Assembly: GCA_964411375.1 (NCBI GenBank)
Contig: CAYPKR010000001.1
Span: forward strand, 422,831 to 486,830
Reading direction: 5' to 3'
Length of the DNA stretch: 64,000 bases
Source: an uncultured Candidatus Saccharibacteria bacterium
GTDB taxonomy: Bacteria > Patescibacteriota > Minisyncoccia > Phycocordibacterales > UBA12088
Shown one piece after another: positions 1 to 64,000 of the stretch (positions within the stretch are counted from its first letter, which is position 1; each line of letters begins with the position of its first letter). The notes below the pieces were generated by a model that ran no database searches, was not told the origin of the DNA, and saw nothing but the letters and a program-made list of their open reading frames with translations. Position numbers and translations under genes: made by a program.

Positions 1-1084
1 CTCGTTTGGCACGCTCGCAACTGATGTATGGAGCGCAACGACTCGGCTACTCACCGGAGCCTCGCTAAGCTCGGGGTCACTCGCGACATTGTCTGACGTG
101 CAAACTGCAAGTTCGTCGATTGCGGCTGCTGTTTCTAATAGTTCTTCTTCTGCCGGTTGGAATGTCACCATGTCAGATTTTGGCAGTGTCTTGGCAGGCG
201 GTGTATATCGAGCACGCATCACCATTCTTCACGACTCAACGCTCGCCGATCCAAATTCCGCACCATCTATTACGATTTATGATGCAAACCGAAGCACGAT
301 CGTTTCGGGCGCCGCAATGACGCACTCAAGTACCGGCGTCTATGAATACACATACACGACTTCCGGCTCTGCCGCCGAAGGAGTTTGGGAATCAGTTGTC
401 TCAACCGGTGTCGAATCAGGAAAAACAATTTCCACAAATGATTATTGGAATATTGTGACTGCGCCAGCGCAAGTACTTATCCAAAGCATGGCAAGTACCA
501 GTGTTCCTGATATCGGCGCGAATATTCGAATTACCAACGAAGGTAATGTTGATTATGAATATCATTATGAATGGTGCGTTGTCTCATCTCAGGCAAATTC
601 GTGCGGTGGTGGAGATGATACCTATTTCGCTTCTGCCTCGAAACTCATCCATCCAGGAGCTAATTTCGACACCACACTTTCGGCAACCGTTCCACTCGAT
701 GGCGCCTATTATTTTAAGGTTGTCGTTTATTACGGATCACAATCATCTGGCGCAACTCGCCAATTCTCAACTGATAACGCGTCGAGTGGTGGCGGGACAA
801 CTGGAGGAACAACAGGTACAACAGGCGGCGGAGGGACGACTGGCGGCGGAACCGGCGGTGGAGGTGGAGGCGGTGCTCTCGCTCCAATAATTCCAGTAGC
901 TAATCGAATTCCAAGCGATATCAATGGAGACGGTCGCGTAGACGGCATTGATTTCTCGATTCTCCTTGCCTATTGGAAAACCGCTCCTCCTTTCAAAAAT
1001 CCATCGGTGGATTTGAATGGAGACAACAAAGTAGATTCAATCGACTTCTCGATCCTTCTGTATCGCTGGGGTACTCATCAATAA
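1..1084 (+). CDS. Secreted dockerin-domain protein, 5' partial. The reading frame is open to the window's left edge. It has a Gly/Thr-rich linker and C-terminal tandem dockerin type I repeats.
   Basis: The frame is open from position 2 with no stop, so the listed start at 89 is internal. The C-terminus has two EF-hand-like dockerin repeats (DINGDGRVDGIDFSILLAYW and DLNGDNKVDSIDFSILLYRW). A long GGTTGG linker precedes them. Confidence 0.6.
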   Translation, partial: SFGTLATDVWSATTRLLTGASLSSGSLATLSDVQTASSSIAAAVSNSSSSAGWNVTMSDFGSVLAGGVYRARITILHDSTLADPNSAPSITIYDANRSTIVSGAAMTHSSTGVYEYTYTTSGSAAEGVWESVVSTGVESGKTISTNDYWNIVTAPAQVLIQSMASTSVPDIGANIRITNEGNVDYEYHYEWCVVSSQANSCGGGDDTYFASASKLIHPGANFDTTLSATVPLDGAYYFKVVVYYGSQSSGATRQFSTDNASSGGGTTGGTTGTTGGGGTTGGGTGGGGGGGALAPIIPVANRIPSDINGDGRVDGIDFSILLAYWKTAPPFKNPSVDLNGDNKVDSIDFSILLYRWGTHQ

Positions 1085-1087
1085 GAT

Positions 1088-1939
1088 ATGGAGATGCGCG
1101 CATATTACAAAATGTTTTTCCTCACCTCTCTCTTGTTCGGAGCAATTGCGTTTATTCCGACTGTCCATGCGCAAGAGATTGGACTCGTGAGTGAACCAAC
1201 ATCGTCATCAACGACGCGAGTGAATGTCGTCTTTAATCCAAATAATGAAGCATTCAACGCTATTGATGTGACGATCGTCACTCCCAAAGAAGCGGTAGTA
1301 TCGGAAGTAACAAGTGCAGGAAGTGCGTTGTCGCTTTTTCCAGTACCACCGCAATACACTTCGGAGACAAGAACGATAACCATGACCGGAGGACTGCCTG
1401 GATCATTTGCGCTCTCTAAAGATTCTGTCCTCATGAGTTTTGTTGTCGTCACTAAACAATCTCTTACATTTCGTGTATCAGGAAACGCATATCGCGCAGA
1501 CGGGAAGGGAACAAAGCTTTCAATTCCGGTGCGCTCGATCGCTATTTCATCGTCCCCGGGAGACGCTACGCCATCGGCTCCCGACAATCTGGATCCGGTC
1601 ATGTCGGCGTATGTTGGTCGCGATGAATCGCTTTTTGGTGGCCGATATTATGTTGTTTGGTACGGATCAGATAATCGATCAGGTACCTTGCACTATCAAG
1701 TAAAAGAAGGTTGGTGGGGAACATTCCACGATGCTTCAGGATATTATATTGTGCAGGATCAATCACTTGGCGCCCCGGTATGGGTTCGCGCAACAGATGA
1801 AGCGGGGAATTCAACAACCGTTCTCGTGTCTGGTACCAACACATCACTCTTCATTCCCGGTGTCGGTCTCGCACTCATCTTAATCGCAATTGTTGGATTC
1901 ATCGTCCTCAAACGAAAGCGAAAAGTATCAGTACTATGA
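1088..1939 (+). CDS. Cell-surface protein with an N-terminal signal peptide, a cohesin-like beta-sandwich domain, a second Ig-like domain and a C-terminal TM anchor followed by a basic tail.
   Basis: Signal peptide MEMRAYYKMFFLTSLLFGAIAFIPTVHA. The cohesin-like pattern (VNVVF....AIDVTIV...LSLFPVP...TITMTGG) is paralogous to the N-terminus of the next ORF. C-terminal anchor LALILIAIVGFIVLKRKRK. Confidence 0.5.
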   Translation: MEMRAYYKMFFLTSLLFGAIAFIPTVHAQEIGLVSEPTSSSTTRVNVVFNPNNEAFNAIDVTIVTPKEAVVSEVTSAGSALSLFPVPPQYTSETRTITMTGGLPGSFALSKDSVLMSFVVVTKQSLTFRVSGNAYRADGKGTKLSIPVRSIAISSSPGDATPSAPDNLDPVMSAYVGRDESLFGGRYYVVWYGSDNRSGTLHYQVKEGWWGTFHDASGYYIVQDQSLGAPVWVRATDEAGNSTTVLVSGTNTSLFIPGVGLALILIAIVGFIVLKRKRKVSVL

Positions 1940-3393
1940 GCGCATGCGCAAAAAAAATATTTGAAATATCCCGCGTAGTATTCATTCTCTCTATATTTCT
2001 TTATAGTCTCCCGACAGTTGTTTCTGCGGCGACTCTCAGTATTTCACCTGCCGGAGCGGGAGTTACTTCGGGAGATCTCGCGACGATTCGTCTCGCGCTC
2101 GATTCGGGTGGTACTGCAATAAATAACGCGGAAGGCACGCTCCGATTTCCAGTAGATCTGCTCCGTGTTGTTTCGATATCAAAATCCCCATCAATCTTCT
2201 CGCTCTGGGTTTCTGAGCCGGTATTTTCGAATACTGCGGGCACTATTTCATTTAATGGTGGAGTACCGTCTCCTGGATTTTCTGGATCAAACGGCACTGT
2301 CTTTACTGTTACGTTTGAAACAAAAAAAGTTGGCAGTGCAACTCTTTCAATTACTGATGCGTTTGTACGTGCAAATGATGGTGAGGGGACTAATGTACTA
2401 AATCAAGTATTTGGTGGAAGTATTTCGATTGCTCAGCCAAGCAGTGTGACGTCGCCTCCGAGTACTCCGCCGTCATCCAATATAGAATCAAAAGGAATTC
2501 AAATTTCTTCCGCGACACATCCTGACCAAACTCGGTGGTATCAAAATGGAGAGCCGATCTTTGGAGTTACTTTGCCAAGTAGTGCCACGCTGTTTGAAAT
2601 GAATATTTCGACCAGTAGTAAATCACTGGTATGGAATCCAGTTCCCAAACCGTATAGTTCGGTTTCAGTTGGAGAATTGGGAAGCGGCATATGGCATCTC
2701 TCGGTACGCGGAAAAACGGGCACGCTTAAAAATTCTCCTGCAACATATACTTTCCGTATCGATCGTACGTTGCCAACATTTGTCGATACCTCGTTCTCCT
2801 ATGACACGAAGAATAATCAGTTTCTCATAAATGCTATCGCAACCGATACTGATTCGGGAATCAAGGAATACACACTCCTTGTCGATTCGAGTAACCTACT
2901 CCATCTTCCAGAAAACGTATTTACCGAAGGTGTATATGCTATGGACGGAGGTTCAGTCGGAGCGCATCATGTGACGCTTTCGGCAATAGACGCTGCAGGT
3001 AATACTTCGACTATCAGCTCATCGTATGTAGTTCCCGCAAAGAGAGATACTGAATCTGGGGGTCTCAGTGGACTTATACTTTCGGTAATTGCCATAGTAA
3101 TTTTGTTGTCGGCCGCTGCACTCTTTGTAGCGCTTCGTACGTACCGAGCGGTGCATACTCGTGCCACACACATCGAATCTCACGTTCAGAAAGTAGTGCA
3201 TGATACCCATCACACACTCGTCGTATTTGGCAGACAATTGATTCAGGACATAGAAGCAATCAAGCGGGTCCAAAAAATACGCGGACTTTCTGCTGAGGAA
3301 AAAGAAACACTCCGTATGTTACTTCGAGAAACAGCGGTCTTGGAGCGCGAAGTCATCGAAAAAATACACCGAGTTGAGATGCGCGAGCGTTGA
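1936..3393 (+). CDS. Cohesin-domain surface protein with a signal peptide, cohesin, Ig-like domains, a C-terminal TM helix and a cytoplasmic coiled-coil tail.
   Basis: The start overlaps the stop of the previous gene (ATGA). Cohesin-like region: ATLSISPAGAGVTSGDLATIRLALDSGG...GTLRFPVDLLRVVSI...GTISFNGGV...ATLSITDAFVRANDGEG. TM helix LSGLILSVIAIVILLSAAALFVAL followed by a charged coiled-coil tail. Confidence 0.55.
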   Translation: MSACAKKIFEISRVVFILSIFLYSLPTVVSAATLSISPAGAGVTSGDLATIRLALDSGGTAINNAEGTLRFPVDLLRVVSISKSPSIFSLWVSEPVFSNTAGTISFNGGVPSPGFSGSNGTVFTVTFETKKVGSATLSITDAFVRANDGEGTNVLNQVFGGSISIAQPSSVTSPPSTPPSSNIESKGIQISSATHPDQTRWYQNGEPIFGVTLPSSATLFEMNISTSSKSLVWNPVPKPYSSVSVGELGSGIWHLSVRGKTGTLKNSPATYTFRIDRTLPTFVDTSFSYDTKNNQFLINAIATDTDSGIKEYTLLVDSSNLLHLPENVFTEGVYAMDGGSVGAHHVTLSAIDAAGNTSTISSSYVVPAKRDTESGGLSGLILSVIAIVILLSAAALFVALRTYRAVHTRATHIESHVQKVVHDTHHTLVVFGRQLIQDIEAIKRVQKIRGLSAEEKETLRMLLRETAVLEREVIEKIHRVEMRER

Positions 3394-3542
3394 CATGTAT
3401 ATAAATCCATTCTGCCTTGGAATACGCTCGGTAATTACCCAGTGTTTTGCACCTCAGGATGTACACTTTGAGCACTACCCATTTGAATTCAATCTGGTAG
3501 TATAAAGCGACAAATTGTAAGCACTAATATCATAATAAGTAT

Positions 3543-4166
3543 ATGGAAGAAGTAGGGATGATGTCGAAGAAGGGGATGATGGGAAATAAGTGGACGAAGC
3601 TCGCGATCATTGTCGCAGTCCTTCTCGTCGTTGGAGCAGCGCTCTATATGATGCGCAGTTATTTTGTTGCGGCAACTGTTGATGGTGCACCGATTAGCAG
3701 ATGGAGTGTTATGAAAGAAGCAGAGAAACAGTCAGGAAAGGCCATCTTGGATTCCATGATCACTCAGAAACTTGTTGAAAAGGCACTGGATGAAGCAAAG
3801 GTGACTGTATCAAATGACGAAATTAATACAGAGCTCGCAAAAATCGAAGATCAATTGAAGAGCAGCGGCATGTCTCTTGATGATGCGCTCAAGGCACAAG
3901 GAATCACCAAGGAAGATTTGGTAAAGCAAATCAAAACGCAGAAGCGCGCAGAGAAGTTGCTCTCCGATAAACTTAGCGTTAGCGATGATGAAATCAAAAA
4001 GTACATTAGCGATAATAAATTGACTGCACCGCAAGGTACATCAGAAGCAGATTTCAAGACACAAGTTGCTGATGGACTTAAGGGACAGAAATTTAGCGCC
4101 GCTGCAGCTGACTGGGTAAATACTCTTCAGGCAAAAGCAAAGATCACTCGCTACGTTTCGTACTAA
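3543..4166 (+). CDS. Periplasmic chaperone-like protein containing only a SurA N-terminal domain, with an N-terminal membrane anchor.
   Basis: TM anchor WTKLAIIVAVLLVVGAALYMM is followed by AATVDGAPISRWSVMKEAEKQSGKAILDSMITQKLVEKAL, typical of the SurA/PpiD N-terminal chaperone domain. No PPIase domain is present. Confidence 0.45.
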   Translation: MEEVGMMSKKGMMGNKWTKLAIIVAVLLVVGAALYMMRSYFVAATVDGAPISRWSVMKEAEKQSGKAILDSMITQKLVEKALDEAKVTVSNDEINTELAKIEDQLKSSGMSLDDALKAQGITKEDLVKQIKTQKRAEKLLSDKLSVSDDEIKKYISDNKLTAPQGTSEADFKTQVADGLKGQKFSAAAADWVNTLQAKAKITRYVSY

Positions 4167-4183
4167 TCAGAGCGTGGTAAATA

Positions 4184-4217
4184 GCACAAAAGACGGGCAT
4201 GCCCGTCTTTTGTGCTA
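4184..4217 (+). terminator. Rho-independent terminator downstream of the SurA-like gene.
   Basis: Perfect palindrome AGCACAAAAGACGGGCATGCCCGTCTTTTGTGCT followed by a T-rich stretch. Confidence 0.6.
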
Positions 4218-4244
4218 TTCAGGAGCGGTATATACTTATTTCAT

Positions 4245-5246
4245 ATGATGAACTCAAAAATATTGCTCCCCCTAGTGATTGTCGGTCTTCTTGGAGCCGC
4301 TGGATTTTATCTGCTCATGGGTAAGTCGGTACCCTCGAACACCTCGACTCCTGACGCAAAAAATACTTCATACATGATCGAAGGCGTATCAGTTACTCTA
4401 AAAGACGGCAAATCAGAAGTTGAAGCCGCGCCAGGTTCTGCATCGAAAATAACAACCACCGTATTTGGAGAGCCAACCGTTGGAGACTTGAATGGAGACG
4501 GTGTTCCCGACTCCGCAGTTATCCTCGTTCAAAATACTAGCGGTTCCGGTACGTTTTATTATGTTGCCGCTGCGCTTCAAACTACTGAGGGAATAAAGGG
4601 AACGAACGCGATCCTTCTGGGCGATCGGATCGCACCACAAACGCTCGAAATAAATGGTAGCGAAATCATTGCAAATTATGCTGATCGAAATGCAGGGGAG
4701 CCAATGACCACAAATCCGTCTGTCGGTGTTTCAAAATATTTGAAAGTAAACGGAATGCAGCTTAAGGAGATAGAAAATGGGCAATCAGATTCTTCCGAAG
4801 GAGTCACGAGTAGCAGTACAACCGCACCGGAAAAAATAACCAAGGATATGAACGAAAAAACCCTCTATTACAATGTGGGTGATCGGTTCAGTCTCACGCT
4901 TGGAGAAGAAACATGGGATATCGCAGTAAGTGATCCAACAATAATTAGTCGTGTAAAAAATATCGCAACGATTAAAGGAACGCAGGGAGTCTACACTGCA
5001 GACAAAGCAGGGAAGACCACGCTTTCTGGTCAAGGAAGACCGGTATGTCCACCAGATACAATGTGTGCCCAGTACATCATCGATTTCTCCGTACAAATTG
5101 TGGTGCTTGGAAAAAGTACTGCAGTTCCTGCAGGAACAGCAGGAGACACTGGCATTTGCACCGCTGATGCAAAAATGTGTCCGGATGGAAGTTATGTTGG
5201 ACGAGTCGGTCCGTCGTGCGAGTTTGCCGCATGTCCGGGAAATTAG
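4245..5246 (+). CDS. Membrane-anchored extracytoplasmic hypothetical protein with a Cys-rich C-terminus.
   Basis: Likely start is MMNSKILLPLVIVGLLGAAGFYLL (signal anchor); the upstream ATG at 4212 lies inside the terminator hairpin. C-terminus contains 8 Cys (CPPDTMC...CTADAKMCPDGS...CEFAACPGN). No recognisable family. Confidence 0.4.
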   Translation: MMNSKILLPLVIVGLLGAAGFYLLMGKSVPSNTSTPDAKNTSYMIEGVSVTLKDGKSEVEAAPGSASKITTTVFGEPTVGDLNGDGVPDSAVILVQNTSGSGTFYYVAAALQTTEGIKGTNAILLGDRIAPQTLEINGSEIIANYADRNAGEPMTTNPSVGVSKYLKVNGMQLKEIENGQSDSSEGVTSSSTTAPEKITKDMNEKTLYYNVGDRFSLTLGEETWDIAVSDPTIISRVKNIATIKGTQGVYTADKAGKTTLSGQGRPVCPPDTMCAQYIIDFSVQIVVLGKSTAVPAGTAGDTGICTADAKMCPDGSYVGRVGPSCEFAACPGN

Positions 5247-5550
5247 TGGAGAATTGAAATAAAGAAATACAAACCTTCACTCGTCAAATAGTGGAATGAA
5301 AAATAAAAATGCACGATTGACACTCGCACATTTTTATTTTTGGCTCTGATTTTTCGGAGTTATACCACGCTTGTGAACACCTTGTCCCCATACTTACAAA
5401 CAGTTTGGGGAGTTTTTACACTTGCGAGAAAAAGTGCAGTGCTACAATTTTTTCGTCACCTTTGCCAAGGATGCCTAATTGCAAAGGGAAGATCACGACG
5501 AAATGTATCTAACTGCGACGAACTGTTCCCCGCGTTCGGCAGGCTTTCAA

Positions 5551-5603
5551 AAAAGAGCTGCTTTTTGTTGCGCACCATTTGCGCGATAAAAAGCAGCTCT
5601 CTT
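5551..5603 (+). promoter_or_regulatory. Large near-perfect inverted repeat (stem-loop) about 100 nt upstream of the first TasA-like gene.
   Basis: AAAAGAGCTGCTTTTT (5551-5566) pairs with AAAAAGCAGCTCTCTTT (5587-5603). The ~20 nt loop contains a nested GCGC...GCGC mini-hairpin. It lies in the 5' leader region of the gene cluster. Confidence 0.4.
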
Positions 5604-5701
5604 TGTATTTGGACGGAGTGCGCATGATGGTCGAGCATATGCGCGCCTTGTCCAAAGGGGGCGACGAAATTATTAGATTATCAATTAATTCACAGTCAAT
5701 T

Positions 5702-6580
5702 ATGAAAAGAATCGTTATGAGTTTGGGCGCAATCGTGTTTGTCGCTGCAGTTGCAGTCGGCGCAACCGGCGCGTTCTTCAATGATACAGAGACTTCGACT
5801 GGCAACACCTTCACCGCAGGCGCAATCGACCTCAGGGTTGATTCAACCCAGCACTACAACAACGCAGTTTGCGTGGTTGGACAAGCAAGCTCGACATGGC
5901 AGCTTGCACCGGGTGCGGTACTTGCGATTGACCAGTATCCAGTGATCGGCTCTCCGTGCGATGGCACATGGGCACTTACGGATCTCGGTCCAACATTCCA
6001 CTTCTTTAACTTCGGCGATGTAAAGCCTGAAGATCAGGGAGAGGACACGGTATCACTCCACATCGACAATAACCCCGCATGGGCATGCGCATACATCAAG
6101 ACAACTGGAAACAATGAGAATTCACTCATCGAACCAGAAGCAAGCGCAGGCGATGTAACCAATGATCCAAATGGCGGCGAGCTTGCGCAGAATATCCATG
6201 TATTCGCATGGCTCGACAACGCATCAACCTCAGGCGCTGTTGCCGGTGACAACATCTGGCAGGCAGGAGAATCAGTTCTCCAGACTCCCGTTGCACTCTC
6301 TGCACTTAATGCAACAACCACACTCACTCTTGCTGATGGTGGCACGGGCAATCCACTTCCAGGTGGCTCAACAAGCTACATCGGTCTCGGATGGTGCGCA
6401 GGTACGCTTAACGCAAGCATTCCAGGTTCATGGACTTGCGATGGTTCAACCATGGGCAATGAAACCCAGACTGACTCAGCAACCACGTCCGTATCCTTCT
6501 ACGTAGAGCAGGCTCGCAACAATGCAGATTTCCGCTGCGTTCCACAGGTAGAGGAAGTTGTTCCTAATCAACCCGAATAA
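5702..6580 (+). CDS. TasA/camelysin-like secreted protein with a SipW-cognate signal peptide (paralog 1).
   Basis: Start chosen at MKRIVMSLGAIVFVAAVAVGATGAFFNDTETSTGNTFTAGAIDLRVD, the hallmark SipW-cognate class signal and TasA N-terminus (AFFxDxExSxGNxFxAGxxDL). The upstream part of the 5579 ORF lies in an intergenic hairpin region. Confidence 0.7.
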   Translation: MKRIVMSLGAIVFVAAVAVGATGAFFNDTETSTGNTFTAGAIDLRVDSTQHYNNAVCVVGQASSTWQLAPGAVLAIDQYPVIGSPCDGTWALTDLGPTFHFFNFGDVKPEDQGEDTVSLHIDNNPAWACAYIKTTGNNENSLIEPEASAGDVTNDPNGGELAQNIHVFAWLDNASTSGAVAGDNIWQAGESVLQTPVALSALNATTTLTLADGGTGNPLPGGSTSYIGLGWCAGTLNASIPGSWTCDGSTMGNETQTDSATTSVSFYVEQARNNADFRCVPQVEEVVPNQPE

Positions 6581-7480
6581 GAATTAGATAATTCCCCGAT
6601 ATGAAAAAAATTCTGATTGGTGCCGCATCAATCGTACTCGTTGCCGCTGCAGCAGTTGGCGCAACTGGCGCATTTTTCTCCGATTCCGAAACGTCATCGG
6701 GAAATGTGTTCACTGCCGGCGCGATCGATCTCACCGTCGATTCAACGCAGCATTATAACAATGCAGTGTGTGTGATCGGTCCCGAGATTTCTTCGTGGCA
6801 GCTTGCGCCGGGCGCAGTTGAAGCGGGCGATCAGTATCCGGTAATCGGTTCTCCGTGCGATGGCACATGGGCTGAGACCAACCTTGGTCCAACGTTCCAT
6901 TTCTTCAACTTCGGCGATGTAAAACCTGCCGATCAAGGAGAAGACACGATATCACTCCATATCGAAAACAATTCGGCATGGGTATGTGCGTACATCAAAA
7001 CGACTGGCGACAATGAAAACGGCATCAACAATCCTGAATCAAAATCAGGAGATGTGACGAACGATCCATCGGGTGGCGAACTCGCAGAAAATATTCACGT
7101 ATTCGCATGGCTCGATAACGGTGTCGGCGGCGTGGATGACTCACGCCAAGCGGGCGACAACATCTGGCAGGCTGATGAACCAATACTCCAAGCTCCGCTT
7201 TCCTTAAGCGCCTTGAACGCAACGACGACGCTTACTCTTGCTGACTCAACAACCGGAAATGGTCCGCTTGCTGGCGGTACGACAAGTTTCATTGGTCTCG
7301 GATGGTGCGCAGGCACGCTTGTTGTAAATGGTCCCGGGAGCTGGTCATGCGATGGTTCAACCATGGGCAATGACACGCAGACCGATTCAGCAACAACATC
7401 TGTTTCATTTTACGTAGAGCAATCTCGTAATAACGCAAACTTCCGCTGTTCAAATGCAACGCTCGTTCATGTAACCGCAA
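5702..7480 (+). repeat. Tandem gene duplication: the ~880 bp N-terminal coding regions of TasA-like paralogs 1 and 2 are about 75-80% identical at the nucleotide level.
   Basis: Aligned stretches include GGCGCAATCGACCTCAGGGTTGATTCAACCCAGCACTACAACAACGCAGT versus GGCGCGATCGATCTCACCGTCGATTCAACGCAGCATTATAACAATGCAGT. Protein identity is near-complete across ~290 aa. Confidence 0.55.
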
Positions 7481-8142
7481 ATGATCTCGATCCAAATGGT
7501 CCGAACCCAGCAACGGTTCGACTCGATGGACTCGACAAGTGGTTCATGTACAACGACACGAATGACACTGTCGACAACACGCTCGGTACATTTGTTGCAG
7601 GACCAGGAACGCCGCCGTTTGGCGCAAACAGCATCCAGTTTGTACTTGCCGCAAGTCCGCTGGATCGAAAGAATATCGCGACGTATCAGTTTGCAGGAAC
7701 GCCACTCTCTTCGATCACCGAAATGAAGTACGGCGCGTACTCGCACTCGGGTGTTGCTGGACCGAATGAATCTCCGTATCTCAATTTCAACATTGATTTC
7801 ACGGGAAGCTCAGTCGTATTCCAGAAGCGCATCGCATACGTTCCAAGTCAAAATGGTGGAGTTCCGCAAGACACGTGGAACTCATTCGATACGATACAAA
7901 GCGGCAACGCGAAGTGGGTATATTCCGGCGCAACATGGCCAGCACCAAACGCGATTCCAGGAACGTCGCCAAAAACGTGGACCCAGATTCTTGCTGACTA
8001 TCCAAGCGCTCGGATTCTTCCAAGCGACAGCTGGCTTGGCATCCGCGTCGGCGAGCCAGGTCCAACCGGCTACATCGGTAATGTCGACTTCTTCACTATC
8101 GCAACGTCATCCGGACCGACGACGTACGACTTCGGAAATTAA
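6601..8142 (+). CDS. TasA/camelysin-like secreted protein with a SipW-cognate signal (paralog 2) and an extra ~220 aa C-terminal domain of unknown function.
   Basis: MKKILIGAASIVLVAAAAVGATGAFFSDSETSSGNVFTAGAIDLTVD. The first ~290 aa are near-identical to paralog 1, including DTVSLHIDNN/DTISLHIENN and SFYVEQ(A/S)RNNA(D/N)FRC. Confidence 0.7.
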   Translation: MKKILIGAASIVLVAAAAVGATGAFFSDSETSSGNVFTAGAIDLTVDSTQHYNNAVCVIGPEISSWQLAPGAVEAGDQYPVIGSPCDGTWAETNLGPTFHFFNFGDVKPADQGEDTISLHIENNSAWVCAYIKTTGDNENGINNPESKSGDVTNDPSGGELAENIHVFAWLDNGVGGVDDSRQAGDNIWQADEPILQAPLSLSALNATTTLTLADSTTGNGPLAGGTTSFIGLGWCAGTLVVNGPGSWSCDGSTMGNDTQTDSATTSVSFYVEQSRNNANFRCSNATLVHVTANDLDPNGPNPATVRLDGLDKWFMYNDTNDTVDNTLGTFVAGPGTPPFGANSIQFVLAASPLDRKNIATYQFAGTPLSSITEMKYGAYSHSGVAGPNESPYLNFNIDFTGSSVVFQKRIAYVPSQNGGVPQDTWNSFDTIQSGNAKWVYSGATWPAPNAIPGTSPKTWTQILADYPSARILPSDSWLGIRVGEPGPTGYIGNVDFFTIATSSGPTTYDFGN

Positions 8143-8163
8143 TCCAATTCACGGTAGAAACTC

Positions 8164-9489
8164 ATGAAAAAAATCCTCTTAAGCCTCGGATCCATCCTCT
8201 TCGTCGGCGCACTCTTGGCCGGCGGGACGGGCGCATTCTTGGCTGATTCGGGGAAGTCAACGGGAAATACATTCGCGAGCGGCGTCATCAATCTCAAAGT
8301 CGATAACGAAAGTTATGTCACCGACAATTGGGGCAAACTTATCTTCTCGACATCGACATCGTGGAATCTCTCTAATCTGGAAGGAAAATTATTCTTTAAT
8401 TTTCTCGACCTGAAACCGGGAGATATTGGCGAAGACACCATCTCGCTCCATGTGAACAACAATAACGCATGGGCGTGCATGAACGTAAGTGTGACGGCAA
8501 CGCCTGAAAATGGTCAGCCTGAACCAGAAGCCGCAGTGGATCCGACGGTCGGATCAAACGACGGCGAACTGCAGAATTATCTCCAGTTTGTATTCTGGGC
8601 AGATGATGGCGACAACGTCTTTGAAAAAGGAGAAGACGTTTTCAAAAAAGGATTGGTCAAAGATATTTTCAACGGAAAAAATTGGCCGATTGCCGATTCG
8701 AAGAACAATATCTGGAGCCAAAATGGTCCGCTCCTTCCGGAATATACCTACTACATCGGCAAAGCATGGTGCTTTGGAACAATGACCGAAGTACCGCTTC
8801 CGCAGGATGGGTTTAGTAAGAAGGGAAACAACGGACCTCTGCAGCGCGGAACCGGATTCACGTGTTCAGGCGTCGATGTTGGAAATATCGTGCAGTCTGA
8901 CGGAATTAAGGCAGATGTCTCATTCGCAGTCGCACAAGCACGAAATAATAATTCGTTCCTGTGTTCCGACGGAGGAGATCCAAAAAATCCGCCAACCGGA
9001 ACGTCCACAATATTTAGCGACAACTTCGAGAGTTACCAGAATGGGCATCGATGTGATGACGGCAAGGATGATAAAAATTGGGATCAACAGGGTGGCGTGA
9101 AGTTTGTATCGCTTGGCGGAGTACACAGCAAAGTTGCTGATCTCCAGAGCTCATCGGCAAACAATCACAAAGTCGTCATGATTTCATCCGGCATCAATTT
9201 GACTGGCTTCCACAACGTCACGCTTTCATACGATCGAAAGCTTGATGATGTTGATGCGCCGCCAGTTGGGACACAGAATTTGCTCGTCGAATTCAGTACA
9301 AACGGTGGGGGTTCATGGACAACACTTGAAAATGTTTCGGGTGAAGTAGATTGGACGACGAAGTCCTTCTCACTCTCGCCGAGTGCTGACAACAAGTCGA
9401 ATGTAAAACTTAGATTTACCTTTACGGGACAGGATGGTTCAAATCACGCATATATCGACAACGTGGTTGTAACCGCCGTCACTCCGTAA
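8164..9489 (+). CDS. TasA/camelysin-like secreted protein with a SipW-cognate signal (paralog 3) and a C-terminal beta-rich domain.
   Basis: MKKILLSLGSILFVGALLAGGTGAFLADSGKSTGNTFASGVINLKVD. Shares the motifs ISLHVNNNNAWAC, FVFWADDGDNVFEKGE and YIGKAWCFG with paralog 4. Confidence 0.65.
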   Translation: MKKILLSLGSILFVGALLAGGTGAFLADSGKSTGNTFASGVINLKVDNESYVTDNWGKLIFSTSTSWNLSNLEGKLFFNFLDLKPGDIGEDTISLHVNNNNAWACMNVSVTATPENGQPEPEAAVDPTVGSNDGELQNYLQFVFWADDGDNVFEKGEDVFKKGLVKDIFNGKNWPIADSKNNIWSQNGPLLPEYTYYIGKAWCFGTMTEVPLPQDGFSKKGNNGPLQRGTGFTCSGVDVGNIVQSDGIKADVSFAVAQARNNNSFLCSDGGDPKNPPTGTSTIFSDNFESYQNGHRCDDGKDDKNWDQQGGVKFVSLGGVHSKVADLQSSSANNHKVVMISSGINLTGFHNVTLSYDRKLDDVDAPPVGTQNLLVEFSTNGGGSWTTLENVSGEVDWTTKSFSLSPSADNKSNVKLRFTFTGQDGSNHAYIDNVVVTAVTP

Positions 9490-9524
9490 ATTTGAAAGCT
9501 TTTATTAGTTACTGAAACGCAGTT

Positions 9525-10955
9525 ATGAAAAGAATTCTCGGAAGCCTCACTGTCCTCACCGCCGTCGGGCTTCTTGCCATCGGTGCGACCGGAGCATTCT
9601 TCTCGGACTCGGAAGTCTCGAGCGCAAATACATTTGCCGCTGGAGCAATCGATCTCAAAATCGACAATCACGGTTACTATAATCACAACGAATGTAAGGA
9701 AGTAACCGCCGGAGTATTTCAGTGGGTTGGGCAAGCTGATTTCCCAGTCCCTGGAACTTCCTGCAGTGATTCGTGGAGTGTGACCGATCTTACGATCCAG
9801 AAGTTCTTCGATTTCACTGACATAAAGCCGGGCGATACCGGGGAAGATACAATTTCGCTTCATGTGAGCAACAACGACGCGTACATGTGCGCCAATGTGA
9901 AATTGACGTCAAACGACGACAATGGACTCACTGAACCGGAAGGGCAGATTGATCCAACTGATGGACCAGGAAATGGTGAACTCGCATCAAATGTAAACTT
10001 CGTGTGGTGGGCAGATGACGGCGACAATGTTCTTGAAGATAACGAAAAGGTTATCTCACAAGGACCAATCGGCGCGCTCGGATTAAACGGCTCGACAACC
10101 GTTCCGCTTGCCGACTCACAGAATAATATTTGGACGGGAACTCCAGGTCCGGTGCCGGGAGATCAAACACTCTACATCGGCAAAGCGTGGTGCTTTGGAA
10201 ACATCGGTGCTGCTCCTCTTGTACAAGATGGACTTGGCACGACGTCTCCACGCACTCCTGGAAATTCAACGGGTGGAATCACCTGCGATGGGCACTTGCT
10301 CGACAACTCAACGCAGACAGATAGTTTGACCGCAGATGTTACCTTTACCGCAGTTCAAGCTCGTCATAATTCTGATTTCCTCTGCACTCCACCAGTGCGC
10401 GAAAGTGGAGATTTGATCGTGACGAAAGTAGTCGTAAATAACAACGGCGGCAACAATGTCGTGAACGATTTCCATCTCTTTGTTGACGATGGATTTGTCT
10501 CGACTGCAATCATCTCTGGTGCAACGACTACGCTTCCTGCTGGAACATACAGCGTGAATGAAAGTGGAGATTCTGGTTACCAGGCTTCATTCTCCGGCGA
10601 TTGTGATCAAGATGGAAATGTTACGGTCACAAATGGTGGTGTAAAACATTGCACCATCACGAATACCGAACTTCCTGCGCACATCACGCTTACGAAAGTC
10701 GTGATTAATCATGGAGGAACGGCAACACCAAATTCCTTCACGATGCGCATTGATGGGGGTGCGAAAGTACCAAGTGGTTCATCAGTCGCTGTTACTTCAA
10801 ACGCACTTCACTCAATCAATGAAGATGCAAAGACGGGATATCACTTCGTCTCGATTACCGGCAGTCCAAAATGTCCGGCAGTCTTAGGCGGCACTGCAAT
10901 GCTTGATGAAGGTGAAACGATTTCGTGCACCATCACCAACGAGCAGAACCAATAG
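9525..10955 (+). CDS. TasA/camelysin-like secreted protein with a SipW-cognate signal (paralog 4) and two C-terminal CnaB/prealbumin-fold-like repeats.
   Basis: MKRILGSLTVLTAVGLLAIGATGAFFSDSEVSSANTFAAGAIDLKID. The C-terminus has two ~90 aa repeats (LIVTKVVVNNNGGNNVVNDFHLFVDDG...TYSVNESGDSGY and ITLTKVVINHGGTATPNSFTMRIDGG...GYHFVSITGSP). Confidence 0.65.
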   Translation: MKRILGSLTVLTAVGLLAIGATGAFFSDSEVSSANTFAAGAIDLKIDNHGYYNHNECKEVTAGVFQWVGQADFPVPGTSCSDSWSVTDLTIQKFFDFTDIKPGDTGEDTISLHVSNNDAYMCANVKLTSNDDNGLTEPEGQIDPTDGPGNGELASNVNFVWWADDGDNVLEDNEKVISQGPIGALGLNGSTTVPLADSQNNIWTGTPGPVPGDQTLYIGKAWCFGNIGAAPLVQDGLGTTSPRTPGNSTGGITCDGHLLDNSTQTDSLTADVTFTAVQARHNSDFLCTPPVRESGDLIVTKVVVNNNGGNNVVNDFHLFVDDGFVSTAIISGATTTLPAGTYSVNESGDSGYQASFSGDCDQDGNVTVTNGGVKHCTITNTELPAHITLTKVVINHGGTATPNSFTMRIDGGAKVPSGSSVAVTSNALHSINEDAKTGYHFVSITGSPKCPAVLGGTAMLDEGETISCTITNEQNQ

Positions 10956-10961
10956 ATTCAA

Positions 10962-12416
10962 ATGAAATTGATCTTCGCTACAATCCGATACTTGTTAATC
11001 GGAGGAGTCGTTCTCCTAACGCTCCTTCTTCTTGGCACACTCATGCCAATTCAAGGTGGGATAAAAGTGAAGATTGTGAAGTCTGGTTCGATGGAACCGA
11101 CGATTATGACGGGTTCGATTGTCATTATCAAACCCGAACCCGCATATTCGATCGGCGACATCATCACCTTCGGCAAAGATACCAAGACACAAATTCCGAC
11201 CACGCACCGCATTGTTGCGGTTTCGGGGTCGGGAGCATCGAGCGAGTTCCAAACAAAAGGGGACGCGAATGATGCTCCCGATCCGGTAGCAACTCGCATG
11301 AGTGATATTTCTGGAAAAGTAATTTTCCACGCATCCTACATCGGCTACATTCTTGATTTTGCGAGAAAGCCTCTCGGCTTCGCGCTTATTGTCGGCGTTC
11401 CAGCATTCGCAATCATTTTGGACGAGGTTATGAAGATAGTTGCAGAAGTCCGCCGTATGAGACGAGAGAAACGGAAAGCTGCTCCAGTTGTTCGTACAGA
11501 GGAAATTGCTCCGCCTCCACCACCACCAACTCCGCGCCGAAACGTTTCGTCTGATGGGATTATGAAAATGCAGCCTCCAGTTAGGGAGCCCGAGCATTTT
11601 CTAAAAACAGAACCGAAGGAGTCACATATATATGTAAAATCATTTACCGCAATGTTGTTTATTGTGGGTTCGCTTGCTGGAATTTCGTCAATCGGCGGGA
11701 CGAAAGCGTACTTCAATGATGTAGAAGTATCGATTGGCAATTTACTCAAAGCCGGACTCGTATCTCTCGTCATTTCAACCGACAATGATACCCTTGGTCG
11801 CGCCGCATTTGTACAAACACTCGATGCATCATCAAGCAACGAGACAAATAATGGAGAAACTCCCCCGAAGGAAGAATATGCAATTGGTAGTGATTTATTT
11901 TCAATCGATATTAATAAAGGAGATCAAAGTTTCCCACTGCAATATACGATTACACCAAAACTCGACGATGATGCGCCAAATGGTTGTAAGGAAATGACGC
12001 TTGAAGCATGGATCGGCGATTTTCACTGGAGTGGATTACTTACCGATTTCAATCTTCCTGCCACAACAACACTCGGACACCTGCAATTTTTGCTCACGAT
12101 TCCGGTACCAAATACACTCGCACCAAATGCTGAGTGTGGCGGCGCACTTATCTTCAAAGCCGGAATTGCCGGTGCACCGGATCCTTTGAAGCATGTATTT
12201 TCAGACACCAAAGAATATCGATTTGAAATTTTGAATAGTGAAACTACTCCAAGTGAGGAAGAAACTACAGAAGCGGATCAAGAATCTGGTAATCCAACCG
12301 AACCTAGTGCGTCCTCGAATGAGGCAGAAAATGCCAGCACTTCACCAGTCGGGGGAGAGGAAGCTCCCGCGGCAGAGGCAATTGATGGCTCTGTAGAGGC
12401 TCAAATAGAAGAATAA
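10962..12416 (+). CDS. sipW: Type I signal peptidase of the SipW (S26B, archaeal/ER-like) class. The same reading frame continues through a poly-Pro linker and a TM segment into a TasA-like domain.
   Basis: N-terminal TM segment, then KIVKSGSMEPTIMTGSIVIIKPEP (the catalytic Ser box, SGSMEPT) ...THRIVAV...KGDANDAPD (SipW C-box). After a second TM (PLGFALIVGVPAFAIIL) and PPPPPPTPRR, there is a third hydrophobic segment followed by GGTKAYFNDVEVSIGNLL, a SipW-cognate/TasA-like N-terminus. No stop codon separates the two parts. Confidence 0.7.
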   Translation: MKLIFATIRYLLIGGVVLLTLLLLGTLMPIQGGIKVKIVKSGSMEPTIMTGSIVIIKPEPAYSIGDIITFGKDTKTQIPTTHRIVAVSGSGASSEFQTKGDANDAPDPVATRMSDISGKVIFHASYIGYILDFARKPLGFALIVGVPAFAIILDEVMKIVAEVRRMRREKRKAAPVVRTEEIAPPPPPPTPRRNVSSDGIMKMQPPVREPEHFLKTEPKESHIYVKSFTAMLFIVGSLAGISSIGGTKAYFNDVEVSIGNLLKAGLVSLVISTDNDTLGRAAFVQTLDASSSNETNNGETPPKEEYAIGSDLFSIDINKGDQSFPLQYTITPKLDDDAPNGCKEMTLEAWIGDFHWSGLLTDFNLPATTTLGHLQFLLTIPVPNTLAPNAECGGALIFKAGIAGAPDPLKHVFSDTKEYRFEILNSETTPSEEETTEADQESGNPTEPSASSNEAENASTSPVGGEEAPAAEAIDGSVEAQIEE

Positions 12417-12498
12417 GGCGACGACAACCGACATAGTTGACTTTTTCTAATATTAGTTTTACTATGCTCGAAGCTCCAATACGCGGAGCCCCGGTTCA

Positions 12499-12942
12499 AT
12501 GAGAAAGAAGGGAATAGCGATAGTAGTCAGTATAACTGCGCTCGTAGCAGTTTTTATTTTGTATGTAGAGCGCAGCGCGCTGTACGCCACTTTGGATTCG
12601 CTTCACCTTATTCCTCACGAAGAACCGCTGACGGAGTTGTATTTTGAATCACCACTCCCGACGCTCCGCACCATCGGTGCAGATGATCGTACTTCGTTTT
12701 CTTTCACCATCCATAACTTGGAAGGAAGAGGAATGAACTACGAATATCACGTGTATGCGGTAACAACGAATGGTACGACGACCATTGAGCGCGGTTCGGT
12801 AAGTGTTCGAGCACTCGAATATGTTACGAGAAAGGAATCAATCCTTTTTGTAAAAGCGACACCGCAAGCAGAAATTTTTGTCGAATTACTTCCGCCGATC
12901 AATGAAATGATTCATTTCAAACTCATACGTACCGGCACATAA
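12499..12942 (+). CDS. Small membrane-anchored hypothetical protein.
   Basis: N-terminal TM IAIVVSITALVAVFILYV followed by a beta-rich soluble domain. No recognisable motifs. It sits at the head of the glycosyltransferase operon. Confidence 0.35.
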   Translation: MRKKGIAIVVSITALVAVFILYVERSALYATLDSLHLIPHEEPLTELYFESPLPTLRTIGADDRTSFSFTIHNLEGRGMNYEYHVYAVTTNGTTTIERGSVSVRALEYVTRKESILFVKATPQAEIFVELLPPINEMIHFKLIRTGT

Positions 12943-12969
12943 TTCCTTAATACTATTCAAAAAAATTGT

Positions 12970-13728
12970 ATGGCAGTTCCCCGCCAAAAAATTACCGCAC
13001 TCATCCCATGCTACAACGAAGCAGAGGGTATTAAATCTGTGATCGAAAGTTTTCCGCTCGCGGAACTCAATCAATATGGTTTTGATGTTGAAATCGTTAT
13101 TATCGATAATAATTCAACGGACGGTACCGCCGCGATTGCTCGCTCTCTTGGTGCAACAGTGATTCATGAGCCGAAAAAAGGAAAGGGAAATGCAATGCGC
13201 ACCGGATTTTTCTCAATATCTGATGACACGGATTTTGTCGTGATGCTCGACGGTGACGACACCTATCGTCCGGAAGAAATTCTTCGAATGGTTGAACCGC
13301 TTAAAGCTGGATTTGCCGATGTCATCATTGGATCTCGCCTCAGCGGTAAGATCAAAGAAGGTTCCATGAAAGGACTGAATCGTCTTGGCAACTGGACGTA
13401 TTCATTTTTAGTGCGCATTTTCTATCAAGTAAATGTCACAGACGTACTGACTGGATATTTTGCATGGAAAACAGAAGCACTTGAACGTCTTCGTCCACAT
13501 TTGCACTCCGAAGGTTTTGCAATCGAGATGGAAATGGTTACCAAAATGGCACGACTTGGCCAGGAAATCTATTCGGTACCAATCAGCTATCACCCACGTG
13601 CTGGCGAGAGTAACTTGAGCCCAATCTATGATGGTGCACGCATCATGACTATGTTCACCAAAAATCTCTTCTGGAGCCCTGTACCATGGAGATTCTTCCG
13701 TCCTCGCTTCTTCCGCAGGGGCGCCTAG
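12970..13728 (+). CDS. Family 2 glycosyltransferase, dolichyl-/polyprenyl-phosphate sugar transferase-like.
   Basis: ALIPCYNEAEGI, VIIDNNSTDGTAAIA and MLDGDDTY (DxD) motifs of GT2/GT-A. Confidence 0.75.
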   Translation: MAVPRQKITALIPCYNEAEGIKSVIESFPLAELNQYGFDVEIVIIDNNSTDGTAAIARSLGATVIHEPKKGKGNAMRTGFFSISDDTDFVVMLDGDDTYRPEEILRMVEPLKAGFADVIIGSRLSGKIKEGSMKGLNRLGNWTYSFLVRIFYQVNVTDVLTGYFAWKTEALERLRPHLHSEGFAIEMEMVTKMARLGQEIYSVPISYHPRAGESNLSPIYDGARIMTMFTKNLFWSPVPWRFFRPRFFRRGA

Positions 13729-13738
13729 AAGAAAGTGC

Positions 13739-15568
13739 ATGAAAATTGTTTCCGTATCACATTACTACACCCCGCATATCGGCGGACTCGAAATCGTCGC
13801 ACGTAAGTTGGCGCGCAGTTTGACTGCTTCCGGCCACGAGGTTTCGATTGTCACTTTTAAAACTGATCCTATTCCAAGCGTGTCAGTAGAAGAGGGCGTG
13901 ACTGTATATCGTGTTCGCGGTCTCAATTTTTTTGATACCTATTTTGGTATCCCGTTTCCAATTGGCGGAATCGGACTTTTTTCAAGACTCTTTCGTGAGA
14001 TACAAACTGCAGACGCGGTGCACCTCCATGATGTTTTTTATCAGTCGTCTTGGATCGCCTATTTTTTTGCCAGGCTTTTGGGAAAGCCGCTCATTCTGAC
14101 TCAACACGTTGGAATAGTTGAACATCCAAGCGCTATCGTTATGGGGATTCAGAAAGCAGTCTATCGCGCGATTGGACGAATGATTTTTGCGTTCGCTGAA
14201 ACTATTATTGTATACAACCGAAATGTCCGTACCTTCTTGGAAAAAGAAGGGGTGCCAACGGGGAAAATTATCGAACTTCGAAATGGAATCGACACGAATA
14301 CATTCTGTCCAATTGATAGAGCACTTCGAAAAGAGAAGCGTCAGGCGCTCGGGCTTCCCGCGGACCGTCCACTCGCGCTTTTTGTTGGTCGCTTTGTGCC
14401 GAAGAAAGGATTTACCGAAGTATATGGCGCGCGTGATCCAAAATATGATCTAGTTTTTGTTGGAAGTGGTAATTTTCCCGAGGAATACAAAAAAACTAAC
14501 GGTGTCTATTGTCTGGGACCAAAAAACCAAACAGAACTCGCTCTAATCTACCCGCTCGTCGATTTCTTTGTATTTCCTTCAAAAGGAGAAATGTTTACGC
14601 TGGTGATGCAGGAGGCGATGGCAGCAGGACTTCCTATTGTCACCACCAATGAACCTGGCTATGCGGAATATAATCTCGATCAAACACTTATCACATTTGT
14701 TGAGCCAAAAGCAGAATCTCTCAAAACGACAATGACTAAACTGGTTGATGATCCGGAACTGCTCCAAAAAATGGGTGCGTACTCGCGCGCACTTGCGGTT
14801 GAGCGATTTGATTGGGATACCAATATTAGTCCACTACTTTCAATCTATGCGGATATTGCCAAAAGAAAGAGGGTAATCGTTACGACAAGTTGGGACGATG
14901 GTCATATTCTTGATCTCAAGCTCGCAGATCTTCTTCGAAAATATTCCGTAGGTGGAACATTTTATATTTCGCCTCGCGATCATGAAATTATTCCGGAAAA
15001 GCGTCTCTCGAATGAGCAAATCAGAAGTCTCCTTCCGGATTTTGAAATTGGTGCGCACACGATGACCCATCGCCCGCTTCCAACTATTTCGGATGATGCG
15101 GCAAACGAGGAAATTATTACTTCCAAAAAATATCTTGAGGAAGTAATTGGAGGACCGGTCACGAGCTTTTGTTACCCACGCGGTGAATACACACCGACAC
15201 ATGCAATAATGACGAAGCAGGCCGGCTTTCACCTTTCGCGCACGGTTGCTCGTTTTTCATACGACACTGGTTCAAATCCATTTGAACTTCCGACTTCAGT
15301 TCATACGTACGATCACTTCTCTGATGTTTGGGGTGTACTTCGCCTTGCAAAATTCAATCCAATGCGTTTCTTGAAGTTGTATCGCAACTGGGAAGCACAA
15401 GCGATCGCTATGTTTGATGCAGTCTCAAAACGCGGCGGCATATTCCATTTGTGGGGACACAGTTGGGAAGTAGACGATCATAATGATTGGAATCGACTTG
15501 AGCGAGTACTTCAGTATGTCGGGGGCAGGGCGAATGTTTCGTATGTAGCGAACAGAGAACTGGTATGA
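13739..15568 (+). CDS. Bifunctional protein: GT4 glycosyltransferase fused to a polysaccharide deacetylase (NodB-homology) domain.
   Basis: The N-terminus is GT4-like (HYYTPHIGGLE ... EAMAAGLPIVTT). The C-terminal ~230 aa carry VIVTTSWDDGHILDLKLADLL (the NodB motif TxDDG) and HTMTHRPL (His-His metal site). Confidence 0.75.
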   Translation: MKIVSVSHYYTPHIGGLEIVARKLARSLTASGHEVSIVTFKTDPIPSVSVEEGVTVYRVRGLNFFDTYFGIPFPIGGIGLFSRLFREIQTADAVHLHDVFYQSSWIAYFFARLLGKPLILTQHVGIVEHPSAIVMGIQKAVYRAIGRMIFAFAETIIVYNRNVRTFLEKEGVPTGKIIELRNGIDTNTFCPIDRALRKEKRQALGLPADRPLALFVGRFVPKKGFTEVYGARDPKYDLVFVGSGNFPEEYKKTNGVYCLGPKNQTELALIYPLVDFFVFPSKGEMFTLVMQEAMAAGLPIVTTNEPGYAEYNLDQTLITFVEPKAESLKTTMTKLVDDPELLQKMGAYSRALAVERFDWDTNISPLLSIYADIAKRKRVIVTTSWDDGHILDLKLADLLRKYSVGGTFYISPRDHEIIPEKRLSNEQIRSLLPDFEIGAHTMTHRPLPTISDDAANEEIITSKKYLEEVIGGPVTSFCYPRGEYTPTHAIMTKQAGFHLSRTVARFSYDTGSNPFELPTSVHTYDHFSDVWGVLRLAKFNPMRFLKLYRNWEAQAIAMFDAVSKRGGIFHLWGHSWEVDDHNDWNRLERVLQYVGGRANVSYVANRELV

Positions 15569-17796
15569 GCACAGAAACCCGCACAATAGCGATCGTCTCC
15601 CCATACTTTCCGCCAGCCGCTGGCGGTCTTGAACGATATGCATCCGAGATTGCAAATCTTCTCCATACAGAACATGGATACCGCATCGTTGTCCTAACTT
15701 CAGGAGAAAAGGGAGGTGCGGATGTTCAAGAAGTAAGAGACGGCTATACGGTGTATCGACTCGGCTATTCGTTTAAAGTATCGAACACGCCGTTTTCATT
15801 CGCATGGTTTGGAAAGGTGCGACGAATTTTACAAAAAGAATCACCGGATGTTGTTCATATTCATACACCAGTTCCAGGAATCGGTGATATTGCCGCATTT
15901 TTTGCGCGAGTACCCGTTGTTGTGACCTATCACGCAAGTACCATGCGAAAAGGAAAGGGTAATAGTATCGTAAACATGATTATCGCGGGATACGAAAAGA
16001 TACTGCTTCCGTTTCTTCTTAGTAAGGCAGAAAAAATCATTTGCGCGTCCGACTTTATTCGCGACGACTTTCTCAGTGCATACAAAGAAAAAAGTATCAC
16101 TCTCACACCTGGTGTATATCCAGAGCATTTCACCCCAAACGCATTTTTGAAATCAAAATCACCAACTATTCTTTTTGTTGCTGGACGCATTGGCCGAACT
16201 GATACCTATAAAGGACTCGATACCCTTCTTGATGCGATGGCGCTCGTTTCAAAAAAGGTGCCAAGTGCACGGCTCGTTGTCGTTGGAGACGGCGACATGC
16301 TCTATGAATATGAAATGCGCGCAGAGCGACTCACCCCAGGCATTGTTTCCTTTACGGGTACGCTCCATGGAGAAATGTTGACGGCTGAATATCAAAAAGC
16401 ACATGTGCTTGCGCATCCATCGAGAAATGAAAGTTTCGGTATGGTTATTCTTGAAGCAATGGCGACCGAACTTCCCGTTGTCGCAACGAATGTCGGTGGA
16501 ATTCCAACGCTTCTTCAGGACGGAAAAACAGGTTTCCTCGTTCCTCCAGGTAATTCTGAAATGCTCGCCGAAAAATTGATCGAAGTACTTACTGATCATG
16601 AGCTTTCTGCCGCGCTTGGCAAAAACGGACGACTCCGTGCAATCGAAAACTATTCATGGAGTGGTCGCGCAACTACATATCACACTATATTTGAATCGTT
16701 CATTCGTCCGGAGATTGTGCATGCCGTCGGATATTATCCACCGCATATCGGTGGAATGGAGCGTGTCGCCGAAACCATCTCAAAACTTCTCGCAAAAGAT
16801 AATTGGCGAGTCCGTGTACTAACTTCGAACGGCTCACTTAGAGGTGAAGTGGAGCGGAGTGAAAACCTCGTCGTCAAAAGACTTGCGTCATTTGAGTTTG
16901 CACATACACCAATTGCACCAAGCCTTCCTTTTCACCTTTTTTCAATTTCAAAGAGAAGCATCATTCACCTACATCTCTCGCAGGCATTTTGGCCGGAATG
17001 GATTCTTCTTGTTTCAAAACTTCGGGGCATTCCGTACGTGCTACACCTGCATCTCGATGTAGCGCCGTCTGGCCCCCTTGGTCCACTCTTCCTCATCTAC
17101 AAAAAAATGATATGGGGTCCAGTAATCCGAAACGCATCGCTTGTTATCGCGTGTTCTGATGATCTTGCTCGTATGGCGGTCGAAGTATATGGAGCAAAGA
17201 AAACCAAACTTGAGATCATGCCAAACGCGGTAAATGATAATTTCTTTTCTGCTCGAGCCTATACGGTTCCTGCCGATCGTCTACGCTTGCTTTCAATTGG
17301 ACGACTTGCGCCACAGAAAAAAACAGAGCGTCTCGTCAAAATGATGCCGCTCCTCAAAATTCCCGCTGAATTAATTATTGCGGGAGACGGGGAAGATCGC
17401 GCTACGCTTGAGGCATTGGTTCGCGGCGAGAAAATTCCAAACGTCACATTTGTCGGTGAGAAAAATGATGCCGAGATGCGCGCTCTCCACGAGGCGGCAG
17501 ATGCATTTGTGATTGCGTCCGATAGGGAAGGACGTCCGCTCGCGGTTCTTGAAGCAATGGCGGCGGGGCTTCCCATTATTGCGTCTGATGTGGTAGGAAA
17601 TCATGAGCTCGTAGGGGGGGTAGGTATTCTTGTTTCTCCTCCAACCCCTGAAGCATTTGCGACCGCAATCAATACTCTTTGGCAAAATAAAGAGTCGTTG
17701 GAGACATTGTCGAAGCGAAGCGTAAAGCGGGCGAGTGAAGCAACGTGGGATTCGGTCATCCGACGTCTCGAAAATATATATACTACGCTCATATGA
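15565..17796 (+). CDS. Tandem double-GT4 glycosyltransferase.
   Basis: Two complete GT4 units, each ending in an EX7E-type donor motif region (EAMATELPVVATNVGG and EAMAAGLPIIASDVVG). The start overlaps the previous stop (ATGA). Confidence 0.75.
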   Translation: MSTETRTIAIVSPYFPPAAGGLERYASEIANLLHTEHGYRIVVLTSGEKGGADVQEVRDGYTVYRLGYSFKVSNTPFSFAWFGKVRRILQKESPDVVHIHTPVPGIGDIAAFFARVPVVVTYHASTMRKGKGNSIVNMIIAGYEKILLPFLLSKAEKIICASDFIRDDFLSAYKEKSITLTPGVYPEHFTPNAFLKSKSPTILFVAGRIGRTDTYKGLDTLLDAMALVSKKVPSARLVVVGDGDMLYEYEMRAERLTPGIVSFTGTLHGEMLTAEYQKAHVLAHPSRNESFGMVILEAMATELPVVATNVGGIPTLLQDGKTGFLVPPGNSEMLAEKLIEVLTDHELSAALGKNGRLRAIENYSWSGRATTYHTIFESFIRPEIVHAVGYYPPHIGGMERVAETISKLLAKDNWRVRVLTSNGSLRGEVERSENLVVKRLASFEFAHTPIAPSLPFHLFSISKRSIIHLHLSQAFWPEWILLVSKLRGIPYVLHLHLDVAPSGPLGPLFLIYKKMIWGPVIRNASLVIACSDDLARMAVEVYGAKKTKLEIMPNAVNDNFFSARAYTVPADRLRLLSIGRLAPQKKTERLVKMMPLLKIPAELIIAGDGEDRATLEALVRGEKIPNVTFVGEKNDAEMRALHEAADAFVIASDREGRPLAVLEAMAAGLPIIASDVVGNHELVGGVGILVSPPTPEAFATAINTLWQNKESLETLSKRSVKRASEATWDSVIRRLENIYTTLI

Positions 17797-20141
17797 CCTT
17801 CCGTCTGACACAAAAGCATATCTTTTTGGGAACTACTATTTGGTGGGGAACTTTCTTGATCCTTTCCATCTTTCAGATCAATCCATTTCAAATTCAGAAC
17901 ATCGTTGGCATAAGCGCACTTCTCATCCTTCCCGGTCTTCTCACTATTATTCTGCTCGGACTCATTAATCTTGAGTGGTGGGGCAAGATTATGCTTATTC
18001 TCTCAATCAGTATTCTTGAAATCATTGGCGTCGGACTTTTCGTCAATGAACTATTCCCGCACATCGGCATCAATCGCCCGCTTGAAGCATCCCCAGTACT
18101 TCTTACATTAACGATGCTCATTGTATCCCTGCTTCTCTTGGTATATATCCGAGTGCGTGAGATTGATCTTTCGCTGAAGAAATATATTGTCTTTGATTCG
18201 ATCCTCGACACTTTTGTTGCGCTCTTTCCAGCAATCTTCACGCTTCTTGCGTTTCTCGGTTCGATCAGTATCAACAATGGTGGCAGTAATCTTTGGACGA
18301 TCGGCATGCTCGTCGGCATTGGGGTATATGCGTTTATTCTCATCAAGTATCACAAACGCCTCGGGGAAAATGTTATTCCGGTCGCGCTTTTTTTCATCTC
18401 ACTTTCGCTCCTCTTCATGACGTCGCTTCGAAGTTGGTACATCAGCGGGCATGATATTCAGCGTGAATATCGCGTATTCCAGCTCGCAAAAGATGCCGGC
18501 CTCTGGTCAATCGCCAACTACAAAGACGCATATAACGCATGCATGTCGATAACCATTCTGCCGACGATATTGAGCAACCTCCTCAATCTTTCTGATCAAT
18601 ACATATATAAGACGCTCTTCCAGATCATATTTGCAACCGTTCCGAGCGCGATCTTCCTGATTGCTCGTCGCTATGTATCCGGTGCAGCCGCGCTTACTGC
18701 GGCGGTATATTTCATCGCGTTTCCAACTTTCTTCACCGACATGGCATTCTTGAATCGACAAGAAATCGCCTTTCTTTTCTTGGTGGTGATGTTCTACACG
18801 ATTTGGAGCGACTCGATTATGCTCCACACCAAGAGAATCCTCTTCACCTTTTTGGGAGTGGGCTTGGTGCTCTCCCATTACTCGACCACCTACATCGTCA
18901 TTGGACTGTTAGGATTTTTGGTCACGGCACGCCCATTCTATCTATGGCTTACTAAGCGCCTACGATCATTCAAGTGGTTCCAAAATTCTGGTGTTGCTGC
19001 CCTCGAAGAGAATCATGTATCGGCACGAAATATCACGGTGGGTATGGTGGTATTTCTTGCGGCTGCAAGCTTCGTCTGGAGCAGTGTCTTAACTGATACG
19101 TCCTCGAACAGCATTTACCGTGTCGTGACCGAAACGATTCACGTGATGCAACACAATGCAAAAGAGGATTCTCGCTCAAACGATGTACTCTACAGTCTCT
19201 TTTCGTGGCGGGTGAGTGATCCGGCAACCGATTTTGAAACCTACAAAAAAACGGTGGTTGCGCCGCTTCGTGCAGAAATGCCTGACGCGTTTTATCCTGA
19301 CGGAACCTATTCGGACGATTCGATTCACTTGGTCGAAGAAACGCTTCTTCCGCTCACCGCGCTCGGTAAGGCGGTTGAAAATGAGGGAATCAACGTACCG
19401 CAATTTAACTTCCTTTTTAGGCAGAGTTCTGCAAAACTCTTGCAGATATTCATCTTGATCGGTGTTGTCGCCGTATTTGTCACCAGACGATTCGTATCGA
19501 AACCGCTGCCAGATGAATTTATGCTCCTCGTGGGCGGAAGCATTTTGCTTATTCTCTCACAGGTACTCTTGCCCGTCTTGTCAGTCGAATACGGACTTCT
19601 TCGCGCCTTCCAGCAATCACTCATTTTCCTCGGCATCTTTGTCGTTATCGGTAGTGAAGTGATCTTCATGTGGTCGAAGAAAACAACAATGATTGCCGGC
19701 ACGATTGCGGTTGTATTTCTTCTGTCATCAACCGGTGTGTTCACGGAAGCGCTTGGAGGATATATGCCGCAGATGCATCTTGAAAATCGCGGTGTGTATT
19801 ATGATGTGTTCTACGAACACCGAGGCGAAGGTGTCGGTATCGATTGGCTCGTGTCTCGAATGCGTTCCAATGATGGCTATACACTCCAGTCATCAACGCA
19901 GTCTGACCGCTATTCATCGAGTAAACTTCCAATTTTGACCAAGGTAGATATCTTGAATGACATTTACCCGGGCATCGTTCAAAAAAATGCATACATCTTT
20001 TTGGGATATACCAATATTAAAAAAGGGGAAGTGGCGCTCTCATACCAAGGAGACACGCTTTCGTATGTCTATCCGCTAAACTTCTTGGATGATCACAAAG
20101 ATCTTATCTACGTGAATCAGGGGGTAAAAATATATCGATGA
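17793..20141 (+). CDS. Large polytopic membrane protein (>12 TM helices) with a C-terminal extracytoplasmic domain. Putative GT-C-type glycosyltransferase or glycan polymerase (DUF2206-like).
   Basis: The start MTFRLTQ overlaps the upstream stop (ATGA). Many TM helices, an SGHDIQREY loop motif, and a ~250 aa soluble C-terminal domain. The gene is embedded between glycosyltransferases. Confidence 0.5.
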   Translation: MTFRLTQKHIFLGTTIWWGTFLILSIFQINPFQIQNIVGISALLILPGLLTIILLGLINLEWWGKIMLILSISILEIIGVGLFVNELFPHIGINRPLEASPVLLTLTMLIVSLLLLVYIRVREIDLSLKKYIVFDSILDTFVALFPAIFTLLAFLGSISINNGGSNLWTIGMLVGIGVYAFILIKYHKRLGENVIPVALFFISLSLLFMTSLRSWYISGHDIQREYRVFQLAKDAGLWSIANYKDAYNACMSITILPTILSNLLNLSDQYIYKTLFQIIFATVPSAIFLIARRYVSGAAALTAAVYFIAFPTFFTDMAFLNRQEIAFLFLVVMFYTIWSDSIMLHTKRILFTFLGVGLVLSHYSTTYIVIGLLGFLVTARPFYLWLTKRLRSFKWFQNSGVAALEENHVSARNITVGMVVFLAAASFVWSSVLTDTSSNSIYRVVTETIHVMQHNAKEDSRSNDVLYSLFSWRVSDPATDFETYKKTVVAPLRAEMPDAFYPDGTYSDDSIHLVEETLLPLTALGKAVENEGINVPQFNFLFRQSSAKLLQIFILIGVVAVFVTRRFVSKPLPDEFMLLVGGSILLILSQVLLPVLSVEYGLLRAFQQSLIFLGIFVVIGSEVIFMWSKKTTMIAGTIAVVFLLSSTGVFTEALGGYMPQMHLENRGVYYDVFYEHRGEGVGIDWLVSRMRSNDGYTLQSSTQSDRYSSSKLPILTKVDILNDIYPGIVQKNAYIFLGYTNIKKGEVALSYQGDTLSYVYPLNFLDDHKDLIYVNQGVKIYR

Positions 20142-22504
20142 AAATTCTTCGTGTAAATTCGGCTGGTTTTGAAGAAGGTGGCGCAGAAAGCGGCATTGTT
20201 GCTATTCAGCCTGTCCTCGAAAGACTTGGTCATACCGTACGCACTCTGGCGAGTGACGCGAGACCTGATATGCCGCATTTCAATGAATACACGTTTCGCG
20301 CTCCACATGGAATCTTTGCAAAAATAATGTACACGCTGAATTTTTCAGCATATTTTGCGCTTCGCAGTGCAATTCGTGATTACAATCCGGACGTCATTCA
20401 TCTCCACACCCTCGGTTCAGCTTCACCGTTAATCCTTTTTGCGCTTCGAAATGTTCCGACTATTGCTACCGTTCACGGACCAGAAGGGTACACCAGAGAT
20501 CTTTTGATGTGGTGTATGCCAAAATCCGATTTTATTAATGAAGAGTATGATCTCAAAAAACTCCGTCTCGCCGGCATTTTTCGATACATCTATTATCGAT
20601 ATATCAACTACCCGTTCTTCCGAATCGGATTTCGAAATATAACGCACTTTGTAACAATCAGTCGATATATTCAGGGTTTGATGAAGGCGCAAGGAGTTCC
20701 AAGTATTTATATCCCAAACGGCGTGAAGATGCTCCCATACTCGCCACTCGTTGAAGGAAATATTTCTCCCCGAGCGGTATATGCAGGACGATTGGAAAAA
20801 TTCAAAGGTGTTGAATATCTTCTTCGTGCGGTGCCGACGATCGTTGCTGCGATTCCAGAGTTTGAACTTACGGTGGCTGGAACCGGAAGAGATGCGGAAG
20901 AGCTGGAGTCGCTTGCAAAGGAACTTCACATTGAAAAGCACGTGCATTTTCTCGGGCATGTTGGCAAAGCAGAATTATTTGAAATGTACAAAAATGCATC
21001 GATTGTCGTTGTCCCATCAATCTGGCCAGAAAATGCATCAAGAAGCGGTATCGAATCTATGAGTCTCGGTCGCCCTATTATTGGGACGGATGTTGGAGGT
21101 ACCAGTGATTGGCTGATTGATGGTGAAACGGGTTACTTGATTCCACCAAAAGATTCAGGAGCAATTGCGGGTGCAATGATTCGCGCTTTTAGCGATACGA
21201 ATGCGCTGATTCGAATGAGTGCAAATGCTCGTAAAAAAGCAGAAGAGTATGCAATTGAACGCCATGCGGAGAAGATTGTTGAAGTATATGAAAGCGTCGT
21301 CGTAGATACTCATTCGGTTACAGCGTCTGAATCAAAGACAACAACGATCATGTATGTGACCGATCAACTTATGGATCAGGGATCGGCAGCGTATGTACAC
21401 GTGAGTGAAATTTGCACCAATATACAAGCGCTCGGACACAAAATTACGCTCTATGCGCCAACGATTGGAAAAAGAGAGGAAGTTGGATCATACGGAACCC
21501 AATTTATTTCTGTAACAGGAAAATATCTATCAGCGGTGTATCAACCCAAACTATTTATTCGACTTATTCGGGATATTCGAACAAATCGTCCTGATGTTCT
21601 CTATGTACGAAAAAGCCAACTTTTGTTTGTTCCAGCGATTATATCGCGCCTCTTTTCTATTCCACTTATTCTTGAAATAAACGGGCTGGTTGAGCAGGAT
21701 GCAAAGTATGTAAATCCCGACTTGATCGCACGAATATTCCTCCGAACCAAAATATTTGCACTCATTGAAATAATTAATGTACGCACTGCGCGACATTTTG
21801 TCGTGGTCGCGGAAGGTCTTAAGGCCTTTTTGACCGATCGGTATCACATTCCAGAGAATCGTATCTCACTCATTCAAAATGGGGTGAATACTGAATTGTT
21901 TGCTCCACGTGATCGAGTAGAAATGCGCCGTGAGCTTGGACTCCCGGAAGCATTCACCGTTGGATACGTCGGCAGTCTGCATCGCTGGCAGGGACTTCGA
22001 TGTATTGTTGCTGCTGCAAAAGTAGCGCTCGAACAAAAACCTGACATACATTTTTGTATCGCGGGCGGCGCAGGAGCTGATGGCGAATATCTCGAGAGTT
22101 TCATCAAAAAAAATGACCTTACAAAAAATGTTCACCTGATATCAGAAAATGATTACATCGCACTTTCTCACTTTAAGAGTGCTATCGATATTGGCCTGTG
22201 TTATCCCTTGCATATTCGTGCCGGTCTCACGTCACCAATGAAAATTTACGAATACCTTTCAAGTGGATGCCCAGTTATTGCATCAGATATTTCCGGTATG
22301 CGAGAAGAGTTTGGCGACATTATCATGTACGCTGAAGCAGAATCAGCAAAATCACTTGCGGAGAAAATTCTTGAGCTTGCAAATGATTCAGAGAAGCGCG
22401 AAACACTTGCGCTAAATGGTCGCTCCTTCATCGAAGCAGGACATAGTTGGAGAGTTGTTGCAGAAAAAATCCTCGCGATTATTGCTATCTGCGTTGATCT
22501 ATAG
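20138..22504 (+). CDS. Tandem double-GT4 glycosyltransferase.
   Basis: The N-terminal unit has MKILRVNSAGFEEGGAESGI and a GT4 core; the second unit has VGSLHRWQGL...KIYEYLSSGCPVIASDISG. The start overlaps the upstream stop. Confidence 0.7.
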   Translation: MKILRVNSAGFEEGGAESGIVAIQPVLERLGHTVRTLASDARPDMPHFNEYTFRAPHGIFAKIMYTLNFSAYFALRSAIRDYNPDVIHLHTLGSASPLILFALRNVPTIATVHGPEGYTRDLLMWCMPKSDFINEEYDLKKLRLAGIFRYIYYRYINYPFFRIGFRNITHFVTISRYIQGLMKAQGVPSIYIPNGVKMLPYSPLVEGNISPRAVYAGRLEKFKGVEYLLRAVPTIVAAIPEFELTVAGTGRDAEELESLAKELHIEKHVHFLGHVGKAELFEMYKNASIVVVPSIWPENASRSGIESMSLGRPIIGTDVGGTSDWLIDGETGYLIPPKDSGAIAGAMIRAFSDTNALIRMSANARKKAEEYAIERHAEKIVEVYESVVVDTHSVTASESKTTTIMYVTDQLMDQGSAAYVHVSEICTNIQALGHKITLYAPTIGKREEVGSYGTQFISVTGKYLSAVYQPKLFIRLIRDIRTNRPDVLYVRKSQLLFVPAIISRLFSIPLILEINGLVEQDAKYVNPDLIARIFLRTKIFALIEIINVRTARHFVVVAEGLKAFLTDRYHIPENRISLIQNGVNTELFAPRDRVEMRRELGLPEAFTVGYVGSLHRWQGLRCIVAAAKVALEQKPDIHFCIAGGAGADGEYLESFIKKNDLTKNVHLISENDYIALSHFKSAIDIGLCYPLHIRAGLTSPMKIYEYLSSGCPVIASDISGMREEFGDIIMYAEAESAKSLAEKILELANDSEKRETLALNGRSFIEAGHSWRVVAEKILAIIAICVDL

Positions 22505-23420
22505 ACGCAAATGCTTTTTCGAATGCATCAGACATTCGGAAAAGAAGGGTACGGTAGTCAGATGAGCTCATATGAACTCCGGGACGAGGAGAACCGGAAG
22601 TGGTGTTTGCATCGACAATATAAATCTTCCGATCAACATTGTCTCGAAGTACATCAAGTTCTCCATACTCGAGTCCGAATACGTGGGCAAATTCAACAAT
22701 TTTTTCTTGCTCGTCTTTTGAGAGATGATCATCGACTTCAGCAAGGTCTCCGCGGAGCGTATTATCAAACCGATCAGTGATTTTTTTGTATCGAATCGTA
22801 AGGAGAGGAATATCACTACCAAAAATTGGAACGCGAATATCTAGTGCCATATCGCCTTTTTGATTGTCGATCAGTCTCTGATAGATATAGCCTGGTTCTG
22901 GCTCTGCCGGACAATCGATTACCTTGCCGTCATGCACAGCATTATCATTTGATTTTCGAACACATTTTCCGTTCCACGTGCGTGGATCAACCTCCATTCC
23001 ATAACCAAATACTTCTTTGAATACTTTCTCGACTCGCGCCTTGGTGATGTCGCAGGCTCCTATATTGATTACATGATGTGTTTTTGTAAGTTCCTCAAGT
23101 TTTTGGTCAGGTTCGTAGACCGTTGCGTCTTTAAATGCAATCACAATGTCCGCAGGTCTATTCGGATCATTGGTAAGTGCATACCCGAGGCGATTACAAA
23201 TTCCATAGAGAATATGGTAGTACCGTGCGGGCATGTCGGGATACGAGAGTACTACTTTCTTTTTCTTTCCGAGTAACCGCGCACGAATATAATCGCGTTT
23301 CGCGTTTGTGACTGTACGGACGCGATTCATCAAATCCTTCAGTTTTTCGCCGAATGAGAGTTCAGCGCCATGACCAGATGAGGTATGTTCTGTTGTATGA
23401 GTAGGATTCATAAATATCAA
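22485..23420 (-). CDS. ATP-grasp-like ligase domain protein of the kind associated with sugar-transfer clusters.
   Basis: The C-terminal region ELDVLRDNVDRKIYIVDANTTSGSP resembles the RimK/ATP-grasp C-terminal strand-loop. It lies convergent with the glycosyltransferase operon. Confidence 0.4.
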   Translation of the reverse strand: MIFMNPTHTTEHTSSGHGAELSFGEKLKDLMNRVRTVTNAKRDYIRARLLGKKKKVVLSYPDMPARYYHILYGICNRLGYALTNDPNRPADIVIAFKDATVYEPDQKLEELTKTHHVINIGACDITKARVEKVFKEVFGYGMEVDPRTWNGKCVRKSNDNAVHDGKVIDCPAEPEPGYIYQRLIDNQKGDMALDIRVPIFGSDIPLLTIRYKKITDRFDNTLRGDLAEVDDHLSKDEQEKIVEFAHVFGLEYGELDVLRDNVDRKIYIVDANTTSGSPRPGVHMSSSDYRTLLFRMSDAFEKAFASIDQRR

Positions 23421-23426
23421 CGGTAT

Positions 23427-24689
23427 TTATATATGTGTCCGACTGCGACCTCGAAGAAATAGGAAATATCCTGCAAGCGCGGCACAAATATTTCCAAGAA
23501 TCCACGCGGCGCCAACTCCGGAGAGTCCAAATGACATAAGAAGTGCTGCAAAGACCAGTATGCTTACCGAATAGACGATATTTGCAAACAACAGTGATTT
23601 CAAATCCTTCGTGATTCTAAAGAGCGAGCAGAATGTGGTGTATGCGGCGACTGGAATACCGGTTAACGCAATAATGCGGAGGAACGAAGCACTTTCAATA
23701 GAATATTCTGTTCCGAATACCGAAAGAATCAAGTGAGCCCCGATCAAGATTACCAGTATCGCGGGAACCAAGATAAGCGTCATCGTAATTATCGCGCGTT
23801 TCAAATGTTCGCGAAGTGCATGTTCGTCATGGGAACTTTCCGCAAACATCGACCGAGCAGTCGAATAGGGAATCACGTACAACAAATTGCCGATCATCAT
23901 TGAAATATAAAAATATGCGGCGACGCGCGGACCCAAGTCATTCGTAATCATGATCGGGAGAAATGTCGCAGGGAGAAGACCAAGAATCCCCGCAAAATAA
24001 TTGGCGGCAGAATATTTCCAGATTGAACCAACAACGCTCGAATCAAATGCAAAATCAGGAACGTATTCAAACCAATACGCCATTGCGCCGAGACTCAAGA
24101 TGAGACCGACCGCTTGTGCGACTGCAGCAGCAGTAAATATGCCGATCGCGCCCCACGAAAGAAATGCAAATGGTATGAGCATCTTTACCAAGCTGAAAAT
24201 AGTGTTGATGATCAGCGTAAATTTTGCCTGACGATTGGCGAGGAAGACCGAATCCGTGAGTACGTTCAGTCCGTTCATAACGCAAGCGATAACGAACACG
24301 ACCCCATAGAGTGGATGATCTTGCACGAATGAAAGTCGTGGAGAGATAAGGTGGATTGAAAGGACAAAAAGGGTAGAAAGGATGAGTGCGGTTGTTCCAA
24401 CCAAAATGAGCCCCGTATTTATCTTCCGATTTCGATCAGTTGCCGTGGGTAAGAAGCGCACGAAGGCAGCGTCAAATCCAATAAGGCTGAAAGTGGCGAT
24501 AAGACTCATTACCGATATGAGAGTGGTCGCGAGACCGATATTTTCGGTCGTATAGAGCCTCGCCGTAATCAGCCAGAAAAAGAAGCCAAAGCCCGCCATA
24601 ACGGCGGTTGCAAGCATCAAATAGAGCGAATTTCGAAACAAGCTGTCTTCGAACATCCGCCGTATGGTGTAGTATGAATATCTGACCAT
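23427..24689 (-). CDS. Polysaccharide/oligosaccharide flippase of the MOP/Wzx-like family.
   Basis: About 12-14 predicted TM helices throughout, with the composition and length typical of the polysaccharide biosynthesis protein family. It sits adjacent to the glycosyltransferase cluster. Confidence 0.65.
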   Translation of the reverse strand: MVRYSYYTIRRMFEDSLFRNSLYLMLATAVMAGFGFFFWLITARLYTTENIGLATTLISVMSLIATFSLIGFDAAFVRFLPTATDRNRKINTGLILVGTTALILSTLFVLSIHLISPRLSFVQDHPLYGVVFVIACVMNGLNVLTDSVFLANRQAKFTLIINTIFSLVKMLIPFAFLSWGAIGIFTAAAVAQAVGLILSLGAMAYWFEYVPDFAFDSSVVGSIWKYSAANYFAGILGLLPATFLPIMITNDLGPRVAAYFYISMMIGNLLYVIPYSTARSMFAESSHDEHALREHLKRAIITMTLILVPAILVILIGAHLILSVFGTEYSIESASFLRIIALTGIPVAAYTTFCSLFRITKDLKSLLFANIVYSVSILVFAALLMSFGLSGVGAAWILGNICAALAGYFLFLRGRSRTHI

Positions 24690-24828
24690 AGGTCTAAAGT
24701 CCCCGCCATCTCCCCGAATGCGTCCCTATCACCCATAATATAGGAAAACAGAAAGATACCGTAGTCTATGGGAGGAATGGCAATAAGTCAAAAGGAAAAA
24801 CAAGAGGAACTGGCAGATTTCGTACCCT

Positions 24829-26310
24829 ATGAGTGAACCAAACCAATCTTCAAAAGTAGTCTATCGAAAGGCGTCGGCGGCTCGCGGACGCCGGCAACTT
24901 GTGGTGTTTTTGGCTTTATTTTGCCTTGGTATTGGCGCCATGGGACTTGCCGCCACGTCTTCAGAAAAAACATTTCATATAATAGAAAATGATTTGGAGA
25001 ATCATCTAGCTAGTGCAACTACTACTTCTCCAACCGGTGTTGTGAATGAACCGGTGGGGACCACTTCTCCTGGGGTCGCTAAATCGCCCGATGAAAGTCC
25101 AAAGGGAAGTAATAGCGGAAGTGGAACAACAGATAATCCAACACAATCCACCCCATCTTCTTCTCCAGTCACGAAACCTCCGATTACCACCCCGCCAATA
25201 TCGAATCCAATTCCAAATCCGACACCAGTACCAATTCCCACTCCAGCCCCTACACCGATTCCAATAGATCCAATTCCTATGCCAAACATTCCTTCAGTTG
25301 GAAGTAAATTCGGACTATCGCTTGCAGGAACTCTCCTTGGATTGTCCGATTCCCAAGTTGGTGCACGTCTCGATGAAGTCGCCGTAACCGGAGTCGAATG
25401 GATCAGAATTGATGTGGGATGGAATGATATTGAACGACGCGATTTTGAACACACTGATTGGAGCGGAATCGATCGAATCGTGAATGCCGCAAATGAGCGC
25501 GGTATTCATGTGCTGGGCATTCTCTCCTATACGCCGAAGTGGGCGCGAGATGACGGATGTCCAGAAATAAATTGTCCACCCGCTGATCAAGATCAGTTTG
25601 CAGAATTTTCTGCTGCTGCGGTCAGACGATATGCGCCAAAAGGCGTGCATGCATGGGAAATTTGGAATGAACCAAACCTCAATTTGAATTATTGGGGTGG
25701 TAACGCAACTAGGTATTCAAATCTGTTGAAAGTCACGTACCAAGCAATTCACGAAGTTGATCCAAATGCGACGGTTATTTCTGGTGGTTTATCTCCTGCA
25801 GCGACGAGGGACGGAAGTATGTCACCGGTGGATTTTCTAACCGCACTCTACTCCTCTGGCGCGGGGCATTCGTTTGATGCAGTCGGAATGCATCCATACT
25901 CTTTTCCCGCGACACCAAATTACACGCAAAAATGGAATGCGTGGTCGCAGATGAATGATACTGGTTTGACGCTCCGAAATGTCATGACCTCAAACGGCGA
26001 TTCTTCCAAGAAAATATGGATGACTGAATTTGGCGCGCCGACTGGAGGTCCGGAAAATCTCGCGACCATGAGCAATTACCGATCCATCACCAACTCAGAC
26101 CATGTGACAGAAGAGCTGCAGGCAGAAATGCTCCGTCAAGCATTTTCGCTCGCGCAGACCTATTTGTGGGCGGGACCGCTTTTCTGGTACAGCTACAAAG
26201 ACCTCGGTGAAGATGAGGGAGACAATGAGAATTTTTTTGGTATTATTCGGTACGACGGCAGTCATAAGCCGGCATACGACGCTTTGCGGAGTATGCTCGG
26301 TACTAACTAA
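24829..26310 (+). CDS. Secreted clan GH-A glycoside hydrolase (GH5/GH39-like, PslG-like) with an N-terminal anchor and a Pro/Thr-rich linker.
   Basis: TM segment LVVFLALFCLGIGAMGLAA, a PTPVPIPTPAPTPIPIDPIP linker, then WIRIDVGWNDIE...HVLGILSYTPKWA...WEIWNEPNL (acid/base Glu) and KIWMTEFGAP (nucleophile Glu). Confidence 0.65.
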   Translation: MSEPNQSSKVVYRKASAARGRRQLVVFLALFCLGIGAMGLAATSSEKTFHIIENDLENHLASATTTSPTGVVNEPVGTTSPGVAKSPDESPKGSNSGSGTTDNPTQSTPSSSPVTKPPITTPPISNPIPNPTPVPIPTPAPTPIPIDPIPMPNIPSVGSKFGLSLAGTLLGLSDSQVGARLDEVAVTGVEWIRIDVGWNDIERRDFEHTDWSGIDRIVNAANERGIHVLGILSYTPKWARDDGCPEINCPPADQDQFAEFSAAAVRRYAPKGVHAWEIWNEPNLNLNYWGGNATRYSNLLKVTYQAIHEVDPNATVISGGLSPAATRDGSMSPVDFLTALYSSGAGHSFDAVGMHPYSFPATPNYTQKWNAWSQMNDTGLTLRNVMTSNGDSSKKIWMTEFGAPTGGPENLATMSNYRSITNSDHVTEELQAEMLRQAFSLAQTYLWAGPLFWYSYKDLGEDEGDNENFFGIIRYDGSHKPAYDALRSMLGTN

Positions 26311-26316
26311 TCCAGT

Positions 26317-26541
26317 ATGGAAACCAAAACAATTCGCTCACTTTCGCTCACTTTTTTCCTCTTCGGTCTTCTTGGATGGCTGTATATTGTGTTGAACGCC
26401 GAAGTTCATCCAGAAAGTCTGTCGTGGCCACTCACTCATTTTGCGCCATTTCCTCGCGAAGATACTTTCGGCGCATTTTGCTTTCTGATCTCTTTTATTT
26501 CATTCTTTGTTTGGAACATGGTGAGGGATGATCGAAGATAA
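26317..26541 (+). CDS. Small two-TM membrane protein (hypothetical).
   Basis: Two hydrophobic helices (LSLTFFLFGLLGWLYIVL and FGAFCFLISFISFFVW). No similarity recognised. Confidence 0.3.
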   Translation: METKTIRSLSLTFFLFGLLGWLYIVLNAEVHPESLSWPLTHFAPFPREDTFGAFCFLISFISFFVWNMVRDDRR

Positions 26542-26553
26542 TTATTCATAATT

Positions 26554-26958
26554 TTGCATACTATGGTCTGGAACAAAGTGACTCCCTTCTCTCAAATTGT
26601 CGCAATCATTCTTTTTGTTGGTGTGTTTGCGCTTGGCTACTATCTCGGCATTTCAAGTGCCGGCTATCATACCGAGGTTCAAAGCGTCCTTCAGAATACT
26701 TCTGCAGTTGTCGCTTCAGCGCGATACGAATGTGCGGGCGGCAAATCAATTGACGCAAGATATTTGAGCGAACAGGGAAAAAATTCAGTAGCCATTACAC
26801 TTTCTGATAGCCGCGAACTCTCGCTCCCACAAGCAATGTCTGCTTCCGGCGCAAGATACGCAAATGCTGACGAATCATTCGTATTTTGGAACAAAGGGAA
26901 TACCGCATTCATCGAAGAAGATGGAGTGACGACGTTTACCGACTGCGCTTCAAAATAA
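26554..26958 (+). CDS. MliC-family membrane-bound lysozyme inhibitor-like protein.
   Basis: N-terminal anchor followed by YECAGG...SASGARYAN...FWNKGNTAFIEEDG...C, matching the MliC signature (SGxxY and W-K-G motifs, two Cys). Confidence 0.6.
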   Translation: MHTMVWNKVTPFSQIVAIILFVGVFALGYYLGISSAGYHTEVQSVLQNTSAVVASARYECAGGKSIDARYLSEQGKNSVAITLSDSRELSLPQAMSASGARYANADESFVFWNKGNTAFIEEDGVTTFTDCASK

Positions 26959-27054
26959 TCTCCTCACCTGTGGCGTACTGCTTTGACAAAGAGTCAGAGC
27001 GTGGTATCACATACCTCGTGCCCGAGTCTGGGCTCCGTAACATATCTATCCAAT

Positions 27055-37363: not shown

Positions 37364-38005
37364 ATGGAAATATATAAAGTAAGAAAAAATCAATATTTAT
37401 GGGGAGGTCTATTTTTTGGCATAATCCTGGTCGCTCTTAGCATCTCCTTGATTGGTGAAGGATCTATCGAAAGAACTAAATTCTTAGGGTTAATTGGATT
37501 TTGGGCCATAGCAATTATCCTGACTCTTGCCCCGTTTGGTTTTAAGTTAGAGGTAGGAGAAGATTACGTAAAAACATTTTTTTTGGGATTCTGTCTAAGA
37601 TACTTAAAGCGCGAAAATATTGAAGTCATTGAATATGGAAATTTGATGCGTGGCGGGGGATTGGGTTATGGAAAAGGCTTGAAAGGTTGGGAAAGAACTA
37701 AGAGAGGAAATCGAAAGTATTTTAGTATCGGGGAAGATGCTTATGGTAAGGGAGCAATGAAAGGCATTGCTCGTGCTCTTAGTAAAGACTCTCTACTTGA
37801 AAATAAGTTTAAGAACCAGGATCCCCATAAGGAAATTGATAGTAAAAAGAAAGTTCAGATAGCCATGATATGGACTGCTGGCTCGATAATAGGTTTCTTT
37901 CTTTTGCTTAATTATGCTCAAAATACAAAATTCGCCATTCTTATTCCGATTTCTATTCTCTCGTTAATTATTTCAATGGTGTATTTAATTAAGGCCAAGA
38001 GTTAA
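37364..38005 (+). CDS. Putative cognate immunity protein: four-TM membrane protein with a central bPH-like soluble domain.
   Basis: Starts 1 nt after the toxin stop. TM helices GLFFGIILVALSISLIG, LIGFWAIAIILTLAPFGF, two C-terminal helices, and a central Gly/Lys-rich domain. Position and topology fit immunity to a membrane-targeting toxin. Confidence 0.45.
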   Translation: MEIYKVRKNQYLWGGLFFGIILVALSISLIGEGSIERTKFLGLIGFWAIAIILTLAPFGFKLEVGEDYVKTFFLGFCLRYLKRENIEVIEYGNLMRGGGLGYGKGLKGWERTKRGNRKYFSIGEDAYGKGAMKGIARALSKDSLLENKFKNQDPHKEIDSKKKVQIAMIWTAGSIIGFFLLLNYAQNTKFAILIPISILSLIISMVYLIKAKS

Positions 38006-39777
38006 TTTGTAATCACTTTACTAAAAGTTCTGCTATTTCTCGCTAGCAATTGCTCATAATTGTCAGGAGTAATTGGTTCACTAAAATCGGGCTTCTTTCT
38101 TCTGCGTCCTAGCAGTTCCCATTGAGGAACTTTTCCCTCGATGCGGAACTCTATAGTCTTGTTTTCTTCAGTATTGCCATTTTGTGTAATCGGCAGAGCT
38201 CCATAAATAGAGAACTGATCAAGTTTGAAAACTATTTTGGTTACGTGCTCCAACAGAAATTTTCTTTTGGAGTCAAACTCTTTGGCATTTATGAACTGCA
38301 CTCGTGCATTTTCGCAGTACTCTTTGATGCTCGAATTGACGACATCAGTCTTGTACAGCAGTGGTATTCGCTTTGCCAATTCAATGTACTCCGTCTTCAG
38401 AGCACTTGTTTCCTCGTCGTATTTTTGGCTCTTTGAGACATACACCTCTTTCTCAAGATTGCCCATCGTATATATCTCCACCAAGCGTTTCTTTTTGTGA
38501 GTAATCAGTTTTATTTTTTGATCAATATACCTGCGCTGTCGTTCTAATTTCTTGTGTTCTTTATCCGCATCAATTTTTAAGAAATCCATACACTTCTTGA
38601 GCTTGGACGGCTCGAGCATGAAATCGAAGATTGCCTTCCAGACATAGTATTCAAGAATATCGGCTTTGACCTCCTTGTTGTGGCATTTCTTCAATGGATT
38701 ATTTACAGAGTGCATTCTTTGTCGATATCTCCAGTTACATTTATACGCACGCTTATGAATAACCCTGGGTACTTTTGTACGTTTGTCGTGATAGTGAGTC
38801 CGGTATGCAAAGAAGCTACTTCCGCATTCGCCACAGCGTACTAGCGAGGAAAGCAACTGAATCACCCTGGGATTCCTATACTTCTTCCTGTTCCATTGAA
38901 TACGCTCTTGTACCGTATCGAAAATCTTTTGCGGTATGATTCTCGGTACCTCGATACCTACCCATTCAGTCCGGTCTCGCTTTAACATTTTCTTCGTCGT
39001 GCTCTGTATCCCATGTATTGGATTCGCGTATTCACGCACCACTTTCATGGTATTGAAATAGCGAATGCCGGTGTACATCTCATTTCGAGTCATGCATTTG
39101 ATCAGGGAAGTGCGCCAGATATTTTTCCTCCTCTTTGTTGGCGCACCCATTTCCTCGAGTCGCCTTGTTATCTGATTTACCCCAACCTGTCCCTTCGCAT
39201 ATGTTTCAAATACATACCGTACTACTTTGGCTTCCTCCTCATTGATCGTGTAGTACGGATCAGACGTGGGGGTACGTTTGTGATAGTCATAGCCGTATAT
39301 GTTATTGCCACATCCGAGCAGTTTTCCTTGTTGCAGTCGATGCTGTCGTGCTCGCACTGTGCGCTCAATGATCTTTGCTCTCTCTAGTTCTGCTACCGCT
39401 CCAAGTACGGTGACCGTGAACTTGTTTTCAGGATTGTGGATGTAGTCCTTGCCGTTGATGATGATTTGTTTTTTGTACTTTAGGATCTCCGCAATGATGA
39501 TGGTCTGGTACGTTACTTCCCGGGCAATCCGGTCGGTGTTGAGAAAGTAGATCACATCGAATACATCCGTTTTCAGGTCTTTCCGTAATTCATCCATTGC
39601 CGGACGATCCAATCGGGCACCGGTATATCCGTCGTCCACGTACTCCTTCACGAGCAGATTGCCGTCCCCGGCAATCTGTCGTTTCAGCTCAACTATCTGG
39701 CTCTCGATCGTTTTCTCGTTCCGCTGAAGTGTCGAACTGACTCGGGCATAGTAACTTGCGCGTTTCATATACCCCAT
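38002..39777 (-). CDS. Large serine recombinase (integrase).
   Basis: N-terminal resolvase catalytic domain (YARVSSTLQ with Ser nucleophile, DGYTGARLDRP), recombinase domain, Cys-rich zinc ribbon (CGECGSSF...C) and C-terminal coiled coil. About 590 aa. Confidence 0.8.
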   Translation of the reverse strand: MGYMKRASYYARVSSTLQRNEKTIESQIVELKRQIAGDGNLLVKEYVDDGYTGARLDRPAMDELRKDLKTDVFDVIYFLNTDRIAREVTYQTIIIAEILKYKKQIIINGKDYIHNPENKFTVTVLGAVAELERAKIIERTVRARQHRLQQGKLLGCGNNIYGYDYHKRTPTSDPYYTINEEEAKVVRYVFETYAKGQVGVNQITRRLEEMGAPTKRRKNIWRTSLIKCMTRNEMYTGIRYFNTMKVVREYANPIHGIQSTTKKMLKRDRTEWVGIEVPRIIPQKIFDTVQERIQWNRKKYRNPRVIQLLSSLVRCGECGSSFFAYRTHYHDKRTKVPRVIHKRAYKCNWRYRQRMHSVNNPLKKCHNKEVKADILEYYVWKAIFDFMLEPSKLKKCMDFLKIDADKEHKKLERQRRYIDQKIKLITHKKKRLVEIYTMGNLEKEVYVSKSQKYDEETSALKTEYIELAKRIPLLYKTDVVNSSIKEYCENARVQFINAKEFDSKRKFLLEHVTKIVFKLDQFSIYGALPITQNGNTEENKTIEFRIEGKVPQWELLGRRRKKPDFSEPITPDNYEQLLARNSRTFSKVITN

Positions 39778-39821
39778 GGATGACGCTGATCCATGGGGGA
39801 GTCAAGGATTTTCTGGTATAT

Positions 39822-40241
39822 CTATTTACCTCTCTCGTTGTACTTTGGCTGATGAGCAAGAATTTGCTCTGCTTCCCATCTTAGAGCTTCCTCTGCATTG
39901 TCACAAAGATGGTAACCAAAATGAGTAGCTTCTGGCCAGTAATCATCTCGTAGGTGGCAAAGTAGACGGTCACGCATTCCACCGTTTCCGGTTCCTACAC
40001 CAATATAGACTGGCTGCAATTGATTTTGTGCTGTCAAAAAACCACAAAAATAGACCCCAATTGCCCTTGAATTCCAGTTACCAATAATTTCGTCGTTGTA
40101 AAGGTAATGCCCTTGATAGTTGTAGATCATAGTTTTTTGTTTCCCCTCGTAATAATTCTGGGTTCGAATAATTGAACCTTCAGCCGCTGTGTGAGAGTAG
40201 GCAGTGGGAGAGGAGTTACCTCTCGGGAGAGATTTTCGCAC
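39822..40241 (-). CDS. Hypothetical protein, possibly a GIY-YIG-like nuclease fold.
   Basis: GVYFCGF...PVYIGVGTG...RL..H...E arrangement loosely resembling the GIY / YIG / Arg / Glu motif order. Weak. Confidence 0.25.
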   Translation of the reverse strand: MRKSLPRGNSSPTAYSHTAAEGSIIRTQNYYEGKQKTMIYNYQGHYLYNDEIIGNWNSRAIGVYFCGFLTAQNQLQPVYIGVGTGNGGMRDRLLCHLRDDYWPEATHFGYHLCDNAEEALRWEAEQILAHQPKYNERGK

Positions 40242-40327
40242 CCGCGCTCTTCACCGTCAATCTTTACGGACTTCTGTTAGTATTGCATGTTATGGACTGG
40301 ATATGCCCTATATGATATACTTCAAGC

Positions 40328-40990
40328 ATGCATCCCATTCAAGAGAACCTGCTTCTTTTATCGAAAACCGAAAATCTTGCGAAATTAAGCTTGAGAGAGA
40401 TGGCTAAGCGCATTGCGATGCCTAAAGAATCTCCTCAAAAAATTAAGCATCATCTCCTCCAGCTTCAGAAGAAGGGATTTTTGAGTATCGACAGGGCGAA
40501 GGGGATGATGAGCAGAACAACCCTTGAGCCAGATTGGGCAAAAGGACTTTTGAAGAAAACGTCTCGGTTGTTTTCAATTCCCGTTATTGGTACCGCTAAT
40601 TGTGGCCCAGCAACAGTTTTTGCTGAACAAAATTTCCAAGGTTTTCTTCGGGCTTCGAGTAAACTCGTCGGTAGATCAAGACCGAATGGGTTGTATGCGT
40701 TAAAAGCTGACGGATCATCGATGAATAGGGCGGAAATAAACGGTAAAAAAATTGAAGATGGAGATTATGTAATAATCGATAGTAAAAACAAAAGCGTTAG
40801 TACCGGAGACGTAGTACTCGCCATTATTGACAATAAAGCAACTGTAAAAAGATTTATTGACGATCGTCTAAATAAGCAGATTGTATTGAAAGCTGACTCA
40901 TCATTTGACTATGCTCCTATCTATTTGCATCCGAGTGATGATTTCAGTATTAGCGGGAAAATCGTAGGTGTAATTAAAAGATCATCATAA
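40328..40990 (+). CDS. LexA/phage CI-like repressor: N-terminal wHTH plus C-terminal S24 self-cleaving peptidase domain.
   Basis: The N-terminus is HTH-like (SLREMAKRIAMPKESPQKIKHHLLQLQKKGFL). The C-terminal S24 domain has LKADGSSMNRAEI (Ser nucleophile) and ATVKRF (Lys general base). Confidence 0.65.
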   Translation: MHPIQENLLLLSKTENLAKLSLREMAKRIAMPKESPQKIKHHLLQLQKKGFLSIDRAKGMMSRTTLEPDWAKGLLKKTSRLFSIPVIGTANCGPATVFAEQNFQGFLRASSKLVGRSRPNGLYALKADGSSMNRAEINGKKIEDGDYVIIDSKNKSVSTGDVVLAIIDNKATVKRFIDDRLNKQIVLKADSSFDYAPIYLHPSDDFSISGKIVGVIKRSS

Positions 40991-40994
40991 TTCT

Positions 40995-41228
40995 ATGACT
41001 AAGAAAAATTTTCATAGTGTGCCCTGGGGAGAAGATTGGGCGGTTAAAAAAGAAGGAATTAATAAGCCGGTTTCTATTCATCGAACGCAGGCCACCGCTG
41101 AAGACAAAACCCATACTCTTGCAAAAAAGAATGAAGTTGAGGCTGTGTACCACAACAAACACGGGCAAATTAAAGACAAAGACAGTTTTGGAAACGACCC
41201 TCATCCGCCAATCGACCGTAAACATTAG
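40995..41228 (+). CDS. DUF2188-family small protein.
   Basis: FHSVPWGEDWAVKKEG...VSIHRTQATAEDKTHTLAKKNEVEAVYHNKHGQIKDKDSFGNDPHPP closely follows the DUF2188 consensus (HVVP..GGWAVK...DSYGNDPNPP). Confidence 0.55.
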   Translation: MTKKNFHSVPWGEDWAVKKEGINKPVSIHRTQATAEDKTHTLAKKNEVEAVYHNKHGQIKDKDSFGNDPHPPIDRKH

Positions 41229-41280
41229 TTTTGTTGGTAACCCCTCTTCGCAAATTCTTGGGATCTGCTAGGGTACTGAC

Positions 41281-41505
41281 TGATAGCCTTCTTTAGGCTA
41301 TCATTGTAGCTACAATTAAATATTGCCCCGCAAGGGGCTAAGACCTAAACCAATGACTTCGGTCACTGGCATGGTCCCAAATCGTAGTGCATAGAGAACC
41401 CGTCATTCAGGGCGTGCACTACGTTATCAGGGGAAACTCTGGTAGGGCCGCAAGGCCTCCTGGTGGCGGGCTTTGTGTTTTCCACCAGACACATTACCAA
41501 TGTAA
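41281..41505 (+). ncRNA. Candidate structured non-coding RNA of unassigned class.
   Basis: A dense series of hairpins: 8-bp stem GATAGCCT/AGGCTATC; GCCCC-GCAA-GGGGC (GNRA loop); TGAC-TTCG-GTCA (UUCG loop); GGCC-GCAA-GGCC (GNRA loop); 7-bp CTGGTGG/CCACCAG; and a 9-bp long-range pairing CGTAGTGCA/TGCACTACG. Stable GNRA/UUCG tetraloops occur only on the + strand reading. No ORF is supported here. Confidence 0.3.
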
Positions 41506-41514
41506 TTCGTCGGT

Positions 41515-42036
41515 ATGGAAAATACTGAAAAGGTACAGAGACCAATTTATAAAAAACCGTGGTTCTGGTTGATCGCAACTTTCCTCGTACTTTTTATTGT
41601 TAGTTTGTCAGGTCAGCATCCTTCAAATAATGCAGTTTCAAAAAGTATCCAAAGACCGCCAACTCTAAGTGACCAAATTACTATCGCATGTGACACATTT
41701 GCGACTGGTACCCCGGTAACACTTAGTTACAAAGAACTTGAGAAGAGTCCCGACAATTTTTCAAACCAGTATGCTCGCTTCACTGGACAAGTACTGCAGA
41801 TTCAAGAATTAGATAATCTTGGATATATGCGGCTGGCAATAGTAAAGAATGAGTTCGGTGATTGGGATTTATCACACGTACTATACGTTCAGTACACAGG
41901 GAATACAGAAGCAGTGGAAGATGATGTCGTTACTGTAACTGGGGTGATGGAGGGAAGTCATACCTATACGTCACAAGCAAACTATCAGATCACCGTACCT
42001 TCAATGTATGCGTGCTCAGTTAAAAAGATAAGTTAA
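41515..42036 (+). CDS. Membrane-anchored extracytoplasmic hypothetical protein (DUF4352-like beta-sandwich?).
   Basis: N-terminal TM WFWLIATFLVLFIVSL, then a beta-rich domain with one Cys pair. No firm family. Confidence 0.3.
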   Translation: MENTEKVQRPIYKKPWFWLIATFLVLFIVSLSGQHPSNNAVSKSIQRPPTLSDQITIACDTFATGTPVTLSYKELEKSPDNFSNQYARFTGQVLQIQELDNLGYMRLAIVKNEFGDWDLSHVLYVQYTGNTEAVEDDVVTVTGVMEGSHTYTSQANYQITVPSMYACSVKKIS

Positions 42037-42476
42037 GCATCCTCGTTAAATCCCAAACTCCTATTCCTATGCTTCTGCTTCTCGCCCCTTTCATTCCGAA
42101 GCATTTCCGCAGTCTGCTTACTCACTCTAATTTCTCCATCTTCACTTCGAAATGAATCCATGGAATTGTTACTTTCGGTTTCAACAATCTGAACCTTGTT
42201 TCGATATCGATTCGAATTGTGAGTCAGAAAAAACTTTGCCGCACCCAAGTCACCATTTCGTACCTTGTTAACTAGAGTTACTTCTGCCAACTCGATAAGA
42301 TTTTCTCTGCCACTATTTTGCGCTTTCAGCACTTTCTGTTTGAATCGATAGTTGCTATGCATCCATCGATAGATAGTGGCGCGAGAAACTCCTACTTTCT
42401 TACAGGCGTGGTTAATGAACGGCGTTGTCGCTAGAATCTCTAGAAACTTCTTTCGCTCATCGCTACTGCGAGCCAT
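42033..42476 (-). CDS. HTH-domain protein resembling phage terminase small subunit or a transposase HTH.
   Basis: KKFLEILATTPFINHACKKVGVSRATIYRWM is a homeodomain-like HTH typical of TerS N-termini. The start overlaps the upstream ParB-methylase gene. Confidence 0.35.
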   Translation of the reverse strand: MARSSDERKKFLEILATTPFINHACKKVGVSRATIYRWMHSNYRFKQKVLKAQNSGRENLIELAEVTLVNKVRNGDLGAAKFFLTHNSNRYRNKVQIVETESNNSMDSFRSEDGEIRVSKQTAEMLRNERGEKQKHRNRSLGFNEDA

Positions 42477-43806
42477 GGATCTTAACGCGTTTCTTGCCCG
42501 TAAACTTCTCCCATCGATTCAGAATGACTTCGGCATAGACAGGGGACTTCTCCATGACGAAGCATCGACGCTTAAGAGTAATAGAAGCGATCAGAGTGGA
42601 TCCACTCCCGCCAAATGGTTCAAGAACAATTTGGTTTCGAGTAGTAAGTACCTTAATGTAGGGAATTAAAATCTCTACAGGTTTCACCCCGAAGATGATA
42701 CCTTGTCCGCTCGTCTTCCGATTTGCCGCATTGAATTCGATAAAATCAGTCGGAGAATACTTCTTGCCACTCTCGTATCCTTCCCATTGCGGTTTTCCCG
42801 ATATGGCAAACAGAGCGGTAAGATATTCATTTCCAAGCAATCCTTCGTCTTCCGTATTTACTCCAAGCTTCCCACTGGTTCCCAGTAGTGCAATGTCATG
42901 CTTAGAGAAGAATTTGTATTTACTCGGATGGTTTTGATTTCGATTCGGTACATGCCAAACAAGCATGTTGCGGACTTTCCAGTTTTTCTCCATCTCGTTC
43001 CAGACTTCCCGAATATTTTTCCAGTTCTCGTAGCAGATGATTGAAAAATCTACTTTGGCTACTGTCGCAACATTACCCATCCAGAGTTCGGTAAAATTTT
43101 CTGGTAATACCTCGGTCTCGATATATCGTCGATCCTGTTTTGCGCCGAATCCTTTCGACTTACTCCCGGGCTTCAGATATTCAAGGCGATACGGCGGATC
43201 AGTCATGACCATGTCTATTTTTTCGGAACCTGCGAGTGCTTGAGCATCTGTCTCTATAGTGCTGTCGCCACACATCAACCGAGATCCATCGAGATCATAT
43301 AGGTCTCCCTTCTGTACGGTAATTTCGGTAATATCGAGTTTCTCCAGTTCCTTTTCTATATCGAAGTCCGACTCCTCCAGTTCGTCATCAAAGACTTCAT
43401 CTATCTCTTCTGAATCGAATCCAATATCGGTGAGAAAAGACTCATCGAATTCTGCGAGTAGATCAAAGTCCCACTCGCCGACTGCTTTGTTCAGTCGCAA
43501 ACATAAATCTTTTTCTTTTTCCAAATCACTAATCTCAACAAATATTACCGGCACCTCGGTATATCCCAGATCCTTCAATACCTCGAAGCGGAGATTGCCT
43601 CCAATGATTATCCCTTCTCGACCCGCCGCTTTGTTCACCAGCAGGGGATCTTTCACTCCATGAAGCTCAATACTTTTTCGGACTGGAGTTTTCGTTTCTT
43701 CTGAAATAGCTCGAGGATTGTACTCTGCATGGCGCAGGGAATCAGTAGGTACGTACTCGACATGCATCCTATACGCCTCATTTGTTGTATGAGAATCACT
43801 AACCAT
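42463..43806 (-). CDS. ParB-like nuclease domain fused to an N6-adenine/N4-cytosine DNA methyltransferase (phage-type).
   Basis: The N-terminal ParB/Srx-like segment (IIIGGNLRFEVLKDLGY), an acidic linker, then the methylase core: CGDSTIETD...IDMVMTDPPY (motif IV DPPY) and VLEPFGGSGSTLIAS (motif I). Confidence 0.75.
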   Translation of the reverse strand: MVSDSHTTNEAYRMHVEYVPTDSLRHAEYNPRAISEETKTPVRKSIELHGVKDPLLVNKAAGREGIIIGGNLRFEVLKDLGYTEVPVIFVEISDLEKEKDLCLRLNKAVGEWDFDLLAEFDESFLTDIGFDSEEIDEVFDDELEESDFDIEKELEKLDITEITVQKGDLYDLDGSRLMCGDSTIETDAQALAGSEKIDMVMTDPPYRLEYLKPGSKSKGFGAKQDRRYIETEVLPENFTELWMGNVATVAKVDFSIICYENWKNIREVWNEMEKNWKVRNMLVWHVPNRNQNHPSKYKFFSKHDIALLGTSGKLGVNTEDEGLLGNEYLTALFAISGKPQWEGYESGKKYSPTDFIEFNAANRKTSGQGIIFGVKPVEILIPYIKVLTTRNQIVLEPFGGSGSTLIASITLKRRCFVMEKSPVYAEVILNRWEKFTGKKRVKIHGSQ

Positions 43807-44045
43807 ATGTATTTTTTAGGAATTAATCGACTCCGGAGTCGGAGAGTAGAGGAACATTCCTCAACTCATACATATAAGTATGCGCGCGAAAACCTATTTT
43901 TAATTGGGAGCGCTTCATTTTTCACTTTGTCTGGAATGCTCCTAAATAGGGGATTATACGGAATGAAATTTTGCACGAATTTTTTGCCACGAAAATATTA
44001 CTCTGACAATATATTCAAATTTCTGGGAGATGTAGACTAAATTGC

Positions 44046-44384
44046 ATGAAACTGAACATGAGATTCAACTGGCCGCTCGGTGAAAATTCTGCATACGTAA
44101 GCGTGGGAATGCCTAATATCGACGATCTTAAAAAGGAGTTCAAAATTGGCGTGATTCCCAAAGCACACCCAAAGGAAATTCAGTGGCAAGACCTTGGCTG
44201 GATCCCAGGAAATGAAATCGATGCAAAAATGGAATTCCGAGTAGATAGGGGCGACAAGGTTGTATTGCAATATGGCGATCTCGGTACGAACAAAGCGGAA
44301 GGGGGAATAACAATAGATTCGGAAGAAGAGTGGCCTATGGAGGCGCAGGGAGCCGCGGTCACTGACATGTCTTGGAATCTTTGA
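44046..44384 (+). CDS. Small hypothetical protein.
   Basis: ORF only; no motifs. Located at the distal edge of the phage-like element. Confidence 0.2.
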   Translation: MKLNMRFNWPLGENSAYVSVGMPNIDDLKKEFKIGVIPKAHPKEIQWQDLGWIPGNEIDAKMEFRVDRGDKVVLQYGDLGTNKAEGGITIDSEEEWPMEAQGAAVTDMSWNL

Positions 44385-44589
44385 TTCTCGTACTGCGTTC
44401 CGGTGTCTCATCTGTCGCATTTTGCTGGTACCATATGTATGACAAGGTTCTTTGAAAAAGTCGCGCATCTACATATATATTGTGTTGGTTTCGATACCGG
44501 GGGAATGGGCGAAAATATTTGAAAACCCAGTTGGACTACTAACTGGATTCAATCCTGGCTTGTACGATTTAACGTACTGTAATGCCTAG

Positions 44590-44703
44590 AATCTCGGGCA
44601 ACCTCCAGAAGGTGTTGGCCGTGACGATCTGAATGCCAGATATTACAATCCATCCACAGGGGAATTCTTGAGTCAAGATCCACTTCCGGCGTATTTTGCG
44701 AGC
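44590..44703 (+). pseudogene. Orphan remnant of an RHS core C-terminal region. It is truncated, with no toxin domain.
   Basis: Translation NLGQPPEGVGRDDLNARYYNPSTGEFLSQDPLPAYFASCRFAHRTY* matches the big toxin's ...LNARYYNGTQGQFLSQDPVF... core motif. It is bounded by an in-frame stop 3 codons upstream and has no plausible start. Confidence 0.55.
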
Positions 44704-44822
44704 TGCCGTTTTGCCCATCGTACATATTGAATGAATCATCCATGCGTGCTACTATCCAATTACTTAGAATCTCTAAGTAAATTATTCAACTATTCGTCAA
44801 GTATCGTTGTAAATCATTTTTT

Positions 44823-46352
44823 ATGCAGGCATTTGCAAAATATATTACTCCGTCGAATGTAGTCGGGGCGGCGGCGGTCGTCGCGGTCTTGGCGTCAGCC
44901 GTTGTATTCGTACTGTCGATCAAAAAACCGGCGTCGGCCTACACGGAAGCGTCGTCCGGAAGCTTGGTCGAAGAAGTCGATACGACCGGATCGGTGAAGG
45001 CGGCGGAAGCGATCGATCTTTCGTTTGAGCGTTCGGGGCAGATCGGCAGCGTGAACGCAAAAGTCGGAAGCATGGTCGCGCAAGGTCAAGTGCTCGCGAG
45101 CCTTTCTGCGGGAGACGTCAGTGCTTCGCTCGAGCAGGCGCGCGCGGCGCTTCAGGTCGAGCAGGCTCGGCTTGATGCGGTAAAAGCGGGAACGCGTCCG
45201 GAAGATATCGCGGTGTCGCAAGTTGCGGTGTCAGCCGCGCAGGCATCCGTGTCGCAAGCGATGCAAGACGCATACATCAAAGCAGACGACGCGATCCGCA
45301 ACAAAGTCGACCAATTCTTCGACAGTCCGCGATCCGTTTCGCCTCGCTTGAATATCAATATCGGCGATTCGCAGGCGGCGCTCGACATCGAAAGCGGACG
45401 CCCCGCGATGGAGGTTCTCCTCAAGTCGTGGCAGAGCGATTCGGGCATTTCAGCAAGCGGCGCGGCGTCGGCGCCGAACAGCGCGTCGATCGCATCGGCA
45501 AAAAATAATATCGCGGCAGTCAGCGCCTATCTCGACAAGGTCGCGTATGGGCTCTCGAAGCTCACTTCTTCCGCACAACTCTCGGCATCCACGATTCAAA
45601 CGTATCAGGCGAATATCGCAACTGCTCGAAACGCCGTCTCGGGATCGCTCGCGGCCTTGAATGCGGCGAATAACACCCTCCTTACCGTGCAGTCGCAATT
45701 GGCATTGAAGCAGGCAGGCGCGACGCCGCAGGACATCGAAGCGCAGACGGCGGAAGTCGCGCGCGCCGCAGCGAATGTGCATGCGGCAGAAGCGGAAACG
45801 GCGAAGTCGGTGATTCGCGCGCCGATCGGCGGCGTCATCACTCGGAATGACGCGCACGCGGGAGCGACAGCCGCACCGGGAGTCGCCCTCATTTCGATGA
45901 ACAGCACGGCGCACTTCGCGGTCGAAGCGTATGTGTCCGAAGCAGATTTCGCGAAGATCGCGATCGGGGACGAAGTGTCCGTCTACCTCGATGCATACCA
46001 AAACGCAGCGCCGTTCGCTGCGCACGTAACTGCGATCGATCCGGCGGCAACAGTGGTAAACGGTGTCGCCTCGTACAAAGTAACCGCGCAGTTCGATTCG
46101 GACGATCAGCAGATAAAAGCGGGACTCACGGCAAATCTCCATATCATCGCGGCGAAGAAAGATTCGGCGCTCAAGGTGCCGACGAGCGCCATTATCAGGA
46201 AAGGCAATGCGCTCTTCGTGCTGAAGCAAAACGGGAAGAGCGACGATCTGGTTCCTGTTACGATCGGCCTCGCAAGCTCCGACGGATTTACGGAAATCAT
46301 AAGCGGCATATCGGCGGGAGACTCGGTCAGGAGTTTCGGCGCGGCTGAATAA
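44823..46352 (+). CDS. HlyD-family membrane fusion / periplasmic adaptor protein (EmrA-like).
   Basis: N-terminal TM, a long Ala/Gln-rich coiled coil (LEQARAALQVEQARLDAVKAG...), and a C-terminal beta-barrel (IRAPIGGVITRND). GC-rich codon usage distinct from the flanking genes. Confidence 0.65.
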   Translation: MQAFAKYITPSNVVGAAAVVAVLASAVVFVLSIKKPASAYTEASSGSLVEEVDTTGSVKAAEAIDLSFERSGQIGSVNAKVGSMVAQGQVLASLSAGDVSASLEQARAALQVEQARLDAVKAGTRPEDIAVSQVAVSAAQASVSQAMQDAYIKADDAIRNKVDQFFDSPRSVSPRLNINIGDSQAALDIESGRPAMEVLLKSWQSDSGISASGAASAPNSASIASAKNNIAAVSAYLDKVAYGLSKLTSSAQLSASTIQTYQANIATARNAVSGSLAALNAANNTLLTVQSQLALKQAGATPQDIEAQTAEVARAAANVHAAEAETAKSVIRAPIGGVITRNDAHAGATAAPGVALISMNSTAHFAVEAYVSEADFAKIAIGDEVSVYLDAYQNAAPFAAHVTAIDPAATVVNGVASYKVTAQFDSDDQQIKAGLTANLHIIAAKKDSALKVPTSAIIRKGNALFVLKQNGKSDDLVPVTIGLASSDGFTEIISGISAGDSVRSFGAAE

Positions 46353-46371
46353 TCGAATATCATATATCTAT

Positions 46372-47010
46372 ATGGCCACTCATCATTCAAAATCGCGGAC
46401 GCCGAAACAGGAATGGATGCGCGCAGCAATACTGTCGCTTCTTATCTTGATCGTAGCTGGCGGCTTCATCTATTGGAGAATGTATCAGGGACGGATCTCG
46501 ATCGACACTGCGTCGATCGAAGCGCCTGAAATCGATCTCGCGCCGTCGACTGGCGACATTCTCGAAGAAGTGTACGTGCGGGAAGGCGACACGGTGCCGG
46601 CCAATATGGTTGTCGCGCGGGTCGGCAATGAGCTTTTGAAGAGCAAGGTTGCGGGACTCATCGTCTCGGTGCCGAAAAATGTGGGCGCGGATGTGCGAAG
46701 CGGCGAGACGGTGGTCGCGATGATCGATCCGTCGGCGCTTCGCGTGGTCGGCCGCATCGACGAAGACAAAGGGCTTAAAAATGTCACGGTAGGGGACACG
46801 GTCGTCTTTACGGTCGACGCATTCGGCGGCAAAAAATACTCGGCGGTCGTCGATGAAGTCGCGCCCGCCTCGCGCAATTCGGGCGTCGTCTTCAATATTT
46901 CTGACAAGCGGGAAGTGAAGCAGTTCGATATCAAGGCGCGATTCGATACGAACGCGTATCCCGAACTCAAGAACGGCATGTCGGCGCGCATGTACATCCG
47001 TTCGAATTAA
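46372..47010 (+). CDS. Short HlyD-like adaptor protein (lipoyl/beta-barrel domains only, no coiled coil).
   Basis: TM ILSLLILIVAGGFIYW, then lipoyl-like GDILEEVYVREGDTV and a beta-barrel VVGRIDEDKGLKNVTVGDTVVFTVDAF. Confidence 0.5.
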   Translation: MATHHSKSRTPKQEWMRAAILSLLILIVAGGFIYWRMYQGRISIDTASIEAPEIDLAPSTGDILEEVYVREGDTVPANMVVARVGNELLKSKVAGLIVSVPKNVGADVRSGETVVAMIDPSALRVVGRIDEDKGLKNVTVGDTVVFTVDAFGGKKYSAVVDEVAPASRNSGVVFNISDKREVKQFDIKARFDTNAYPELKNGMSARMYIRSN

Positions 47011-47076
47011 AAAGCGTACATACGTTGTCGCAGGCTTTGTATCTCCATCTTTGTAATCCGAACTACACCAAAAATT

Positions 47077-48555
47077 ATGAACGGATCCGGCAAATGGATA
47101 GTCCTCGCAACCGTCATGGTCGGCACCTTTTTGGGCCGGCTCGATCAGACCGTGGTGAATCTGGGGCTTCCGAAAATCATCAATGACTTCGGCATTACCG
47201 TTTCAGCTGCAGGCTGGATCGCGACCGCATACATTTTAGCGAACGCGGTTTTTGTTCCCGTGTGGGGCAAACTCGGCGACACCATCGGCCGCAAAAAAGT
47301 GTACGTGATCGGGTTCCTCATGTTCATCGTCGGCTCTGTCTTAGCCGGTCTTTCGTGGAATCTTCCGTCAATGATCGTCTTTCGCATCATCCAAGCGATC
47401 GCGGGATCGGCCGATTATCCAACAGCTATGGCGATCCTTGCGGTGACGTTTACAGAACCGCGCGAACGCTCACAGGCGCTCGGCATCTGGTCGGCGTCCT
47501 TTGCCGCGGCTGCGGTCTTTGGGCCATTGGTGGGAGGCCCACTCATCGACAACTTTGGATGGCGGGCGGTGTTTCTCGTCAACTTGCCGGTCGGGGTCAT
47601 CGGGCTTCTCATGGCGCTCGCATTCATCAATGAGTCGGTGTCTGAAAAGAAAACCACCGTATTCGATTGGTGGGGAGCGGCAACGCTCGGCGCTTCGCTC
47701 TCGGCGCTCGTCCTCGTCCTTGATCGCGGCCTTGATTGGGGATGGCTATCGCTTTCCAGCATGCTCTGCTATGCCGCGAGCCTTCTCTTTCTATGGATAT
47801 TCATACAGATCGAAACGCGCCATCCGGAACCGATCGTCGATCTCAAATTTTTCAAAAATTCCGTCTTCGTCAACGCCCTCGTCAACAATTTCATCATGTT
47901 CATGGGGCTCATGGGATCGATCTTCCTCTTGCCGATCTTCGCGCAAACCTTTCTCGGCTACGACGCAACCGAAACAGGCTACCTCTTCATTCCAATGGCG
48001 TTCGGTCTTCTCTTTACGGCGCCCTTCGGCGGCATGCTGACCGGCAAAGTGCAGACCAGGTACGTTATTTTTTGGAGCACCTTCCTCGCCGGATGCGCGA
48101 TGTATCTTTTTTCGTATATCGATCCGCGCTCGAGCGCGCTTGATCTCATGATCCCGCTCGCGCTCATGGCAGGCGCAATGGGATTCGGCATGGCGGGCCG
48201 CACATCGGTCGTGGCCGCGTCGGTCGAGGAGCATGAAATCGGCACCGCCTCGGCGGTTTTGGCGCTCGCGCGCAATATTGCGGGCGCGTTCGGGATTGCG
48301 CTTTTCGGCACGATCTTGAATAATGCAATCGAAAGCAATGTGCTGTCGATCGCTGGGCAGAGCATCATCCGGAGCAGCGATCCTACAATCATCCAGCAGG
48401 GAATCGCGCTCATCGAGCTCAAAGCGCAGGTTTCCGCCTATGGGCAAGTGTACGCGGCGGCGGCGATCCTCATTATTCTCGGATCCTTCACGGCGCTTCT
48501 CATGAAAATCCCGAAAGCCCGCGAGCTCGAAAAGCGCGAAATGATCGTTGAATAG
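47077..48555 (+). CDS. MFS drug:H+ antiporter, DHA2 (EmrB/QacA) family, 14 TM.
   Basis: N-terminus LATVMVGTFLGRLDQTVVNLGLPKI, then GKLGDTIGRKKV (MFS motif A-like). 14 hydrophobic segments over a ~490 aa length. Confidence 0.75.
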   Translation: MNGSGKWIVLATVMVGTFLGRLDQTVVNLGLPKIINDFGITVSAAGWIATAYILANAVFVPVWGKLGDTIGRKKVYVIGFLMFIVGSVLAGLSWNLPSMIVFRIIQAIAGSADYPTAMAILAVTFTEPRERSQALGIWSASFAAAAVFGPLVGGPLIDNFGWRAVFLVNLPVGVIGLLMALAFINESVSEKKTTVFDWWGAATLGASLSALVLVLDRGLDWGWLSLSSMLCYAASLLFLWIFIQIETRHPEPIVDLKFFKNSVFVNALVNNFIMFMGLMGSIFLLPIFAQTFLGYDATETGYLFIPMAFGLLFTAPFGGMLTGKVQTRYVIFWSTFLAGCAMYLFSYIDPRSSALDLMIPLALMAGAMGFGMAGRTSVVAASVEEHEIGTASAVLALARNIAGAFGIALFGTILNNAIESNVLSIAGQSIIRSSDPTIIQQGIALIELKAQVSAYGQVYAAAAILIILGSFTALLMKIPKARELEKREMIVE

Positions 48556-48561
48556 CAATTC

Positions 48562-49026
48562 ATGCAAAATCGTCCTGATCGAAAAAAAATAGATGCGGCG
48601 GATACGAAGAATCTCTATGCGGATTTGACTTCGCTTTTTTTTGAGACGAGGCAGATCATCCGCTCGCAAGTGCCGGAAAAAGGAAAAAAGGATCCGAACG
48701 AATGGATGCGTCTTGAGCTTTTGACTTTCCTCAAGCAGAAAGAAGCGCCGACGATGCAGGAAATCGCGCGGCATCTCCATGTCGAAGCGCCGTCGGCGAC
48801 GTCTTTGGTCGCCACGCTCGACCGCGCGGGACTCATCGAACGCCGGGCGGGCAAAGCGGACAAGCGCGTGACTTGCATTTATTTGACTGGCAAAGGAGAG
48901 GAGAAGCTTCGGAAATATGCGGTTCATTCGAGCGCGCTCATGGAGCGCGTTTTCAAAAAGCTCCGGCGGGAAGAAATCGCAGTACTCAAGCGTATTTTGA
49001 AGCGTGTTATTGAAACCAATCAATAA
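48562..49026 (+). CDS. MarR-family transcriptional regulator.
   Basis: Winged HTH: LTFLKQKEAPTMQEIARHLHVEAPSATSLVATLDRAGLIERRAGKADKRVTCIYLTGKG. Confidence 0.7.
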   Translation: MQNRPDRKKIDAADTKNLYADLTSLFFETRQIIRSQVPEKGKKDPNEWMRLELLTFLKQKEAPTMQEIARHLHVEAPSATSLVATLDRAGLIERRAGKADKRVTCIYLTGKGEEKLRKYAVHSSALMERVFKKLRREEIAVLKRILKRVIETNQ

Positions 49027-49083
49027 TTTAGATGCATTGTTATGGGGATCCTTTCCCATCCGTATGCTACAATCTGATTTCAC

Positions 49084-50007
49084 ATGACGAGCGCATTATC
49101 GATCAAGCATCTGACCAAGACCTACAAAAGCGGTACGCAAGCACTGAAAGGGGTTTCGCTTGAGGTGCCAGAGGGCGATTTTTACGCGCTTCTTGGTCCT
49201 AATGGCGCGGGAAAGACAACGATAATCGGCGTAGTCACTGGGTTGGTTAGTAAAACAGCCGGCAGTGTTTCGGTATTTGGCGCCGACATCGAAAAGCAAC
49301 CTGAACTCGCACGAACCTATATCGGTGTGGTGCCGCAGGAAATGAATTTCAATATTTTTGAAAAAGTTATGAATGTGGTGGTGACACAGGGCGGTTATTA
49401 TGGAATCCCGCGGAGTGTCGCACTTCCTCGTGCAGAAAAAATTCTCGAAGGACTTGGGCTTGGTGATAAAAAATGGGCAGTTTCAAATACGCTTTCTGGC
49501 GGTATGAAGCGGCGCCTTCTTATCGCACGCGCACTTATTCATGAGCCAAAATTTCTCATACTCGATGAACCCACCGCCGGAGTGGACGTCGAACTTCGGC
49601 GCGGCATGTGGGAGTATCTCAAAACATTGACTGCAAAGGGAACAACGATTCTTCTTACCACTCATTATCTCGAAGAAGCAGAACAACTCGCAAAGCGCGT
49701 CGCGATCATTAATGGCGGCCAGATTATTGCCGACGGCACTATGAAAAGCGTGCTTCAAAATTTGCATACCGAAACGCTTGTCATGGAACTTGCCAAGCCG
49801 ATTTCAGACGATGCGCTCAAAAATCTCAAAGAATTCAATCCAAAGAAAACCGACAACGACACGATCGAAATTGAAATCGAACGCGAACAAAATGTCTCTG
49901 AAGCGGTGCGAGCACTCGATCGTTTCGGCATTCCGGTTAAAACGATTCATGGCAAATCAGGTCGACTGGAAGAAGTCTTTGTACGGCTAACTGGCGGACA
50001 GAAGTAA
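49084..50007 (+). CDS. ABC transporter ATP-binding protein (ABC-2/daunorubicin-type exporter).
   Basis: Walker A GPNGAGKTT, signature LSGGMKRRLLIARAL, Walker B ILDEPTAGVD. Confidence 0.8.
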   Translation: MTSALSIKHLTKTYKSGTQALKGVSLEVPEGDFYALLGPNGAGKTTIIGVVTGLVSKTAGSVSVFGADIEKQPELARTYIGVVPQEMNFNIFEKVMNVVVTQGGYYGIPRSVALPRAEKILEGLGLGDKKWAVSNTLSGGMKRRLLIARALIHEPKFLILDEPTAGVDVELRRGMWEYLKTLTAKGTTILLTTHYLEEAEQLAKRVAIINGGQIIADGTMKSVLQNLHTETLVMELAKPISDDALKNLKEFNPKKTDNDTIEIEIEREQNVSEAVRALDRFGIPVKTIHGKSGRLEEVFVRLTGGQK

Positions 50008-50009
50008 TT

Positions 50010-50786
50010 ATGAATGCAAAAGGAATGTGGATTTCGTTTTATACCATTGTCCGAAAAGACTTCGTGCGCATTATGCGCATCTGGCCGCAAACCTTCCTGC
50101 CGTCGGCGATCACTTCAGCATTATACTTTTTGATATTTGGCGCGTTTCTCGGAGGGAAAATTGGCGTTGTAAACGGCGTGCCCTATATCAATTTCGTCAT
50201 TCCTGGACTCGTGATGCTCGCTGTTGTTACCAACGCGTACTCGAACGTTGCGACAATTGTCTTCCAGGCAAAATTTTTCTCTCGGAACATTGATGAGATA
50301 TTGGTCTCCCCAACTCCGCCATGGGTTTTGATTGCCGGATTTGTTACAACCGGCGTTGTGCGAGGAGTAGGAGTGGGAATCGTGGTTTTGATCGTCTCGC
50401 TTCTGTTTGCAAAAATTTCACTCGCGCATATTGGGATCGTCATCCTCTTCCTCTTCCTCACGAGCATCGTCTTTTCGCTTGCAGGACTCGTGAACGGCAT
50501 TTATGCGAAAGGATTTGATGCAATCACGATTGTGCCGACTTTTGTCCTGACTCCTTTGGTGTATTTGGGGGGCGTATTTTATTCAAGCGCCGTTCTTCCT
50601 GATTTCTGGAAGATATTTACGCATCTCAATCCAATCTTTTACATCATCAATGGTTTTCGATACGGATTTATCGGCTTCTCAGACGTTTCGCTCGCAATGA
50701 GCATATATGTGCTCCTTGGCCTTGCTGCAGTTTTAGTCGCAATAAATTGGTACCTCATTCGCACCGGTCTCGGCTTGAAGCAGTAG
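50010..50786 (+). CDS. ABC-2 family transporter permease.
   Basis: Six TM helices over ~250 aa, translationally adjacent to the ATPase gene. Confidence 0.7.
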   Translation: MNAKGMWISFYTIVRKDFVRIMRIWPQTFLPSAITSALYFLIFGAFLGGKIGVVNGVPYINFVIPGLVMLAVVTNAYSNVATIVFQAKFFSRNIDEILVSPTPPWVLIAGFVTTGVVRGVGVGIVVLIVSLLFAKISLAHIGIVILFLFLTSIVFSLAGLVNGIYAKGFDAITIVPTFVLTPLVYLGGVFYSSAVLPDFWKIFTHLNPIFYIINGFRYGFIGFSDVSLAMSIYVLLGLAAVLVAINWYLIRTGLGLKQ

Positions 50787-50804
50787 CAAATAGACTACAT
50801 TGCT

Positions 50805-50845
50805 AAAAAAACAAACCCCTACATCGCAGGGGTTTGTTTTTTATT
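50805..50845. terminator. Bidirectional rho-independent terminator between convergent genes.
   Basis: AAAAAAACAAACCCCT-ACATCGC-AGGGGTTTGTTTTTTATT: a 9-bp GC-rich stem with A-tract and T-tract on either side. Confidence 0.65.
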
Positions 50846-50851
50846 AGATTT

Positions 50852-51532
50852 TTATTGAGTAGTAGTGGTATTTGTTTGTGTTGGCGCTGGCGGCACTCCA
50901 TCGTCAATCATTGTCGCTGTCATTGAAGCGGTGGTGATTTTTCCGCCAACATGTATGGTGTCGCCTACTTTGACGTTTGAGAGAGAAGAGGTTGTTCCAC
51001 TTTCTTTCACCGTCGCGCTCGAAGCATCAATGGTGAATGTACCGCCGTCTCGGTCAGTCAGGGTAATAGTGGTTCCATTAATTGCGGAAACAGTTCCCAT
51101 TACTCCACCACCCATACCTCGTGGGCCTCCATGCATTCCCATCGGGAATTTTCCGTCCATGACTTCTGTTGCAGTTACGCTGGTGCCATTTACGGTACCG
51201 CGTACCATTACCGTATCGCCGGTCACAATATCAGAAGCGGTTATGTTTGTTGGTTCAGAGGCATCGCTACCTTTTTTGATTGATGCATTGGTAACATCAA
51301 CGGTGTAGGTAGTGCCGTCTTTTCCGGTCACCGTAAGCGAGTTGCCGCTTACGCTCGAGACGGTACCAACTACGCCGGGACCCATGCGTTCTCCGTGCTC
51401 GTGCATCGTTTGCGTCGTGGTCGATGCAGTTTCGGCGCTTGCCAAGCCAGTGATTCCTGCGGCTGCGCCGCCAAGTAGCGCCATGACGGCTGCCGGGATT
51501 ATTAGGAATTTGCCAGTAAATCTGTTTTTCAT
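50852..51532 (-). CDS. Secreted protein with two DUF5666-like repeats and a Thr-rich tail.
   Basis: Signal peptide; two ~70 aa repeats (GTVSSVSGNSLTVTGKDGTTYTVDVTNASIKKG and GTVSAINGTTITLTDRDGGTFTIDASSATVKESG) separated by a Gly/Met-rich linker. Confidence 0.45.
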   Translation of the reverse strand: MKNRFTGKFLIIPAAVMALLGGAAAGITGLASAETASTTTQTMHEHGERMGPGVVGTVSSVSGNSLTVTGKDGTTYTVDVTNASIKKGSDASEPTNITASDIVTGDTVMVRGTVNGTSVTATEVMDGKFPMGMHGGPRGMGGGVMGTVSAINGTTITLTDRDGGTFTIDASSATVKESGTTSSLSNVKVGDTIHVGGKITTASMTATMIDDGVPPAPTQTNTTTTQ

Positions 51533-51792
51533 AGTGATTTGATTAGTAGTAATTGGGTGGACGCCTACTGAGTGGCCATCTCCATCTTCGTCCCCAGAAA
51601 CTAGTACCGACCCTTACCAACCTTATTTCATAGGAAATAAAATTCTGGCTCATGTGTATGCAAACTAGCTAAAATATCCTCTCTGTGGCCTATTTTGGCT
51701 TTTCCCCAGGCTCCCCTTAGGGGGAGGCGCAATTCCCCTAGGGGTGGTAGTATAGGGGGGAGGAATTTACTAGGTAACGTATACAGACAAGT

Positions 51793-52050
51793 ATGGCAAA
51801 AAAGGCCAACGCCGCATTTATGAAGCCGATGAATGTAAGCGATGAACTCGCTGAAATCGTCGGAAAAGGACCAATGCCGCGTTCTGAAGTAGTGAAGAAG
51901 CTTTGGGTCTACATTAAGAAGAACGATCTTCAGGATCCAAAGAATAAGCGCAACATCAATGCTGATTCAGCGCTTAAGGCAGTATTCGGCGGAAAGGCAA
52001 CGGTAAACATGTTCGAAATGACGAAACTCGTTTCGAAGCACCTTTCATAG
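51793..52050 (+). CDS. SWIB/MDM2-domain protein.
   Basis: SDELAEIVGKGPMPRSEVVKKLWVYIKKNDLQDPKNKRNINADSALKAVFG, the canonical SWIB domain pattern. Confidence 0.7.
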   Translation: MAKKANAAFMKPMNVSDELAEIVGKGPMPRSEVVKKLWVYIKKNDLQDPKNKRNINADSALKAVFGGKATVNMFEMTKLVSKHLS

Positions 52051-52072
52051 ATTTTTAGAGATATATTCCAAA

Positions 52073-52108
52073 CAGTCGCCGAGCTTCGCTCGGCGACTGT
52101 TTGCGTTT
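52073..52108 (+). terminator. Rho-independent terminator with a UUCG loop.
   Basis: ACAGTCGCCGAGC-TTCG-GCTCGGCGACTGT followed by TTGCGTTT. Confidence 0.55.
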
Positions 52109-52115
52109 ATGATAT

Positions 52116-52823
52116 TTGTATATGCGCACTCTAGTACTCGATATTGAAACCATCGGGGAAGACTGGGAAAAGCTCGACGAGACTTCAAAAGAGTCACTAA
52201 CTCGTTGGATTAAACGAACGGCGAAAACGGATGAAGAATATCAGGCCGAACTTCTCGATGTGAGAGAAGGACTCGGCTTCTCACCACTCACCGGAGAAAT
52301 CGTTGCGCTCGGACTCTATGATCTTGAACGTGCAAAGGGCGCGGTGTATTTTCAGTCTCCGAAGACAAAAGCAAAAGAGTTTGAAGAGGACGGCGTAAAA
52401 TATTGTCCTGCAAGCGAGAAAGAAATGCTTGAGAAATTCTGGCAGGGCGCAAGGGAATACGATACCTTCGTGACCTTTAACGGAAGAAGTTTTGATATCC
52501 CGTTTATGTTGATCCGCGGCATGGTTCATGAAATCAAGCCGAGCAAGGACCTTATGAGTAATCGGTACCTTACTCTTCAGCGCGGCGCAGTACATGTCGA
52601 TCTTCTAGACCAGCTTTCTTTTTATGGCGCGGTGCGTCGAGCAGGCTCACTTCATTTGTATTGTCGCGCATTCGGAATCGAAAGCCCAAAAATTGACGGT
52701 GTCTCGGGCGATGATGTCGCCGCATTATTTAAAAACGAGGAATACGAAACGATTGCCAGGTACAATGTTCGCGATATTGTCGCTACTGCAGAACTGTATA
52801 AAAAATGGCAAATGCTTCGCTAA
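52116..52823 (+). CDS. RNase H-like 3'-5' exonuclease (PolB-exonuclease-like, YprB/RNase_H_2 family).
   Basis: LVLDIETIG (Exo I DxE) ...FNGRSFDIPF (Exo II) ...YNVRDIVATAELY (Exo III YxxxD). Confidence 0.5.
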   Translation: MYMRTLVLDIETIGEDWEKLDETSKESLTRWIKRTAKTDEEYQAELLDVREGLGFSPLTGEIVALGLYDLERAKGAVYFQSPKTKAKEFEEDGVKYCPASEKEMLEKFWQGAREYDTFVTFNGRSFDIPFMLIRGMVHEIKPSKDLMSNRYLTLQRGAVHVDLLDQLSFYGAVRRAGSLHLYCRAFGIESPKIDGVSGDDVAALFKNEEYETIARYNVRDIVATAELYKKWQMLR

Positions 52824-52863
52824 TACGTCTTTTATTCGAGCAGGCGGGGTATAATCATTATAT

Positions 52864-53430
52864 ATGGAAGCAGGGAATCAAAATCAGACAGAGATTGCAG
52901 TATTCGGCGGCGGATGCTTTTGGTGCACTGAAGCCGTATTTAAATTGCTTCGCGGTGTTGTATCAATCGCCCCTGGATATGCGGGCGGTAAAACCGAAAA
53001 CCCAACATATGAGAGCGTCTCCTATGGCAATACGGGACATGCAGAAGTTATTAAAGTCGAATTCGATCCGGCAAAAATTACGTATAAAGATTTGCTTACC
53101 GTATTTTTTGCGTCTCATGATCCGACGACTCTGAATCGCCAAGGACCCGACACCGGTACGCAATATCGTTCAATTATCCTCTATACAAGCGATCAGCAAA
53201 AAAAAGACGCCGAAGAATATATTGCTGAACTCACCAAAGCAGATCCCGGTGGCGCACCGATCGTGACTGAAGTTGTTCCACTTACGAAATTTTATGATGC
53301 GGAAGCATATCATTTTGATTATGCCGCAAACAATCCTGATCAGCCGTATATCCAAATTGTTTCAACCCCAAAGGTCGTGAAAGTGCAGAAATTGTTTGAT
53401 GCGCTTCTTAAAACGCATGCAGAAGGCTAA
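52864..53430 (+). CDS. msrA: Peptide methionine sulfoxide reductase A.
   Basis: AVFGGGCFWCTEAVF active-site motif (GCFWC), HAEVIKVEFDP, YHQDY-type C-terminal region. Confidence 0.85.
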   Translation: MEAGNQNQTEIAVFGGGCFWCTEAVFKLLRGVVSIAPGYAGGKTENPTYESVSYGNTGHAEVIKVEFDPAKITYKDLLTVFFASHDPTTLNRQGPDTGTQYRSIILYTSDQQKKDAEEYIAELTKADPGGAPIVTEVVPLTKFYDAEAYHFDYAANNPDQPYIQIVSTPKVVKVQKLFDALLKTHAEG

Positions 53431-53447
53431 TCTATAAATCGACGAAA

Positions 53448-54794
53448 ATGAATCTCATCGGCAATCCTAGAGCATCCTTTTTTATCTGGCTGACGTTTGG
53501 CGGAGTATTTCTCCTTGGCATTGCGGCGACGGTGTATGTGTATGGGACGGTCGATACTTTTCTGAAGCAGGGGATCGTAGCGCGCGCTGAAACAATCGCC
53601 TCTGCGCTTGATCCGGAAATGGTTAACTCACTCTCGGGATCAGAAGCAGACCTTCTAAATCCATCATACGATCTTCTGAAGTCGCGCATGCAAGATATTC
53701 ATGCGGTCAACCATGATTCTCGCTTCGTATATCTTATGGGGAAGCGAATAGATGGAACCGTTTTCTTTTATGTTGATTCTGAAAATCCTTCGTCAGAAGA
53801 TTATTCGCCACCCGGACAAACCTACGATGAAGCGAGTGAGTTGGTTCGAAACATGTTTGAGAGCAAACAAGCGGCGATTGAAGTTGCTTCGGATCGTTGG
53901 GGCTCGTGGGTTTCGGGACTCGCGCCGATTATTGATTTGCGAACAGGAGACACGGTTGCGATTGCTGGTATCGACATCGATATGAAGAGTTATACGCCTA
54001 CTCTTGCGGCGTACGCTTCAGTCCCGCTCTCTGCAACCATCATAATTCTCCTTGTACTTTTCATGGCGTATCGAAGGCGCATTGAGGAAGAACGTCGAAT
54101 CAACGCGCGCGCAGAACTCCTTGCAGTCGCGTCCCACGAAATCCGCGCTCCGCTCACTGGAATCCGATGGGCGGCAGAATCCATTCTAACTAATACTGAA
54201 TCGCTTCCATCTGAAATACGGAAAAAACTTGAAAGCGTGTATGAAAGTAGCCTCCTCATTATTGACAGGATAAGCAATCTTTTGACTGCCAACGCGCTTG
54301 AACACAAAGGAGCACCAAAACCATTTGAAATCGTGCCGCTCCGACCACAGATCGAAAACGCGATCAGTATGATTTTGCTCGTTGCGGAAGAGAAATCGCT
54401 CAAAGTATCTCTCGATGATTCGCTGTCCGAGAATATCCAGATTTCCGGAGATATCGAAAAAATACAGACGCTTTTTGCAAACCTGATATCGAATGCCGTG
54501 AAATATGCGGACTCAAATACCGAGGTCAAAATAGGATTTACTGAAAAAGAAGGCGGATATCAAATAACTATTTCAAATATCGGAGACGAGATTCCCGCAA
54601 AAGACTTGCCACATATTTTCTCCGGCTATTATCGTGGCTCCAATGTTGCGGGTAAAACTGAAGGAACAGGTATGGGACTCTTTCTGGTTGAAAAAATTGT
54701 TCTTATGCATGGCGGTACGGTAGGTGTCGAATCAAAAGGAAAGGAAACAATATTTACCGTCACGCTTCCAAAAGTAGCGGAGAAGAAAAAATAA
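53448..54794 (+). CDS. Sensor histidine kinase with a periplasmic sensing domain between two TM helices.
   Basis: HisKA H-box LAVASHEIRAPLTGI; HATPase N-box ISNAVKYAD; G-boxes GTGMGLFLVEKIV. Confidence 0.75.
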   Translation: MNLIGNPRASFFIWLTFGGVFLLGIAATVYVYGTVDTFLKQGIVARAETIASALDPEMVNSLSGSEADLLNPSYDLLKSRMQDIHAVNHDSRFVYLMGKRIDGTVFFYVDSENPSSEDYSPPGQTYDEASELVRNMFESKQAAIEVASDRWGSWVSGLAPIIDLRTGDTVAIAGIDIDMKSYTPTLAAYASVPLSATIIILLVLFMAYRRRIEEERRINARAELLAVASHEIRAPLTGIRWAAESILTNTESLPSEIRKKLESVYESSLLIIDRISNLLTANALEHKGAPKPFEIVPLRPQIENAISMILLVAEEKSLKVSLDDSLSENIQISGDIEKIQTLFANLISNAVKYADSNTEVKIGFTEKEGGYQITISNIGDEIPAKDLPHIFSGYYRGSNVAGKTEGTGMGLFLVEKIVLMHGGTVGVESKGKETIFTVTLPKVAEKKK

Positions 54795-54842
54795 AATAGC
54801 GCCGACAGCGCGCGTTACCAAAAAGCGAGAATTATTTTTCTC

Positions 54843-55214
54843 CTACAGAATTTTGCTTTTCACTGTCTCTACAATAGAAGAGAGGGAATGATCTGCTTTG
54901 AGAATATACGTCGTTATGCCGGCACCAATGGCTTCCGCCAAATGGCCCCCATCGTCGTTGTTGGTCAGTACGATAATCGGAATATTTTTTGTTGCATCCG
55001 TTTTTGCAATTTTTTCTGCAAGCGCGAGCCCATCCATGCCAGGAAGCGTTACGTCAGTCACGACAATGTCCGGCTTTTCATTTTCAATTTTTGCCCAACC
55101 CTCCTCAGCCGTTTTTGAAACAGTCACCAAAAAACCTGCCGCCTCAAGATGTTCGGCAAGTGAGTCGGAAAGTGTTGAGTCGTCCTCGACGAGGACAATA
55201 TGCTTTTCACCCAT
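54843..55214 (-). CDS. Single-domain response regulator (CheY-like receiver).
   Basis: IVLVEDD...DIVVTDVTLPGMDG (phospho-acceptor Asp) ...K near the C-terminus. Confidence 0.7.
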   Translation of the reverse strand: MGEKHIVLVEDDSTLSDSLAEHLEAAGFLVTVSKTAEEGWAKIENEKPDIVVTDVTLPGMDGLALAEKIAKTDATKNIPIIVLTNNDDGGHLAEAIGAGITTYILKADHSLSSIVETVKSKIL

Positions 55215-55254
55215 TAAGTCTAGTGTAGCAGAGTCCGAATAGGGAGCAACTAAG

Positions 55255-56478
55255 TTATTCGTAGCGCAGAGCTTCGATCGGATTCATGTTTGCGGCGCGG
55301 CGCGCAGGATAATATCCAAAAATAATGCCGATCGCGCCGGAGACTCCAAACGCAAGTGCGATTGCCGTAATTGATACGCTGGTTGTTACGAGTCCCGAAT
55401 AATTAACTGCGAATGAAATAGCGCTCCCCAGAACGATCCCGATCACGCCGCCAATAAGCGTAAGCGCGATTGCTTCGGCAAGAAATTGCCGGCTGATATC
55501 TGATTTTTTCGCGCCAATTGCTTTTCGGAGACCGATTTCCCGGGTTCGTTCGGTGACAGTGGTGAGCATCATATTCATAATGCCGATGCCGCCAACGAGA
55601 AGGGAAATGCCTGCGATTGCACCAAGGAGAATTGTCAGCGTTCCGGTAATTGCCGATGCGCTTGCAAGAATATCTGCTTGATTGATAACGCTAAAGTCGG
55701 CAGCCGTTGGATCACTAATATGATGGCGAGAAAGAAGAAGATCAGTGATGTCACTTTGAATTTGTGTCATTGAATCTGCGTCGGTTGCTTGGACGTCGAT
55801 CGAAGTTAGATATTGATTTCCCGCAAGAAATCGTTTTGCGCTCTCTACCGGAATATAAATAATATCGTCCTGATTGGTGAATCCGGAACCGCCTTTCGGT
55901 GCGGTAACCCCAACGACTTTAAATTCCATTCCCTTGATGCGAATTGTCTGCCCCACCACGCTCGTTGCGTCTTCACCAAAAAGGTCAGTCACTACCGTTG
56001 GACCAATCACTGCAACTTTGGCGAGTGAGGAATTTTGTTGATCAGTAATGAATGTTCCATCTGTGATAGATACATTTCGAATTGCTGGATAATTTGAACC
56101 GGTTCCAAGAACGGTAGTGTTGGTGTTGGTTCCTTTCGCGGTCACTTGATAGCGTCCCGACACTTCTGAGTTGATCGCCTGCACGTTAGAGATTTCTGCA
56201 ATCGCTTCAGCATCCTCGCTGGTGAGCGTACGTGCGCCTCCTCGTCCGCCGGAGGCTGCGAATCCTTGGGTGCGCTGCGCGCCGGGCATCACAATCAGCA
56301 AATTCGATCCAAGAGATTCGATGCTTGATTGTATCGAACTCTGCGCGCCTTGGCCGATTGAGACCAACGCAATCACGGAGGAAATACCAATGACAATGCC
56401 AAGAACGGTCAAACTCGAGCGCGTTTTGTTCGCGGAGAGTGCGGTGTATGTTTCTTGGAGTGTATCTTTGAGGGTCAT
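55255..56478 (-). CDS. MacB/FtsX-family ABC transporter permease.
   Basis: Start taken at MTLKDTLQETYTALSANKTRSSLTVLGIVIGISSV (TM1), 1 nt downstream of the ATPase stop. Large periplasmic domain, then three C-terminal TM helices (FtsX). Confidence 0.75.
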   Translation of the reverse strand: MTLKDTLQETYTALSANKTRSSLTVLGIVIGISSVIALVSIGQGAQSSIQSSIESLGSNLLIVMPGAQRTQGFAASGGRGGARTLTSEDAEAIAEISNVQAINSEVSGRYQVTAKGTNTNTTVLGTGSNYPAIRNVSITDGTFITDQQNSSLAKVAVIGPTVVTDLFGEDATSVVGQTIRIKGMEFKVVGVTAPKGGSGFTNQDDIIYIPVESAKRFLAGNQYLTSIDVQATDADSMTQIQSDITDLLLSRHHISDPTAADFSVINQADILASASAITGTLTILLGAIAGISLLVGGIGIMNMMLTTVTERTREIGLRKAIGAKKSDISRQFLAEAIALTLIGGVIGIVLGSAISFAVNYSGLVTTSVSITAIALAFGVSGAIGIIFGYYPARRAANMNPIEALRYE

Positions 56479-56479
56479 A

Positions 56480-57193
56480 CTAATTTGCGTGGTGGTGCCC
56501 GCGTCGCCGTGAATGCGATTTACTGTCTGACACAATCTGTCCGTCGCGAAGGGTGATAATGCGTTTCGCATGTTCAGCGACATCAGGTTCATGCGTAATC
56601 AAAATAACGGTGCGCCCGTATTTTTCATTCAGTTTTTGAAAGGTGTCGAGCACGATTTCGCCGGTCTTGGTATCGAGGTTTCCGGTCGGCTCATCGGCGA
56701 GGATCAACGTCGGATCATTCACCAGCGCGCGCGCGATCGCGACTCGTTGAATCTGCCCGCCGGAGAGTTCGTTTGATTTGTGGAGAAAATGGCTCTCAGT
56801 AAGACCCGCGGATATAAGCGCCGCTTTTGCGCGCGCTTCCCGCTCTTCTTCGCCAATGCCTCGGTATACCAGTGGCAACATTACGTTTCGAAGCACCGTC
56901 GTGCGGGGAAGCAGGTTGAATGCTTGAAAAACAAAGCCGACTTTATCTTTCCGAATATCTGCAAGATCTTCATCGTCGAGTTTGGAGACATCTTTGTGAT
57001 CAAGGAGATATTTTCCTGACGTTGGCGTATCGAGACATCCGAGAATATGCATCAAGGTTGATTTTCCCGAACCCGACGGACCCATGATCGCGACAAATTC
57101 GCCGTCTTCAATCGTGAAGGAAATACCTCCGAGCGCCTGAAATACGTTCTCGCCTGATCCGTACGACTTCGTAATATTTTCAATTTCAATCAT
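56480..57193 (-). CDS. MacB/LolD-type ABC transporter ATP-binding protein.
   Basis: Walker A GPSGSGKST, Q-loop, signature LSGGQIQRVAIARAL, Walker B ILADEPTGNLD. Confidence 0.85.
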   Translation of the reverse strand: MIEIENITKSYGSGENVFQALGGISFTIEDGEFVAIMGPSGSGKSTLMHILGCLDTPTSGKYLLDHKDVSKLDDEDLADIRKDKVGFVFQAFNLLPRTTVLRNVMLPLVYRGIGEEEREARAKAALISAGLTESHFLHKSNELSGGQIQRVAIARALVNDPTLILADEPTGNLDTKTGEIVLDTFQKLNEKYGRTVILITHEPDVAEHAKRIITLRDGQIVSDSKSHSRRRGHHHAN

Positions 57194-57199
57194 AGGCGG

Positions 57200-58987
57200 T
57201 TATAGCCGAATGCCCGGAGCGCCGAATCCAGCATTTCGAGTCGTGCCGCTGCCAGTTGTGGTTCGCGTCGTTCCGCTCACGGCCGCAGCGGTTCCAGTCG
57301 TTGTTTTTGTAACAATCTGTTCATTCTCTGAAAGGCCAGAAATGATCTCCACGTTGGTATCGTCAGAAATGCCGACTTCTACCGGAACATTTTCAGGAAG
57401 CGTTGCTGAAAGTATCCCTGCGGCGTTGGTAGGATCAGTCGAGCTTGCAGCGCTAATTGGTGGATTAAAGAGCATTACATAACTTGCTCCGTTTTGCGTT
57501 TTAACTGCGCTTGATGGAACGGTGAGCACGTTTTGATGAATCTCGGTAATGATATTCGCATTTACCGTCATTCCGGGTTTTACTTCATCGCTTTGCGTAT
57601 CGAATCCGACTTTAACCGTATAACTCACTACTCCTTGGGTCACCGTTCCAAGCGAATCGATTTCAGCGACTGAACCAGTGAGCGACAAGCCGTCAATTGC
57701 GTCGAATGTAAGCGTAACTTTGTCGCCTACTTTTATTTTTGCAGCGTCGACTTCGTTAAGTGAAAGTTCCGCGATCCGATCGTCGGTTATGAGCGTTGCA
57801 ACCGCGCTTCCGGAAGAGACGCTGTCGTGGTTTTTGACTGCAACTGATGCCAAAACGCCACTAAACGGTGCGCGGATTGAATAATCAGCCAAATTAGATT
57901 CTGCATCCGCAAGTGCATTTTCGGCTTTAGTGACGCTCAAATTGGACGACTGTACGTCGAGTGGATCTGCGCCAGCATTAATCTTGTCGAGTGACTGACG
58001 CTTTTCAGTAATTGATTGGACTCCCGTCGTGAGTGAGCTGATGTCGTTTGCAAGCGTCGTCACATGACTGTTTGTTTCGCTGGTGTACGTAGAGAGGGAA
58101 TTTTGGCTCGTACCAAGTTGTGTCGGAACATTGATGTTGTAAGTCGTCATTCGATCTTTTACGAAGTTCAGAAGATCATTTGTACTTTTCACCGCTTCAG
58201 CAACGGTCTTCGTCGTTGTATATGTTTCATTCAACATTTTTTCGATCGTTGCTTTGTCGGATGCGCGGCTTACATTTTTGTAATCAGCAATCGATGCATC
58301 ATAGGCAGTGCGTGCCGCACGGTATTTTGCTGCTGCATCATCGCGAAACGCAGTTACTCCGGCATCGACATTTTGTACCGAATCTGAATATGCCGAAATA
58401 TTATCCTTGGATCCATGAGAAATGTCGCTGCCATAGAGAATACTTTGAAGACCAGTCATGATCGACGGCAGATCAAGATAGGTATTTGAAATATCGTTGA
58501 AGCTCACATCATAGTTTTTTGCAAGGTCATTCGTTGCTTGAGTCAGCGCATTTTCTGCCTGCGTTTTGGTAAGTGCATCAGCAGGTTCGGTAAGTTTCGC
58601 ATGCGAAATCTGTGCGCTCTCGAGATTCGCCTTTGCGTCTCTCACACTTTTTAGTGCATCAGATGGATCAATCGAAGCGATCAAAGCCCCTGCGCTCACT
58701 TTTTGCCCTGCCTTAACTGCAAGGTAGGTGATATCGCCAGACGCTTTTGGTTTGATATCTACTTGGTTCGATGCTGCAACTTGTCCTGACGCAGAGACCG
58801 AAGAAATAATGGTTCCTTTTGAAACGGTTCCGAGAATATAACGAGTCTCACCTGATGTATTGGTTATTTTTCCATACGCGTAATATCCGACCCCGAGGAG
58901 GATTATCAGAATCAGCCCGGTCCATATTTTATGCCGTTTCGAGAAAGTGGCGGCACTCTCCCACACTCGCCGTATTTTGTGCTTCAT
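57200..58987 (-). CDS. HlyD/MacA-family periplasmic adaptor with a long coiled-coil hairpin.
   Basis: N-terminal TM; lipoyl domain (IKPKASGDITYLAVKAGQKV); extended coiled coil; beta-barrel (IRAPFSGVLASVAV); C-terminal Thr/Gly-rich tail. Confidence 0.65.
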   Translation of the reverse strand: MKHKIRRVWESAATFSKRHKIWTGLILIILLGVGYYAYGKITNTSGETRYILGTVSKGTIISSVSASGQVAASNQVDIKPKASGDITYLAVKAGQKVSAGALIASIDPSDALKSVRDAKANLESAQISHAKLTEPADALTKTQAENALTQATNDLAKNYDVSFNDISNTYLDLPSIMTGLQSILYGSDISHGSKDNISAYSDSVQNVDAGVTAFRDDAAAKYRAARTAYDASIADYKNVSRASDKATIEKMLNETYTTTKTVAEAVKSTNDLLNFVKDRMTTYNINVPTQLGTSQNSLSTYTSETNSHVTTLANDISSLTTGVQSITEKRQSLDKINAGADPLDVQSSNLSVTKAENALADAESNLADYSIRAPFSGVLASVAVKNHDSVSSGSAVATLITDDRIAELSLNEVDAAKIKVGDKVTLTFDAIDGLSLTGSVAEIDSLGTVTQGVVSYTVKVGFDTQSDEVKPGMTVNANIITEIHQNVLTVPSSAVKTQNGASYVMLFNPPISAASSTDPTNAAGILSATLPENVPVEVGISDDTNVEIISGLSENEQIVTKTTTGTAAAVSGTTRTTTGSGTTRNAGFGAPGIRL

Positions 58988-59073
58988 ATGCTCCTAGTAC
59001 GCATAGGTTCGTAATTTGTTACAAGTATAGCAGGGGCGTCTAAAGAGCCTCTCCACCGTGGTAGAATTGCCCT

Positions 59074-59703
59074 ATGTGGAGACGGCCGGTGGCAAACCTG
59101 CTTATTGAATTCGGACCGGTGACGGCGTTTTTCATTTCCTACAAGCTTAAGGGCTTTTTTGTCGCGATCGCGACAATTATGATTGCAACATTTATCGCGG
59201 TTGCAATTGCGCTTATTCGAGATCGCAGGCTCGCACTCTTTCCGCTCTTCGGATTTTTCATGGTAACCATTTTCGGGAGCCTCAGCCTCTTTGTGCGTGA
59301 TGCCGACCTCTTTATTCTTCGTGATACGATCGCTGATCTGACATTTGGAACAATTCTTCTCGCCAGCCTTATTCTGCATAAGCCTGCTCTGAAGCCTATG
59401 TTTGAAGCAACTATGGCGATTACCGACGAAGGATGGTGGAAATTAACGTTCCGTTGGATGATCGTCTATTTTGTCATTGGTTTCTCAAATGAAATCGTTC
59501 GTCGGACGTACTCCGACCACTTCTGGGTATTTTTTAAGGCATTTACGGTCGGCATTTCAATACTCTTTGCACTCTATCAATTCCGACTGACCGCACGTAC
59601 GAGAATTCCTACAGAATCAAATACGTGGGGATTCCGCATCAATACTTCCGAGGTTCAAAAAACGGTATCACGGACTGATGAGTCGACTCTCCGCCCTACC
59701 TAA
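59074..59703 (+). CDS. YciB/IspZ-like inner-membrane protein (intracellular septation protein A family).
   Basis: Five-TM architecture with the family pattern: N-terminal LIEFGPVTAFFISYKL, a central charged loop, then WWKLTFRWMIVYFVIGFSNEIV. Confidence 0.45.
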   Translation: MWRRPVANLLIEFGPVTAFFISYKLKGFFVAIATIMIATFIAVAIALIRDRRLALFPLFGFFMVTIFGSLSLFVRDADLFILRDTIADLTFGTILLASLILHKPALKPMFEATMAITDEGWWKLTFRWMIVYFVIGFSNEIVRRTYSDHFWVFFKAFTVGISILFALYQFRLTARTRIPTESNTWGFRINTSEVQKTVSRTDESTLRPT

Positions 59704-60555
59704 ATGAAATTGAATCAGAAACACATAGTTCGAGGACTCGTAGGACTTGCATTGTTTTTTCTAATTTATTTTCTTGGGCAAATTTCAGATTCTTCACAAA
59801 AAAGTATTGAAAATACTTCGCCGGAACAGGGGACTTCTACTACTCCAGTAACTCAGGAAAATACCGATGTTCAATATTCCGGAACTTCATCACTTCCAGC
59901 GGATGCCACTGGTCCATTTAGTGTGTCGCACGTTGTTGATGGCGATACAGTCACGATTATGAAAGAAGGGAAGGGTGTAACGCTTCGACTTATTGGAATT
60001 AACACGCCAGAAACGGTTGATCCAAGACGGTCCGTTGAATGTTTTGGGAAGGAAGCGTCAGACAAAATGAAAAGTCTGTTGAATGGCAAACAAATATATA
60101 TCGAAGCTGACGCGTCTCAAGACACTTATGACAAATATCAGCGTTTGCTTGCGTATATATTTCTCCAAGATGGCACCAACATAAATCTCAAAATGGTTGC
60201 TGAAGGTTTTGCATACGAGTACACCTACGATACGCCATACAAGTATCAAAAAGAATTCAAGGCAGCAGAAGCAAATGCACGGACAAACAATCTTGGACTG
60301 TGGTCGCCAAATACCTGTGGCGGTAAGAAAACGACTACGTCGACGAAACTCCAATCGGAGTCCCAAGTAGCGAGCGCCGTTTCTGCACTTGCTTCAAACG
60401 AACAATATATTTGCGATCGAAATGCCTACAACTGCACCAATTTTAAAACGCATGCAGAAGCGCAAACAGCATACGAATCTTGTGGAGGAGTAGCTAACGA
60501 TATTCATAAGCTCGATCAGGATCATGACGGTCTTGCATGCGAGACACTTCCATAA
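59704..60555 (+). CDS. Secreted thermonuclease (SNase) with a C-terminal Excalibur Ca-binding domain.
   Basis: Signal anchor. SNase core VVDGDTVTIMKEGKGVTLRLIGINTPE...ARTNNLGLW. Excalibur domain CTNFKTHAEAQTAYESCGGVANDIHKLDQDHDGLACE. Confidence 0.75.
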   Translation: MKLNQKHIVRGLVGLALFFLIYFLGQISDSSQKSIENTSPEQGTSTTPVTQENTDVQYSGTSSLPADATGPFSVSHVVDGDTVTIMKEGKGVTLRLIGINTPETVDPRRSVECFGKEASDKMKSLLNGKQIYIEADASQDTYDKYQRLLAYIFLQDGTNINLKMVAEGFAYEYTYDTPYKYQKEFKAAEANARTNNLGLWSPNTCGGKKTTTSTKLQSESQVASAVSALASNEQYICDRNAYNCTNFKTHAEAQTAYESCGGVANDIHKLDQDHDGLACETLP

Positions 60556-60557
60556 TT

Positions 60558-60950
60558 ATGCTACGTGAAGAATTTGAAAAATTGGTTGACGAAGGATATC
60601 TCCAAATTCCAGAAAAGTTTCGAGAGAAAATAAAGAATGTCGCAATCTTGATTGAAAACGAACCTTCCCTACAATTACGAAAGCAGGAAGAACTTCTAGA
60701 TGATGAAACGCTTCTCGGCTACTATCACGGTGTGCCGCGAACGCATCGTGGATCAGAATATGGGGTCGGTATAACCATGCCGGATACGATCACGCTTTTT
60801 CAGATTCCGATTGAAGAAGAAGCGGAAGGCAATCCCGAAAAAATTAAAAAAGTTGTTGCCGATACCATTTGGCACGAAGTTGGTCACTATTTTGGACTCG
60901 GCGAGGAAGCGGTTAGAAGAAGGGAAAACGAACGCGAGGAGAATGGCTAG
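60558..60950 (+). CDS. Zincin-like metallopeptidase domain protein (DUF1025/SprT-like).
   Basis: The start MLREEF follows the upstream stop. It contains TIWHEVGHYFGLGE, an HExxH zinc-binding motif. Confidence 0.5.
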   Translation: MLREEFEKLVDEGYLQIPEKFREKIKNVAILIENEPSLQLRKQEELLDDETLLGYYHGVPRTHRGSEYGVGITMPDTITLFQIPIEEEAEGNPEKIKKVVADTIWHEVGHYFGLGEEAVRRRENEREENG

Positions 60951-60967
60951 TTTGCTATACTTTTTGT

Positions 60968-61591
60968 ATGAATAAAAATCGACTCGATGCGCTTTCGGAT
61001 GGCGTATTTGCCATCGTTATGACGCTTTTGACGATTGAAATTGGTTTCTCCGGAGATTTTCATGCCGCAAATGATGGGGAGCTGTGGAGCGCACTCGTAT
61101 CGATCACTCCTTTGTTTGTCGCGTACTTTGTGAGTTTTAACGTACTCACGATGTTTTGGGTTTCGCACAACTTTTTATTTCATTCGCTGACCAAAACCAT
61201 TGATCGAGGACTCATTCTACTTAATCTTATTTATCTTTCGTTCGTAGCGCTCATTCCATTTTTTGCAAAAATTGTAGGAAACTATCCCGACTCGCGCCTT
61301 GCAGTACAGCTCTACGGCTTCAATGTGCTCATAATCGGCATTATGACTATCCTGCTTTTCCGGTATGCCAATTGGAGCAAGGAAGTCGAGACTCATGCTA
61401 TATCCTCCCGCATGCAGAAACAGGGAGTCATTCGCCGGTTCATCACCCCTTTCTTTACGATACTAGGCCTCATCGCTACATTTTGGAGTATTCCTGTCGC
61501 ACTTTTCTTCTACGCGCTTCCTATCGTATTCAATACGATTCCCGGTTCCTTAAACTTTCTCGAACGCTTTTTTGGATTCGAGCTTACATAA
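60968..61591 (+). CDS. TMEM175/DUF1211 family potassium channel-like membrane protein.
   Basis: N-terminal RLDALSDGVFAIVMTLLTIEI signature (RxxxFSDGVFAI..TLLVLE); six TM helices. Confidence 0.7.
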   Translation: MNKNRLDALSDGVFAIVMTLLTIEIGFSGDFHAANDGELWSALVSITPLFVAYFVSFNVLTMFWVSHNFLFHSLTKTIDRGLILLNLIYLSFVALIPFFAKIVGNYPDSRLAVQLYGFNVLIIGIMTILLFRYANWSKEVETHAISSRMQKQGVIRRFITPFFTILGLIATFWSIPVALFFYALPIVFNTIPGSLNFLERFFGFELT

Positions 61592-61592
61592 T

Positions 61593-62825
61593 TTATTTTC
61601 CGATTGTTTCAGGATCTGAACCCCTCGCGTAGCTTACAAGCGGAACATTCCGGAGCTTTTTCATCGCCTTTTCGGTAAATTTCCATTCCGCAATCGTTTC
61701 CGCCGCAGAAACGAATCGGTTTTGTTTGCCGATAAGCGCATCGGCAAATAATTTTTCATACGGCTCTTTCACTAATGACTTCGGTATATATTTTTCTGGA
61801 TCAATAGTGGTTGCCCGATCGCTCGTTCGATACGAAATCCGCTCTTTTGGTTGCACATCAAATACCAAGACTTCTCCATTGGTAAAAATAATTTCGATGG
61901 AAACGCTATTTTCTCTAAGCGCTTTTCCTGATCGAAGGAAAAAGGGAATCCCTTTCCATCTTGAAATATTTACTCGTGCTTCGATTGAAAAGTAGGTTTC
62001 AGTGTCTGATTCAGGCGAAACACCTGCTTCGTTCAAATATCCTGAATATTGGGCACATATTGGCTTCATTTTACCGATCGAAAGGTTTCCGAGAACCGAA
62101 TCAGGAGGCGCGGCAACCGCACGAAGCATTTGGAGTAAATGATTTTGTCCCACATCGAGAAATGCGCCGACTTGATCATAAAACGACGCGCGACCCGAGA
62201 CATCAATCTTCTCTAAAAGGGAAATACGAACTTCTTGTATGCCATTTTTTGACCAACGTTTTTCAAACGTTGCATTTTTCTTTCGAAAAAGAGGAATCGC
62301 TTCGACAATATTTTTTGCAAGATAGTGATCGATTCGAAAAATTTCTTTTTGCGTAAACATTTTTCGAAGCTCTGCTTCAAGTGTCTTCGCACTCTTCAAA
62401 TTTTCCCCGAATGGCTTTTCAATCAGTATTCGAAGGAATCCATTTTTTCGATTTTTCGCTTTGATTCCGGAGCGTCGTAAGTGCTCGACAGCAACATATG
62501 CTGTTTTTGGTGGAAGTGCTGCATAGATAAGCGCATTTGCTCCTTTGGGGATTGTCCCGGTAAGTTCTGCATATCCTGTCGGATCATCAATTTCTCCTGA
62601 CACATAGGAAAATAAGGCAAGAAATCGCTCGCTTCCTATGTGAGGCCTGAGAAACGCTTGAAATCCTGCATCAGTAAAGCTTCTTCTACCGTATGCAATA
62701 AATCGTACGTCTTGTGGAAACATGTCGCGTCCATAGAGTGTATGAAGTGCCGGTAAAATTTTCTTCACAAACAAATCTCCAGTCGCGCCGAAAAGAATAA
62801 TTCTAAGTGGTTTCATTGATTTCAC
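61593..62825 (-). CDS. zwf: Glucose-6-phosphate 1-dehydrogenase.
   Basis: RIILFGATGDLFVKKILPAL (NADP-binding GxxGDLA motif) and EIFRIDHYLAKN (active-site RIDHYLGK motif). Confidence 0.8.
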   Translation of the reverse strand: MKSMKPLRIILFGATGDLFVKKILPALHTLYGRDMFPQDVRFIAYGRRSFTDAGFQAFLRPHIGSERFLALFSYVSGEIDDPTGYAELTGTIPKGANALIYAALPPKTAYVAVEHLRRSGIKAKNRKNGFLRILIEKPFGENLKSAKTLEAELRKMFTQKEIFRIDHYLAKNIVEAIPLFRKKNATFEKRWSKNGIQEVRISLLEKIDVSGRASFYDQVGAFLDVGQNHLLQMLRAVAAPPDSVLGNLSIGKMKPICAQYSGYLNEAGVSPESDTETYFSIEARVNISRWKGIPFFLRSGKALRENSVSIEIIFTNGEVLVFDVQPKERISYRTSDRATTIDPEKYIPKSLVKEPYEKLFADALIGKQNRFVSAAETIAEWKFTEKAMKKLRNVPLVSYARGSDPETIGK

Positions 62826-63087
62826 AGGGAAACTGTAGCATATTCGAATTCGCTTGTAAGAAAGACAGGATTCTACCGTAATAAAGAATACGCCGTACTT
62901 TTATGACACTCCCTCACCGTGCTCAATTTTTTCACGGCTACTGATTTCAAGCGGCGATCGCATATTCCGAAACATGAGGGATTCGACCAATTTGACTCGC
63001 GCCTTCTCTATAAGGGAGAGAGGGCGCGTTCGCTTTTCAAGGAAAGAGGTGCGGTATATAGTACGTTTATAACTTCTAATACATAGT

Positions 63088-63762
63088 ATGAAATCGAACA
63101 GCAAATGGTTTTGGATCGGAGGCATTGTCCTCGTAGTCGCTATTTTTCTTATGTGGCTCGGTAATAACAGTTCTTCTATTTCAGGAGGAAGCGACGACCT
63201 TCTTGCGGTAACGGACAGTGATTGGACAAGAGGTGGAGATGCGAATGCACCGGTAACGCTTATTGAATACGGCGACTTCCAGTGCCCTGCATGTGGCGCC
63301 TACTATCCTTTGACCCATCAGCTTGAGATGGATTTCGGAACGCAGCTTCGATTCGTATTCCGTCATTTTCCGCTTCTTGAAGTGCATCCAAACGCAATTC
63401 CAGGAGCGCTTGCCGCAGAAGCCGCAGGAAAGCAAGGAAAATTCTGGGAAATGTACGATAAGCTCTATGAAAATCAGAAAGAATGGGGAGAATCACCAGA
63501 TGCGAAAAGCAAATTCGTAGAATACGCTGTCTCAATTGGCTTGAACAAAGATCAATTCATCGCTGACGAAGATGATTCGACCCTTCTTGCAAAGGTGAAA
63601 CAAAGTCGTTCAAATTCTGAGAAACTTGGACTCAATGGCACCCCGTCGTTCTTCTTGAATGGCAAGAAAATCGAAAACCCTCAAAGCTACCCGTCATTTA
63701 AAGCACTCCTTGAGGCCGCAGGCGCAAAAGCAATAAACGCAAGCACAACCCCAACAAACTAA
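63088..63762 (+). CDS. DsbA-family thiol:disulfide oxidoreductase (membrane-anchored, extracytoplasmic).
   Basis: TM anchor, then LIEYGDFQCPACGAYYP (a CPAC active site in a thioredoxin fold). Confidence 0.75.
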   Translation: MKSNSKWFWIGGIVLVVAIFLMWLGNNSSSISGGSDDLLAVTDSDWTRGGDANAPVTLIEYGDFQCPACGAYYPLTHQLEMDFGTQLRFVFRHFPLLEVHPNAIPGALAAEAAGKQGKFWEMYDKLYENQKEWGESPDAKSKFVEYAVSIGLNKDQFIADEDDSTLLAKVKQSRSNSEKLGLNGTPSFFLNGKKIENPQSYPSFKALLEAAGAKAINASTTPTN

Positions 63763-63772
63763 TCTAATTCAC

Positions 63773-63801
63773 AAAAAAGCCCCTCTTAAGGGGCTTTTTT
63801 C
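63773..63801 (+). terminator. Rho-independent terminator.
   Basis: AAAAGCCCCT-CTTA-AGGGGCTTTTTT. Confidence 0.6.
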
Positions 63802-63829
63802 GTCAGTGCGAGGAAATGCTATAATATGG

Positions 63830-64000
63830 TTCATGAACATTGCATTTTTCGGCTCGTCTACTTCAGAGAAGGAATTATTACAGGCAAAATTATCTGCGCA
63901 CTCACTGACATTTATCGATGCGGTGCTTGATTCTGCGAATATTCCCGAAAAAACAGATTTTGAGGTACTTTCAATTTTTGTCGATTCAAAAGTAACCGCT
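63830..64000 (+). CDS. D-isomer-specific 2-hydroxyacid dehydrogenase (N-terminus only; runs off the window).
   Basis: MNIAFFGSSTSEKELLQ...IPEKTDFEVLSIFVDSKVT parallels the N-termini of D-lactate dehydrogenases (MKLAVYSTKQYDKKYL...CIFVND). Confidence 0.4.

Follow-up and report, generated by a model that had tools for sequence, protein, structure and literature searches.

Within the analysed stretch of 64,000 nucleotides (hereafter the window), the sequence between the end of one real gene at 41228 and the start of the next at 41515 is crossed only by short overlapping ORFs of mechanical origin, one of 71 aa with a TTG start (41363–41578, − strand) and one of 61 aa with a GTG start (41387–41572, + strand); in agreement with a preliminary description of this region, it contains no credible ORF. 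The downstream gene (41515–42036, + strand) encodes a protein of 173 aa that carries a membrane helix at its N-terminus (KKPWFWLIATFLVLFIVSL). The protein matches phrog_26645 (9e-22) and, weakly, phrog_5319 and phrog_4980 (superinfection exclusion), and its exact copy was found in one Logan contig alone (run SRR12487045). An integrase, a CI-like repressor, a small-terminase-like protein and a ParB-methylase are encoded around the locus, and the proteins of the window show 25–31% identity to the best plasmid and phage records. The product of the 173-aa gene appears to be a small membrane protein comparable to superinfection-exclusion or "moron" proteins, and the gene is carried by a phage-derived island (38.0–44.5 kb). 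No tRNA or tmRNA genes were detected by ARAGORN across the whole window, and a blastn search with positions 41230–41520 against 50,697 phage records gave zero matches.

Six hairpins had been listed in the preliminary description, and all of them are present on the + strand where it had placed them: an 8-bp stem GATAGCCT/AGGCTATC with the loop TCTTT (41282–41289/41295–41302), GCCCC-GCAA-GGGGC (41325–41338; −11.2 kcal/mol in the predicted fold), TGAC-TTCG-GTCA (41354–41365), a 9-bp helix CGTAGTGCA/TGCACTACG (41383–41391/41415–41423), GGCC-GCAA-GGCC (inside 41445–41458) and CTGGTGG/CCACCAG (41460–41466/41482–41488). A seventh hairpin, TATCAGGG-GAAA-CTCTGGTA (41425–41444), had been overlooked. On the + strand the 225-nt stretch folds with a predicted energy of −92.2 kcal/mol, compared with −64.6 ± 4.4 kcal/mol in 200 dinucleotide shuffles (z −6.26, none of the 200 being as good); the minus strand gave a z of −4.78. 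The argument from loops that are stable on one strand only is sound for the GCAA, UUCG and GAAA loops but not for the 8-bp stem with its loop TCTTT.

The preliminary description regarded the element as a candidate novel ncRNA and proposed a cmscan search against Rfam as a check. This search returned a known family. Positions 41342–41458 match RF03000 (LOOT RNA) on the + strand only, over model positions 1–121 of 121, with 70.6 bits (gathering score, 46.4) and an E value of 3e-11. The full-length match refutes the novelty of the RNA: the element is almost certainly a copy of LOOT RNA, and it belongs to an already known orphan family of Rfam. With the extended LOOT model obtained in this analysis, the window copy scores 98.6 bits. 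The remaining cmscan matches, to snoZ105 (E 0.22) and to two CRISPR-repeat models over the GCAA hairpin (E 2.7 and 8.7), lie far under the thresholds and were rejected as chance matches. Rfam files RF03000 under "Gene; sRNA". The name LOOT stands for Lactobacillales, OD1, OP11 and TM7, and the motif is reportedly described in the supplement of Weinberg et al. 2017 (NAR 45:10811). In the literature searched, LOOT was mentioned by name alone, and no functional study was found.

For comparison, genomes, viral contigs and metagenomes were searched, and about 110 relatives were collected (114 loci, designated L with a number). The first search pattern, CCTAAACCN{8,24}GGCATGG, was too loose and gave at least 120 matches each in genome and in viral contigs, mostly by chance; nine true loci were kept from it, and tighter patterns were used afterwards. 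The pattern behind the large sample demanded the first part of the 3′ tail and three U, and an unbiased set of 16 sequences was collected without any tail requirement. Helix counts refer to a covariance-model alignment of 101 sequences in which the helix P5 was left unpaired in the model; a MAFFT alignment was set aside because P2 and P4 were misaligned and column pairing failed. All 17 relatives that were checked also belong to RF03000. Relatives among the matches listed came from Parcubacteria, Gottesmanbacteria, Saccharibacteria and Dojkabacteria MAGs and from viral contigs, and LOOT is kept from candidate-phyla bacteria to viral contigs despite unrelated flanks. The closest relative of the window copy is L249, a viral contig with the same order of recombinase, LOOT, membrane protein and methylase. 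One locus caught by the search pattern, L246, is a group II intron (RF00029).

The core of LOOT (41342–41458, + strand) comprises helices P1 to P4. P1 (41342–41376) consists of GACC/GGUC outer pairs, the internal loop CCUAAAC/GCAUGG and a UUCG-capped inner stem; covariation was revealed in both outer and inner pairs, and the internal loop is invariant. Together with the A-rich linker, this loop reads GACCUAAACC...GGCAUGGUC CCAAAU in the window (41342–41382). P2 (41383–41423) is formed by 9 bp between CGUAGUGCA (41383–41391) and UGCACUACG (41415–41423) and includes an A-rich 5′ bulge, UAGAGAA (41392–41398), and an apical segment (41399–41414). Ten pairs of P2 were counted in the 101 sequences; they are 99.4% paired, with double-sided changes in all of them, and in L249 the helix (CGUUAGGUA/UACCUAACG) carries compensatory changes relative to the window. 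P3, UAUCAGGG-GAAA-CUCUGGUA (41425–41444), has a conserved GAAA tetraloop that is written in upper case in the Rfam consensus, and its eight pairs are 98.5% paired in the same 101 sequences, with covariation in all. P4, GGGCC-GCAA-GGCCU (41445–41458), was delimited by the cmscan and covariation alignments; its stable tetraloop is variable within the family.

The window copy thus shares with RF03000 the P1 with its CCUAAAC/GCAUGG loop and A-rich linker, a long P2, a P3 closed by GAAA and a P4 closed by a tetraloop, and differs from the family in an additional GNRA hairpin in the leader and in a weak apical stem. For the latter, CCC/GGG alone is possible in the window (−4.5 kcal/mol), compared with 8 bp in the Rfam consensus. 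The P2 apex is non-canonical and of low posterior probability in the cmscan alignment, and the nucleotides of the apical stem are engaged in P5 instead. Covariation and conservation outside this genome, on which the preliminary description had made its claim depend, are both strong, and its view that this part of the phage-derived block specifies a functional RNA with a strand-specific structure, and is neither a coding stretch nor a simple DNA site, has been borne out.

The canonical 11-nt receptor of GAAA tetraloops, CCUAAG...UAUGG, is found in group I and group II introns and in RNase P. The internal loop of P1 differs from it by A and C in place of the G-U pair and may represent a variant of this receptor. 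As in the known 11-nt receptor systems, the receptor-like loop of LOOT coexists with an invariant GAAA, and the P3 loop probably docks on it; both partners are invariant. The module GACCUAAACC...GGCAUGGUU (GGCAUGG) is common to LOOT and the group II intron of L246. Homology to group II introns was considered and rejected, as the window contains neither a match to RF00029 nor intron features, and we read the likeness as a shared tertiary module.

Beyond the Rfam model, a further helix, P5, was predicted unprompted by RNAalifold. It is formed by CCCGUCAUU (41399–41407), which makes up the loop of the P2 apex together with its 5′ arm, and GGUGGCGGG (41462–41470) in the tail, with a duplex energy of −14.0 kcal/mol in the window. 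In the 101 sequences its 9 bp are 99.1% paired, with double-sided changes in six of the nine pairs and, at one position, such pair types as GC35/AU27/CG21/UG9; slid controls, calculated for the whole structure, were 30–45% paired. In the unbiased set, 15 of 16 sequences also have P5. Comparison of the relatives shows it as a predicted pseudoknot that joins the apical loop of P2 to the 3′ tail. The 7-bp stem CUGGUGG/CCACCAG noted earlier can form in the window but is rivalled by this far better conserved long-range helix. In 16 of 16 relatives with comparable coordinates the Rfam matches end about 22 nt short of the extended model. The RF03000 model stops at P4 and does not include the leader ACAAYUNAAUA, P5, the U-rich tract or the linkage to a downstream gene; P5, the predicted promoter with its leader, and the gene linkage are additions to LOOT beyond the database model.

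Directly 3′ of P5, column counts define a U-rich tract, CUUUGUGUUUU (41471–41481), with the family consensus CUUUUUGU or CUUUGUGU. Its first three U were forced in the large sample, but 14 of the 16 sequences collected without a tail requirement also have it; in the window it is interrupted (UUUGUGUUUU). The tract following P5 has a terminator-like look. A terminator scan detected no terminator-like site on the + strand within 40900–41700, and the helix preceding the tract is a long-range pseudoknot whose strands lie about 55 nt apart, unlike a canonical terminator hairpin. Extension of P5 through the A-rich bulge and the U tract was 87% paired versus 81% in shuffles, and one of its pairs shows some CG/AU exchange; it may occur as an alternative state at most, since no linker to P2 would remain.

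Upstream of the core, a consensus scan revealed a sigma-70-type promoter (41276–41304, + strand) composed of a −35 box CTGACT (41276–41281), a 17-nt spacer and a −10 box TATCAT (41299–41304). The conserved 5′ leader follows at 41312–41324 (ACAAUUAAAUAUU). Among the relatives, ACAAYY(N)AAUA was found 7–30 nt upstream of P1 in 79 of 114, versus 8 of 114 in a control interval; 68 of the 79 loci have a TANNNT box that precedes the conserved ACAA by 6–8 nt, and the spacing between the two is fixed. By this comparison LOOT can be taken to be transcribed from its own predicted promoter, and transcription probably starts at or near 41312 (ACAAUU). The palindrome GATAGCCT-N5-AGGCTATC (41282–41302) takes up the spacer of the promoter and extends into the −10 box. 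Since the transcript probably starts at 41312, this 8-bp stem, which had been counted among the hairpins of the RNA, exists but most likely lies in promoter DNA outside the transcript. An ATAGC..GCTAT palindrome occupies the same position in L249, L294, L328, L227 and L195, and it is probably an operator-like element acting at the level of DNA. The hairpin GCCCC-GCAA-GGGGC (41325–41338) is also present as described, but it has room in just six of the 79 motif-bearing loci (L249, L277, L281, L294, L307 and the window), those with leaders of 27–30 nt; judging by these relatives, it is an optional lineage-specific insertion between leader and P1.

A same-strand ORF follows LOOT in 109 of the 114 loci and starts at a median of 41 nt past the tail (IQR 32–54); in these loci LOOT occupies the 5′ UTR of the downstream gene, the position expected of a riboswitch. 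ORF starts lie 20–70 nt past the tail in 78% of cases, compared with 28% at random positions. A hydrophobic N-terminus was revealed in 73% of the downstream products, as against 18% of random-position ORFs and 10% of divergent upstream ORFs, and in L265, L365 and L304 the protein preceded by LOOT has the same type of N-terminus as that of the window. Most of the 109 downstream proteins belong to no Pfam family, the most frequent one being Trypsin_2 (trypsin-like peptidase; 6 of 109). The Pfam analysis gave no metabolic or transport theme among them, and the hydrophobic N-terminus is their sole shared property. A short upstream ORF was also considered: TTG, GTG or ATG comes right after the tail in 97 of 114 loci and looked like a start codon. 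It was rejected, the frame so opened having a median length of 11.5 codons versus 10 and 8 in the other two frames.

Several alternative pairings involve the sequence between tail and gene. The segment 41475–41491 includes CCACCAG (41482–41488), which can pair with CUGGUGG of the tail (41460–41466); this tail/anti-tail hairpin has a predicted energy of −15.3 kcal/mol in the window, and complements of the tail are enriched downstream of it across the family (p 5e-8). When the tail is held in P5 during folding, GUGUUUUCCA..AGAC is predicted to pair with the start-codon region instead. The window's post-tail segment reaches −17.0 kcal/mol against its own start region, whereas 4% of cross-locus controls reach −12 kcal/mol; in the family this complementarity is modest (mean −6.8 versus −5.7 kcal/mol, p 0.017). 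For the LOOT core against its own start region, predicted energies of −18 kcal/mol or lower were obtained in 24% of loci and in 10% of controls (p 0.006). In 13 loci a copy of the locus's own P2 5′ strand, located 2–8 nt before the ATG, exceeds the 99th percentile of the cross-locus control, about 0.5 being expected. Four of these loci, L294, L261, L334 and L302, are near relatives of the window, in which the score for such a copy is at background level. All three features, i.e., tail/anti-tail pairing, P2-strand copies and start-region complementarity, are enriched relative to cross-locus controls and occur in a minority of loci.

It can be hypothesized that LOOT acts in cis as the leader of the gene located about 40 nt downstream and gates its expression. 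In the window the tail would choose between the P2 apex (P5, −14 kcal/mol) and CCACCAG at 41482–41488 (−15 kcal/mol). With the tail held in P5, the segment 41475–41491 would be free to pair over the start codon (41507–41527, −17 kcal/mol), and translation would be blocked; with the tail paired to the anti-tail, the start region would be freed. P5 with the U tract may, in addition, terminate some transcripts. The balance could be shifted by some signal, candidates being a ligand, a protein, temperature or folding kinetics. For the window, this switch is modelled from thermodynamic predictions for a single sequence. The loci with P2 copies imply that the gene is on when LOOT is folded; the pairing in the window implies that it is off.

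Taken as a whole, a LOOT RNA with its own promoter, a P1–P5 fold and the role of a cis-acting leader with a switch is the best explanation of the data, and we give it about an even chance of being correct. Several points stand against it: the two kinds of alternative pairing have opposite consequences for the gene, the window has no P2 copy, the start-region complementarity is modest in the family, the downstream genes share no biochemical function, unlike classic riboswitch regulons, and a discrete small RNA ended by termination would account just as well for a conserved helix with a U tract behind it. In a rival view, LOOT would be a free-standing small RNA about 170 nt long, with its own promoter and with P5 and the U tract as terminator, that acts in trans, which we consider rather unlikely but worth keeping in mind. 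Such an RNA would work on other RNAs or as a partner of a protein, the downstream gene being a mere neighbour or reached by leaky read-through, a role to which we also assign a low probability. Its own promoter and fixed start, the conserved GC-rich helix followed at once by CUUUUUGU, the Rfam class "Gene; sRNA" and the heterogeneous functions of the downstream genes would all fit. A free-standing gene, however, does not predict a co-oriented ORF in 109 of 114 loci, at a tight distance and with a strong bias to membrane and secreted products, nor start-region complementarity that follows each locus's own sequence; moreover, the U tract of the window is interrupted, the scan gave no + strand terminator, and the long-range pseudoknotted P5 does not resemble a canonical terminator hairpin.

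A metabolite or ion riboswitch, with P1–P5 as the aptamer and the tail, anti-tail and start-region pairings as the expression platform, would agree with the compact pseudoknotted fold, the invariant junction nucleotides, the tetraloop-receptor pair, the location in the 5′ UTR and the mutually exclusive helices adjoining the U tract and the start codon; it is nevertheless improbable, given downstream genes without a common metabolic or transport theme, the lack of a ligand that could be proposed and the many copies in phage-derived DNA. We find it quite improbable that LOOT acts through its three-dimensional fold, as a ribozyme, as a multimer held by GAAA/receptor contacts or as a 5′ module of messages for membrane proteins; the variants in which the module stabilises or localises the mRNA, or the ribozyme is self-cleaving or of another kind, are equally doubtful. 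A GAAA loop and a receptor-like motif strictly conserved within one RNA, the linkage to genes for proteins with hydrophobic N-termini, the phage association known for ROOL and GOLLD (PMC5737381; PMC12286853) and the large assemblies formed by short RNAs (bioRxiv 10.64898/2026.07.01.735769) can be cited in its favour. Specific signs of cleavage or of assembly are, however, missing from the sequence data, the simplest view of a tetraloop and a receptor within a single molecule is an intramolecular contact, and the locus-specific complementarity to the start region would stay unexplained. Finally, the hairpins could be signals of DNA alone (operators, an att site or terminators of neighbouring genes) with no discrete RNA, and the palindrome overlapping the promoter and the nearby integrase gene might be seen in this light. 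This is extremely improbable: compensatory changes from G-C to A-U or G-U preserve five helices in 101 sequences, the Rfam match and the tetraloops are strand-specific, and conserved copies of the element, in unrelated flanks, occur in candidate-phyla bacteria as well as in viral contigs.

Returning to the cis-acting leader, a bolder version may be put forward tentatively, as a possibility that is on balance doubtful: LOOT would represent a previously unrecognised class of cis-regulatory leaders, in which a pseudoknot braced by a tetraloop-receptor contact, its 3′ strand falling beyond the present Rfam model, competes with locus-specific anti-start sequences and the U tract and thereby gates genes for membrane or secreted proteins. 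With the same reserve, its hosts could be candidate-phyla bacteria and lysogenic-conversion cassettes, of their phages and of others; the folding pathway itself would serve as the trigger, or else a protein or a new ligand. The finding of the RNA is in itself ordinary, a family already present in Rfam having been rediscovered by eye. Its value lies in the first functional lead for the orphan LOOT since 2017, with the following additions: a probable transcription start, a strongly covarying pseudoknot, by which the model grows by about 22 nt, the U-rich tract conserved behind it, a link at fixed distance, found almost everywhere, to a gene with a usually membrane or secreted product, and locus-specific complementarity to the start region. 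If LOOT is a regulatory leader, it would be among the few RNA control elements for candidate-phyla bacteria and phage accessory genes, and the extended model would improve genome annotation.

Among known RNAs, ROOL and GOLLD are orphan structured RNAs of 500–800 nt, often located in prophages near tRNA genes (PMC5737381), that form homo-oligomeric cages as seen by cryo-EM (PMC12286853). Multimerisation through intermolecular GAAA/receptor contacts has been described for both and for some RNAs shorter than 200 nt (PMC12286853; bioRxiv 10.64898/2026.07.01.735769). LOOT is likewise an orphan structured RNA associated with phages; it differs in its size of about 170 nt and in a window without tRNA genes.

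Morons, or lysogenic-conversion cassettes, consist of a promoter and a gene beside the integrase end of a prophage. The cassette of the window is similar in having an autonomous promoter and a gene for a small membrane protein that weakly resembles superinfection-exclusion proteins, with integrase and repressor genes on one side and packaging genes on the other. In contrast to morons, most sampled copies of LOOT are from candidate-phyla genomes and metagenome contigs, whose setting may or may not be phage-derived, and we know of no moron with a conserved 170-nt pseudoknotted leader.

The preQ1, SAM-II and fluoride classes are pseudoknot riboswitches with translational or terminator platforms. 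LOOT resembles them in a pseudoknot between a loop and the 3′ tail, with the 3′ strand placed beside expression signals, and in a ribosome-binding region that joins alternative pairings. It differs in its larger size, in the tetraloop-receptor module and in downstream genes that are not functionally coherent. In some LOOT loci, moreover, sequestration is by a strand of an internal helix, and a second copy of its partner lies at the start codon, an arrangement that, to our knowledge, sets LOOT apart from every riboswitch class.

When the whole window was scanned against Rfam 15 with gathering thresholds applied, a single match emerged, the LOOT RNA (RF03000), at 41342–41458 on the forward strand; it scores 70.6 bits (threshold 46.4) and covers model positions 1–121 of 121. 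The preliminary description had proposed a novel ncRNA in 41281–41505; since the match spans the full model, the element is not novel and is an additional member of a known family of orphan function. The acronym LOOT is formed from Lactobacillales, OD1, OP11 and TM7. Of the 224 motifs that Weinberg et al. published in 2017 (PMC5737381), LOOT is one that the main text leaves undiscussed; a methods paper of 2020 credits it with about 43 base pairs, arranged in six helices (PMC7657543). In the literature searched the family is only named, and no functional study was found.

All six hairpins described earlier in 41281–41505 were found in place. It was also correct that the region holds no credible ORF: the upstream gene ends at 41228, the downstream one begins at 41515, and only short mechanical ORFs cross the interval between them. 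The forward strand folds at -92.2 kcal/mol vs. -64.6 ± 4.4 for shuffles (z -6.26), and the reverse strand of the element gives z -4.78. Counting a GAAA-capped hairpin absent from the earlier list (41425–41444), four of seven hairpins are covered by the RF03000 match: TGAC-TTCG-GTCA (41354–41365, inner P1), the 9-bp helix CGTAGTGCA/TGCACTACG (41383–41391/41415–41423, P2), the GAAA hairpin (P3) and GGCC-GCAA-GGCC (within 41445–41458, P4). The listed hairpins stood as RNA helices except for two entries, one being a promoter palindrome and the other an alternative helix.

The first pattern search for relatives was too loose, and at least nine true LOOT loci were found in it, in Parcubacteria, Gottesmanbacteria, Dojkabacteria, Patescibacteria and unclassified MAGs, plus one viral contig. 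Tighter patterns were then used and gave further viral contigs and at least 120 metagenome loci; after filtering, the comparison set comprised 114 distinct sequences. All 17 relatives submitted to Rfam belonged to RF03000 (55–100 bits), and in every relative with comparable coordinates the Rfam match stops about 22 nt short of the end of our extended covariance model (R1). The closest relative among the matches listed, the IMG/VR viral contig L249, shows compensatory changes in P2 (CGUUAGGUA/UACCUAACG), and its tail, the 3' segment after P4, is identical to that of the window. A 5-kb MAG contig (L003) carries two convergent LOOT copies about 500 nt apart, at 3618–3764 (+) and 4272–4412 (-), which score 78 and 82 bits and so both exceed the Rfam threshold.

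Applied to an extended MAFFT alignment (A1), RNAalifold itself picked a helix in which the tail pairs with the 5' arm and loop at the P2 apex. The nine core pairs of this helix, P5, were almost always paired in A1, vs. 36–45% in whole-structure slid controls. Because MAFFT misaligned P2, a covariance model was built from P1–P4 only, with the P5 columns left unpaired, and 101 sequences were realigned. P2 was then 99.4% paired, with double-sided changes in 10 of 10 pairs, and P5 99.1% paired, with double-sided changes in six of nine; a single P5 position reads GC35/AU27/CG21/UG9/UA6. Three U and the last three pairs of P5 had been imposed by the metagenome pattern, which left the covarying pairs free; among sequences found without the tail requirement the homologous P5 was the best helix in 15 of 16. 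Helices P1–P5 are shown by covariation. P2 and P5 cross and hence form a pseudoknot, with a 7-nt A-rich bulge as linker. In the window, P5 joins CCCGUCAUU (41399–41407) to GGUGGCGGG (41462–41470) at -14.0 kcal/mol, and the apical stem that it displaces amounts to -4.5 kcal/mol. In L272 the tail and U tract occur twice (GGCTAGCGGCGGGCTTTGAG, then CCTAGCGGCGGGTTTTGTGTTTTT), the duplication lying about 45 nt 3' of the tail, which gives the P2 apex another possible partner.

Directly 3' of P5, LOOT carries a conserved U-rich tract, CUUUUUGU or CUUUGUGU. The three bases after CUUU (window 41475–41477; columns 219–221 of alignment A2) are TTG in 60, GTG in 32 and ATG in 5 of the 114 loci. All of these triplets are start codons, but an upstream ORF was rejected, the frame opened being no longer than the rest. 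Pairing with the A-rich bulge may instead account for the variable first base (position 73:219, AU48/CG16/GU11). Dojkabacteria-type LOOT (L113, 1172–1325 (+), and L250) scores low (54.6 bits Rfam, 42 bits R1); its P2 apex is much longer, a 10-bp P5 is retained (GGUCUUCCGU/GCGGGAGACC), and a local hairpin, not a U tract, follows P5.

The canonical 11-nt GAAA-tetraloop receptor is CCUAAG/UAUGG. The invariant CCUAAAC/GCAUGG of LOOT P1 differs from it solely in A-C replacing G-U, and the P3 loop is invariantly GAAA. In the simplest reading, this loop would dock intramolecularly on the receptor-like loop of P1; since both are invariant and covariation is uninformative, we infer the docking from sequence likeness. 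A different RNA, present in L246 (4942–5045 (-) and 2938–3026 (-)), L254, L011, L022 and L035, has GACCUAAACC...GGCAUGGUU and GAGAACCCUG..CAGGG in common with LOOT. In L246 this RNA is followed by an ORF resembling reverse transcriptase, and about 1.9 kb downstream, in the same orientation, Rfam identifies a group II intron domain V/VI; what is shared with LOOT is probably the same tetraloop-receptor module, located in domain II/III of the intron.

Upstream of P1 we revealed a promoter of constant geometry. Of the 114 loci, 79 carry the motif ACAAYY(N)AAUA 7–30 nt 5' of P1, vs. 8 of 114 in a control interval, and in 68 of these 79 a TANNNT box ends 6–8 nt 5' of it. The window has a -35 box CTGACT (41276–41281), a -10 box TATCAT (41299–41304) and ACAAUU at 41312. 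Given these positions, the 8-bp stem GATAGCCT/AGGCTATC (41282–41289/41295–41302), earlier taken for an RNA helix, is most likely promoter DNA. The palindrome ATAGC-N7-9-GCTAT at 41282–41302 fills the spacer and overlaps the -10 box; its recurrence at the equivalent place in five relatives (L249, L227, L294, L328, L195) suggests a putative operator, to which a dimeric DNA-binding protein would bind. In the window a gene for a CI-like repressor is situated 300 nt upstream. GCCCC-GCAA-GGGGC (41325–41338) is a leader insertion, the leader being long enough for such a hairpin in only 6 of 79 loci.

LOOT is linked to the gene that follows it. A same-strand ORF of at least 50 codons comes after the tail in 109 of 114 loci, starting at a median of 41 nt (IQR 32–54); starts fall within 20–70 nt of the tail in 78%, vs. 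28% at random positions. A hydrophobic stretch of 18 residues lies near the N-terminus in 73% of the products, vs. 18% where ORFs were taken at random positions and 10% for upstream ORFs in divergent orientation. Beyond this the products are unrelated to one another and mostly lack a Pfam family, the commonest being trypsin-like peptidases (6) and DUF4352 (3). The 'KKPWFW + membrane helix' N-terminus of the window gene also follows LOOT in L265, L365 and L304, and a NucS-like protein does so in L195, L294 and L227.

Alternative pairings were scored against cross-locus permutation controls, and three kinds were enriched. About 20 loci carry a copy of their own P2 5' strand with the AAA linker 2–8 nt before ATG, 13 of them above the control 99th percentile (about 0.5 expected) and including L294, L261, L334 and L302 of the window's own subfamily, so that the P2 3' strand could mask the start site; in the window this copy scores at background. 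An anti-tail, complementary to the tail, lies just 3' of the U tract (mean score 15.25 vs. 12.93, p 5e-8; a score of 18 reached by 31% of loci vs. 13% of controls). The previously described 7-bp stem CTGGTGG/CCACCAG (41460–41466/41482–41488) is this alternative tail/anti-tail helix. Complementarity of the post-tail segment to the start region shows weak enrichment (mean -6.8 vs. -5.7 kcal/mol, p 0.017). The window is an extreme case for the latter two: its tail hairpin reaches -15.3 kcal/mol and, with the tail constrained as in P5, GUGUUUUCCA..AGAC (41475–41491) pairs with GUC..UGGAAAAUAC (41507–41525) across the AUG at -17.0 kcal/mol, only 4% of cross-locus pairs reaching -12.

We infer that LOOT is a cis-acting leader setting expression of the downstream gene, in which the folded pseudoknot would compete with the tail/anti-tail and start-region pairings. 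By the predicted energies, P5 formation in the window would free 41475–41491 to block the start codon, and pairing of the tail with the anti-tail would release it. Against such a leader counts that the P2-copy and window-type schemes imply opposite regulatory signs. A classic metabolite riboswitch is disfavoured by the heterogeneity of the downstream genes. In the main competing reading, LOOT would be a discrete, trans-acting small RNA, about 170 nt long and terminated by P5 and the U tract; this agrees with the Rfam label but leaves unexplained the fixed distance and co-orientation of the downstream gene, the gene-type bias and the locus-specific complementarity. As a single instance the window element is ordinary; what the comparison adds is a testable model of this orphan RNA in extended form.

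The element lies in an island at 38002–44500 with G+C of 0.42–0.44, vs. 0.51–0.55 in the right flank (44–50 kb), amid glycosyltransferase, efflux and two-component genes. Besides LOOT, the island encodes a large serine integrase, a CI/LexA-like S24 repressor, a DUF2188 protein, a membrane protein (phrog_26645; weak match to a superinfection-exclusion family), a small-terminase-subunit-like protein and a ParB-methyltransferase. Structural genes of a phage were not seen there. It is a small phage-derived integrated element, which could be of satellite type or a remnant and not a full prophage. Directly upstream lies a 2,523-codon ORF (29791–37362 (+)), preceded by a series of very large genes for family-4 glycosyltransferases (13739–22504). 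In L249 the gene order is like that of the window (recombinase, LOOT, membrane protein, methylase), and in L227 LOOT adjoins a large terminase gene. In its position next to the integrase end and in having its own promoter, the window LOOT matches a lysogenic-conversion ('moron') cassette.
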